From Cyanophora paradoxa CCMP329 (taxonomy: Eukaryota; Plantae; Glaucophyta), in contig QPMI01000496.1 of the NCBI GenBank assembly GCA_004431415.1, positions 558,001-622,000 of the forward strand: a stretch of DNA of 64,000 bases, read 5' to 3'. The position numbers were made by a program, and so were the translations under genes. Below are positions 1 to 64,000 of this stretch, one piece after another (position 1 is the first letter of the stretch; every line of letters begins with the position of its first letter). Under the pieces are notes generated by a model. The model was given only the letters and a program-made list of their open reading frames with translations, was not told the DNA's origin and searched no databases.

Positions 1-1895
1 GCCCGGAGAGCTCGAGCTCTGCGGAGAGCATACTCGCGAAGGCCTTGATGCTCGGCTTTCTGCAGCAACTCCTGGAGCAAGGCGGCGGCCTGCGCGACCA
101 CCTGCCCCATCAACCGGCGGCGGCAGCCGCGCCGCAACGAGCTCCCAAGGACGTCGCCAAAGCCGCACAGCTCCGGCGCACCCAGTCGAGGGCGCACGAG
201 TTCAACGAGCACCTCCGGCACACAGATATCTTCAAGAAGATTGAGGGTATAGATCACCCAGGTCTTATTCCCGTATCGCACCTTGAAGTTGATTTCAACA
301 ATGAGAGGTACAGGAGCGCTTATATAATTAATATTATTATCATTGAGCGATGCGATACACTCGTGCATACAAATTCGGCAGGAATCGTCTTGGTAAAGGA
401 GGTATGGGAGAAGTCTTCAGAGGGTTTTACAAACGATCGCCGGTTGCTGTCAAGCGGGTCCGTTCGATGACAGCGCCGCAACTGGTTGTTTCCTACGGAT
501 TCTTACATTTTCGCCGTCTGCAATATATAGATTACTGGGGGCGAAGTTGACACTTTCAAAAAAGAATTGAATCTGATGAGGTGCCATATCGATCATGACA
601 TAAATATGAATACCCTCGTTCACGTGCACGAGCACTTGATTGATTATCAGTTGCACAACGCAGCAAAATTTCCTTCCCTCACATCGTTCAGGTTTGGATT
701 TCGGACCAGTTTCTTCTGCATATGCGTATTAAAAATGATAATTCGTTATTCGTATATATGGCGAGCCGTTAGACTCGTATTCAATCGTAATGCCGACCAT
801 CGTCGCAGTTCTACGGAATTGCAATCAGTGGCCGAGATGTTCTTCTCGTTTGCGAACTCTGCGAAGGTCAGATTTATTTGGAGTTGTCCGTTGCAATTAG
901 CGTATTCACATTGATATCTGACGTTGGGGGCAGGAGGGAGCATTGATGCATTTTTGGACGGGGCCAACTCTGCGAACAAAGATTTCGACTTACGCAGGCG
1001 CATCGCAAAGCAATCAGCCCAAGGCATGGCTTACCTTCACAGCCTCAACATTGTCCACTTTGATCTGAAAGCAGCAAATATTCTGGTGTTCAGATCTCAT
1101 TACCGATCTAGATGTTTCTGCTAATTTAACATTCTTGCAGCTCACGCGGGACTACTCGGCAAAAATCGCTGATTTGTGCGCCCCTTATTGCAGCACATGC
1201 CACCTTATCGATATCGGCTTGTCCTAGAAGCTAACTCATGACGCACGCGAAAAGTGGTTTGAGCAAGGTCGTCAACAACACGGGGGTGACCGAAGTCCTC
1301 GGCGGGACGATCACGCACTTGCCGCCTGAGGTGATGAGGGGTGAAATGGCCGGCCCCCCAGCGGATGTCTACTCCTGGGCTCTTGTCTTCTGGCAGGTCT
1401 GCCCAGTCTGTGAGCTCCGACGCGGGCCCCGTTCGGCTCTGACGCGGACCCGTTCGGTATTCTCCCTGCTGCGTCTGCCATTGACTGCGGACCGGATGTA
1501 GCTCTTGACAGGTGAGCGGGATCTGTGGAGGGAAGAGTTGGCGCGATTCCTGGCGGAGCATGGCGAGCACGCACATCCTCTCCTTTTCCGTGAGTTTGCT
1601 CTCCCTGTGTGCGTATCTTGGCTCGAGGCGTGTGTCACTATTGTGCGCAGATCGGTATTTCCAAGAGAAGGTCATGCTTCAGCAGCGGCGGCCTCCGATC
1701 CCGAAGAACTCGTCTGTTCCCCTCGAATACTTCCGATTCCTTGAGGTTACTGTTATTCAAGCGTAGCACCTTCTCTTACTCTAACTCTGGCAATCATCGC
1801 AGGATTGCTGGCAGGACAATCCCAGCCGACGTCCCACATTCGATCAAATCGTGGACAAGCTCGAAGCTCTCGAGGAAAAATATCCCACCCGTTAA
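1..1895 (+). CDS. Tyrosine-kinase-like (TKL) Ser/Thr protein kinase, multi-exon, N-terminus probably outside the window
   Basis: Splicing GT-AG introns joins all kinase subdomains in order: LGKGGMGEVFRG, VAVKR, FKKELNLM, FPHIVQFYG, AQGMAYLHSLNIVHFDLKAANIL, AKIAD|FGLS, GTITHLPPE, DVYSWALVFWQ, DCWQDNPSRRPTF. Stop TAA at 1893-1895. Confidence 0.92.
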
Positions 1896-2657
1896 GCAGG
1901 TTCCGTAGCTTCAGCAGTGATTTCCGGATTCGAGATGCTTTCCGTCTTTGAAAACTATTTTCTCCTTGCCATGCCATTGTGTCCTCTAATATCATGATCA
2001 TGTACACGTGCTCGAGCTTCTGATTATTCTTGAAACAACATCATATGCAAACAAATCAAATGCATATGTCCTGGGAGGCACATGTACAGCTACAGGCTGC
2101 AGCTAAGGATGCCTGCAGCAACGGGGTGGTCGACGACGGGGACGAACTGTCCAGGGGGGCAATCGCAAAGGGGGGGGAGCGTGAGGTGTGTAGTTAACGT
2201 TCCAGTTGCGAGGAGATTTAAAAAGCGACCGGAAGCGACGAAAAGCTGCAGTCGATTCTTAGATCTGCGGGGGGTGCGGATCGGAAGGGCTGGGAGGGCC
2301 GGGGAGAGGGCCGGGAGGGCGGGCGGGCGGGCGGGGGAGGGTGGGGGAGGGGGTACTCGCCGGCCACGTGCACGATCACCTCTAAATCCGGGGCGGATCC
2401 GAAGTGGGGTTCAAGGGTGGCCGAATACGAAGTTGAAGCTAAGTTCCGAGGTAGCCCGAGGAGAGCCCGAGGTAGAGGGGTAGGTAGGGATCATCGGATG
2501 TAGAGGGAGGGGGAAGGGGGGGGAGGGGGGGGGGAAGCGGGGGGGCTAGGGGGGAGCCCGGGGCGAGGGGGGAGCCGCGGCATGCAACACGAAACGATCA
2601 GATACATGTTTATATATATATATTATGTGTGACACGATTGAAGGCGGGAGACGATCA

Positions 2658-4210
2658 CTACGCGGGAGACGTTGATGCAATCAAGTCAAGCATCCATTCA
2701 AGCGATGCTCTCCTGAGTCGGCCCTCCCGCTCGTACGTCACCTGAGCACGCATTTGCATAATATTAATAAACGCAGGGTGACAGGCAATGGCTGTAGCGC
2801 AATGCGACTGAAAACAATTGCAAGGCACCGCCTTCGTGGCGAGGGACTTGCCGAGGGCTGCGAGAACCTGCAGTTGCAAAGGGGTGATCAGTTTCCTATA
2901 CAGACTGACCAGGTCGGCACCGCACCTGCTCTTTGCTGTACCCTACTTCGGGCGGAACGTGGAGAGCCTGGATTTCAGTGGCTGCGCACGCGCATGTAGT
3001 GGGCGGAGTTTGACTTGAGAAGGGGCAGACTAAAGCTCTCACGACTTGGATAGCTAGGGAAGCCTTCACGGTACCTGCCGGTTAACGTTGTTCAGCGGAA
3101 TCAAAGACAAAAACAGCGAATTCATGGAGCGCAGACCAAATTGGGAATACTGGGCGGTTCGCAGCGACGGCAGCCGTTACTTCCATCAGGCACCATTTTG
3201 ACTCCAAGACACCTGTGAATAGGTAATTGAACACTAATTATATAAAGGAGCTCGAGCGTACGCGTCCAATAAAATGATACCTTGAGTCAAAAGGAGAAGG
3301 ACGCAACGGGAAGAAGCGACCAATGCAGCAAGATTTTCGGTGGTTCCAAGATTGTCCACATCGAGGAAAATCCGTATTCCAGGCGCAAGTTGCTCCAGCT
3401 GCAAAACAAATTAACCCACAAGCGAATGTGAACAGTAAAAACGGTAACTACGCCACACGAGGCAACATGCACGCGCACCTCCATTTTGATAGCGAGAGCT
3501 AGCGCTCCTCCGGAGACTTGGCGATGCGAAATGAAGGCATCGTACTTGCCTCCTCCAGAGGCCGCGGCGGAGCCTCCATGGCCAGGCTGCGGAAACAGTT
3601 CGGAAATGATAAGCCAATGATTAGCTTGGCGCGAACTCAGGCTGTAAACGCAATCAAAAGAGTATCCTAAAATGACAGTTAGGATCCTGACAGGGCAGCA
3701 CTGGCGCGAAGTAGAGCTTGGGCAGCTGCAGGGCGACACTGGCGAGTGGCGCGAACCATCGGAGGCGGATGCGCGGCCTGCAATCGCATGAAGGCGATGA
3801 CGGCCGAGCTGCCCTGGCTGGCGGACCCGTTCTCGACAGCCAATCGGACACTTTCTGGAAGCGTGCGGACGAGAGGGTTCCCATTCACATAAAGAGTCTG
3901 CACTCGCGTACGCGTCACCCGTCACGTGCACGTGAGCTCGCATGTTACGAGAGACGGTTACCCTCAATGAATGCAGGCGTCCCAGCTCTGGAGGTAGCGA
4001 CCCAATGTTGTTGTCCCCGAGCTTGAGCACCTCAAGATTCACAAGCCGGGCGATCTGATCCCCCGGAATGCTCGACAGGCGATTCTTGCGCAGGTCCAGC
4101 GAGCGTATGGCGCTTGCAGGACCCGCGCGCTCGATTGCTGCGGCTGGCCACGCGTCGAGCCCCATCTGCCAGAAGCTCATGGACCCATCCGCGTCCAGTT
4201 TAACAGCCAT
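2658..4210 (-). CDS. LRR-TIR protein (N-terminal leucine-rich repeats, C-terminal TIR_2-type domain with the catalytic Glu)
   Basis: LRRs: IRSLDLRKNRLSSIP, LEVLKLGDNNIGSLPPELGRLHSLR|TLYVNGNPL. Spliced TIR: YDAFISHRQVSGGALALAIKME|LEQLAPGIRIFLDVDNL...SSRCVLLLLTQG|VLESKWCLMEVTAAVAANRPVFPIW (Glu codon at 3181-3183). The 3' exons are less certain. Confidence 0.88.
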
Positions 4211-5384
4211 CTATACATATGTTCGTCTCGCGAGGCCTATGATCTGCGTTGCATACGTATACGCATAAAGGTCAAACTTCCAATGCATCGGTTATCACAT
4301 GTGGCTGTCAATCGCAGGCTGCATAGATAGCATACATATGTCATGCACGTGCACGTGTATAAATGTGCAGTGTGCACGCCTGCCGGACGTACGTATACCG
4401 CACAAGTTCAGCTGACCGTGCCGCGGTGCTTATATATATACCGCATAGACCGAATAGTATGATACATGTACGTATACATACCCTCTTCAACTCTGAACTC
4501 TGCCAGTAGAGTCTAGACGCGCCGCCTGCGTGTCGCCCGCTGAGTATGCAGCCTGATGCAGGCTGCAGCCTGGCACGCTGCACTGCAGCAGGCTGCAGCT
4601 TTTCGACCGGAGTCGACCTTAAGCTTCAAGGCTTAATTAATTTAGCCCGGTGCCAGCTGCAGTGTACATATGCATGTGCAACACACTGTGACAGCTGCAC
4701 TGCCCCAGTGTACTACGGTACTACGGTACATGCATGATGTGCAACACGGTGCCATGGGCCACAGACTCTGGCACAGACAGCCTGCCAGTGCCAGACTGTC
4801 TGACGAATTCGAAGGCCCGGCGGCGCTGGCCCGGTCACCGGGTGGCGGCCCACTGGCGGGCCCACTGGCGGCTCCAGGCTGCCGCCGCATAGGCCCGCAT
4901 GTTACGGGGGGCCTAGCCTACTAGGCTACTTCGGTAGCAGTCTAGATCTAGACAGGAGGGCGGCCCGGCGGGTGTCAGGGCCACACTGGCCCCACACTGG
5001 CCATGGCCAGTTGGACCGGGTTTGCCGAAAATTCTTATTCTATGATAACACTTGAAAATAGTGCGGCTGAGCTTTATATATCTTTTTAAAAAACTAATTT
5101 AATCCGAACCCCGATCGCGACTCGAGCTCTTATACCGTCACCCCGTCCGAACTTGCTGCAATAACCGGACTCACTCGTACCCACTGGTCCCGGGGACTAA
5201 TATTAATAATGGAACAATTACGTTGACACGAAATGTTATAATCACGAATCGACACTGGTCGAGAATCTGACGGGATCAGGGGACTGCAGCTGCGGAGCCA
5301 GTACTAGTGCGGACGCCAATAGCCGAGAGCAGTCAGGTGACCTGATTCTTTTTATTATTATATAATTAATAATAGTATAATGGT

Positions 5385-5584
5385 TTTTTTTTTTTGGTGA
5401 ATTACCGGCCACAGCCTCTAGTCTACTCCAGCACTGTGGGGGCGTGTACAGGCAAGGTGGGGCATGATCGATCGGAATTATGTGGAACGGGCGGGATTTG
5501 AAGGCGTGATTCTCATCGCAGGGCGATTCGAACACGGAAGGCATGCATCGGAAAGCGTGTATGATAACCACACCGCTATGAGCG
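5385..5584 (-). mobile_element. tRNA-derived SINE-like retroposon (~200 bp) with poly(A) tail and 14-bp target-site duplication
   Basis: Identical flanking repeats AATAGTATAATGGT at 5371-5384 and 5585-5598. T12 run at 5384-5395 is poly(A) on the minus strand. The minus-strand 5' end has an A-box-like TAGCGGTGTGG and a B-box GTTCGAATC (plus 5525-5533). Confidence 0.8.
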
Positions 5585-5719
5585 AATAGTATAATGGTAC
5601 TTTTAGACTAGTATTAGACTATTATAATTACTACGGTAGTAATATATAGTAGTGCACGTGCACGGTACACTGTGGCACTACCGTAGTACACGCCGACTAC
5701 ACCAGTCGAGCTACACGGC

Positions 5720-5826
5720 GCCGGACTCCCGGAGAGTCCCGGTCCCGACCGTCCGACGGTCGGACTCCCGACTCCCGAGTCCCGAGTCCCGAGTCGACTC
5801 CCGACTCCCGAGTCCCGAGTCCGGGG
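5720..5826. repeat. Low-complexity patch of mixed-orientation 7-mers (GACTCCC / GAGTCCC / CCGAGTC)
   Basis: Read directly: ...ggactcccgactcccgagtcccgagtcccgagtcgactcccgactcccgagtcccgagtccgg... Confidence 0.8.
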
Positions 5827-6234
5827 CCCTAATACCAGCGTGTACGGTGTACCGCCGCCCTACTCAGTGACTCATAATTAGCAGTACTACGGTACTTAGG
5901 TAGTGTGCCGACACTCACTGAGTCAGAGTCTCGCCGCGGCCCGCGAGTCTCACGGCCATCGCAGTGATCGCACAGCCTGCGGCCCAGCCTGCCACCCAGG
6001 TGCTGGCAACGTGCTGCTGAGGTGCAGCACCGTGCAGCCTGTACGTATACGGTGCACCGTACGCGTGGCACGGCAAACTTTGGAAAGCTAGCACAAGGTT
6101 GGGACGCACTTGTCTTCGAGACTCAGCGGTGCGTATATAAACGTATACAATGTTATACACACATACTTACGCCTTCAACATCGAGTGAACACTGTGCTCT
6201 AATCATGGGCATCGCCTAGATATATATACAGGAA

Positions 6235-9200
6235 ATGTCTGGTGAGGCCAGCGCAGGCCCGCCCGTTGTGGCTCGATCGAACAGCGGGATGTGGCGTGCA
6301 GCTGGGTCCAAGCCACCTGCGTCGCCGGCAGGATACGCAGCCGACTGCGCCGCGGCCGCACGGCCGACAACCCCCGAAGTCCAGCTTGCACAGCCTCGTC
6401 CGCAATGGGAAGCTCAGCGTGCGCAACAGCATATGCATGCGCAGCAGATGCAATATGGACACCCGCACTGGCAGGCCCCACCAGCCGTCAACGCCGCCCC
6501 TCCGCCTCAGCCGCGGCCGGCAGCTCCTGTGCAGCATATGCAAGCCCTGCGTCCGAGGGGAATGCCTCAGCCTGGCCTTCAAGACCGTGCGGTCAAAGGC
6601 CCGCGGGAGAAGTACGGCGACGTTTTCATCAGCTCTGTGCCTTCGGACTCAGCAACCGCATTGAAAATCAGGGATGAATTTAACAAAGCGGACATCACCT
6701 GTTGGTACTGAGCTTTTTCGGCGCATCCCCGATATATGTATACTATCACCCTGCACCTCTCACGCAAACAACAATATCCACAGGTGCAACGAACAAAGCA
6801 TCATGGCCGGGGAGAATCCTCATGCAGAAATATCGAAGGGAATTAAAAAATGCATTGTCTTTCTGTTCTGCATCTCCCAGAAAAGCGTCGACGACACAGT
6901 CTGCCAGGTGGGAACTGCGCTCAAACGTTTGGTCCCTGACACCGTAACCCCTGGCTCGCGCACAGAAACAACTCGCGCTGGCTTCCAAGTCCGGCAAAAT
7001 CATTCTTCCCGTCTATCTCCAACCTGAGCGCGAGGTGTCCCTGTCAGACGCTGCACAGTACTGTCTAGCCGAGTGCGCGCGCGCTTTCACAAGTTACTAA
7101 ACTTCAGATCCAATACTTATTATATTGCCACTTGATATCCAGAACTGCTCCTTTCGAGCTGCCAAATCCAGCGCACGCTCAGCAAAATTTCAAGTTACGC
7201 ATGCGCGAGCTCATTCTCATGATTTGCAACCACATTTCGCTTCCGCCACCACCGGACCCTGAGCTGCAAGACGACCCTGCGGAGCTTCAGAACGAACCAG
7301 CACCCGCCGAGGCCGCGGCAGCGTCGCCACCTCGAGCTCGCCCGCCGCCCCCACCCGTGGAGGTCCCGAACCCGTCGGGCCAGGCTTCGCTGCTGCCCAA
7401 TTGGCGAGAAGTTCAAACAGCAACCCCGCGCCGTCGTGTCTACTATCACAACGTAAAGACAAATGAGACGAGATGGGAGCGTCCGACAGCTGGTACCGGT
7501 GCTCTCCCTCATGCGATCTATTAAGCCTTGCTTTATTGCATATCAACTGTGATTTATCACGAGCAGGACCAAATGCGCACCCCGCGGTCGCTGACGTGGC
7601 CCAGCCTCCTTCTCCGCCTGGCACTCCTCAGCTGCCAGACGGTTGGAAGCGGCTGTACGACACGAAAGGAGGCGTCATGTTTATGAACAAGTTCACGAAA
7701 GCTGTAACCACAAACCTTCCGCGAACCCCAGCGGACGAGGCGTGCAGCAACCTTCCAGATCCCGATGCAACTGATACCACGGTTCGAATATGCAATTTAT
7801 CATGATATGCTCAAGTGCGATAATATTGGCAGGCCTCTCCAGCGACTTCTTGCGCAAATTTAGCCCTTGCCGAGCGCGAGGAGGTGGCTAAAAATGAAAA
7901 AGCAGAGGCTGCGAAGGCAGCTGCTGCGGCATCGGGATCCAGCACAACTATAATCGGCAAACTTCCTACTCCATTCATACCGAGATTCAATGAAACTGCC
8001 TCGATCAAATGCGATATAGGTGACCGTGAGCGCGACACGGGCCCAGGCGGCGACAAAAAGGACGTGGCGTACACCGTCCGCCGAAAGAAGACTGCGAGCA
8101 TTCTTTTTTCTCGTATGTTCAGATTTTATGCGCCATGCTATCGATTGCGATCTCCTCTGATCTCCAAACTGTGGCTTCCTCATCAGGCTGGTCGACAACT
8201 GTCGGAGCCGAGCCTCTTTGTGGCGATAATGTGTATTGGGAGTGCACCATCGACAACATTGGTGGGTGCGGTGCCATCGCGATTGGTGTCACCATACCCA
8301 ACATGAACTCGACGGACGGGTGTCTTGGAGACGATCAGTACTCATGGGCCTACACGGGTGCGGCCTGCTTTGACACCCGCATTTAATTTATCTCTCAATC
8401 AATATTACGGTAGGGACCCTCCGGCTTACCAATGCCCCCGGAAAGCGGCACAACAACAAGCACATTGCTTACGGGAAACCCTGGAATAAGGGCGACACAA
8501 TAGGAGTTCTTTTGGTTAGTGCGACCTTCGTAGATTTTGCGAAAATTTTCTTTTACAGTGCGAATCCAGGATAACGTGCAGCGCACCTTGTCATTCTTTC
8601 ATGAAGGTGTACCCCTTGGAGTTGCTTTCCGAGATCTTCTCACCAGCGGTCTCCGGAACGATCAGTTTCTCAGGCGGGTGATACTTATCTTTAATTTGCC
8701 CTAGGCCTGGAGACTTAATTGAATCGTGCATCGCAACAGACCCGCCGTGTCTCTCTACTTTTTCAATGAAGGCGTATCCATTCCACGGGAGATTAATCTG
8801 CCGCCGTCACTGTCCGGGGTGAGCATTTTTTGGAATACGCACACGATCGTGGACGTGCACACTAACAATTCCACCTCGGTGGCAGAAAATGTATCCCTTT
8901 GGCTTTGCGGATCCGAACAGAGGCGATTACATGAAGGTGCTCGATTGCATAAATGCGCCCGGTACTGCACACCAAGTTAAGCAAACCAATTTCACATCAT
9001 GATCGTATCAGGTGAAGGTCTCGGACGAAGGACGTGAGATGGAAATTGATTTGAAGTTCGAAAAACGGTCCCGCGAGCGTCTTTTTGAGATTGTTATCGC
9101 GGAATCGCAAGTACCTCATGTTGACTGCTGGTATTTTGAGGTGCAGTAATATTGATCATCAGATCTATTGTGTTTTATAATTAACGTTGTAACATGTCTT

Positions 9201-12200
9201 ACACCCAGATCACACTCATTAATGTTTCGCAAGAGTCGAGATTCACGTTTGGCATCGGGCTGGCCCAGTCGAGCAGCCAGCTCTCGGGCAAGTGCCTCGG
9301 CTGGGAGAGCTACACCTTCGGCTATGTGAGCTTAAACTTTCATTAGTCTTCGGTCGATTAAATTGCGAATTACAGCATGGCGATGATGGCGGGATTCATG
9401 ACGGCACGACCGATGGCACGTCGTCTCACAAGGTTGAGAAATACGGCCAGGGCGACACCGTCGGCGTTGGAATCAACCGCAGAGAGAAGAAGGTTTGCGT
9501 AGATGCTAACATAATATCCTGTTTGTCGAATTGATCGGGACGTGCACGTGGATACAGATTATTTTCACAAAGAATGGAAATCTTGTGTATGCATTGAAAT
9601 TGCGCCCTGCGCATGGCGACGTTTCAAGCGTTTACCCGGCCTTTCATGCCGGCATGGTGATTCCACGCCCTGAAACTTTTCGTTTTACCTCCTGACGCTT
9701 TCCCATGGCCAACATATAATCAGACCCGAGGCCGGGAGGATGCCCAGCGAAATGTCGTTTTCAGTGCGAACTTCGGGGAGCGTGAATTCAAGGCCCGAGA
9801 CTTGGTCGGGCTTCTGGGCATGAAGCCAGCGCTGCCCCCCATCAGCGCGGTGGGCGCACGAGCTCTATGTGAGGCTTGTACATGTGTTAGCTAAAGTCTG
9901 AGGTGCGTCGCGCAGACGAGCCTATTCTACCTCAGCGGGTCGGCTGGATCTGGGATCTATCACAGCGAGAAGGCCACGGTCGAGAGGCTCGATCCTTATA
10001 TTCCTCGATGGACCCAGATGGACAGCGTGTCAATTAATACCTTTCCTTCTTCAGCCGTTCTTGTCAGCAAGCGGTTCGTCGCTGTTCGTCAATGACACGA
10101 ATATTATTTTTGCGAATGCAAATGCGCGCGCGCAGATTTTTGGTACTCGGGGGGAGCTCGAAAAAGAAGAGCGCGTCCGGGCGCATTCAGGTGCTTCAGC
10201 GGAAAGTTTGCTCTGTTTCGTGATCGTGACCTCTTTTATCCGACCTTTTGGGATCGCCGCAGGCGTTCGACTCTGAAAGAGGGCAATGGCTTGAGCTGCC
10301 CGCGATGCGAGAAGGGCGCTCGCGATGCTCAATCGTAGCCGTCGGAGACAGCATCTACGCGATAGGCGGCGTTGCGGAGGGCAGCACCAAAGACTCGATA
10401 ATTCGACTTGCCTCCGTCGAGCGCTACACGTTCCCACCTGGGGCGCGGGCTGTGCCAACTTCTGGCATGTGGCAGAGCGTGCGTATACAGAATCTTTTCT
10501 CTCTGCGATTTCCCATCGTGCTTAAAATGCGCTGCGCTCCTGAACATCATGGAGCTCATCAGCTCGTCGCGATCGCGCAGATCGAGCCCATGAAAATTGC
10601 GCGAAGCCACATGGCGGCCTGTGTTATTGGGAATTACATTTACGTCTTCGGCGGCGTCGGAAGTGATGGGAACGTCGTTAACAGTTTCGAGATGCTCGAG
10701 ATCTCGACGGGGCGCTGGATGCCCAGCATGCAGATGCCCCAAGCCCGAGCGAGCCACAATGCAGCTGTCGTCGGCAGCACGATCTATGTCATGGGAGGCA
10801 AGGACGATGACGGGGCGACTCTGGATACGATGGACGCCTACGACTCCCTCACTCACCAGTGGAGAAAAGAGGCCTCCATGAAAGTTCCGCGTCGCTCATT
10901 CGGCTGCGCCATTTTTGAGAACAATATCTACGTTGCTGGCGGCCGCACCTCCGTTAAGTGAGCCGCTACAGATTTCGATGCTGTGACCGGAATTTTGATG
11001 TTCGTTGATCCTCGATTTTGCAGGCTATGGTCGGCGCTAGTCGAGTGCTATGACACGCGCGCAAAGCGCTGGAAAAGGGGGGTTCCGGCGCTCTCCGAGC
11101 GTCGCAAAGTTCTACTCATTGAGCTTCCCCGCAATTTCTTCGCCAAGGCCGTCCTTGCTGCACCAGCTGCACTCAAGCCCGCGACCGGTGCTATGAGTTC
11201 CTTGTTTGGAAGTGCATGAATCAATTGAACACGTAAGCAGCTGCGGGCCCAATGGCCCTCATGTCTTCGGTGGGAGTCGTACAGGCAGGTCTGTCGATCG
11301 TCGACATAATTGGCGCTACGGTCAGGCGGGGACGAGACTGGTTCGCAAACGCTTCACAGTCAATTTAAAGAAGACCACATTCTTGAATTTTAAATGCAGG
11401 AAATGGGGAGATCAGGATGGTGGAAAGGGCAAGGTGGGGAGAGTAATGGCCCAAGATGGCCCTGGCTGGTAAAGAGATCAACGAGCTATAATTTGTTCGA
11501 GGAAATGTCAAAACGTGAGCAGGGTCATCGTATCTTGGGAAGCAGGAGGCCGGAACTCCTACCGCTGGGGGAAGGACAATGCGTATGATCTGCACATCAT
11601 GCGCCTCAAGAACGGAACAGTACGCAAAATTTATTAAACTAGCACAATTTGATTGGATAGAAATAGCTGCACACGGACATGACAAGGACTCCCGCACCCC
11701 TGCAGGAACCCGTCGACGACGTTCAGAAGGGCATCTCTCAATTCAGACCCGTCCCGGAATACGAGCGCAAGTTCGATCTCAGCGAAGGTAAGAGTTTCGA
11801 TATGTCTAGATCTTAAGCCGTAAAGCGGATCCGGATCGGAGGCGAGCGCTATCCGCAGCTGGAACCAAAGTGGCCGTAAACGGAATCGAGTCGAGGTGGT
11901 GGCTTGTCGTGCATGCGAACGAAACCATCCCAAAGGACGCCGACTTTTACTTTGAGGTGACCTTATCATGATCATTATATCTTTGCTGTTTTCATCACAA
12001 GCGCTAGCGCTGACGAAAGCTCCTGGCAGACGGAAGTGCTGTCGTTTGGGAGCTCGGCTGGCATGCTCTGCATCGGGTTCCACGCCAAAGGCCAGCCGCA
12101 GGACAAGTCCGCGCTCGGCGTTGGCGAGGGGTCGATCGGCTTCCACGGAGACGGTGCGACTGTAGCCTACAGCTAGCCGCCGACTTCAAATCATCCAGAA

Positions 12201-13532
12201 GCGACATCTAAATTTGAACCACCGGCAGATGGCACAATTCTCGTGGGTACTCCGGCGCAAGCTACTGGATCCGCGGCTGGAGGGCGGCCTGGCCGACCCC
12301 AGAGATTCGTACAAGTGGGCGGCGCTGACACCAAGAAAACATTCGGCGTTGGCGACATAGTTGGCGCTGGGCTGTGCATGTCGACCCGCGTCATCAAGTT
12401 CACGCTGAACGGCAAGCTCGTATTTGAGAAGAAGCTCGAGTGCGCCTCGGCCCGTCCCTGGCCATGCATATGGCTCTAGCTATAGATAGATTGGGATCGC
12501 TCGATCACTGGCCATGGGTCATAATCTAAATCGCGATATTTTTTTAATGCTATACAGCTAAAATATATACGCGATTCTCAAGCATAAGAAGTGTGCACGC
12601 TGTCAACAGTTGAACACCATGGCCACCTGAAGCTTTATGCATGCGCAGTCTTGACACTTCAAAAAAATACTACCCCGCGGTGTCCATTCGCGGCCCTGCC
12701 GAGTTCCGCGGTATCTTTGCAGCCGACCGGTTCAAGTATAGCAAGGAAGGCGCAGGCTCGAGCTCCGCGGCGTCATCCGCCGAGTCGTCGCTGTCAACCT
12801 CGACAGGCGGCCGCACGCTTGTTCGCCGCGTCTCGTCGGTCATTTCTGAAGCAGCAGCGGAGTTGGCCGCTGCGATTGGAATGCTGGCGGCTGTGCAGGC
12901 GCTTGCAGAGATGGGAGCGGCGGAGGACGACGAGAGGGACGAGGACAACGATGACACATCGACCGCGACTGGGACGACGACGGCTTCCACAACGACAGGT
13001 GACCACCACGACGGCTCACATTTTATGTGCAAAACTCACAAAGAGCCCGACAGAGACTGCGAGTGCTGCCGCCCTCTACAGGAAACTGAAACCCGAGCAA
13101 ATCGTCGGAGCGAGGGTCCGGCGTGGAAGGGACTGGAAGTGGCAAGAGCAGGTTCGTGTTTTATTCCAGACACATATATATATAGGAGGGCCAACAATGG
13201 GCCGAACTCGAAAAGGCAACCCCGAGAGCTCGAGACTCGTATATATCTGCAGCCTTGGTTCTTCACGCTTACAATCATAATTACGTGATTGATAACGCAG
13301 GATGGCGGCCGCGGCAAGGAAGGCACAGTCACTGGAGTTGCCCCCAAGCCCCCTGGATACGTGCGCGAGTCCTGCCACTGTTTGCCTATATGCCGATAGT
13401 TGCAAAATTGCTCGCTCACGCTTGTATCTTCGAATTCGGCGATAGGTGTTTGTGAATTGGGATACGGGAACGAAGAATGCCTACCGCTGGGGGGCAGACG
13501 GCTGCTACGATCTGACGGTTACATGTAAGTAG
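6235..13532 (+). CDS. Large multidomain scaffold: Pro/Gln-rich - TIR (E>Q) - WW - WW - SPRY - SPRY - Kelch repeats - MIB/HERC2 - SPRY - MIB/HERC2
   Basis: TIR ~6613-7230 (GDVFISSV...ITCW...EISKGIKKCIVFLFCISQKSVDDTVCQ|KQLALASKSGKIILPVYL). WW domains LLPNWREV...YYHNVKTNETRWERP and LPDGWKRLYDTKGGVMFMN. SPRY motifs (VYWECTIDN..IAIGV..CLGDDQYSWAY; WYFE..GDTVGVGIN; FYFE..GDIVGAGL). Kelch repeats (IYAIGG, IYVFGG, IYVMGG, IYVAGG) at ~9915-11100. MIB/HERC2 at ~11300-11600 (IGATVRRGRDW|KWGDQDGG...NSYRWGKDNAYDL) and ~13090-13520 (VGARVRRGRDWKWQEQ|DGG...NAYRWGADGCYDL). A single-gene model is assumed. Confidence 0.82.
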
Positions 13533-14611
13533 TTTCTTAATGCTGCTTTTATGCTGTTTATAATTAAGAGAAATGGACGTTCGAGCGTGCTTCTCACTGG
13601 GCCGATCGTTCAACACGCAGCCCTCAAGCGGTCTTGACTTCCTGTTTTAATTTGAACTTGCAAATTGAGCTCTGGAGGCAAATGCGTGCCACGGCGAACA
13701 TGAAATCGATGTAGACGATCGCTCGAGCGGAAGGCGATTGCTCGCGCGAACAGTAGACGATTGCTCCATGGCCATGTATTAAAAAATAGTTCTCGGGCTG
13801 CGAGTTCGGGCTGCGGGGGGGCCGGGAAGGCCGGAAGGGCCGGGGAAGGGGGAGAGCGAGCGGGGAGGGGCGCGCGGGTGGGTCGGGGGCCCGGGGGGCG
13901 GGGGGGGGGGGGGGGGGGGGAAGTGGGGGAGGGGGGGGGCGAGAAAAGGACGAGGGAGGTGGGGGCAGCCGGTTGGAGCCAGCTGCGAAGTTCGACAGGT
14001 TGCGCACCGCGCGCGTGGCCTTCTGCAGCTCTTGCATACTTCCGAAATTAAAGGGCGAATTCGAATTCCGAAAGGGCCAGGCCGGGGCGCGGGCCTCCAC
14101 CCGAGCCTGGCAGGCGTGTAGTAGGGCATGCATAGACGCAGGAGTACGTATACCTACAGTCTCATGCATATGTGCGCCCTCGGCCCCGCCGATCCGCCGC
14201 CAGCGGTACCGGGCAACGGCCCGTAGCTGCCAGCTGCGTCCGGGCCACCGCGGGCCGGCCAGGTCTCTCTACTGCGGTCCATCTCTAGACCTGTCCTCCC
14301 ACTCTGACCCCGAGCCTTTCCCGAGGACTCTGAGGACAAACGGGGGCGCTGGTGTTGGAGCCCCGGATCCGGATCCTTTGGGTTGCAAATTGATTAGAGT
14401 GTAATTAAGGGTGAACACTCGAACATGAAAATTGGGCATAAATGATCATAATCATAATGATCATAATGATCATGCTATAATGATCATAATCATGATCATG
14501 AGCATGGAACCGCATACGCAGTACACGCTGACGTGTACTGGGCCTAGCAGATCTAATCTAATCTAAACGTCAACTCTCCGAGTCGATTCGAAATTCGGTC
14601 TGGCCCTACAG

Positions 14612-17529
14612 CTACTTGCGGTTCTTGGTGGCGATGTGCTCGACGACGGCCGTGATCATCAGCATCAGCAGCGAGTCCACCCCGCTGCGCGCGCGGCGGG
14701 CGCGGCTCGACGTCAGGGGCGCACGCGAAGCGAGCGAGCGAGCGAGCGCGAGGCGGGCGAGATTATGGAGGGGGCGCACGGGGCGCATTCCAGGACGTAG
14801 GTCTGGTTCCGGGGGGAAAGGTACCGGTATAAGTCAGCTCAAGAACGAGAGCGGCGCGGCGCGGCAGGAGAGCTAGAGCCCTCATTCGGGCGCAAGCGCA
14901 CGTTGGTGCCGAGGAAGGTCTTGAAGTTCAGGTTCTCGATGATGCGCGCCACCACCTGCTTCGTCTTCACGTTCTCGATCTGCGCCGGGGGAGGAGGAGG
15001 AGGAGGCGGGGCGACCTCAGGCCGGGCCCGGGGCGATCGCGACGAGCGGCTTCGGGCGCTCACTGACTCGCCCGGCGGCCCTTCAAGTTCTAGGTTATAT
15101 TCCAATAAAGCTCTAGAGGCTTTTAAGCTTTCTAGGTCCAAAGCCTGCGAATCGAGTATGCGCAGGCCGGACCTTGAAGTCCATGTCGAGGGTGCCCTTG
15201 ACCTTGTAGAGGTACTCGTTCTGCTGCGGGTCCTCCGGCTCCCCGTTCAACTCTGCCCCCTCGGCTCAGAGAGAGGGCGGCCGGAGGAGCGGGAGCTTAA
15301 GATCTAGAGAGCTGGCAGCTCTAGATCTGCCGCTGGGCCGCCGGGCCGGGCAGCGCGCGCACTGAACTGGGTGTTGCCGCGGTAGATGCGGTTCGTCGAC
15401 TTCCTGCCCGGTCCAGGTCGGGCCGAGGGGGGGGGGAAGGGGGGGGGTACCAGGGGAGGGAGAAGACGTCCTCGCGCATCGTCGCCACGACGTTCTCCTT
15501 CCCGTCGTAGATCTGCCCCGTACCCCCGAACTCGAATCCGAAAGCTGCACGGGCAGCGGGGTGGGGTGGGACGGGGCGGGGGTACCTTGTAGACGGTGCC
15601 GATGGAGAAGACGCGGTCCTTGATCTTGCACACCGGCGTCCCCTGCGAGAGCGCGGGTCGGGGCCGGTCGATCCGAGGCGGCCGGGGTGGGGGGGGGGGG
15701 GGGGGGGGGGAGGGGATGGGAGGGCGAGGGAGCGGAGAAGGGTGGGTGGGGCCGGGGAGGGGGGCCGGGGAGGGGGGAATGGGGGGGAATGGGGGAATGG
15801 GGGGGGGATGGCCTGTGCGGTGGCAAGTGCGCCGGTGGGGGAGGGGGGCGGAGCGGGGCACCGCGAGCGGTGAGCTCGAGGGTCTCTTGAGCCGCTCTAG
15901 ATCTGGGGAGGCGCGGCCGCGGGGCGCGGGGCGCGAGCCTCGGAGGAAGGGCGCTAGGGTCGGGCCGGGCTCGTGGGGGCGCGAGGCTCGGGGCTCGGGG
16001 CCCGGGGCGGCGCACGTTCATGTCGGTGTAGCACGTGTCGTCCTTCGAATTCGGAGGGGGGGGGGGGGGTCAGCCGGGGGCCGGGGGAGAATCGAGGGGG
16101 TGCTGGGAACGCCGGCGGGGCCCGCTCACGTTGAAGGACCAGAACTTGCCCTTGCCTGAGGGGTTCCGGATTAGAATCCCGGACATGACTTAGTTACAGA
16201 TATAATAAAGCCACCACTTATGATTTAAAGGGACAGCTTCCTAAACAAACGAAAACGGCGGCGTACCCTTGAGGACCTTGCGGCCGTACGCGTCGTAGAT
16301 CGCCTGATCGCCTGTACCCCGGCGCCCCCGCGTCAGGCGGACTCCGGGAAAAGGATGGGCATCGGATATCGATGTCGAGGCGAGCGGGGGTCGGAGGCGG
16401 ATTCGAACCGTCGGTGAGCTGCCCTGCGCCGCGGCGGAGCGGCACAACGCGCGCTTCGAGGGGCTCACCCTCGTCGCCTCCCGCCCCATCGCCCGGGGAG
16501 AAGGTCCCACCCGCCCCCCGCCCCGCACCCGCCGCCCCCTCATCGCCCCGCTCACGTTGAAGGACCAGAACTTGCCCTTGCCTGAGGGGTTCCGGATTAG
16601 AATCCCGGACATGACTTAGTTACAGATATAATAAAGCCACCACTTATGATTTAAAGGGACAGCTTCCTAAACAAACGAAAACGGCGGCGTACCCTTGAGG
16701 ACCTTGCGGCCGTACGCGTCGTAGATCGCCTGATCGCCTGTACCCCGGCGCCCCCGCGTCAGGCGGACTCCGGGAAAAGGATGGGCATCGGATATCGATG
16801 TCGAGGCGAGCGGGGGTCGGAGGCGGATTCGAACCGTCGGTGAGCTGCCCTGCGCCGCGGCGGATTAGAAAGAACGGGCCGAGTTCAGCATCTAGCCTGA
16901 CTCGAATAAATTCTGAGAGAACTGAAGGGCGCACAGAACTTGTCCTTCAGCGTCCAGCGGAACGGGTAGTTGAACACCTGCGCCGCAGGGCCCGGGCGCG
17001 CGTCAAGACGCTAGAGATCGAGGGCGCCACCGAGTCGGCGAGTCGGCCGGGCCGGGTCCCGGCTCAGCGGCAGAAGCTTAAGTTCTTGTATAGATAAACT
17101 CGATTCATAAAAATCGATGGAGACCGAGGAGCGAGGAGTGAAGGGGCGCGCGCGGGGGCCGGGCGGGCGCGCGGACCCAGTTCGCGCCGATGACGGGGCC
17201 GTCGCTCACGGGCTGGAGCACGCCGGGGACCTGCGGACGAGGCCGGCGCCATCAGGCCTCGAAGCGCGCGCGAACGGGCGCCGGACGCCGACGGAAGACG
17301 CGGCGGCGGCGGCGCACGGCGCGGCGGTCCGGCCGCGCCGCGCCGGCGCCGCGGCGCCCAACGGAAGGAAAGGGCGCACAATCATGTCCGTGGGCGGCGG
17401 CAGGTACGCCGGGGCCGGAGAGCCGCCGTACGCCTGCTGCGGCGGATAGCCCTGCTGCGGCGGATAGCCCTGCTGCTGCGGATAGCCCTGCTGCGGTGGA
17501 TAGCCCTGCTGATAGCCGTAGCCCGACAT
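14612..17529 (-). CDS. LURP-one-related / Tubby-C-like (scramblase-like) protein with N-terminal GYPPQQ repeats
   Basis: Spliced exons: MSGYGYQQ(GYPPQQ)n...|FRWTLKDKF|WQLTD|GDQAIYDAYGRKVLK|GKGKFWSFN|DDTCYTDMN|GTPVCKIKDRVFSIGTVYK|IYDGKENVVATMRE...YKVKGTLDMDFK|IENVKTKQVVARI...|TYVLECAP|GVDSLLMLMITAVVEHI, a beta-barrel pattern ending in a hydrophobic C-terminal helix. Confidence 0.75.
16121..16864. repeat. Direct repeat of ~318 bp (16121-16438 and 16547-16864) duplicating three small exons, separated by 108 bp of unrelated sequence
   Basis: The two copies appear identical at an offset of 426 bp. Confidence 0.92.
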
Positions 17530-18245
17530 CGTAGCGCTGGTCTGCAGCGGCGCGTGAGCCAGTTCCCGCGCGAGTGTGTAGGGGCGCGCGCGCGCGCGCG
17601 CGCGCCGACGGCGCCGTACCGTAAGGCGATGTGAGGGCGGGCTGCGAACCTAGGTCCCGAGTCGATATCGATATCGATATCGATATCCGTCACTTGCTGT
17701 GCTGCGGATTGCCTCTGCTGCTGTGCAGCGCACTGAGCTCGAGCGCCCCAAACCTGTGCAGCGAGAAGCTGCGCGCGCGAGCCCATGGCCACGAGCTGCA
17801 GCCTCGTGCACGAGCCTCGGAGGGTATAACGTACTTTTTATCTCCGCGCGCGCGGCGCGCGCCGCGCGGCACATTATGCGCGCGCATATGCGCAGCCTCG
17901 GAGCAATCGATATCGAGCCAGGTAAACCTTCCGGGCCCGCCAACACGCGTACCCCGCGGCCCACTCACCCCCCCAAAAAACCTTTCGTCTCGAGCGCGCT
18001 CAAAGCTTGCAAAATTTGTAAGCTAGATCGATCTAGCCTGAAGTCAAAGCTGAAGTTAGACGAAGTTGGATTATCACGCTGAGTGCATGAGTCTGCCAGT
18101 AGAGGGACACGTGCGGCGTGTCCACGGGGCCCCGGAAGGGAAGAGGGAACAGGGCGCCAGAGGACAGCGAAAGGAGACAGGGAACACTGCAGCTGGCGCC
18201 AAGAGCTGGCCTGGGGGCAGCAAAAGGAGACCGGGGGCGCCGAAG

Positions 18246-21200
18246 CTAGGGGAGGTCGCGCTTGGGCACGACGTTGCCGGCCCACACGACGGGCACCGGC
18301 TGCCCGCCGAGCATCACGACGTGCTCCCGCGCCCCATCCGCCGCCGCCGCGGCGGCCGCCGCCGCGGCGGATGTGCCGGCGCCGGCCCCGGCGCCGGGTA
18401 TGACGTACTGGTGGGGCGCGACGTAGCCGGCGGGGGTACCGGTACCGGCGGCGCCGCGGGGCGAGCCGGCGTGGGAGGGGGATTGGACGCGAAGGGGTTC
18501 GTGTTGGGCGCGGCGACGGGCGGTGCGCGGGCCGGCTGGAGGGGGTGCGGGGGCGGAGGCGCCGCCGCCACGGGGGGCGCCCCCGGCGGGACGGCCGGGG
18601 CCGGGGCCGGGGCGCGGGCGCGCCGGGGGGCACGGCGGGGGCGGTAGCCGCGCGCTGTCCAGAGGGCGGCGGTGGCTGCGGAAAGGGCTGCTGCTGCTGC
18701 TGCATCTGCATCTGCTGCTGCTGCTGCGGCTGCGGCTGCTGCTGAGGAGCCTTCCCCGCGAGCGCCCTCTGCTGCGCTTCGAAGGCGGCGGCCGCCTCGG
18801 CGGCCTGCGCCTGGAGCCGCCGGCGCTGCGCCTCGGCCGCCGCCGCCGCCTCGGCCGCCGCCTGCTGCGGGTTCGCGGCGGCGCGCTCGCCGATGGCGGC
18901 CTTCTGCGCCGCCAGCGCCTCCGCAAAGCGAAGCGCCTGCACGTTCGCCCCGGCTGCTGCTGCTGCTGCTGCTGCTGCTGGGTCAGGGATCCCGACCTCG
19001 ACAGGGGCGCCGCCCCCTGCTGCTGCGGCGGCCCCTGGGCCGCCGGCGGCTGCCGGGGCGCCCCGGGGGCTGGGCGGGGCCGGGCCCGGCGGCTGGTAGG
19101 GTCCGATGGGCGGCGGCGGCGGCGGTTGGTACTGCGGTTGGAAGGGGTTGCTCTGGGGTACGGTTGCTGCTGCTGCTGCTGCGGCGGGGCGGGGTATGCG
19201 GGCGGCTGCGGGGGGTACTGCTGGGGATGCGGGGGTTGCTGCTGGGGTGGGTAGAAGACGGGCGGTGGGGGCTGCTGGGGCGGGGCCGGCGGCGGCTGCG
19301 GCTGCTGCGGTGCGGCCTGCGAGGAGGCGCGCTGCTGGAGGGCCAGCAGCTGCTGCTCTGCGAGGGAGCGCTCCGAGGCGGCCTGCTGCGCCGCTGCCTC
19401 CTCCGCCTGCCGCCGCTGCGCCTGCGCCGCCGCGATCTGCTGCGCCGCCGCCGCCGCCGCCGCCGCCTGCTGATCCTGCCTCGCGGCCCCGCCGCCGCCC
19501 CCCGCCATCGCGTCGAACTCGCGGGCCAGCGCCATGTCCGCCAGCCGGCCCGCCGAGAGGTCCCTAACCATTCCGGTACCCCCCGAGGAGGAGGGGGCGG
19601 GGGCGGAGGGCCCGGGGCCGGCGGGGGCGCCCGGCGCGCCGGACGTCGACGGCGGGCGCGCGGCGCGAGAGGGAAGGACCCCGGAGCCCGTGCCCGAGGC
19701 CCGCAGCGAGCTCCGGGGGGTACCCCCCGCCGACTTCAGGTGCTCCTGTACCCCCTCGGTCAGCGGACGGAACGCGGAAGGATCGGGGGGTATGGGGTGG
19801 GGCGGGGGGGGGGGGGTACCTGGAGGACGTCGCGAAGGACGGAGAAGGCGGGGGCGGGCCGGCGGAGGAGGGAGGGGCGTGGCGGCGCCGCTGCCGCGGG
19901 AGATGCCGGTTGTACGGTAGGGCAGGCGGGTGGGCGGCGGCATCGTGACGGGCGGCTGGATCGGCGGCGCCGGCGGGTTGTGGCTCTCCCCGCTCGGCCA
20001 CGCCAGCGCCGGGCCGGGCGTCGGCGTCGGCGCCGCCGCGGCCCGGGTGGCCCCCGCCTGGGCCGGGGCCGGCGTGGGGGCGTTCGCGGCGCCTGCCGCG
20101 CGGGGCCGCGTGGGGGAGCTTCCGGGGGTACCGCCATCCGTGGCCCGCGCGAAGCTCTGGATCGGCGTGATCGAGTGCGGCACGTGCGGGATCACGTGGT
20201 GGTGCTTGTCCTGCGGGTACCGCGTCAGGTGCGGGGGGGGGGGTACGGGAACGAAGGGAGGGGGTGGGGGTAGTGCAGCACCTGGCGCGCGCTGCCGCCG
20301 ACGGAGGAGGGGGCGGTGGGGGAGAGGCGCCCCTCGCTGGGGGCGCTGGGGGCCCGCCGGTGGGAGTGGGCGTGCCCGGCGTGCGAGTGTACCCCCGGAC
20401 GACCCGACGGGGGGCTACCGTCCTCGTCGGCCAGCTCCTCGAGGGAGCGGGCGAGGGCGCGGCCGTCGAGGTACCCCCCGCGGTCCACGGAGGCGGCGCG
20501 CTGGGAGCCGGAGCCCGAGGGGCCCGGCGGCCCGGCGCGCCGCGGGCTGTTCGAACGGCTCCACGTGTCCGGGGCGAGGGAGAGGCCCCTAGAGGGACCG
20601 CCGCCCCCGTCCGCCCTGTCCCGCGGCCGGCTCCGATCCCCCGAGCCCGGCTGCTGCTGCTGCTGGTGCTGCGGCGGGGCCGGCCCGGCAGGCCGCGCCG
20701 AGCCGCCCCGCCGGAGGGGTACCGCCTGCTGCGGCCCGGCCCCCAGCAGAGCGCGCTGCATCTCGACGGAGGGCGGCTGGGCGCCGGGCGGCAGCTGCGG
20801 CGGGGGCGGTCCCATGCCCCGCATCGAGTGCGGGTGCTGCTGCTGCATCGGGGGCGCCGGGGGCCCCATCGGCATCGGCTGCATCGGCTGCATCGGCATG
20901 GGCGGCTGGTGGACCATCACGTAGATCGGACCCGGGGGCATCCCCGGCAGCGGCGACCCGATCGCCGTCGGCGGGGGCGGGGGCGGCGCGGGGCCGCCCG
21001 GGGCGGATGGCTCGGCCGCATCGGTCTGGACAGAGGCGGACGAGACGCGCTTGGGCTGCTGCTGCTGCGGCTGCTGCTGATGGGGGTACGGGAACGCCGG
21101 GGAGAGGAGCGGGGGGTGCTCCAGGCTGCGCCGGGCCAGGGCGTCGAAGGAGCGCGTGGGGCTCCCGCCGTCCAGGGCCGTCTGCACGGCCACCGCCTGC

Positions 21201-22264
21201 GGCCCCGCCGCCTCCATCTCCAGCCACCTGCCCCGCGCCGCCCCGCAGCTCAGAGGCGGGCACTGCGAATCGGGGCCGCTGCCGCGGCTTCTTTCGCGCG
21301 CGCGCACCGCATGCGCTGCTGTAGGGCTGCGTTCCCCTCCTGCTCCTGCCGCAGCGCCCGCTCGAGCGCCCGCAGCCGGTCGCGCATCTCCTCCTGCCCT
21401 CGCGAGGCTCAGCCCGGCTCGGAGGGGGGCGGAGGAGGGGCGGGGCCGGACCTGCGCGCGCGCAGCGGCCTGCTCGGTCTCGCCCGCGGTGCGCTGCAGG
21501 TACTCGCTCTGCGACTTCTCGCGCCGGAGCAGCGCCTTCAGCTCGTCGTTGTCGCGGCGCAGGCGGTCGGACTCGGCGCGCAGCTCGCGCGTGATTCGCT
21601 CGGTGAACTCGAGCTCCTGCTGGCTGCGCCGCATCTCGGACGCCATCGCCTCGCCCCGCTCCCGCTCCTTGCGCGCCATCGCCAGCGACGATTTGATCGC
21701 CTCGAGCTCCGCGGCGAGCGACTGCTCGCGGTCCGCCAGGCGCGCAGCGTCGAAGGCGAGCGAGTCCCGCTCCGCCCGGAGCGCGTCCAGCTCGCTCCGC
21801 AGCGAGCGGACCTGCGCGCTGTGGTCGCCGGCCAGCTGCTCGCCCATCCGCTTCGCCGCCCCGCGCTCGATTTCGAGCGCCCGCAGCGCCCCGTCCCTCT
21901 GCGGCGGGAAACGAGCGTCGGAGGCCGCAGGAGGCGCGGCGGGCGCGGCCGCAGCTAACACGGCGGGAAAACGCGGACCTCGAGGAGAAGGCGGGCCTTG
22001 TCGCGGAGCAGATTGTCGCGCTCTCTTTCCAGCGCCTCGAACTTCTGGTCTAGCAATCGCGTGGCCTCCATCGCCGGGCTCGTCAGGTGCTGCCCGGCGC
22101 GTGAGGGCTCGTCGCATTTGAACGCGGGAGCGTCGCACCGCTAGCTCTGAGCTCAGCGAGCGGCCGCTGTCTTCGCGTTCCCGCTCCATCGGCTGTAGCA
22201 ACGGGGGCTCGTAGCTGGCCCTCAGCGAGTCGCCGAGCCCGTTTCTCGCATGTATGGAGTGCAT
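18246..22264 (-). CDS. Uncharacterised coiled-coil plus Pro/Gln/Ala-rich low-complexity protein (contains NPF motifs)
   Basis: Heptad-like helix RDGALRALEIER...ELKALLRREKSQSEYLQR at ~21450-21900, followed by long poly-Q/P tracts. SNPF and TNPF lie in shifted frames, implying indel errors or unresolved introns. Ends are uncertain. Confidence 0.55.
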
Positions 22265-22433
22265 CGTGTCTCGGTAGCCGGCCCCGGCGACGCTCCGTCG
22301 GGCGAGCTACCCTGCCGCCGGCTCACCGTCGGGTTCTAGGGGCTCGCTTGCCGCCACAGCTTCTGAGCTTCGGGCTAGAGGGGTACGGCGCCAGAAAAGA
22401 CACGCAGCGCGCGGGGTCCAGGGCAATAGACGA
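22265..22433. promoter_or_regulatory. Probable compact bidirectional promoter
   Basis: Only ~170 bp separate the divergent predicted start codons at 22264 (-) and 22434 (+). Inferred from layout only. Confidence 0.35.
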
Positions 22434-24123
22434 ATGACGGACGCTCCGGAGCCTCCAGAGCTAGTGCTGCTCGACTCGGACGGCTTCTACGACGACCTCT
22501 TCTCCGCGTGCATGCTGTTTTCGCGGCCGGAGCGGGCGCGGATCGTCGGCGTGACGACGTCGCCCGGTATGATGCAGTCGGAGCAGGCCGCGCGCTCCTT
22601 CCGATGCCTTCTCGCGCACGTCGGCCTGCGCGACGTCCCCGTCGTCTGCGGCCAGGATGCGCCGCTGCGGACCGACGAGTACCTCTCAGGCAAGCTCAAG
22701 GTGCTTTCGTACGCGACGGAGAGCGCCCCCTCTGCGCGCCGACGTCCCTTGCAGCGGCCGAGGCGAATCCCCGAAGCCGACGCGTACTGCGGGGCGCACT
22801 CGGTCTTGGACGAGGATTGGGGTCCGCAGGCGAGGGATGAGTGCGCAAGGGTCTGCGAGGATCTGAACCTGAAGCGGCCCGCCGGTTCCCCGTGCGCGCT
22901 GCCTGGAATCTGCGCCCGGACCTCGAGCGGGCGCGAATTTGATCCGCCGCCTCGGGCGCAGCGAGCAGGAGTCCGCCCGCGATCCCTCGTCGCTCCTCAC
23001 AGAGATCGTGAAGCGTCACCCGCGCCAAGGTGCGCCGCCGAACCCATGGCCAGCTCGCGGCTGGCGCGTCCCGGCGGCCCCCGACCCGACCCGCAGTGAC
23101 GCTCGTCTGCCTCGCACCGCTGACGACGCTCGCGCGCTGGGCGCTCGCGGGGGGCCCGGTCGGCCTCCTGAAGCGCGTCCTCATCATGGGCGGGGCGCTG
23201 GGGAGGGGCAACGCGGGGGCCGAGATGGCGCGCCCCTCCCCTCCCTTCCCTGTCCCCGTACCCCCTTTCTTACGGAGTCGTACCCCCAGAAAGCGGAGCG
23301 GAACTTCTACTCGGACCCCCTCGCTGCCCACGCCTTCCTCTCCGCCCTCTCTGAGGCCGGAGTCGAGCCCACGTACCCCCCTCCTCTCTGACCCTGTCCC
23401 GTCCGCGTTCCGTACCCCCTGAACCCCCCCCGTCCTCAGGCTGATCGGGGAGGAAGCTTCGGGGGAGGGCCTCGTCGACAAGGCCGCGCGGGAGGTTCGC
23501 TCAATCTTTTCGTACCGTACCCCTCCGTGCCAGCACCGGCGTACCCCCCCCTCCCGACCGTCTCTCGCAGGATCTGGTTCAAAGGGGCGCGGCGGCCGTT
23601 GAAGGGGGCCCGGAGGAGCGAGCGGCCGCCCTTCTACCCCGGCTCGCCGCCCTGAACAAGTACGCCTGCATCTACGACGCCCTGGTCGCAGGTTCGATTC
23701 CGGGCGGGCCCACTTGATCTCTCTGACTCGCCCGCTGGCCGGCAGGCGCCGTCCTGCGGCCGGAGGTGCTGCGGGAGGCGAAGGAGACCCGGGTACGGGT
23801 TTCCCTGACCGGGGGGGATGGGGGCGCCCTGGAGGAGTGCCCCCCCGAGGAGGGGGATGGGGACGGGGACGGGGAGGGGTACAGGGTTCGCTTCGTTGTT
23901 GAGGTGCGCGGCTAGAGTACTACTCTGGTCCCTCGCTTACTAAGACTCTAGATCCGAAGCACCGGCCCCCCCCACCCTCGCATGCACTCCCCTTCAAACT
24001 CTGATCCGTTCGGGGCCGGCGCAGGCGGACAAGGAGGCGTACAGGGAAGTGCTGGAGTCGCTCGCCGGGGGACGGGAGGGGCCGGCGGCGGGGCAGGCCC
24101 CCGCCAAGCGGCGGCGGCGCTAG
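22434..24123 (+). CDS. Inosine/uridine-preferring nucleoside hydrolase family protein (divergent)
   Basis: N-terminal DxDxxxDD motif (LLDSDGFYDD), IVGVTT, DVPVVCG, VTLVCLAPLTTLA, VLIMGGA, AERNFYSDP, IYDALVA. The last exon ends PAKRRRR-stop at 24121-24123. Confidence 0.85.
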
Positions 24124-24174
24124 TTGGTCAGCCGCGGCGCCGGTGCCGGCTCACCTTAGAGAGCCGGCCCCTAG

Positions 24175-25293
24175 CTAGAAATCGCCGTCGGAGTCGGGAT
24201 CGGAATCGCGATCGTAGTAATCGGAGTCGCGCTGGCGCTTGAGACTCTCGCGAAGGATAGAGATACTTCTTGCAAGGATTCTTCTTTTTTCTTCTTCATC
24301 TTCATGAATCCCTGTGCGCGCGTGCGGGGCTGCGTGAGGGGTCGCGAGCGGCGACTCGAGCTCGCTTAGCTTCAAGTCTAGTCGACCGCGGCCGCGGCGG
24401 GGGCGGTCGGGCGCCCGGCCGGTCACAGATGCGCGCACCAGAGGACGCCGTCGACGTCGCCGTGGGCGCAGACGGCGTCGACACCGGCGCCGGCGGGCCC
24501 GCGGGCCCGGCGCCGGCCGCCGGCTGCACCTGCACATGCGGCGGGCGGTGATCGTGCACGTGAGTTCAAGGCGGCGCAGGCGCGGGCCATGCCAGCTCGC
24601 TCACCGCGGCATCGGCGCGAGCGTAGAGGCATCTGTAGACGTCGAAGGAGTCGCGCAGCTCCGGCATGTCCGTGAAAGGGTTGCCCTGCCAACTCAAGTC
24701 CTTCATGGGTGGCAGGCGCCTCAGTTCCAGAGGCAGCGCCCGAAGATGGTTTTTGCAGACAAACAGATACTGCAAGCGCCTGAGGCGCCCGATCTCCGCT
24801 GGTAGTGCCGTCAGCTGGTTTTGCGACACCCCCAGCTCCTTCAGAGCCGTGAGGAGCCCGATCTCCGCTGGTAGTGCCGTCAGCCGGTTTCGCGATACCG
24901 CCAGCTTCTTCAGAGCCGTGAGGCGCCCGATCTCCGGCGGCAGCTCCGTAAGGTGGTTGGAAAAGATTTCAAGCTGTCGCAGAGACGAAAGATGCTCGAT
25001 CTCCGGCGGCAGCGCTGTCAGCTGGTTGTAAGACACGTCTAGCTCCTTCAAAGCCGTGAGGCGCCCGATCTCCGGCGGCAGCGGCCCCGTAAGCTGGTTG
25101 CTCCGCATCCTCAGCGTCTCCAAGCTCTTCAGCTTTGCGAGCTCTGCCACCGGGATGCTTGTGAGGTTGTTCCCGTTGAGATCTATATAGCTAGCAAACA
25201 GATGTTCTCAGGGCCAGCCTTCTGGATCTCCGCCACTGGCCACTCCACCCGCCCTTCAAGCGACAAATCCAACTTCACCTTTTCCGAATTCAT
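24175..25293 (-). pseudogene. LRR protein (about seven 23-aa repeats, acidic tail) with a frameshift near the 5' end; paralogue of the LRR-TIR N-terminus
   Basis: Repeats LPPEIGRLTALKELxVSxNQLTA at 24690-25150. The upstream frame MNSEKVKLD...WPVAEIQKAGPENICLL stops at TAG, but removing 8 nt (25184-25191) restores ICLL-DLNGNNL. No phase-compatible splice donor was found. Confidence 0.7.
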
Positions 25294-25711
25294 GCATACG
25301 GCCTGCGGATGCATATGCGGATTGCGGGTATCAACATTGGCGACGGCGCGCGCGCCGCAGGCCGGTGCAGAAGCGCCGCGCACCGTGGCACTGCAGACGC
25401 CCTAGGGCCTCAATTACACTCCGGCGACGTCAACGCACGCATACGTGACACTACTACGTGTTTGCGTTGGTGGAGCTGCTGCTCGGCTGTAGATTACCGT
25501 GACGGCCTGGGAATCCAAGATCGGTTAACGGACGTCGTTGGTCCGCGTTAGGGGCCGACCAGCTCGAGGGAGCGTTCAAATTCACGCCACGTGCACAGCA
25601 GATCGCCGGGTACAGCCGCAAAGAGTCCATCGGCTCCGCACCCGAGCTCCGGCCCCTTGATCGTCCGACAGAAGCCGATCGGACAGAACAATCTAGCGCC
25701 ACCGCGTGACC

Positions 25712-28700
25712 ATGGCGAGCCTCTCGAGGCCCGAGTCGCCTTCGGGCGAGCAACAGTACCAGCGGTACATGGACGCGGCGAGCGACGCGGACGAGGACCT
25801 CGAGTTCCTCGAGATGCAGCTCGCCGTTCTGAACCCGTCCAGCCCGGACGCCGTCCCCCAGCTGCACGGTGCGAGAATTTCGAAGCTCTAGCCGCCGAGC
25901 CTCTTCTCTTCCTCCCGCCGAGGCGATCGGCCGCGTGCGCGGCGAGAGAAGGCCGGCAATATGCTGCTCTAGCCTGCTGTAGCTCGGCGGCGCTCGCTGA
26001 GGGCCCGCGCCGGGGGCCCAGTCGACGTCACGGCGCTGACGCCGCGGCAGACAACCGCGGGAAGCCGGTCATGGGCCTCCGCAAGTACGAGAGCGTCGAC
26101 GAGGCCATCGAACGCGTGAAGAAGGCGCGGCGGGCCGCGGTGGAAGGCGGCCCGCTGATCCCTCGGCTGACTTGGAAAGCGCGCGCGCCCGCAGATCTAC
26201 CAGGAGAGCGTCGCCAACGTGCGCGAGGCCTTCGCTGCGCTGTGTAAGGGCGGCTCGTCCGCAAGCGGCCCCGGTGCTCGCCCCAGGATGCCCGCAGCCC
26301 CTCCGGTCCGGTCCACCGGCGCTGATCGTGAGGGCGGCGCCGCCGGGCCGGCCGGGCCGGCGCGCAGCGCGCCTGAAGCGGGAGACAGCGACTCCCTCGC
26401 CCTCGCCCGACGCGCGGGCTGCGGACGCGGCCACCGTCCTCTGCGCCCCCGAGTCCAGGCGAGGCCCCGCCCCCTCCCCCCCGACCCGGCCGGCGGCCGC
26501 GAGCTCACCGGCGCGCCCCGCGCAGCAAGGCGAAGTGGTTCTCTAAGTACCAGCAGGTGCGCCTGACGGTCCCTTGGCCGAGCCAAGCAGCTCAGAACTC
26601 AGCACTGAGCCGAAGCCCCGGCTCCTCGCGGCCGCCCTCGCGTCGCGATAAATACTGACGCCCGTTCCCCCCCCCCCTCCCCCCTCCCCCCCTCCCCCCC
26701 CTCCCCCCCCCCAGGGCGGCGGCATCCGGGTAGAGCCCTCCGCACGCTCCATCCGCGCCGCCTGCTACCCGGTGCGGGCCCTCTCGTCGCCTCGGGGGTA
26801 CACGATTCAGGACCGGCGCCGCGCCGACCAACCGCCTCTTTTCTTTCGCCGCAGTACATCGGAGTGATCATCGACCATCGGTCCCTGAACGTCGACGTCG
26901 ACTCCCGGTATCCCTGGGGCATCGCCTTCGAGGCCGGCGTGTGCGCCCGTTAGTAACTGCCGGCGGTTACTGCTGCAACCGCCGGCCGCTGGACTCACCA
27001 CGCGGCAGTTACGGGACGACCGTAACGCGGCCGGACGTGTTCGAGGAGTACTTTCGAGAGAATCTTCGCCGCATCGTCATTCATGTGCGCGCGGGGGTAC
27101 GGGGCGCCCGTCGTCTACCCCCCCCGTAAGAAATTCTCGCAGCACCGCGTACCCATCTACGTCGGACTGTCTTCCTCCCGCATTCCTCTACCCTTCGTCG
27201 TGCGCGGAGGGTACGCCGGGCCAGCCGAGCGGGGGTGCTCACGGGGGGCGAGGCAGATCGACCGCTTCCAGGGGTCCGTACCCCCCGAAAGCAAGTGGCA
27301 GGTGGGCAGCGCTCGCGTCTCGAAGCAGCCGCTCGTGTCCCCCAGTTCACCCCCCCTCCCCCAGCTGGACATCGAGTTTGCTTCTGCGGACCTCTCAAAG
27401 ATCAACGTACGCCGCCGCCCCTCCCTCCTTCCCCACGTACCCCCTCCGACCCCGCACGCTCGCGGGGCAGGACGACATCGTAAACGGGTGCGCCGAAGGC
27501 GCCGTTGCCCTCCTCGGGCGCTGAGCCCCACTGCAGGAGGTGGGCCGGGGGCCGGCACATCCCGCGCCCCCTCGCCCTCTTCACGGTAACCCTGCCTCCC
27601 TCGCCCCTCCCCGTCTCCCCTTCCCCTCCGATTCTGACATGTACCCCCTCCTCCTCCAGGCCGAGCGCGTGGATTTCTCGCTTGATCGCCTGTACCACTA
27701 CACGGGCTGCAACCCCTGCCACTTCCAGAGGCGCCCGGATCGAATTTGGCCCATATCAGACCAGGCCGTCGCGATCCTCCGCTCACTGGTACCCCCCGCA
27801 GGTTCATTCTTCTTACGAACTACACACGGTACATGGACGCCTTCGCCAAGTGCGGCGTACCCCTCTCCGGGTCGCGTATACGTACCCCCCTTTCAAGCCT
27901 TATTCTGCTACCCCGCAGGTGGGCCCTCGAGCGCATGGCCGAGGACGAGAACTGGACCGAGTTCGTCGAGCCCGGTTCGTCGTACTCCCCTTTCCGTTCA
28001 AACGCCTGCATACCCGTTTAATAGTGTACCCAGGCGACTACGTGGTGCCGAACCCCCGGAGCGAGGCCACTCCCACCGGTACCCGCGTGACCTCGCCACC
28101 CCAGGTTCGATCCGCCGCGAGAGCGCTTTCTTACATTGCCGTACCCCTTCTGATGTCTTCCCCCCGGTCAGATGCCGACGTACCACCTGAAGCGCGCCGA
28201 CGGAACCGGGATCACCTTCATGAACATCGGGGTACCCCCCCCTCCGCGACTTTGAACAGTTTATATCTCTGCGTCCGGTGACCCCCTTCGTGACCCGATC
28301 CTGTACCCAGGTCGGCCCGAGCAACGCGAAGACCGCCACGGACCACCTCGCGGTCCTCAGGCCCCACTGCTGGATTATGGTACCCCTCCACCTTCCTCTC
28401 TTATTTGGGCGGGCCTTCACTTACCCTTTTCCTGTCGCAGGTCGGCCACTGTGCGGGCCTCCGCCGCACGCAGGTAGCACTGCCCACGCCCCCCGCCCCG
28501 CTTCACTGTACCCCTCTCGAAGCCGACGCCGTATCCTGTACTCCCAGATGCTCGGCGACTACGTCCTGGCCCACGCTTACCTCCGGTGCGTGATCAGCCG
28601 TACCCCCTTGGCCTCCCCCGTCCCTTTCGAAACCGTACCCCTCCTCAGGGAAGATCACGTCATGAACCGCGACCTTCCGCAGTACATCCCGGTCCCCCCG

Positions 28701-29598
28701 AGTGCGACACGCGCGTACCCCCGAACGCTTCGATTTGAAACTGAATCGGGAACAGTCTCTGAGATCCAGACCGCGCTGGAGACCGCGATCGAGCGCATCA
28801 CGGGCCAGTCCGGGCCCAAGGTGCCCTCGCAGCCCCTTCGCTGTACCCAGCGCCCCCCGGGCTGGGCGCACGATTTGATGCGGGGCCTCAGTTCAAGGCG
28901 CGCGTGCGGACGGGTACCGTCGCCACGACCGACGACCGCGATTGGGAGCTGCGCCAGGTTCGGAAATGGGTTCCGATCCCGCCGTACCCTGCTAGCGCTG
29001 TTCGAGTCACGACGCCCTACCCCGCTTTCCGCAGGAGGACATCAATTCCAGATACAAGCAGTCCCGCGCGATCGCTGTCGACATGGAATCCGCCACGGTG
29101 CCGTACCCCCCTCCCTCCAATCACCCTGTACCCCCTTCCGACCGGTCCGGCTCAGATTGCCGCCAACGGCTTCCGCTTCCGCGTGCCCTACGGTATGCGC
29201 ACCCGCACTCTTCCCCCCCTCCGCCACCCTCCCCCCCCTCCCACCCCCCCATTCACGCCCCGATCCTCGCCCCAGGGACGCTGCTCTGTGTCTCGGACAA
29301 GCCCTTGCACGGTGCGGGGCGCACCCCCTCCTCTTCGTTCCTCCCCTCACGCGGCCCCAGGGGAGCTCAAGCTGCGCGGCATGGCGAACAATTTCTACGC
29401 CGAGCGGGTCCAGCAGGTACCCCCCCTCCATCCACTCCCCCTCCCCGGCCCAGGCTAACCCGGGGGCGATGCGGGGGGCCCGGGCGCGGGCAGCACCTGC
29501 TGTGCTGCCTGGAGGCGACGGCCGTGCTGCGGGAGCGCGGGTGGGACGCCCTCCACTCCCGCAAGATCCGCGGCTTCGACGAACCTCCTCTCCGCTGA
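25712..29598 (+). CDS. amn: AMP nucleosidase (bacterial long form), interrupted by roughly 20 spliceosomal introns
   Basis: Spliced peptide contains EAIERVKK|IYQES, YGTTVTRPDVFEEY, PLALFT|AERVDFSLDRLYHYTG, FQR|FILLTNY, Q|MPTYHL, GITFMNIG|VGPSNAKTATDHLAVLRPHCWIM|VGHCAGLRRTQ|MLGDYVLAHAYLR|EDHV, RTGTVATTDDRDWELR, SRAIAVDMESAT|IAANGFRFRVPY|GTLLCVSDKPLH|GELKL, LHSRKIRGFDEPPLR-stop. These match the known Amn motifs. Confidence 0.95.
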
Positions 29599-30388
29599 TC
29601 ATGAGCCCCGCCCGGGGCCGGTGCCCGCGGCGCCGGCCAGTCGCCCGCGCACGCCGCGTTTCCGAGTTGTGCGTATACAGAGATTATGCGATTGCGAGAG
29701 TCGTTGAGTGTTGTTTGATTTTGCTTACAACTGCTACGGATCGTACTGGTCTGGTGGTGGCGGGGCCTCGACCCCGCGGTCGATCGGGGATCCGAGCAGG
29801 GATCTGAGGCGTGGCTCTGTGCTCTCTAGTAGCGGCGGGGGGCGAGGAGCCAGGCGGAGAGGGCGGCGGCGAGGACGAGGAGGAGGGATGGGCGGGCGAG
29901 GAGGGCGGCCGAGGTGCACGTCGTGCTCGTGTACACGGTGCCCTCCTGCGGGCGATCGCGACCGAGAGCTTCAGGATTCGATGGAGGTGAATTAAAAGGC
30001 AGCGAGAGTGAAGTTGGCCGCGCCCGGCGGCCCCGAGCACCTTCTCGCAGCTGGTGGTGGGAACAAGGGTCTGGAGCGCGGTCCCGCCGCAGTTGTTGCC
30101 GGTGTAAATGGCGATTGAGGGCCGGCCTGTGACGCGATCGCCCCAATCATGAGATAATTAGAATATTAATTCGGCATGCGCATCAATATCGTTCATATTC
30201 AATTGCAAGTGTGAATGTTAATGTGCACACCGCTGGGGCGAGACTGCTTGATGCTCAGCTGTTAAACACGAACGCGCGCGTGCGTGTTCTGATCAGAATT
30301 CGAATTCGAAGCGGATCCAATCTTCGGAAGGCCCTGAGGCAGCGCGGCCGGAAGCACGAACCGCGACGCCCAGGCCGTTCAGGGCCGT

Positions 30389-31105
30389 CTAGATCTGGAG
30401 GTCGGTCTTGATCTTGGTGATGGCGGACTCCGGGAGTCCGTCGAGGCGAACATGTACAGGCCCAGCCACTCCGTCGGGGAGTAGCACTGCGCATTCAAAT
30501 GCACACATTAAACCGTCAGGTTTCAAAGAGTACGTATTTTTTGGATTGTGCAGGACGCTGATGCGGAGTTCTAGTCATCGCAGATCTCGACTCGAGCTCG
30601 GCCGCGGCGACCGTACGCGTCGGACACGCACCTTCGAGTCGTCAAAGGACAGCATGCGCCCGGACTCCGGGAGAAGATCTAGAAGCCTGTGCATCGCGAT
30701 ATCAGTGCGGCCGCGGGCGAAAGCGTTTATTTGTTTAATTAAGGCTCGAGCCCATCGCATGGCCATGGCCATGGGGAGCTCCGGGGTCGTATACGTCGTA
30801 TACTGGGGGCACTGGCATGGCACGGCGCCGGCCGCGGGGCCCGCGGGGATCGGAGGCGCACCAGAAGTGGCCGGGGTGGCGCATTGGCTGTCAGTGTACG
30901 GACCTGCGCTTGGCGCAGGCCGGCCGGCGTAACGTCAACGTTCGTTCAGGCTGACTGCACTGCGGCAGGCAGGATCCGGACTACGCGCGCGCGGGGGTGC
31001 ACCCTTGTACTACGGTAATCGACGCGGTAGGTCGCGGCGAGGGCGGGGACGGCCAGTGTCGGCCACGCCGAGGAGCGCGAGGAGGGCGAGCGCCTTCGCT
31101 GCCAT
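30389..31105 (-). pseudogene. Possible degraded small secreted-protein gene
   Basis: Signal-peptide-like MAAKALALLALLGVA at 31105. Exon-like pieces MLSFDDSK|CYSPTEWLGLYMF have canonical splice sites, and LDGLPESAITKIKTDLQI-stop follows after a 1-nt shift. No family recognised. Confidence 0.25.
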
Positions 31106-31967
31106 CTCGATTCGATTCGATTTCAATTTCAAGGATCCCGCTGCTACTTCGCTGCTACTTCGAATTCGAGGGCCGAGGCTCAGCTGCTGCAAGAGCTAGC
31201 CGCTGAGCGCGCACATGCAGCTGCCACGTGGCTTTCCCAGCGGCTGCTGCTGCTTTAAAAAGCTCAGTGCTCGGCCGCGCGCGGGCGACTCGGGGGCCGG
31301 GGCCTTTGATCAACTTGAGCGGGTAATGATGCCTCCGAGAGTCGAACTCGGTTTCGATGCCCTTTCGAAGCCGGCTCCTCGCCGAGCTCGAGTCCGATCC
31401 TCGGCAGTTTTTGCGTGTGTTCACGATATCTTTGGAATCTTTGAATCTTTATTTTTGTGGACCTTTTTTCCCGGTTATCAGCACACGGGTACAGCGTATA
31501 CTGGGACGTACGGCTCCGGCGCCGCGCCCGAGTCGGAGGAGCTAGCTACGTATACCCGGTGGAGCAAGAAGGCCCGCATGCGCAATTGCAAGCCGGCGAA
31601 AGGCCCGCCGCCGGGCCGCCGGCCGCGGCGATGCGGATTATTTTGCAGCGGATCGGACTCCCGCCGTCCAGTCTCCCGGGCCCCGGCCCGGCCCGGGATA
31701 TCGATGCGCAGCGGTGCGATCCGCTGCGATCCCAGCTGCAGTACTAGTACTAGTTCGATCGAAATCTAGCTAGCGAGTCCGCTGCAACTCGCGCCGCCTG
31801 CACGGTCACCGGCCGATGCACCAGGCTGCACGCGTACGGCTTGAGCTTACTACGTTACTAAGTTAGCTTAAAGCTTGCGGAGCAGCCCGCGCCCTCACCG
31901 CCTGCAGGCTTCTTTGCCGACTTCCGCTCGAGCTCGGGCCAGGCCGGCCTGCAGCTGGTCTGCGATC

Positions 31968-34900
31968 ATGTCGGCTAATGGGAATCCGGCTGCGCACCCG
32001 CCAGCCGCAGCCTCAGCTCCACCCGCTGCAGCTGGCCGGCCGCGCCTGCAAATGCAGATGACATCAGCGGTGTGGAACGCGGCCGTGGCGCCAGAGGCGG
32101 CGGCGGACGGCGCGGCGGCGCCCCCGCTGCTGGCGGATGACGTGCAGGTCGACGTGCTGCGGGTGCGAGCCGGCCCGCCGCGCCCGACGCGCCGATTGCG
32201 ATGCGCGAGTTCGAACGCGTACGTAACGGGCCGGGGCGCGCGTGTCTGCGCAGGGCGAGTCGAAGGTCCCGTCGGCGGCGCCGAAGTTTGCTTTCAGCTC
32301 AACAGCCGCAGCGAGTGCCGTTCAGTTCCACGGGCCCGCCCCCTCAGTGCGCGCTTCCTCGCAGTTGCAAACCATGTGCGCTCTTTTGAATTTGAAGTCT
32401 GACAAGTGTGCGGCCTGCAGACCGGCGCCGGCCCTTCGAAACCGGGGAAGAAGCGGGTGCGAGACTACTCCGCGGCGCCGCTTCCCGACCCGCGGCCGGA
32501 GGCCTCCATCCGCTACTACGACGCGTGCGCCCGAGCCCGAGCCCGATCGCGACTTTTCGGCATTGACGCTCTCTGTTTCGCTCGTGCAGAGCCCTGAGCT
32601 TTGCGCGGGGTGTTTGCGTCGCCGCGGCCTCGTCCCTCGCGACGGCCCTCGAGCGGCACGGGTTAAAGGTACCCTGCCCCCGGCCTTCCCCCCCCTCCCC
32701 GACCACCCCCCCCCCTTACCCCCCTTCCCCCCTTCCCTCCCTCCCCCTCCTCCCTCCCCCGCCTTCCCGCCCCCTCCTCCCTCCTTCCCCCCCCCCCCCC
32801 CCCCCACCCCCCATCTCCCACCCCTGTCTCACCCTCTCGGCCTCCATGATCATGTGCACTCGCGTGCAGTGCTGGTACGATGACGACGTCGCGGAAATGA
32901 ACGGCGAGATCAAGAACCTCGCGAGGCGCGCCGCTTCGATTCTATATCTAAGCAGCTGCGGCTGCGTCTCGAGCCGATTTTCGCCGCAGGCGCAAGGAGA
33001 TCGCGGCGGCGATCGAGGGCTGCGAGTGCCTTGTCGTCATTGCCACGCCGGGTACCCCTTCGCCCCCCAGTCCCGGCCCCCTCCCCCCCCCTGCCCCCCT
33101 CCACCTCACACACGTGCACGCACAATCCCAGCCCCCCGGGCTTCCCCCCCCCCCCCCCCCCCGCTTTCCACCCCTCTCCCTCCCCTTACGCCCGGCCCTT
33201 CCCCCCCCCCCCCCACGCCCCCCCCCTCTCCCCCCCTTCTCCCCACCCAGCCCTAGCCTCATGATCAACCCCAGCCCTACCTCGCCTCTCCCACTCCCCG
33301 CCCCCGTATCCCCAAACCCCTTGCTTGCTCTGCCGGGGCAGCTGATTCAGCTGATGCCACTTGTTTCGTGTCCGTACATGTACAGAGTGGTTCCACTCGC
33401 CGTGCGCCTCTATATATTCGAAATAGGACGCCGTTTGAGCTCTGGGGCTGAGCTCGCGACGGCGCCGCAGGGCGTGCCTGACGGAGCTGGAGCACGCCGC
33501 GTGGCTCGGCAAGCGCCTGCTCTCCTTCTCGCCGGGCGGCCAGACCCTCCACGCCCTCGGCGCCTCTATCTCCGCAGCATCCACGGTGAGCTGCAGCTCT
33601 GGCTTTCCCCGGACCGCAAACGCTTCTTAGCCAACGACTCGGCGACTAAATATTCGAGTTCGGCAGGCGGACCCCGCGCGCGTTGCCTCCGCTGTCAGCG
33701 TCCTTAGCCGTGTCGACGAAATCCATGCACAGGACCAGAAAGGTGATTATCTTCTCTTGAGTTCAGAATCACTACAGTCTACAGTCTACAGCTAGATCAT
33801 CGGATCGAAATATGATCTCGCAAGCAGGAGCCGGGTACGCGAAGGCTGTTCAGGACCTCGCCACCAAGATTCGGGTACCCCGTCTCACGCGCCGACGTCC
33901 CCCTCCCCCTGAGGCCTCACGCCGGGGCCTCCGCGCGCAGCCCCAGGGCACGTCCGTCGTGGAGCCTGGTCCGCAATCCTTCGGACCCGCCCTGGCGCTT
34001 AAGCTTCCCCTTAGCGTTCGAACCCTGCCCGGCCCCGCCCGCTTTGCAGACGCGCAGACGCCGATCAAGGCGCTCGACGTGATGGTCTCGTACAGGTGCG
34101 GGGACGGGCAGGGCCGGCGCAGCCCCCGCCGGCCGCCTATTACGCTGAATATTCTAACAAACACGATTTGCGCTCCCCGCGTGCGCAGACGGGTGCAGAC
34201 GGCGGAGATGGAGGTGGTCACAAGGATCCTGAAGGACCGTGGCCTCACGGTGCGTATACGTCTGCCCACGAGCTCCGGATTCTTTTGGCCTGCTCGACGC
34301 TTAGAGTATTTGGCCGCAGTACTGGGTCGACGTGTCGACGGAGAACGGCATTCTGAAGGGCGTTCAGTGGTGCGCCCCGGCCCAGCCGAAATTTCCCACT
34401 ACTTCGTTGTTTGTCGATTTCACTCAGCCCTGCTGCGTTCGCAGGGGCAAGGCCATAGCAGCCGGTAACTTTTAATAGCATACTCCAATGATTTATTTAA
34501 ATAGAGCAAGTCTCCCGTCGCAACTATTGCTTGCCCCGACACGCGCCCCCCGCGCGCAGCGATCAAGGGTGCTTCAACGATGGTGGTCCTGCTGACACCG
34601 GGTAAAACGAGCCAGCTTCTAGATTATGTTATTCGACTCTTATTAGAGCCCGCTTGCTCCTGCAGACTGGATCCAATCGCAGTACTGGTCAGTACCATGA
34701 GCCGCGGGCTGCTTCGATTAATTCCTCATCAATATATAATCGCGCCACAGCCGCTCTAGCTTGACCTCTGACTCCGCGCAGCATCGACGAGTTCGAGTAC
34801 GCGTGCGCGCAGCACAAGCGCGTGGTCGTCGTCGAGCTGGCGCCCGTCCCGCCCCTCGCCGACGATCTCGACGACGACGCCACCGAGTCCCAGCGCGGCT

Positions 34901-37900
34901 TCCTCCGGTGCGGCCCGGCCTCAGCTGCAACACCCTAGGCCTCGACTGCGATAAGATTTGCATATTTGGGGATTCCCTCACGATCGCCGCTCGCGCACGC
35001 GTGCAGGCGCCAGAAGATGTGCATGGAGGCCATCAACTCGTGGTGCGCGGCCACGCGCTCGACACTTGTCAATTGCAATTGCAAGGGTCGGGCCAAGCTG
35101 ACGAGGGCGCGCGCGTGCACGCAGGCAGAAGATCCCGTTCCCGGCCCTCTTCAAGCAGAGCCCGGAGGCACTCCCGAAGCTCTCCGCCGACCCCGCCTTC
35201 GTCAAGTCCTGCGACGACATGGAGGCCGCCATCCGGGTCCGCATTAATAATTAGACCCGATGCTTGCTTCTGGCTTGCTTGTTTACAACATTCATAAGGC
35301 CTCTCATGCGCCAAGCACTTGACGCTTGAATAAGCTCAGCAAAAACATAAAATCGCGCGCTTCTCGTTTCATTATTTAAGCAAGCGTTTACGTAGAGCTT
35401 TCTCTCGCCACTAATATGTTATTCTAATATTCTCTGTCCCTCCAGTTCGACGCAGAGGCGGCCCGGCTGCACACGCAGCTCACGCTGCGCGCCGACAAGT
35501 ACAAGGAAGGCGCGTGGAGCTGCTGCGGGCTATCGTACCGCTTGGCGGCCCCCTCAGGCTTCTAACCTTGCGATATTAATCCTGCAGCGCTGGGATTCGA
35601 CGCGGGGACGAAGTGGGTGGACACGCGGGATGTGCACCTGAAGGGCGTCCCAAAGGAGAACCGCACCAAGGCCGAGGCCGTGCTCCTCGTCCGTTTAATT
35701 AATTTCGAGCTTGATTTGCTTTCGTTCGTTCTGTTATAATGAAGCTGAGTGATTTCTGTATCTAGCACGGTTTCGCGCTCGAGGAGGCGTTTGATTGGCT
35801 GAAAAAGGCGGAACCCGAGACGGCGAAGAGGACCAACTACACGGTGAGCACTCCGCATTTATCGCCGCGTACATTGTTCGAGATATTAATTCGCGGTGAT
35901 CAATATAATCTTTTTAATTAGGTGGCGGACATGTTCCACATCCCGACCTCCATGTCTCGCCTCTGGCCGTGGCGATCGAAGCGGGACATCGCCGACTCGG
36001 CCCGTCAAAGCACAGGCAAAGGCGACACACCGTTCCTCAAGCCCACCCCCGAACAGGTTTGGTTTGACAAATCTGACAAGCAAAAGCATTCGCGTGCTCA
36101 CCTATCAGCGGCCGCGGCTCGTCGGCGTCGGCAGGTCGTGCTCATCCGCCACAGCCTGAAGCACGAGGTTCGCAAGAAGCGGACGATTGCGATCATCGCC
36201 GCCGTCATCGCGTCCGGTGAGTAATCGCTTCGTTTCAAATATAATTCAGGCGATCAGCTAACGTGCATGCCGGCGCAGCGCTCCTCGCGGCCGCCATTGT
36301 GTCCATCGTATTCGCGAGTGCGATCGATATCCTTGTTGCTGAACTCCCCGCCGTCGAGGCCCGTCTACGTATATTGACGATCGCGGCGGCGCAGTCAGCG
36401 CCGCGCAGCAGAAAGCGGAGGCGGAGACGCAGTCGCGGCGCGCCTCGGAGGAGGCGAAGCGCGCCACCGAGGCCGCGCAGCGCGCCCTGGAGCAGGAGGC
36501 GCTGGCGACCCTCAACGCCGCCCGCGCCCTCAACGCCTCCATCCTCGCCGAGCAGAGGGCCAACGAGGCGCTGGCCAACCTGCAGCGGGCCACGGCGGCA
36601 GAGGCGGAGGCCAGGAACCAGAGCGCCATCGCGAGGGCGAACGAGCTGCTGGCGCTCGCCGCGCAGAACGAGACCGCCCTGGCGCTCCTCGCCGCGCAGA
36701 AAGCGCAGAACGAAACCGCAAAGGCGCTCCTCGCGACCCAAGCCGCGCAAAGCGAGACCGCAAAGGCGCTCGTGGCGGCGCAAGTTGCGCAGAACGAGAC
36801 GGCGAAGGCGCTCGTGGCGACGCAGGCGGCCCTGGCCGAGGCGCAGGACCGACAGGCGATCTCCGCGGCGCTCTCCAACAGCGGCTCGGACCCGGAGGCC
36901 GCCCTGCTCTTCGCGATGGAGGCGCTCGCGTCGGCGGTCACGCGCACGAACGCGGCGCTGACGACCGCCGCCGAGTCGACGCTCCGCTCCGTGCTCGAGT
37001 CGGGCGCGAGCGGCTACCTCTGGACGGGCGGCTCGACCCCCGCTCGGCGCCGGGAGCGCCGGGCGCGCTCCCTGCTCGAGGTGGATAGCTACTCCACCAT
37101 CGCCGACTTCGCCACGGGAAGTTCTTTCTACGACTTTCAGGTTCGAATTCTCGAAATGGAACCCTGCGCATTAATGTTTCACGCCATGTCTATCGTTCTA
37201 AATTGCATGCGCAATTTCCGTCAGACGTTCACTGCGACGTCTCCGCGCGGGACACTTACGATCTATGCCGGGGTCGGCGTTGTCGCTCCGACCGCAACCA
37301 GCACCGACGTCAACAGCCCCACTCAGACTTTCCAGGTATACGCAGACTTGATCATCGAATCATGGCATTATAATTACCACCCGAGGTTTCAGCTGAAGCT
37401 GATTTCTTCCATACATAAACATAGATGCACCTGCTGGGCCAAGTCTACGACGACTCGAACAAGTTGGTTTACACGATCCGGGACGCCCTCGTCGGCTCCG
37501 CCAACAAGTCCAGCTACTGGGCCTTCTCGCTCGGCTCCATCCGCTTCTTCGTCGACGACTACGGCGACGTCGTGGTGCGTAGGCATATAAACAATGATAG
37601 GACTTGCTGGCTGTAATTTCGACTTACTTCCCATTAATTTTCCAATGTGCACTTCCTTCGTCCTTGAATAGATGCACGTGAAGCGACTTGGGCCCGAGAC
37701 GCCTGTCTGCACTGACCTTCCGAAGGACACGGAGGGCATCGGGTGCGCATTCTTTTTATATATAGCTATATATCTATAGAATATATATAAAAGAATGCCT
37801 CTCGCATCTCGCCCATTGCCTCTCGGCAGCTGCCTACCACGCACAACCTCGACGGTTTTCATCTACAGCGGGAGGCGCCCGGACGAGCGCGGGTGCCTGA

Positions 37901-40900
37901 AAAAGGACGGAATGATCGCGAGCGACGCCAGCTTCCTGCTCGAAACGCATGACGTCTTCGTCGGTACGTGACTTCAGCGCGATCGCGAAGCCGTCAACGC
38001 AGGGAATAGATTTTCTGACAGCCTTCACTCAGCGTCGAACGTCGTCGCGTTCTTCACGGGAGAGACAAAGGGGGCCACACCGTGGAGAGGCGTAGAGGAT
38101 ATATTCAAGAACACGAATACGGCAAAGGGGGAAGCGAGGCCCCGCAACGTCATGCGCATCCACCGCGGACAGCTGTCGTTTGCAGATGCCCCTGCTCCGT
38201 TGTACCAAGGTCAGTGCTTGCTTTATACGCCTGCGTGCAATCTCGTTAATCGCAAGTGCCTGCTTGGCGCACAGGGTACCTCCCGAACACGCCCGAGCTA
38301 TGCCATTTTATAATTACTGCTGAATCGTGGATCACGATTGAGCTTCCTGAGAGCCCCCTTCGCGGCTTGGAAAACCCGGCGGCTCTGGCAGAGGAAAAAA
38401 CGTGGCGGACGAAAATGGCGTACGGCTATCCGTTCGCGAACCCGGTCGCAGTTGCACAGCGCACGTGCAGCCGCGGCAGCGAAAAGTACCTCGCGGCGGC
38501 GGTCGCTACCGGCAAGTCCTTCTCATCCGATACGACGGCAGCAGGAGGAACAGTTGAATCGTACAACGCCGACACCAGTCGAACGTTGAAGGTCATTCTC
38601 ATACCAATGGCGACGCTGACAGACGCAAGTAAAACAGCTGCCGACGTGTTTAGCTCCATGCAGCTAAAGGAGAGCACCGGCCTCGCGCCTGTGGGCGGCG
38701 ACTTTGCCTCCGATTCACTGGAAACACCTGCAGTACCAGATTTCATCCATAATCTTGGAAAGTTCTCGTTCATGGTCGGCATCACCGACCTCGACGTGTC
38801 CGACAATTGTTCCTGGATCGCTGGGATCCTGCAGGTCCACGGACCGGGCTCGGTCGAAACTACCTACTCGCTTTTCGGCTACGGTAGCACGGCAGTGGCG
38901 TACCATCTCGTCAGGTGCGGATGCAGAACTGCTGTAAAGCAAACTAGCGACGACATCGCCCTCCCTTCCACGTTTGCTCGCATGCATTCGGAGATTCACA
39001 TGCCCCATCGATACCCTCAGAGCGCAGCTAACATGGGCGGGCGGCTCCCTCACAAAGAGCTCCGTGTGGATGTACGTCAGCCCGATCCACAACTCGTTGC
39101 GGAACTTCGCTTCGCTCACATGCTGGGACGTCACTCAATTCAATCTGTGGCGGCTTAAGAATAATCTTATCGGTACTGGGGCCCTTGCGTGTTTACGAGA
39201 CGGACCAACCCCGACTTCCTGAACGAGGATGCCAACAACGTAAAGGCCGCGGATCCGGATCTCATCCTCGTCGGCATTGTAAAGGACGATCCGGACGCCA
39301 ATACACTAGGCGCAGGCCAGCCGGCGGGCGGATACGGCGCGCTCCTTCTTCGCAAGGCGGGTCACAAGACCTCTGGCCTTTGCGTCCGCCAGCAGCTGGT
39401 GTTCATGCCGTTCTCAACCAGCCTCCCTTCTTTGTACCGGTGCGGTTGCACCCGCGGCCGCCGTTTCGTGCAATGTGCTTGCGATTGCAATATTAATTGC
39501 AATCATTGGGCTCTTCGAACTAAACAGCAAAATCGCCGAGTTGGATTGCGGGCAGAGTACACTGGCTCACCGAATGACCTTCGCCGGAAAGCCATGTCGG
39601 TGCGCGCCCGAATGACCTTCGCCACGGGCTCGGCGCCCACATTTAGTGTATATATATTGGCTTTAGCGCTGATCGCTAGCTTCGCGCAGGTCTCTGTTAT
39701 CGACGGGGGACCGTTCATTACGGTGGGCGGCTCTGCTGGAGGCATCGAGTTCTACGATTTGCGGACCCCGCAAGACCTCTTGACGACCAAGACCGTGCGA
39801 ATTGAATTGAGATGTTCGATCTGCTAAGCCATGGCCAGACAGTGCTCATGGTCACCTCTGGGCAGGCTGAGGTTGTGTCGCTGTCGGGAAGAGTGCGCAC
39901 AATCAAGTACACGCCGCTCGCTCCCGGAACCGGGTACCGGTCGACCCTCGTTGCCGCCGACGACGCGGGCAACTTCGCGCGACTGGAGCTGAAGAGCACA
40001 ACCTCTACGACTCCTATTCGGAAGAAGGTGATTCAATGATTATCTTTAGCTTCTTCTAAGCTTCTTATCTTAAGCTTGAATGCTTATGTAATCAAGCACA
40101 GGGCCCCAATGTTCTCGACGCCGAGGTCGCCGACAACACATTGGATCCGGAAAGCTCGACACGGTCTTGGATTGCCAAACTGGGCGCTTCTTTCGCCAAC
40201 GTGGACAACCTGGGGCCGAACCGCGCACTTTTCCTCAAAAGCCCTACGATGTGCCATCTCTTTGTGACTGGGCAGAAGCGCGCCATGTACTGGGACGTGG
40301 ATGTTGCCGGCGGCGCTCTTGCGTCCATGACGCAACTCACGCAGCTGATCAAGCCGTTCGAACTTAAAGCACTTCAGCATTCCCTGGGAATTGATGGATC
40401 TCGAAAGTGGGTAGTTCTTTGATTCATGATCATTGTTCATGTGCGATGACGAGCTGACACCAACTGGCTCTAGGTCAACGACTTTGGACGGGCAAATGTG
40501 TGATGATTGCAACGATGACACCAAAAACTATCGCTGTGAGTCGTGCTCGTGCATGTTCTCGTTAAAATCAATAGAACCTGATAGATGAATTTAGGATTAT
40601 AATACGTATTCTGTATAATTATAATGTATATTCTGATGCGCGCATACGCAGTCTTCGGAGTGCACCAGCCAACGGGCAACCTAATGGCTTTAAGTGCGAC
40701 GGGAGGGACACTCTACACGGGCGACGGTCGCTGCGCAGAAAACCAGGCGTCGCGCATAGCCCCATCAAAAACATGGTGCCAACTGCTTCTGTCTTTTAGA
40801 TCAGAGTATAATAGCGCTAGCAGAGATGCATTGCGCTTACGTCACGCTCGAAATCAAATTGCAGGAGTTGGATGGCGAAACCGGAGGCTTTACCTTGGAC

Positions 40901-43900
40901 TGCGACTCGGAACACGGTGGACGCAAACGCCCCGAAGGTCATCTTCTCCGATGCCTTCGCGCCGTTCATGGGCGCGGCGGCGGAGCCCCCGACGGCCGGC
41001 TTCAACTCCGTTATACAGTCTATCACCAACAACCCGGAAGAAGCCTACTCTGTCGCCGTCTCCTCTGGCCCCGTCCACGGGGACAGCAACGACCTCAGCC
41101 TCCCGTCCCAGTACTTCCCGAGTGCGCAAGAGAACGCCGAGCCGCTGGCGTTCCACGAGTCCAGCTGGGCCGCCATGGCCGGCGTGCTCTACCCGCTCGA
41201 CCAGGTGCGCAGGCTCCAAGCGAGTGCTTTGAATGTGAACGTGCTTTGTCGTTGATTTTTTCTAAATCGCAATTGCAAATGCAGGGCGTTCCAGTCGCGA
41301 GCTCCGCGGTCTCCGTGTTCGAGATGAATCCCGCGCTTCGAAGCGCGTTCGTGCCGAAGCACAAGGACCACCCGGACGTCTGGGCCGACTTCCTGAACCC
41401 GGATGACACTTTCAAGGCTCCGCCGACCCTCAGCGCCTACACGGCGCGCTACCCCTATGTTCACCTGACCGGTGCGCTGGCAGCACGTGCACGATGCATA
41501 TTTATCATACTCCAGTATGATATGAAGCTTAAGAGTGTTGCGCATGCAGACGTCCAGCACGCGGCGGGATTTTCTGGCGACGGGCTAAACTGCGCCTTCT
41601 GCTTCTCTTATGTGAGCCACGCGCGCTTTCAAATTTGAAGTCGTCGTCGCGCAATTTGATTGCGATTGAACTCGAAAATGCGCGCCTCGCAGTTCTATTA
41701 CGCGGCACAGGGTGCTGGTCAAGTGGCTTGGGATCAATACGTCTACCAGAACAGCGATGAACAGTGTCCGCTCTCTCCTACCTTAACGTGCTTGTTTCAG
41801 CAGGAGAGGAGCTACAGCGCCGCGGAGCGCGTCGTCGTGATGCTGGCCTCTCGCCCATCCGCCACTGTGCGCTCTGCACACTTGTCTGTAGATTCGGGAG
41901 TCGGAGCTGTGAACCTAAGCCTCGCGCGCAGTCCTCGGTGTGGACGTCGGCGGGGGCGGCTTTCCTGCCCACTTGGAGCGGCCCGAAGCAGCGCGCTTGC
42001 CGCAGGGTCCTCTTCTGGGGCTCCATCGCCGTCCTGGACATGCGCGCCGCCTCCTCGCCGCAAGTGCCTGCTTGGCGCACAGGGTACCTCCCGAACACGC
42101 CCGAGCTATGCCATTTTATAATTACTGCTGAATCGTGGATCACGATTGAGCTTCCTGAGAGCCCCCTTCGCGGCTTGGAAAACCCGGCGGCTCTGGCAGA
42201 GGAAAAAACGTGGCGGACGAAAATGGCGTACGGCTATCCGTTCGCGAACCCGGTCGCAGTTGCACAGCGCACGTGCAGCCGCGGCAGCGAAAAGTACCTC
42301 GCGGCGGCGGTCGCTACCGGCAAGTCCTTCTCATCCGATACGACGGCAGCAGGAGGAACAGTTGAATCGTACAACGCCGACACCAGTCGAACGTTGAAGG
42401 TCATTCTCATACCAATGGCGACGCTGACAGACGCAAGTAAAACAGCTGCCGACGTGTTTAGCTCCATGCAGCTAAAGGAGAGCACCGGCCTCGCGCCTGT
42501 GGCGGCGACTTTGCCTCCGATTCACTGGAAACACCTGCAGTACCAGATTTCATCCATAATCTTGGAAAGTTCTCGTTCATGGTCGGCATCACCGACCTCG
42601 ACGTGTCCGACAATTGTTCCTGGATCGCTGGGATCCTGCAGGTCCACGGACCGGGCTCGGTCGAAACTACCTACTCGCTTTTCGGCTACGGTAGCACGGC
42701 AGTGGCGTACCATCTCGTCAGGTGCGGATGCAGAACTGCTGTAAAGCAAACTAGCGACGACATCGCCCTCCCTTCCACGTTTGCTCGCATGCATTCGGAG
42801 ATTCACATGCCCCATCGATACCCTCAGAGCGCAGCTAACATGGGCGGGCGGCTCCCTCACAAAGAGCTCCGTGTGGATGTACGTCAGCCCGATCCACAAC
42901 TCGTTGCGGAACTTCGCTTCGCTCACATGCTGGGACGTCACTCAATTCAATCTGTGGCGGCTTAAGAATAATCTTATCGGTACTGGGGGCCCTTGCGTGT
43001 TTACGAGACGGACCAACCCCGACTTCCTGAACGAGGATGCCAACAACGTAAAGGCCGCGGATCCGGATCTCATCCTCGTCGGCATTGTAAAGGACGATCC
43101 GGACGCCAATACACTAGGCGCAGGCCAGCCGGCGGGCGGATACGGCGCGCTCCTTCTTCGCAAGGCGGGTCACAAGACCTCTGGCCTTTGCGTCCGCCAG
43201 CAGCTGGTGTTCATGCCGTTCTCAACCAGCCTCCCTTCTTTGTACCGGTGCGGTTGCACCCGCGGCCGCCGTTTCGTGCAATGTGCTTGCGATTGCAATA
43301 TTAATTGCAATCATTGGGCTCTTCGAACTAAACAGCAAAATCGCCGAGTTGGATTGCGGGGCAGAGTACACTGGCTCACCGAATGACCTTCGCCGGAAAG
43401 CCATGTCGGTGCGCGCCCGAATGACCTTCGCCACGGGCTCGGCGCCCACATTTAGTGTATATATATTGGCTTTAGCGCTGATCGCTAGCTTCGCGCAGGT
43501 CTCTGTTATCGACGGGGGACCGTTCATTACGGTGGGCGGCTCTGCTGGAGGCATCGAGTTCTACGATTTGCGGACCCCGCAAGACCTCTTGACGACCAAG
43601 ACCGTGCGAATTGAATTGAGATGTTCGATCTGCTAAGCCATGGCCAGACAGTGCTCATGGTCACCTCTGGGCAGGCTGAGGTTGTGTCGCTGTCGGGAAG
43701 AGTGCGCACAATCAAGTACACGCCGCTCGCTCCCGGAACCGGGTACCGGTCGACCCTCGTTGCCGCCGACGACGCGGGCAACTTCGCGCGACTGGAGCTG
43801 AAGAGCACAACCTCTACGACTCCTATTCGGAAGAAGGTGATTCAATGATTATCTTTAGCTTCTTCTAAGCTTCTTATCTTAAGCTTGAATGCTTATGTAA

Positions 43901-46900
43901 TCAAGCACAGGGCCCCAATGTTCTCGACGCCGAGGTCGCCGACAACACATTGGATCCGGAAAGCTCGACACGGTCTTGGATTGCCAAACTGGGCGCTTCT
44001 TTCGCCAACGTGGACAACCTGGGGCCGAACCGCGCACTTTTCCTCAAAAGCCCTACGATGTGCCATCTCTTTGTGACTGGGCAGAAGCGCGCCATGTACT
44101 GGGACGTGGATGTTGCCGGCGGCGCTCTTGCGTCCATGACGCAACTCACGCAGCTGATCAAGCCGTTCGAACTTAAAGCACTTCAGCATTCCCTGGGAAT
44201 TGATGGATCTCGAAAGTGGGTAGTTCTTTGATTCATGATCATTGTTCATGTGCGATGACGAGCTGACACCAACTGGCTCTAGGTCAACGACTTTGGACGG
44301 GCAAATGTGTGATGATTGCAACGATGACACCAAAAACTATCGCTGTGAGTCGTGCTCGTGCATGTTCTCGTTAAAATCAATAGAACCTGATAGATGAATT
44401 TAGGATTATAATACGTATTCTGTATAATTATAATGTATATTCTGATGCGCGCATACGCAGTCTTCGGAGTGCACCAGCCAACGGGCAACCTAATGGCTTT
44501 AAGTGCGACGGGAGGGACACTCTACACGGGCGACGGTCGCTGCGCAGAAAACCAGGCGTCGCGCATAGCCCCATCAAAAACATGGTGCCAACTGCTTCTG
44601 TCTTTTAGATCAGAGTATAATAGCGCTAGCAGAGATGCATTGCGCTTACGTCACGCTCGAAATCAAATTGCAGGAGTTGGATGGCGAAACCGGAGGCTTT
44701 ACCTTGGACTGCGACTCGGAACACGGTGGACGCAAACGCCCCGAAGGTCATCTTCTCCGATGCCTTCGCGCCGTTCATGGGCGCGGCGGCGGAGCCCCCG
44801 ACGGCCGGCTTCAACTCCGTTATACAGTCTATCACCAACAACCCGGAAGAAGCCTACTCTGTCGCCGTCTCCTCTGGCCCCGTCCACGGGACAGCAACGA
44901 CCTCAGCCTCCCGTCCCAGTACTTCCCGAGTGCGCAAGAGAACGCCGAGCCGCTGGCGTTCCACGAGTCCAGCTGGGCCGCCATGGCCGGCGTGCTCTAC
45001 CCGCTCGACCAGGTGCGCAGGCTCCAAGCGAGTGCTTTGAATGTGAACGTGCTTTGTCGTTGATTTTTTCTAAATCGCAATTGCAAATGCAGGGCGTTCC
45101 AGTCGCGAGCTCCGCGGTCTCCGTGTTCGAGATGAATCCCGCGCTTCGAAGCGCGTTCGTGCCGAAGCACAAGGACCACCCGGACGTCTGGGCCGACTTC
45201 CTGAACCCGGATGACACTTTCAAGGCTCCGCCGACCCTCAGCGCCTACACGGCGCGCTACCCCTATGTTCACCTGACCGGTGCGCTGGCAGCACGTGCAC
45301 GATGCATATTTATCATACTCCAGTATGATATGAAGCTTAAGAGTGTTGCGCATGCAGACGTCCAGCACGCGGCGGGATTTTCTGGCGACGGGCTAAACTG
45401 CGCCTTCTGCTTCTCTTATGTGAGCCACGCGCGCTTTCAAATTTGAAGTCGTCGTCGCGCAATTTGATTGCGATTGAACTCGAAAATGCGCGCCTCGCAG
45501 TTCTATTACGCGGCACAGGGTGCTGGTCAAGTGGCTTGGGATCAATACGTCTACCAGAACAGCGATGAACAGTGTCCGCTCTCTCCTACCTTAACGTGCT
45601 TGTTTCAGCAGGAGAGGAGCTACAGCGCCGCGGAGCGCGTCGTCGTGATGCTGGCCTCTCGCCCATCCGCCACTGTGCGCTCTGCACACTTGTCTGTAGA
45701 TTCGGGAGTCGGAGCTGTGAACCTAAGCCTCGCGCGCAGTCCTCGGTGTGGACGTCGGCGGGGGCGGCTTTCCTGCCCACTTGGAGCGGCCCGAAGCAGC
45801 GCGCTTGCCGCAGGGTCCTCTTCTGGGGCTCCATCGCCGTCCTGGACATGCGCGCCGCCGTCCTCGCCGTCCCCGTCGTCAACGGCGCGCTCGACACCGG
45901 CCGGAGCGTGCAGGTCGAGCAGAGGACGCGCGCCGCCCCGCCCGACGCCACGTTGCCCGACCCTCCCTGCGACGCGGAAGGCCTCCACAGCGACCCGGGC
46001 ACCGGTACCGGTACGAAGAGGCGGCGAAGGACCGCGGCCGAGACCGCCGCGACGCGAGCCTGCACCAAGTACCGCGAGGCGAAGAACCGAATCACGAAGA
46101 ACCAGCGGAGCGGTCCCGGCTTCCCGGACGCCTCGGTGTACGTCTCGACGGCCTCCGTCCTCTGGCTCGTCGACGCGACGGGCGCGCGGGCCTACAAGAC
46201 ATTCGAGGCGCTGTCCGGCCGCCCCCAGAGCCCGGACATCCTCATCGAGTTCTCGAAGTACCCGCCCCGCGCCTCGCGCAACGGTGCGGCCCCTTTAATT
46301 TCCCGCACCCCGTTGCCGTGCCATTTGAATTCATGATCATTGATCATGAGTTTTCGGGCTGGCTAACGTTTTCCATTGCAGGCCGCTTCGTCGCGGTGTG
46401 GAAAACCGCAACGTTCTTGCAGGTCCGCGCGCTGAATTTAATTTCTTCAAGAGGCCTCGCGGCCGAATTCGCGCCGCAGTGCAAGCGGCAGACTCTAGAT
46501 CTTGAGAGCTTGCCCGACTGAACGGCCCTTCATTCCCGCAGATCTACGACCTGGAGCTGGGCGCCGAGGCCGCGGACTACGCGCGGCCCGTCCCCGTCGA
46601 CGCCTCCTTCGTCAACCCACTCTCGGCCCTCCCCGCCTACGTCTCCGTCTCCGACGACGGGTGCGCATAACAATTTGAACTTAATCCGAGCGTCCTAGCG
46701 TTGGCGCTGACTCGCTGCGCCTCTGCCGCAGGGCGTACCTCGCCATCCGCCACCTGACCGCCGACTCCAAGTTCGGCCTCCGCGTGATGGACGTCTCCCG
46801 CGAGGCGCTGCTCCGCGCCAGCTGCGGCGTCGTCAGCCGCGGCTTCGACGCCGACGAGCTGACCGGCGTCTACGGCTCCTCGTTCAACCGCACCACCCGC

Positions 46901-47512
46901 GTCGCGACGACCGCGTGCTCGAGCTCGGGAACCAGCGGCACCCCCGCTACGCAGCGCGTCCGGCGGCCCGCGGGCGCCGTCGCCAGACGGGCCCCCCCCA
47001 GCAAGCCGGTCGTGGTGGCCGGCTCGTGGAAGGGATCCGAGCTGCGCGTCTTCGTCCACAACCGCCGCAGCGGCGACGCGATCGCGACGGAGGCGAACGT
47101 CACCTGCGTGCCCGACGCGGCGGCCGCGGCCGCGGGGGCGAAGGTCCTGTCGGGCGCGGCGCCCATGAACTTCAGCATCCAGCCGCGCGTGAACTCCCGC
47201 ATCGCCGCGCCCGGCCAGTCCCTGGACGACTGGGACGCCAACCTGTACTACATGTCCCGCTCCGTCCCCCCGCACATCGTTGCCGAGTTCCTGTTCACGG
47301 ACGCGGCGCCCGACACGGCGTACACGTGCACGGCGACCGTGAGGAGCGGCGCCGGCTTCGGCGACGCGGCCGCCGTGACGGCCAGGACGCAGGCGGCGGC
47401 GTACGCGGGCCCCCCGGCCCCCCGGCCGTCCAGCATCTCCAAGAATTCGTACTGCCAATCCGCCGTCCAGTCCAACGCGGCCGCGGCCGCAAAATGCCCG
47501 GTAGTCGTTTAA
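31968..47512 (+). CDS. TIR-TIR-transmembrane-coiled-coil-beta-propeller-like giant protein (predicted type II membrane receptor) with C-terminal FN3-like segment
   Basis: TIR1 ~32515-33520 (YYDA|ALSFAR...GLK|CWYD...EIAAAIEGCECLVVIATP|EWFHSP|ACLTELEHAAWLGKRLL). TIR2 ~34070-34850 (LDVMVSYR|R...GLT|YWVD...AIKGASTMVVLLTP|DWIQSQYC|IDEFEYACAQHKRVVVV). Linker RLHTQLTLRA...LL|HGFALEEAFDWL...PTPEQ|VVLIRHS, then RKKR and a hydrophobic helix TIAIIAAVIAS|ALLAAAIVSIVFA (~36180-36320), an Ala-rich coiled coil and DPEAALLFAMEA. WD/propeller-like strands follow (FITVGGSAGGIEFYDL; VSVSDDG|AYLA), then FTDAAPDTAYTCTATVRSGAGFG and a stop at 47512. Confidence 0.8.
36661..36828 (+). repeat. Four tandem 42-bp coding repeats (AQNETAKALxAxQx; two heptads each)
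   Basis: gcgcagaacgagaccgcc... unit repeated four times at 42-bp spacing; three units carry an N-E-T sequon. Confidence 0.85.
38253..45869. repeat. Near-perfect tandem duplication of ~3.81 kb (38253-42060 and 42061-45869) inside the TIR-TIR gene
   Basis: Offset ~3808 bp. The only differences seen are single-G indels (near 38692/42501, 39178/42985, 39550/43358, 41079/44888 and beside the junction at ~42051/45860). Confidence 0.95.
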
Positions 47513-48349
47513 TTTAAGATACTATAGCTAGAATTCGAACTTGACTCAGCGAGATCGATCATCGTCGTCCCATATGCATAAATTCAAAGCGTGTCACGTA
47601 ATCGTAGTATAATTATATAATGCGTAAAAGTAATTATAATTGTAGAAGATTCTGAGCCCCTGTGATCATGAGTAACAGTTCTTGATCATGATCATGCATA
47701 TGAGCTCTAGGTGTTGTACGTGTACATGTAGAAATAGCTCTTAACTTCCTTTTGACGTAGAACGTATACGTAGTCGACGCCCATATTCGAATTCATATTC
47801 ACATTAATACTCATATTGAACTACGTGTCGCACTCGACCCCTTGAAAAACCTACTAACTATATAGAGTGAACAAGTACTAGTGTACGCTGTTCTCGTCGC
47901 CTTCTAGTCAGTTCTGTAGACTCTGAATTATTTACTAGTCGACAGGTGTAAACTCAGTGATACTCTAAGAAAAATTTCAACCTTCAACTATCGAAAAAGA
48001 AATCACTAACAAAGAACAGCGCAGTAATCGTACAACATGCTCATGGGAAGTACGAGGACTAACGACTAATGATTATACACCGTGGCACTGTGACACGACT
48101 AATGATTCGATGATAGATCGCATGATCATGATCCAGCCTATTAGATTCGATTTCCGCATGAGAAAGATGTGTTCGAAAACCGCGAGAAGGATATTACTAC
48201 CTACGGGGGGCTCGGCCCACCGTAGTCTCTCCTAAAAAAGATATTCTCTGCGACAGAGATTGGGACGAAAGATCTCACATGAGAGAAAGGATGTTCGACG
48301 CCCCCCCATGACAGAGACTAAAAGACTCGCTCGGTTGAAACACGACAGC

Positions 48350-51164
<2,815 letters not shown>

Positions 51165-52399
51165 CCGCTGCAGGGTAATGCACACGGCGCTGGACGTCGA
51201 ACTCTACGTAAACGCGGCGGGAGCTGGACGCTGGGAGGTTTGAACGCCGGCGCTCGCTTATAATTAGTCGACGTCTGCAACGGCACGCGTACGGGACTCT
51301 GCTCTAGTTCTGGGCGCGCGTGCTCAAAGCCGCGTCAAGGTTAGGAGCTGTGTTATCGGGAAGCTTCGTGAGGAGGGGAAAGTGATGCCTCGGATGGCGG
51401 CTGCGGTTGTCTTGAGATGCTCGGCGCGCGGAGTGCTAGCTATAGCTAGCTAGCGCGCGCAGTTGCTGATGTGGCGGATAGGTCGTACCGGGTGCGAATG
51501 CTTCGACTGCGCGTCCGCGTGTGCGGCGCAGCGGCGGGCGGATGCGCGCACGAGCCTCCGACCGCCAGCGCGAGTCGCTCCCTTCAAACACGTAACCGCT
51601 GGCGGGGGGGTACTTTAGCGCGATTCAAATTTTTTAATGACCTGATTAAAAAGTTCCTATTCGCGAGCTGCTCTAATTATAGCAGCGGGCCGGGAAACTT
51701 GAGAATCAAAGCACGTGTCGATCACCCGCACGATGGGCCACATGTACATCAGGATCGGAATCATCGGTTATATCGATCAATTTCAGATCAAACTTGCATT
51801 TCAAATTTAGACACTTTTCGGGGAACTTCGGTCCGATATCGATTTCGCATATGCACATGCATACGCATACGGGGCGCCGGGCCCGCGGCGGCCCCGCGCG
51901 GCCGGGGGCCCGCGCGCCGCCGACGGGCCCGCCGCCGCGCCGCGCGCCGGCCGGGGCCCGGCCGGGGCGGCATGCGCACTGCCGCGGCAGGCTCCGGCAG
52001 CTGCAGCCTGCAGGCTGCGGCTGCAGCTGCAGCCTGCAGGCCCGCGGCCCTTTGACCGCGGGGGCCGGGGGCCGGGGCCGGCCCGCGGCCGCGGCACGCA
52101 CTGCGGCAACGTTAACCATCCCCCCCACCGGACCCCCTAGGACCTTATAAAGCTTAAAGCTTGCAATATTAATTGAGCTCGTGATTGATATCGCGATCGG
52201 AAGCCCGCGGGCCGCGCGCGCCGCCGTGCATCATGACCGCCGTGCTGATCATCGTGCGATCGGACCTTCGAATTCGAAATGCGAATTCGAACCATGATCA
52301 TGATAATATCGATAAGTGAAATTAACTGCAAGCAAGCCATACCTACCTACCGTAACCTATATACTCTGCAGATTCTAAGAAGAACGGCCCCCGTGACAG

Positions 52400-55300
52400 T
52401 CAGTGCCGCCCCCCCCGCCGCCCCCCAGATCTGCCGGCGTCCCGCTCGGCGCCGGACCCGTGGCCCGACGCCGACCCCGCCGGCGACTCGTGGCGGGGCG
52501 CATGCCCCGAGCCGTGGCCCGAGCCCCCCGCTCCCGACGACATGTGCTCGTGCCCCGCAGCCGGCTTCGACGCAGCGTTGCTGTGCCTGCTGCCGTGGCG
52601 GTCCAGACCCGCGCCAGCGCTCCGTTCCTTGCCGCTGCTGTGCTTGCTGTCGAGCCGGTGCATGCTGCCGTGCCTGCTGTCGTGCTGGTCCGACTCGCCG
52701 CCCTTCTCCTTGTTGCTGTGCTTGCTGTCGAGCCGGTGCATGACCCTGCTGCCGTGCCTGCTGTCGTGCCGGTCTGACTCCCCACCCTTCTCCTTGTTGC
52801 TGTGCTTGCTGTCGAGCCGGTGCATGACCCTGCTGCCGTGCCTGCTGTCGTGCTGGTCCGACTCGCCGCCCTTCTCCTTGTTGCTGTGCTTGCTGTCGAG
52901 CCGGTGCATCACCTTGCGGCTGCCGTGGCGCTCGAGGTCACCGCCCCTCTCGTTCGAGCTGTGGCGGCTCTCGTGCCTGCTCTCCTGTCGCACGCTGCCG
53001 TGCCGCGAGAGCCCCGCCTTGATCTTCTCCTTCTCCTTCTCGGCCGCCTCTTCCTGGAGCCTCAGCTGCTCCGCCCGCCGCGCCGCGACCGCCCGCGGGC
53101 CCTCCTCGCCCGCCACCACCGCCGCCGGGAGGCCCGCCACGATCGCCCAGATGGGCGCGTACCCCGCCCCGTCTCCGTCGCCCCCGGCGTCGCCGTCCGC
53201 CGGCGCGACGCGGGCCGCCAGCCGCGCCGCGAAGCCCCTCGCGTCCTCCTCCTCCTCCGCGGAGACCAGGGGTACCACCGTGTCCGGGTCCGGGATGGGT
53301 ACTGGGGCCGCGCCCGCCGTACTCGTACCCGGGTCCCGGGAGGGGGCGCGGCCCGTGCGGCCCCCGCCCTCGTCCCAGAAGACGGCGGCGGGCTGCCCCT
53401 CGGGCATCCCCCGCTCCGGCCGCATCTTCATCACGTGCAGGAAGGCCCGCACACGCACCACCCGCGCCCGCTGCGCCGCTCCGGTGAGACGAGAAGGGGG
53501 GGGGGGGGGGGGGGGGGGGGAGGAAAGAGGGTGCGGGTACCATGGCGTGGCCCCAGAGGAAGGACTGCACGACGGACGCGGCGACGGCGCGGTGCAGGAG
53601 CCCCGTACCCTCCCGCCGCGCCTCCCCCTCCCGCCCCGCCGCGCATCTGCCGGAGCGTGAGCGAAGGGAACGAGGGCGCCTCAGGGGGGGGGAAGGGGAA
53701 GGGGGGTACCGCTCGAGGTACGAGTCCCGCAGGGCGCGGGCGGCCGCGTGGTGCTCCCTCAGCCCCGCGTGCCGCCGCGTCGCGAGGCGCTCGAGCTGTT
53801 CGACGTACCCCCAGACCGCCGCGGTCAGCGCGAGGGCAAGGGGCCCGCGAACGAAAAGAGGCGCGCCTGGCGTCGGATGTGCGGAGGGAGCTCTACCCCC
53901 CGCGTCCGGTACACCTGCGGAAGCGCGGGGTTGAGAGCCGATCACGCGGGGGTACGCGGATCCGGCGGGGTTACGGGGCGCACGCGGCGGACGAGCGCGT
54001 TCAGCACGTCGGCGTAGTGGACGCGCGCGTTCGCCACGGGTACGCCCTGCGTCCGGGGGGTACCGCTTCAGCACCCAGGTGGAAGGGGGCTACGGCGTTT
54101 TCGGACACCTTGAGCTCTCGGCAGAGCTCGATGGCGGTGGGGAGGCGGTCCGGCGGGGGCCGGGCGCCCTTCCTCCGCCGCTCGGGGCGTGACGTCATCC
54201 CCAGCGAGGCCAGCAGGCGCCGTACCCCCCATCCCGCCTGCGCCCCCGCCGCTCAGGAGAAGTGTCGGGGGGCGGGGAGTCGAGGGGGTACACGCGCCGA
54301 GATGAACCCGGTGGCGCGGGGGTCCAGCCGCTCCCACGCCGCAGCGAAGCGCTGCAGCTCCGCCTCCTGCGGCGAATCGTTTGTATCCCTCCTCGACTCC
54401 TTCCCCCTAAAAAAAATTTAAATCCGCGTACCCGTATGAGGTACTCGTCGCGGGCGGCGATGCGCTCGAAAGAATCTCTCACGACGGCGACGAAGAGGTT
54501 GTTCCCTGGGAGGGGGGGGGAGGAGGGGGGGAAGAAGGGAGGGGGGTACGGGCTCGCTTCGGCGCCGGATGGGGGGGGGGGGGAACGGAGGGGACGGAGG
54601 GCGCCGCACCCAGGAAGTAGGTTAAGAAGAAGAAGGAGACGAAGAAGACGGGCGCCGCCACGAACGTCCCGCAGTCCTGCCGGCCCCCGGCGCTCAGCGG
54701 CGGGGCAGGGCGGGGGGCGGGGGGCGCGGGGCGCTCGCCTCGTAGGGGACGCCGGGCGTGCAGCCGCTCTCGGGCTGCCGCATGTAGTCCCACCTGAAGA
54801 AAGGGAGGGGCGGTGAGAGGAGGAGGAAGGGGGGGGAGGGGGGGGCCGAGGCTGACATGAGGGTGTCCCAGTTCTCGCCCGTGGTCATGCGGAAGAGGGA
54901 GACGAGGGCGCGCGGGAAGCGCTGGAAGTTGATGTCGCTCCGCGCCTGCCGAGTCCGAGTCCGAGGATTCAGAGGGGGCGGCGGCCGGGGCCGAGAGCGG
55001 CGGGGCGCGGAGGGGTGGTCGCACCGTGGTCGCCCCCTCGAGCATCACGTACTGGAACTGCGGGTTGGGGGGGAGGGAGGGGGGAGGGGCGGCCTCAGAG
55101 GGCCGGCGGGCGCGGGAGCCAGGCAGCGAGAGGGGGCGGCGCGCCTGCCAGACGCCGATGATGCCGTAGATGTAGATGACGAGGACGAGCAGGAGCCCGA
55201 TCGAGCCCAGCGCGGGGAGGCACTGGGGTCCCGCCGTGGGGTCAGGCCCTTGAGCCGGGGCGCGGACGGGCGGGAGGGAGGCAGGGGGGCTAGCGAGCTC

Positions 55301-58300
55301 TCGCTTCGGATGGAAAAAGAGAGAGAAAGGGAGAGAGGGGGGTACGGACGTCGAGGACGGTGACGAAGATGAGCTGGACGCCCTTGAAGAGCCGGGCGAG
55401 GCGCAGGATACGGATGACGCGCAGCAGCCGCAGGCCCCGCATGAAGTTGGGGCCTGCGGGGGGGTCAGAGGGGGTCAGAGGGGTGGGGAGCGGGCGAGGG
55501 CGGGCGCGGCACCGATGTTGGAGTTGAGGGCGGCGACGGCGAGGCCGAGGAGGCCGGCGAGCGTCGCCGCCCCGTCCAGCAGGTTCCACGCCGACGCCGC
55601 GTACAGCCGCGGCCCTGCGCGACGCCGCGGCGTGTCGGATCGGATCGGATCGCATCGGATGGACGCGAGGCCTAGCTCTAGATGGGGCGGGGCAAGACTG
55701 TTATCTTAAACTCGAGTTTTATGTGGTCGGGCGCCCGGATCGGATTTACGCGAGGTCTAGCTAGCGGGGGCTTCTTGAGTTTTTATATGGTCGGGCGCCC
55801 GGATGGGATGGACGCGAGGCCTAGGTCTCGGTCTAGCCAGGCCCGGACGGGGCGCGCGCGCGCACCGAGGCCGGCGAGCTTGACGGCCATCTCGGCGAGG
55901 AAGAGCACCGCGAAGAAGACGTTCACCTTCCTGCGGGGGGTTGGGAGGGGGGGGGTGGGGGGGGGTGGGGGAGGTGGGGGGGGGGGGGGGTGGAGTCGCA
56001 CTCCATGGCGGCGTCCGTCGAGGCCGGCCGCGGGTTCCGCTGCGGGGCGCGGGCGCGGGGCGTCAGCAGCCGACGCGGGAGGGGCCCGCCTCGATCGCCG
56101 CTCCCCTGTCTCCTATCTCGCAATGTCTTCTATCTTCTATTTTCTATCTGCTTTTTTAAGCCCCTCCTATTTTCTATCTCCTGTCTCCTATCTTTCGATG
56201 TCTTGTTTCACTTCTATCGTACCTGGGCGGCGAGGAGGACGACGTTGGCGAAGATGGCGGCCATCACCAGCGGGTCGAACCACGCGTGGTGCGCCTGCCC
56301 GAGGAGGAGGAGGAGAGTCAGGAGGGGCGGGGGGGAGGCGGGGAAGCGGGCGGGGGGAGGGGGCGCGCGATGTCCCAGCAGTAGCGGCGGACGGGGTTCG
56401 TGGGCGGCCGCAGCCGCGCCCGCAGCCGCCTGCTCACGCCTGCGCGCCCAACCTCAACCAGAAGAAAGTGAAGAAGAATCGAATAAGAGGCAACAAGGGC
56501 CGCGCGCACCGGTGGCGACGACGTCGCGGCACTCGCGCTGCGGCTTGGAGAGGAGCCCTGCGCAGCAAGGCTCAGCAAGGCTTCTCAGCACGGTTAGGGG
56601 GGCGTGAGAGCGGTGGGGCGAGCGCGCCGGTCTCGTCGGTGGCCTCCTCCTCGTCGGACTGGCGCGAGCGCTGGAAAAAGAAGACCAGCACGCCGATGAT
56701 CTGCGGCGGGGCCGGGCGGGGCGGGGGCGTCCGGCGTTCAGCGCCCGCCCCGCCCTCCCTCCGACGCCCTAACCGATCCCCAGCTAGCTACTCCATGCCC
56801 TCTTATCGCCCCCTTATCCCCGCGCTCTCTCTCTCGACCCTGCTCGCTCTCCCGCGCACCATGGCCATCCCCGTGTAGAGCCCGGCGTAGAGAAAGGCGT
56901 GGTAGAACCACGCGTAGTGCCACGACGCGTCGGGCCGGATCCCCTGCCGGGCGGGCGAGAGGGGGGCGGGCGGGAGGGGTCAGGGCGGCGGTCCGCTTCT
57001 CCTCGCTTCTTCTTCTCGGTTTACATACCTGGTCCACGCCGACGGTGGCCTGGGCCCAGTGCATGTACTGCCGCCCGGCCGCCCCGTCAGCCCCGCCCCT
57101 CGACGTCGCACGAGGGCGGGGGGCGCACGAGGTTCCACTGCTCGAGGGAGACGACCTCGAAGAGGTGCAGCATCCTGCGCCGCCCACGGAGTCGGCCTCG
57201 TCGTCGGCGTCGTTGTCGTAGGCGGGTGCCCGTAGCTAGCTAGGCCTGGGCCTGGGCCCCCCTCTACCTTCTTCTTCTTCTACCCCGCGCCCCTGCCCTG
57301 CCCCCGCCGGGGCCCCGTGCGCGCGCACGCCATGAGGAAGGTGTCGAGGTTCTGCCAGTAGAAGACGCGCCGCCACTCCCGCGCCCGCGCCACGCCCCGC
57401 CCGTCCGTGAACGACCCCACGCACTCCGACTGCGGGGGAGGCTCAGTGGCCGAAGCGGGGAGAAGGGCGGCCTGGCGCACGCGGAGGAGAACGGAGGGGT
57501 CGCTGCAGTGCCAGAGCTTGCCCCCCAGCAGCCGCACCCCTGCGCGAGGCAGGCGCGATGACGAGGAGCGAGGCAGGCGCGATGGCTTCGTTCCCACCGA
57601 TGATGGCGAAGGCGGAGAAGAGGAGCCAGTTGATGGCGATGACGCGGAGGAGGATGGGCCCTCCCCGCCGCGCCATCGCCAGCAGCGCCCGCATCGTCCG
57701 CAGCTAAGAGAGAGATCAGATCAGATCAGATCAGATCCGATCCGATCAGACCCGGAGGAGGAGGCGGAAGAGCATGAGGGAGCGGGCGGCGCGGATGGCG
57801 CGGAGCGTCTTGTTCTGCGGCAGCAGCCCGAAATCCGCCGCCACGCTGCGGGGAGAGGAGGGGCGCCCTCAGCAGGGGGCCCAAGGGGAGCAGCGGAGGG
57901 AGGAGAGAGGGAGGTGCAAGCAAGCGCCGAGCCCCTCCCGAGCCCCCCCTAGTTCCGGCGCCCCCCTAGCCCGCCCCGTCAGAGGGGGGGCGCAAGGGGG
58001 GCAGCGGAGGAGGGGGGAATCCCGTCGATCCCGGGTGCAGGCCCCTCCAGGCGCCTCCCGAGCCCATCCATCTAATTCCAGCCTCTCCCAGCCCTTCTAA
58101 CGCCGGCCCCTCCCGAGCCCGTCCTCCCGAGCATCTACCCTCCGCCCTACCCGAGCCCAACCATCTAGTTCCGGCGCCCCCCTAGCCCGTCCGTCTGATC
58201 TAATCCACCCGATTCGAGTCTCCATCCCCCCTTTTCTTCTCTTATCGGACCTGGCGAAGGAGGTGATGACGACGGCGGCGTCGAGGAGGTTGACGGGGTT

Positions 58301-61300
58301 CCGCAGGTACGAGCGCCGCCCCAGCACGAACCCCTTCGCCACCACCTTCACCACCATCTGCGGGGGGGCGGGGGCCGGGGGGAGGTGAGCGAGGCGCCCG
58401 GGGCGCGCGGGGAGATCGCCCTCGTCCCCCCCCCCCCCCCCGAGCGAGGCTCGCTCCCCCGGCCGCCTCCCCCCGGCAGCGGCCACCTCCCCCCCCCTCC
58501 CTTCCCTCGCTTGGGCCGGCGCACTAGGCCCGCTGCGGGGCGGGGCGGGGCGGGGCGGGGCGGGGCGGGGCGGCGGGGCGCGCCTCGAGGAGGAAGAAGA
58601 CGGCGAATCCGACGTTGAAGCGGTCGATCGCGACGTAGTGCCGGTCGGGGTACGTCGCCTCGAACGCCAGCAGCCCTGGGGCGAGGGGCGACGGGTGGGC
58701 GGGTGGGGCGGGAGGGGCGGGCAGGGAGGGCGAGAGGGAGGGCGGACCTGCGTTGATTACGATCTGCGGGGGCAAGGGGGCAAGCAAGCGAGGGCCGGGC
58801 GGGGTGAGGCGGGGCCCGCGGCGCAGGCGGGGCAGGCGAGGCCGGGGCCCAGGCGCGCGCACCGCGACCTGGACCGCCACCACGAAGTAGCGGTGGTGCA
58901 TGATCCTGCGGGGCGCGAGGGGCGTCGGCGGGAAGGAGGCGAGGCGAGAGGGAAGAGGGGCGGCGGGCGGGCGCGCCTGCGGGCGAGGGCGCGGGCTCTG
59001 TCTTCCTTCTCCCAGATGAAGCAGCTGCGCGAGTCCTCGCCGGTGAAGGGCCGCAGCGCGGGGAGCACCGCGCCCCGCCACCAGTCGGCGATCGCGGCGA
59101 GCCACGCCAGCCAGCGGCTGCGGCGCACGGCCAGGGCGATCCGCTGGGCCACGGGCCGCTGCTGCGCGGCGGCGAGCCCCGCGGCGAGCCCGGCCGCGCG
59201 CCAGCGGCCGGCGCCCCCGCGGGCGGTGAGGAGGCCCGTGCCGCGGGCGGTGAGGAGGCCCTTGCCGCCGGCGAGGGCGAGCGCGGCGCGCCGGGCGACC
59301 GCCGCGTCGTCGTCGGCGGCGGCGTCGGCGACGGCCGCGGAGGGCGCGAAGACGACAGAGGCGGCGCTGCCGCCCGCGGCGGAGGCGAAGGCGGCGCGGA
59401 TCGCGGCGCGCTCGGGCCCCGCCAGGCTGCTCTTCCGGCCGGCCGCCGCGTGGCCGGCGGGGCGGGGGCGGCGGCGGCGGGGGCGGGGCGCTGGAGTGGG
59501 GCGGGGAGGAGAGGACGTGCTTCAGGAGGGGGGAGGCCCCGAGGGGGGCGAGGCCGGCCCGAGGGGCGGCGGGCGCCGCATTGGGGGCGACTTGGAGCGG
59601 GACACCCCGGCGGCGGCGGCGCCCGGGGGGGCGCGGGAGGGGGGAGAGAGCGACCGCGAGGCGTGGCGGGGCGGCCTCGCGGCCGGGGCGGGGGCGGAGG
59701 CCGCGGGGGGTAGGGGCTCGGCGGGGGAGGGCGGCCCGGAGGGGGGTAGGAGCATCGCCTCGAGGCGGCGGGAGGCCTCGGTGAGGGGTACGGGGGGCGA
59801 CAGGCCCAGCATCGCGGAGAGGCGGCGGAACCCGTCCCCGTCCCCCGCGTCTCGCTCCCCCGGGGGGGTGAGGAACGTCGGGTCGCTGCCCGTACCCGTC
59901 CGGTCCGTGGAAGCCTGCGAGGGGGCCGCGCTGCCGTGCAGCATCCGGGAGCGCCGGGGGGGTACGGGGCCCGCCGGGGCCGCGTGCTCCCCCGCCAGGT
60001 CCAGGTCCAGGGCGCCCACGAGGCCGGCCCCCCGCTTCTCCTTCTCCCCCTCCCGCTCGGGGGGTACGACGTACTTGGCGGCGGCCCCGCCGGGCCGGGC
60101 GGGCGGGCCGGGGCCCGGGCCGGGGCCGGGGCCGGGGCCGGCGCGGCCGCCGGGATCTCCACGAGGGGTGCCACCTTCCCGCCGCCCCTGCGCCACCCGG
60201 GCCCGGGGCCAGGGCCTGCGCGGGCCCGCCGCGTAAGCCGGGGCCGAGGCCGCGCGCGGCTTCCTTCTTTCTTTGGGGCGTGGACGCCCGCGCACCGGCG
60301 GCCTTCTCGGCGGCGTCGAGGACGGCCGAGGGCGGCGCCGAGGGCTTCGACTCCTCGGAGACGGCCGCCGAGCCCTGCCGCGAAGCGGCCCGCGAGCCGC
60401 CCCGCGAGTCGCCCATGTCCATGTACCCCGCCTCGCTGACGGCCCCGCCGGCCCCCTCCGACCCGTGCGCCGAGGCGCCCCCTGCGGACGAGGCGCGGAG
60501 CAAGTGAGAGGAGGAGGAGGAGGAGGAGGAGACTCCGAAGAGCGGACCGAAGAGCTCGGCGGCGAGGGACTTGGAGTGGAGGGCGACCTCGAGGTTCGCG
60601 CAGACGTTCAGGATCACGATCGTCTGCCACATGCTGCGCGGGGGAGGTGGAGCGAGGGGGAGGGGGAGGGGGAGCGCGTGAGCCGCCCGGCCAGCAAGCC
60701 GCTGAGGGGCGGGGCGCACTTGAGCATGACGTAGAGGCCGATGACGATGACGAGGATGAAGTAGAGGGAGGCGGCGCCGCCCACCGCCCGCATCCCGTCT
60801 GCGCGCGCGGCGTCGAACAGGGCGGAGCAGGAGGAGAAGAAGATGGAGAAGAGGAGGGGAGCGGCGGGAAGGGGCGGGGCGGGGCGGGGCGGGGCGGGGC
60901 GGGGCGGGGCGGGGCGGGCGGGCGCTCGCAACCTAAAGCTCTAAAGCTTCTTCTAGTGGAGCGGTTCTCTTGTGCTCCGCGGCTAAGGCTTCTAGTGGGG
61001 CGGCAGTCTAGAGCCTCCAGCGGGGCGGGGCGGGGCGGGGCGGGGGCGCACCGAAGAGGACGTCGTTCCAGGCGTCGGCGGTCATCACCTGCAGCACCAC
61101 CTGCGCGCACGCAAGAGAAGAAGCCGGTCAGCTGAGCGGGGGCGGGGGCGGGGGCTCGCGGGGGCGGGCTCGCGGGCCTGGTAGGAGGCGAAGAGGGAGT
61201 GGAAGTTGTAGGGGCGGGGGGCCTCCGCCACGCCCGGCAGCCGCGACCACTCGCACGACGCCTCGAAGACGCAGCTCCCCGCGAAGATCTGAGAGCGGGA

Positions 61301-64000
61301 GGGGAAGAAGAGCAAGGCTCAGGGGGAATTGGAGCAAGCGGGCGGGCGGGCCAGCGGGCCCCCTTGGAGAGCCCGCTCCGCCCCGCCCCTCTAGCCCAGA
61401 GTGCCCGGGGCTGGAGGGCGGCGCAGAGCGGGCTCTTCCACTGCGTCCGAGCGCCCCGCCCCGCCCCCCGCCGCCCAGAGTTCCCGGGGCGCGGAGCCGG
61501 GGCACCTGGACTCCTAGGAGGGAGAAGACGAGGACGACGACGACGAAGATGGGGAGGAAGGAGGCCAGCGACGAGACGGCGCGCCCCAGGTTCTGCACCA
61601 GCACCCGGAACGTCCCCTGCGCAACGGAAGGCCAGCGGGCGGGCTCAGACTGATCTGATCGGATCTGATCCGATCCGATCTGATGTGATCGGGCCGGGCC
61701 GGGGCGCGCACGTCGGCGTCGGCGAGGGGCCGCAGGAGCGCGAGCACGCGGATCGCGTTCGCGAAGGGCCGCTCCGCCCCCCCCAGCAGCTGGCCCCGCG
61801 AGTGAGGCGGGGTAGAAGGAGGAGAAGGGGGGTACGAAGGGACCTCGGCGGCGCTCCAGGCGGTGGCGGCGAGCTCGAGCCAGTTCCAGCGGATGGAGAG
61901 GAAGCGCCCCGGTCCCAGCACCGCCAGCTCCAGCGCCGTCGCACCCCCGAACAGCGCCTGCCGGGGGGAGTGAGGGGTACCGGGGTGGAGCGCGGGGGGG
62001 AGAGAGATCGGGGGTACCACGAAGAAGGCGTAGATGCCGCGGTGGACGGAAAGCATGCGGGGGGAGAGGTCCACGTGCCAGGCTGGTACCCCCCAGGCCC
62101 TCAGAACGAGAAGGGGGGGGGGGTTCTCGGGGGGTACGGGGCACCGGCGAGCTGGACGTAGCTGCCGGCGTAGCAGAGGTAGAGGAACCAGCGGTACCCC
62201 CGCCGCGCGAAGGAGCGCAGCACCGCCCGGCGCGCCGCCGAGCCCTGCCACCTCTGCCGAAAGATCTTTCGTTCAGAGGGGAAAGGGGGGCACAAGATCT
62301 CGGCCCTGTTTCGGGCCCCGCTTGCTCGGACGGACCTTGGCGGCGCCGGAGGCCATGGAGGAGAACTGGTCGCTCTTCCCGCAGGTCGCCAGCGCGAGGA
62401 GGAGGCCCCAGAGGATGCCCAGCACCCGCCCGAAGACCTGCCCGCCCGTCAAGGGGGGAGGATAGGGGGGGGAGGGGGAGGGGGGTACGCGCCTTGCTGA
62501 GGACGCGGAGGGCGCGGGACTGGGACATGATCGAGCGGCCGCGGACCGCCAGCACCACCTGGCGCGCCGGGTCGGATGGGCGGGGCCGGGGGCGGGGGCG
62601 GGGGCGGAGCGGGGTACGGGCGCACAAGGCGGGCGCCGAGGGATCCGTGGCTCGCCTTCCGCTCGAACTCCTCCAGCTCCTCGTACTGGTTGGGGGGGGG
62701 GTGGGGGAGGTGTTGGACCGGGTACACTCGGCGGGTGCGCAGGGGGGGCGGGGGGGCACCTTGTTCATGGTCGCGGCCAGGAACATGTTAAGCACGACGT
62801 ACACCCCCAGGATTTGCCTGTGGGAAGGGAAGAACTTCGCGGGGGGTACAGGAAGGCACGCGGGGGGAGGGGGGGTAGGGCACATGAGGATGAAGTAGAA
62901 GTAGGGAACGAACTGGTTGACGGTGTGGCCCACCCAGAACATGTAGTCGCTCCACTGGGATTGCTGCGACGCTTCAGAATGGTGGGAGGGGGGTAGAGGG
63001 ACTAAGAGGAGTACCGTGAGGCACTGGAAGATGGTGAGGAAGGCGTTTTCGATCGTGTCGAAGCTGCGGGGTACGGGGTTCGAGGGGAGAGGAGGGACAC
63101 GGGGGTAAGGGGCCGGACCTGATGTATCCCCAGCCAGGGTTCTGAAAACGGACGCGAAGCGGGGAGCAAGGGATCAGGCGGGCCGGCAGGGGGCGGAGCA
63201 AAGGTACCCCGAACGCACCGAGTACCCAAGAACGGGGTGGACGTAGCGGGCGCAGTACGTACCCGTGTCGCAGAGGCGGCCGGCCCCCGTCGGGTTGCAC
63301 ACGTGGTTGGGGTACGCTGTGGAAGCGAAGAAGGACGCGGGCGTCAGTCCGTGGGCCGGGGTACGCTGAGAAAGGACGGGGAGGGGGTACGCGCACAGGC
63401 GGCGTCGGGGTCGGAGATCGAGAGGTCGCCGGTGAGGCCGTCGGCGCAGCGGTTTTGCAGGGACCCCTCGAAGAGCTGCAGGGGGGTACGTGCACACAGC
63501 TCAGCGAGGAGGCGGCGAAGGCCCGGTCCGGCAAGGCGCGAGCGGGCGGGCGGGCGGGCCGCGCCTGCATGCCGGCGATGCCGAAGACGACGTAGAAGAA
63601 GACCAGCTGCGGGGCGGGGCGGGGCGGGGCGGGGCGGGTCAGGCCGGGCGGGCGGTCGGCTGGAATGGAGGGGCGGGAGTGGCGGGGCGGGCCTGGATGC
63701 CGAGGTGGCCCATGATGGGCGCCGCTTGGGCCATGGCCACCATCAGCGTCTGCGCGGGGCGGGGCGGGGCGGGGCGGGGCGGCATCAGCGGGGATAGGTG
63801 GGGCCCGGGGGCGAGGGAGGCGGGGGCGCGTCCCGTCCCGTCCCTCGGAGCGAGCGGGGGGCGGGGGGCGGGGGCGGGGGCGGGGGGCGGGGGGCGGGGG
63901 GCGGACCTTGAGGGTGGGGAGGAGGTCCCGGAGGGCCCGGAAGACCCGCACGGTTCGGATCGACCCGAAGTTGCCGATCGCCGGCGAGAGGCCCAGGTAC
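52400..64000 (-). CDS. Four-domain voltage-gated cation (Cav/Nav-like) channel alpha subunit; 5' end beyond the window
   Basis: S4 segments IRTVRVFRALR (DI), IRVLALLRPL (DII), LRAIRAARSLMLFR (DIII), MRGLRLLRVIRILRLARLF (DIV). Pore loops FQCLT|QSQW, LQVMTADAW, FEVVSLEQW, FRMTTGENW. EF-hand-like AWERLDPRATGFI after DIV. Stop at 52400-52402. Confidence 0.9.
52635..52912 (-). repeat. 84/78-bp tandem coding repeat in the channel C-tail (MHRLDSKHSNKEKGGESDxHDSRHGSRV, about 3.3 copies)
   Basis: The motif tgcttgctgtcgagccggtgcat recurs at 52641, 52719, 52803 and 52887. Confidence 0.9.
58536..63900. repeat. Intronic (GGGGC)n and (GATCA/GATCC)n microsatellites in the channel gene
   Basis: (GGGGC)n at ~58536-58580, 60871-60920, 61021-61047, 63610-63637 and 63757-63782. 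GATC-based arrays at ~61647-61690, and also at 55637-55660 and 57714-57750. Confidence 0.85.

What the first reader, a model, noticed from the sequence alone, without database searches (positions are those of the whole stretch)
31968..47512. 'Inverted Toll-like receptor': tandem catalytic TIRs, one TM helix and a large beta-propeller-like ectodomain on a bacterial scaffold
Seen in sequence: there is no signal peptide. Two N-terminal TIR domains both keep the catalytic Glu (SPACLTE, codon 33484-33486; SQYCIDE, codon 34789-34791). A basic RKKR precedes a single hydrophobic helix, and N-glycosylation sequons cluster just after it (NAS, NQS, 3x NET), followed by a long beta-rich region and an FN3-like end. 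This predicts type II topology (TIRs in the cytosol, C-terminus outside), the reverse of animal TLRs. Established knowledge: TIR domains with this Glu are NAD+-cleaving enzymes activated by oligomerisation (SARM1, plant TNLs, Thoeris ThsB). From recalled family knowledge, the linker HTxLxxRA...LLxGxxLEEAxxWL...PTxxQxxxIxxS-RR-TM...DPxxALLxA resembles bacterial (cyanobacterial/Chloroflexi/actinobacterial) TIR-WD40 proteins. Inference: a bacterially derived, now intron-rich surface receptor that couples ligand binding to TIR clustering through a coiled-coil stalk.
Basis: partly seen in the sequence, partly recalled or inferred. Interest (0 to 1): 0.9.

Follow-up and report, generated by a model that had tools for sequence, protein, structure and literature searches.

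The report
Alga's bacterial-type inverted TIR receptor
The alga Cyanophora paradoxa has a real, transcribed gene for a giant membrane protein, with two immune-type TIR domains inside the cell and a large part outside, built on a little-studied bacterial receptor frame; this copy recently doubled most of its outer part, and no function has been tested.

Summary
The gene is real: 60 exons (31968-47512) give one 3405-aa frame once four one-base slips are allowed. It is Cyanophora paradoxa g15278. The order is TIR, TIR, helical linker, basic patch, one TM helix, sequon-rich stalk, large outer part. Both Glu codons are at the stated positions, but only TIR2 keeps a SARM1-like pocket motif. RNA contigs confirm 15 introns; none spans the TM.

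The TIR2-linker-TM part is colinear with a widespread bacterial TIR-TM-WD40/CHASE2 family; the donor is unresolved. The propeller fold has only weak support and the FN3 end has none.

A 3.81-kb tandem duplication doubles 924 residues of the outer part; it is real (DNA depth doubles) and transcribed in frame. An RRxL motif, typical of site-1-protease cleavage, sits outside the membrane in all five paralogues.

Most likely this is a type II receptor whose clustering switches on TIR2 NAD+ cleavage (inferred, about 0.5). The scan found this family before on other DNA of this genome (s1-509555, s1-511110, s1-515125, s1-509643). I found no paper on it.

The parts
31968..47512 (+). Whole gene: 60 exons, 3405 aa; Cyanophora paradoxa tig00020904_g15278
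31968..32513 (+). Ala/Pro-rich N-terminus, no signal peptide (aa 1-127)
   Evidence: hydropathy
32514..33874 (+). TIR1 (aa 128-281): Glu207 kept (33484-33486), pocket motif degenerate, no helical linker after it
34070..35448 (+). TIR2 (aa 298-463): Pfam TIR_2, DVMVSYRR and SQYCIDE, Glu374 (34789-34791); the introns from 34370 on are RNA-confirmed
35449..36167 (+). Helical linker shared with bacterial TIR-TM proteins (HTQL..RA, LLHG..LEEA..W, PT.EQ)
36168..36396 (+). Basic patch VRKKRT and the single TM helix (aa 600-629, split by two introns)
   Evidence: no RNA contig here
36397..36855 (+). Ala-rich helical stalk with five N-glycosylation sequons and 42-bp imperfect repeats
36856..37005 (+). 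DPEAALLFA box (N-terminal cap of the bacterial outer domain)
   Evidence: 8-9 bits in four paralogues, best shuffle 3.8
37045..37077 (+). RRRERRARSLL, candidate site-1-protease/furin-type cleavage site, kept in 5 of 5 paralogues
37078..38276 (+). First single-copy part of the outer domain (aa 857-1092)
38251..42058 (+). Copy 1 of the 3.81-kb tandem duplication (aa 1093-2016)
42052..42084 (+). Duplication junction: 11 new codons, mostly former intron; a one-base loss keeps the frame; present in DNA and RNA
42059..45869 (+). Copy 2 of the duplication (aa 2028-2951; 924 of 924 residues identical to copy 1)
45860..46918 (+). Last propeller-like blades and a C-terminal cap motif (L..C..V.R.F...E) like that of bacterial WD40 members
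   Evidence: weak
47000..47404 (+). Terminal beta-rich domain, 37% identical in P0003; FN3 not supported

Best explanation
This is one member of an expanded Cyanophora paradoxa family of single-pass type II membrane receptors built on the bacterial TIR-linker-TM-WD40 frame. SHOWN: one gene, spliced and transcribed, with the order TIR1-TIR2-linker-basic patch-TM-stalk-outer domain, and with TIR2-linker-TM colinear with the bacterial family. INFERRED from sequence rules: the TM acts as a signal anchor, so the TIRs face the cytosol and the glycosylated stalk and outer domain face the lumen or exterior. INFERRED, weakly supported: the outer domain is a heavily diverged WD40-type propeller between the bacterial N-cap and C-cap, and it is cut at RRxL during secretion while staying attached. 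INFERRED from known TIR enzymes: ligand binding or receptor clustering passes through the stalk and the long helix that runs from the linker through the TM, and brings TIR2 domains together to form NAD+-cleaving sites. TIR1 is more likely a scaffold or a weak enzyme. In this copy, a very recent 3.81-kb duplication doubled 924 outer residues in frame.
For: ORF, TM and Glu positions. RNA joints; the spliced unit length plus 37 junction letters equals the RNA contig length of 2835. Agreement with the published model and a colinear paralogue. Pfam TIR_2 E=2e-14. Confident TIR-TIR-helical model of the paralogue, pLDDT 86.5, matching RPP1/RUN1/SARM1 TIRs. TIR2 is the best-conserved part (62% versus 36-48% for most other parts). 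78 of 80 GTDB loci carry TIR plus linker, most with TM and WD40; CHASE2 fills the outer slot in Nostoc-type relatives and is extracellular (PMC5587647). 6 K/R before versus 3 after the TM; sequon enrichment. Propeller hints: hhalign 20-57% versus at most 0.4% for shuffles, Pfam PD40 E=0.006 and propeller families E 0.05-0.3, Atlas WD40 clusters at 0.87-0.91 (weak).
Against: No activity, localisation or ligand data. A retained Glu predicts activity poorly: 4 of 29 unicellular-eukaryote TIRs were active in E. coli. TIR1 is degenerate. No RNA contig bridges TM and stalk. The outer fold could not be predicted; a WD40 repeat profile scores P0129 at only 0.5 bits, and the linker alone scores only about 12 bits. 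The bacterial family itself has no tested function in the papers I could search. The tree does not nest the algal proteins in a bacterial clade.
Confidence: 0.5

Rival explanations
1. Same receptor and topology, but the TIRs are non-enzymatic scaffolds that recruit other TIR proteins of the alga, as most animal TLR TIRs do.
For: Low measured activity rate of Glu-bearing protist TIRs; TIR1 degenerate; tandem TIRs suit a scaffold; the window holds another LRR-TIR-like gene and the scan notes many TIR genes in this genome (unchecked).
Against: TIR2 keeps SY-RR, the strand-B Asp, the aromatic residue before Cys and the Glu in all paralogues where the region is modelled. The Glu is also kept in 121 of 131 bacterial TIRs checked. 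E. coli overexpression misses enzymes that need clustering (inference).
Confidence: 0.25
2. Activation is gated by proteolysis, not ligand binding: the outer domain holds the receptor off, and cutting at RRxL or shedding releases the TIRs to assemble (a damage or secretory-stress sensor).
For: RRxL[LQ] sits at the same place after the DP box in 5 of 5 paralogues versus 5 of 71 bacterial relatives anywhere in the 250 aa after the TM. It fits the R-X-aliphatic-Z rule of site-1 protease (PMC8310232). The outer domain tolerated a 924-residue duplication, which suggests loose structural demands.
Against: The site is 120-220 residues from the TM, far for intramembrane release of the ATF6 type (own knowledge). 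Such sites often serve constitutive maturation. The outer domain is conserved in order along its whole length at 36-38% between paralogues.
Confidence: 0.13
3. The family is functional, but this duplicated allele is a recent, possibly culture-born accident that misfolds, so this locus no longer makes a working receptor.
For: Zero substitutions over 3.8 kb including 12 introns; the breakpoints fall inside an intron and an exon, not at obvious domain borders; 11 foreign residues at the junction; P0003 has one unit.
Against: The junction is in frame only because of a one-base loss; without it a stop follows within about 30 codons. It is present in two DNA and two RNA runs from three studies, 2019 and 2024. 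An in-frame junction arises by chance one time in three, so this is weak.
Confidence: 0.12

Closest known systems
Bacterial TIR_2-helical linker-TM-WD40/CHASE2 proteins (Chloroflexota, Cyanobacteria, Actinomycetota, Bacteroidota; e.g. P0009, P0043, P0057). No Pfam family for the linker and no functional study found.
   Same: Order TIR, linker, basic patch, TM, helical stalk, DP box, outer domain, C-cap; about 27-33% identity over TIR-linker-TM; catalytic Glu; tandem TIRs in cyanobacteria.
   Different: Eukaryotic, 59 introns; TIR1 has no linker of its own, whereas bacteria repeat TIR plus linker as a unit; two insertions in the linker; glycosylated stalk and RRxL site; outer domain much larger, with WD40 signatures almost erased; extra terminal domain; internal 924-aa duplication.
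Animal Toll-like and IL-1 receptors (PMC7075850)
   Same: Single TM helix, cytosolic TIR, large extracellular part; probably works by clustering TIRs across a membrane.
   Different: Reverse topology, no signal peptide, no LRR or Ig domain detected, two TIRs; an analogue, not a member.
SARM1, plant TNL and Thoeris ThsB TIR NADases
   Same: TIR fold, catalytic Glu; TIR2 motifs resemble SARM1's FISYRR and FIDV (SARM1 motifs from own knowledge).
   Different: No ARM-SAM, NB-ARC or LRR; membrane-spanning with an outer sensor; activity untested.
nSTAND1-TM-WD40 bacterial conflict-system proteins (nSTAND1 named in PMC8195603)
   Same: Atlas features of the linker-TM-DP region point to nSTAND1 and TIR-WD40 clusters (scores 0.76-0.87, leads only).
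   Different: No NTPase domain between TIR and TM.

Membership tests
Bacterial TIR-linker-TM-WD40 family | N-terminal TIR_2 domain(s) | tested here: met
Bacterial TIR-linker-TM-WD40 family | Helical linker H..L..RA / LL.G..L..A..W / PT..Q directly after TIR | tested here: met
   Colinear, with His, Gly and Trp invariant in 39 of 39 rows; linker-only HMM is weak, about 12 bits
Bacterial TIR-linker-TM-WD40 family | Basic patch then one TM helix | tested here: met
Bacterial TIR-linker-TM-WD40 family | DP..AL box after the stalk | tested here: met
   8-9 bits in four paralogues versus best shuffle 3.8; 3.2 bits in P0003
Bacterial TIR-linker-TM-WD40 family | WD40 beta-propeller with C-terminal cap | tested here: inconclusive
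   hhalign 20-57%; cap 6.1 bits versus 4.6 in P0003, negative in P0129; AlphaFold failed
Bacterial TIR-linker-TM-WD40 family | Each tandem TIR carries its own linker | tested here: not met
   Bacteria: 3 TIRs with 3 linkers; here about 16-30 aa join TIR1 to TIR2
Bacterial TIR-linker-TM-WD40 family | Nested in the family tree with support | tested here: inconclusive
   Long branch; beside the cyanobacterial multi-TIR clade at 33/16 support; no outgroup
Animal TLR / IL-1R | Signal peptide and N-terminal LRR or Ig ectodomain | tested here: not met
Animal TLR / IL-1R | C-terminal cytosolic TIR after the TM | tested here: not met
   TIRs precede the TM
Animal TLR / IL-1R | Signalling through MyD88-type adaptors | not testable with these tools
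   needs experiments
TIR NADases (SARM1, TNL, ThsB) | Catalytic Glu in helix C | tested here: met
   E207 and E374
TIR NADases (SARM1, TNL, ThsB) | Intact pocket motif (S-Y-x-R; aromatic before Cys) | tested here: inconclusive
   Met in TIR2, not met in TIR1
TIR NADases (SARM1, TNL, ThsB) | Measured NAD+ cleavage | not testable with these tools
   needs an assay
STAND/NLR receptors (nSTAND1, NB-ARC) | Central P-loop NTPase | tested here: not met
   No NTPase family in P0129 or P0003
Fibronectin type III | FN3 profile match at the C-terminus | tested here: not met
   a diverged beta-sandwich is not excluded

The most novel reading that the evidence does not exclude
Glaucophytes took over a whole bacterial membrane TIR receptor, possibly from the cyanobacterial plastid ancestor, fitted it to the eukaryotic secretory pathway (glycosylated stalk, protease site), and expanded it into a family of ligand-gated NAD+-cleaving surface receptors. 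Their outer domains diversify by large in-frame duplications, one of which is caught here at zero divergence. This would be a third, independent route to a TIR surface receptor.
Probability: 0.25. Interest if true: 0.88.

Novelty: new variant of a known kind. Interest (0 to 1): 0.64.

Why it matters
Known eukaryotic membrane TIR receptors (TLR, IL-1R) are type I animal proteins, and plant TIR receptors are cytosolic. An N-terminal-TIR, outside-sensing receptor in an early-branching archaeplastid would show that a bacterial receptor frame was reused whole in a eukaryote. It would also give a testable handle on a widespread but unstudied bacterial family. This locus adds transcript support and a freshly doubled outer domain, a natural test of how modular the sensor is. 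Function, ligand and donor remain open.

Tried and rejected
Assembly artefact for the 3.8-kb repeat: suspected from the zero substitutions and G-run indels, rejected because depth doubles (200 vs 92; 137 vs 62) and the junction is in DNA and RNA contigs. Bacterial contaminant contig: rejected (59 spliceosomal introns, RNA joints, EukProt Cyanophora model). Two separate genes: disfavoured (no stop, published model and paralogue agree), though no RNA bridge over the TM. Pfam exon by exon: nothing, the exons are too short. AlphaFold on the outer domain: failed with 3 rows, so no fold search on it. PDB sequence searches with the outer-domain and tail alignments: nothing. FN3 mini-profile: below shuffles. 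Cyanobacterial (plastid) origin: not shown, not rejected. Viral and metagenome scans: no relatives; these scans cannot see intron-rich genes. CaaX prenylation: rejected, Cys is fifth from the end. P0002 and P0004 were chance hits. Paper searches found no description of the family. Database searches used single exons by reference or returned ids (P0003, P0129, P0009).
Full report
Observation. The region is a eukaryotic gene with short introns. I built the exon model by hand from three-frame translations. It has 60 exons from 31968 to 47512, 57 GT-AG and 2 GC-AG introns, and one open frame of 3405 aa. Four one-base slips in G runs must be allowed. At each, the other copy of an internal duplication has the G, and reads show the first. 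There is no hydrophobic N-terminus and only one clear TM helix, aa 606-629, after VRKKRT. Five sequons lie in the stalk; 12 of 10,000 shuffles reach that number, and K/R counts are 6 before and 3 after the helix.

Identity and independent support. An exon search returned two Cyanophora paradoxa proteins. P0003 is a 2350-aa paralogue that aligns in order from TIR1 to the C-terminus: TIR1 43%, TIR2 62%, linker 48%, outer parts 36-38%. P0129 is the published model of this gene (tig00020904_g15278). It agrees with my model over 3062 aa and differs mainly by starting at Met29, skipping the middle of TIR1 and skirting the four slips. P0001, P0007 and P0008 are further paralogues. RNA contigs show 15 of the 59 introns as joints, in TIR1's end, TIR2, the linker and the outer domain. 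No RNA contig covers 35990-37000, so the TIR-to-outer-domain link rests on the open frame, the published model and the paralogue. The RNA label of those runs is a guess by the tool, but the contigs are spliced.

38251-42058 and 42059-45869 are copies with no substitutions. This is not an assembly error. DNA depth doubles at 38251 in two runs (200 vs 92; 137 vs 62), and the junction stands in both DNA and both RNA runs. The spliced unit from my model plus 37 junction letters is 2835 nt, exactly the length of the RNA contig, which also checks the total exon length of the unit. The junction turns 24 bases of intron into coding sequence, and a one-base loss next to it keeps the frame; without that loss a stop follows within about 30 codons. 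The result is 924 identical residues twice. P0003 has one unit, so the duplication is derived and very recent. Whether it was selected cannot be told; an in-frame junction arises by chance one time in three.

The bacterial scaffold. A piece of P0003 found P0009, a bacterial TIR-linker-TM-WD40 protein, and P0009 found a large family. In 80 GTDB loci, 78 have TIR plus linker, most with one TM and WD40 repeats; they come from Chloroflexota, Cyanobacteria, Actinomycetota, Bacteroidota and others. Cyanobacteria carry two to four TIR-linker units, followed by WD40 or CHASE2. CHASE2 is an extracellular sensor (PMC5587647), which supports C-terminus-out topology for the frame. The algal TIR2-linker-TM aligns in order, with the linker's His, Gly and Trp invariant in 39 rows, although the linker alone scores weakly. 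The DP box scores 8-9 bits against 3.8 for the best shuffle, and the C-terminal cap 6.1 against 4.6 in P0003 only. One difference: bacteria repeat TIR with its linker, while TIR1 here has none, so the algal tandem arose separately or lost a linker. Trees put the algal proteins on a long branch. The best tree places them beside the cyanobacterial multi-TIR clade at 33/16 support. Without a root or protist sampling, neither donor nor direction is shown. Bacterial origin is the economical reading because the frame is widespread in bacteria and I found it in no other eukaryote, with limited sensitivity.

TIR domains. AlphaFold on P0003 150-690 with 70 rows gave pLDDT 86.5: two TIR folds, a helical linker and one long helix running through the TM. 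The TIRs match RPP1, RUN1 and SARM1. TIR2 keeps DVMVSYRR and SQYCIDE; TIR1 has DAALSFAR and SPACLTE, without the Tyr-Arg and the aromatic residue before Cys, and similarly in the paralogues. The Glu is necessary for activity but a poor predictor: 4 of 29 unicellular-eukaryote TIRs with it were active in E. coli (bioRxiv 10.64898/2026.04.20.719644).

Outer domain. AlphaFold failed (pLDDT 28, three rows). Profile comparison with the bacterial WD40 part gave 20-57% probability in five of ten segments against at most 0.4% for shuffles. Pfam gave PD40 at E=0.006 and propeller families at E 0.05-0.3. The Atlas gave WD40 clusters, flagged as weak. A diverged propeller is plausible, not shown. FN3 is unsupported. 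After the DP box all five paralogues have RRxL[LQ]; only 5 of 71 bacterial relatives have such a motif in the 250 residues after the TM. It fits the site-1-protease rule (PMC8310232) and points to processing in the secretory pathway.

Mechanism. Most likely (0.5) a type II receptor whose ligand-driven clustering assembles TIR2 into an NAD+-cleaving complex, with TIR1 as a scaffold. Architecture and homology are shown. Topology is inferred from sequence rules. Processing, ligand and catalysis are inferred by analogy. The rivals are a non-enzymatic TIR scaffold (0.25), protease-gated activation (0.13) and a non-functional duplicated allele (0.12).

Novelty. It is not a TLR, since two defining features fail. 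It works like one by analogy and is a eukaryotic variant of an uncharacterised bacterial family. I found no paper on the family (most subscription journals are not searched). The scan noted the same family on other DNA of this genome; those are unchecked AI notes and not counted as support. I saw no mention there of the expressed in-frame duplication or the RRxL site. Verdict: new variant of a known kind, interest 0.64.

Noticed in passing
window 3287-4210 (-): Piece of an LRR gene (Pfam LRR_8 E=2e-8) followed by a TIR-like start (YDAFISHR); another TIR gene about 28 kb away.
   Followed up: partly
window 16121-16438 and 16547-16864: A 318-bp direct repeat, 100% identical, 108 bp apart; possibly another very recent local duplication.
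   Followed up: no
window about 31108 downward (-): A head-to-head gene starts about 860 bp upstream with a signal-peptide-like N-terminus followed by Arg-rich motifs.
   Followed up: no
window 48318-49349 (-): Convergent neighbour: Pro/Thr-rich stretch, a Cys-containing beta domain and a probable TM; no Pfam match.
   Followed up: partly
window 32870-33470, 39181, 39549, 42500, 44890: The published model g15278 skips the middle of TIR1 and invents introns around four one-base assembly slips, so databases show one TIR and a shorter protein.
   Followed up: yes
window 32926-32989 and 35510-35587: Two GC-AG introns are needed for the frame; neither is covered by an RNA joint.
   Followed up: partly
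P0018, P0057, P0063; loci L030, L036, L062: Cyanobacterial proteins with three or four TIR-linker units, a TM and a CHASE2 sensor: a bacterial membrane receptor with several TIRs that I found no study of.
   Followed up: partly
L001 7836-10361: The gene after the bacterial TIR-TM-WD40 gene has a faint SH3_3 hit, and P0066 of the same family carries SH3_3, hinting at cell-wall binding.
   Followed up: no
window 52579-52917: Imperfect 84-87-bp tandem repeats in a His/Ser/Arg-rich reading frame on the minus strand.
   Followed up: no
window 32680-32830 and 33060-33300: Long C-rich tracts fill introns 4 and 6 of the gene; I started the read-laying at 33301 and so have no reads on the first half of TIR1.
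   Followed up: no
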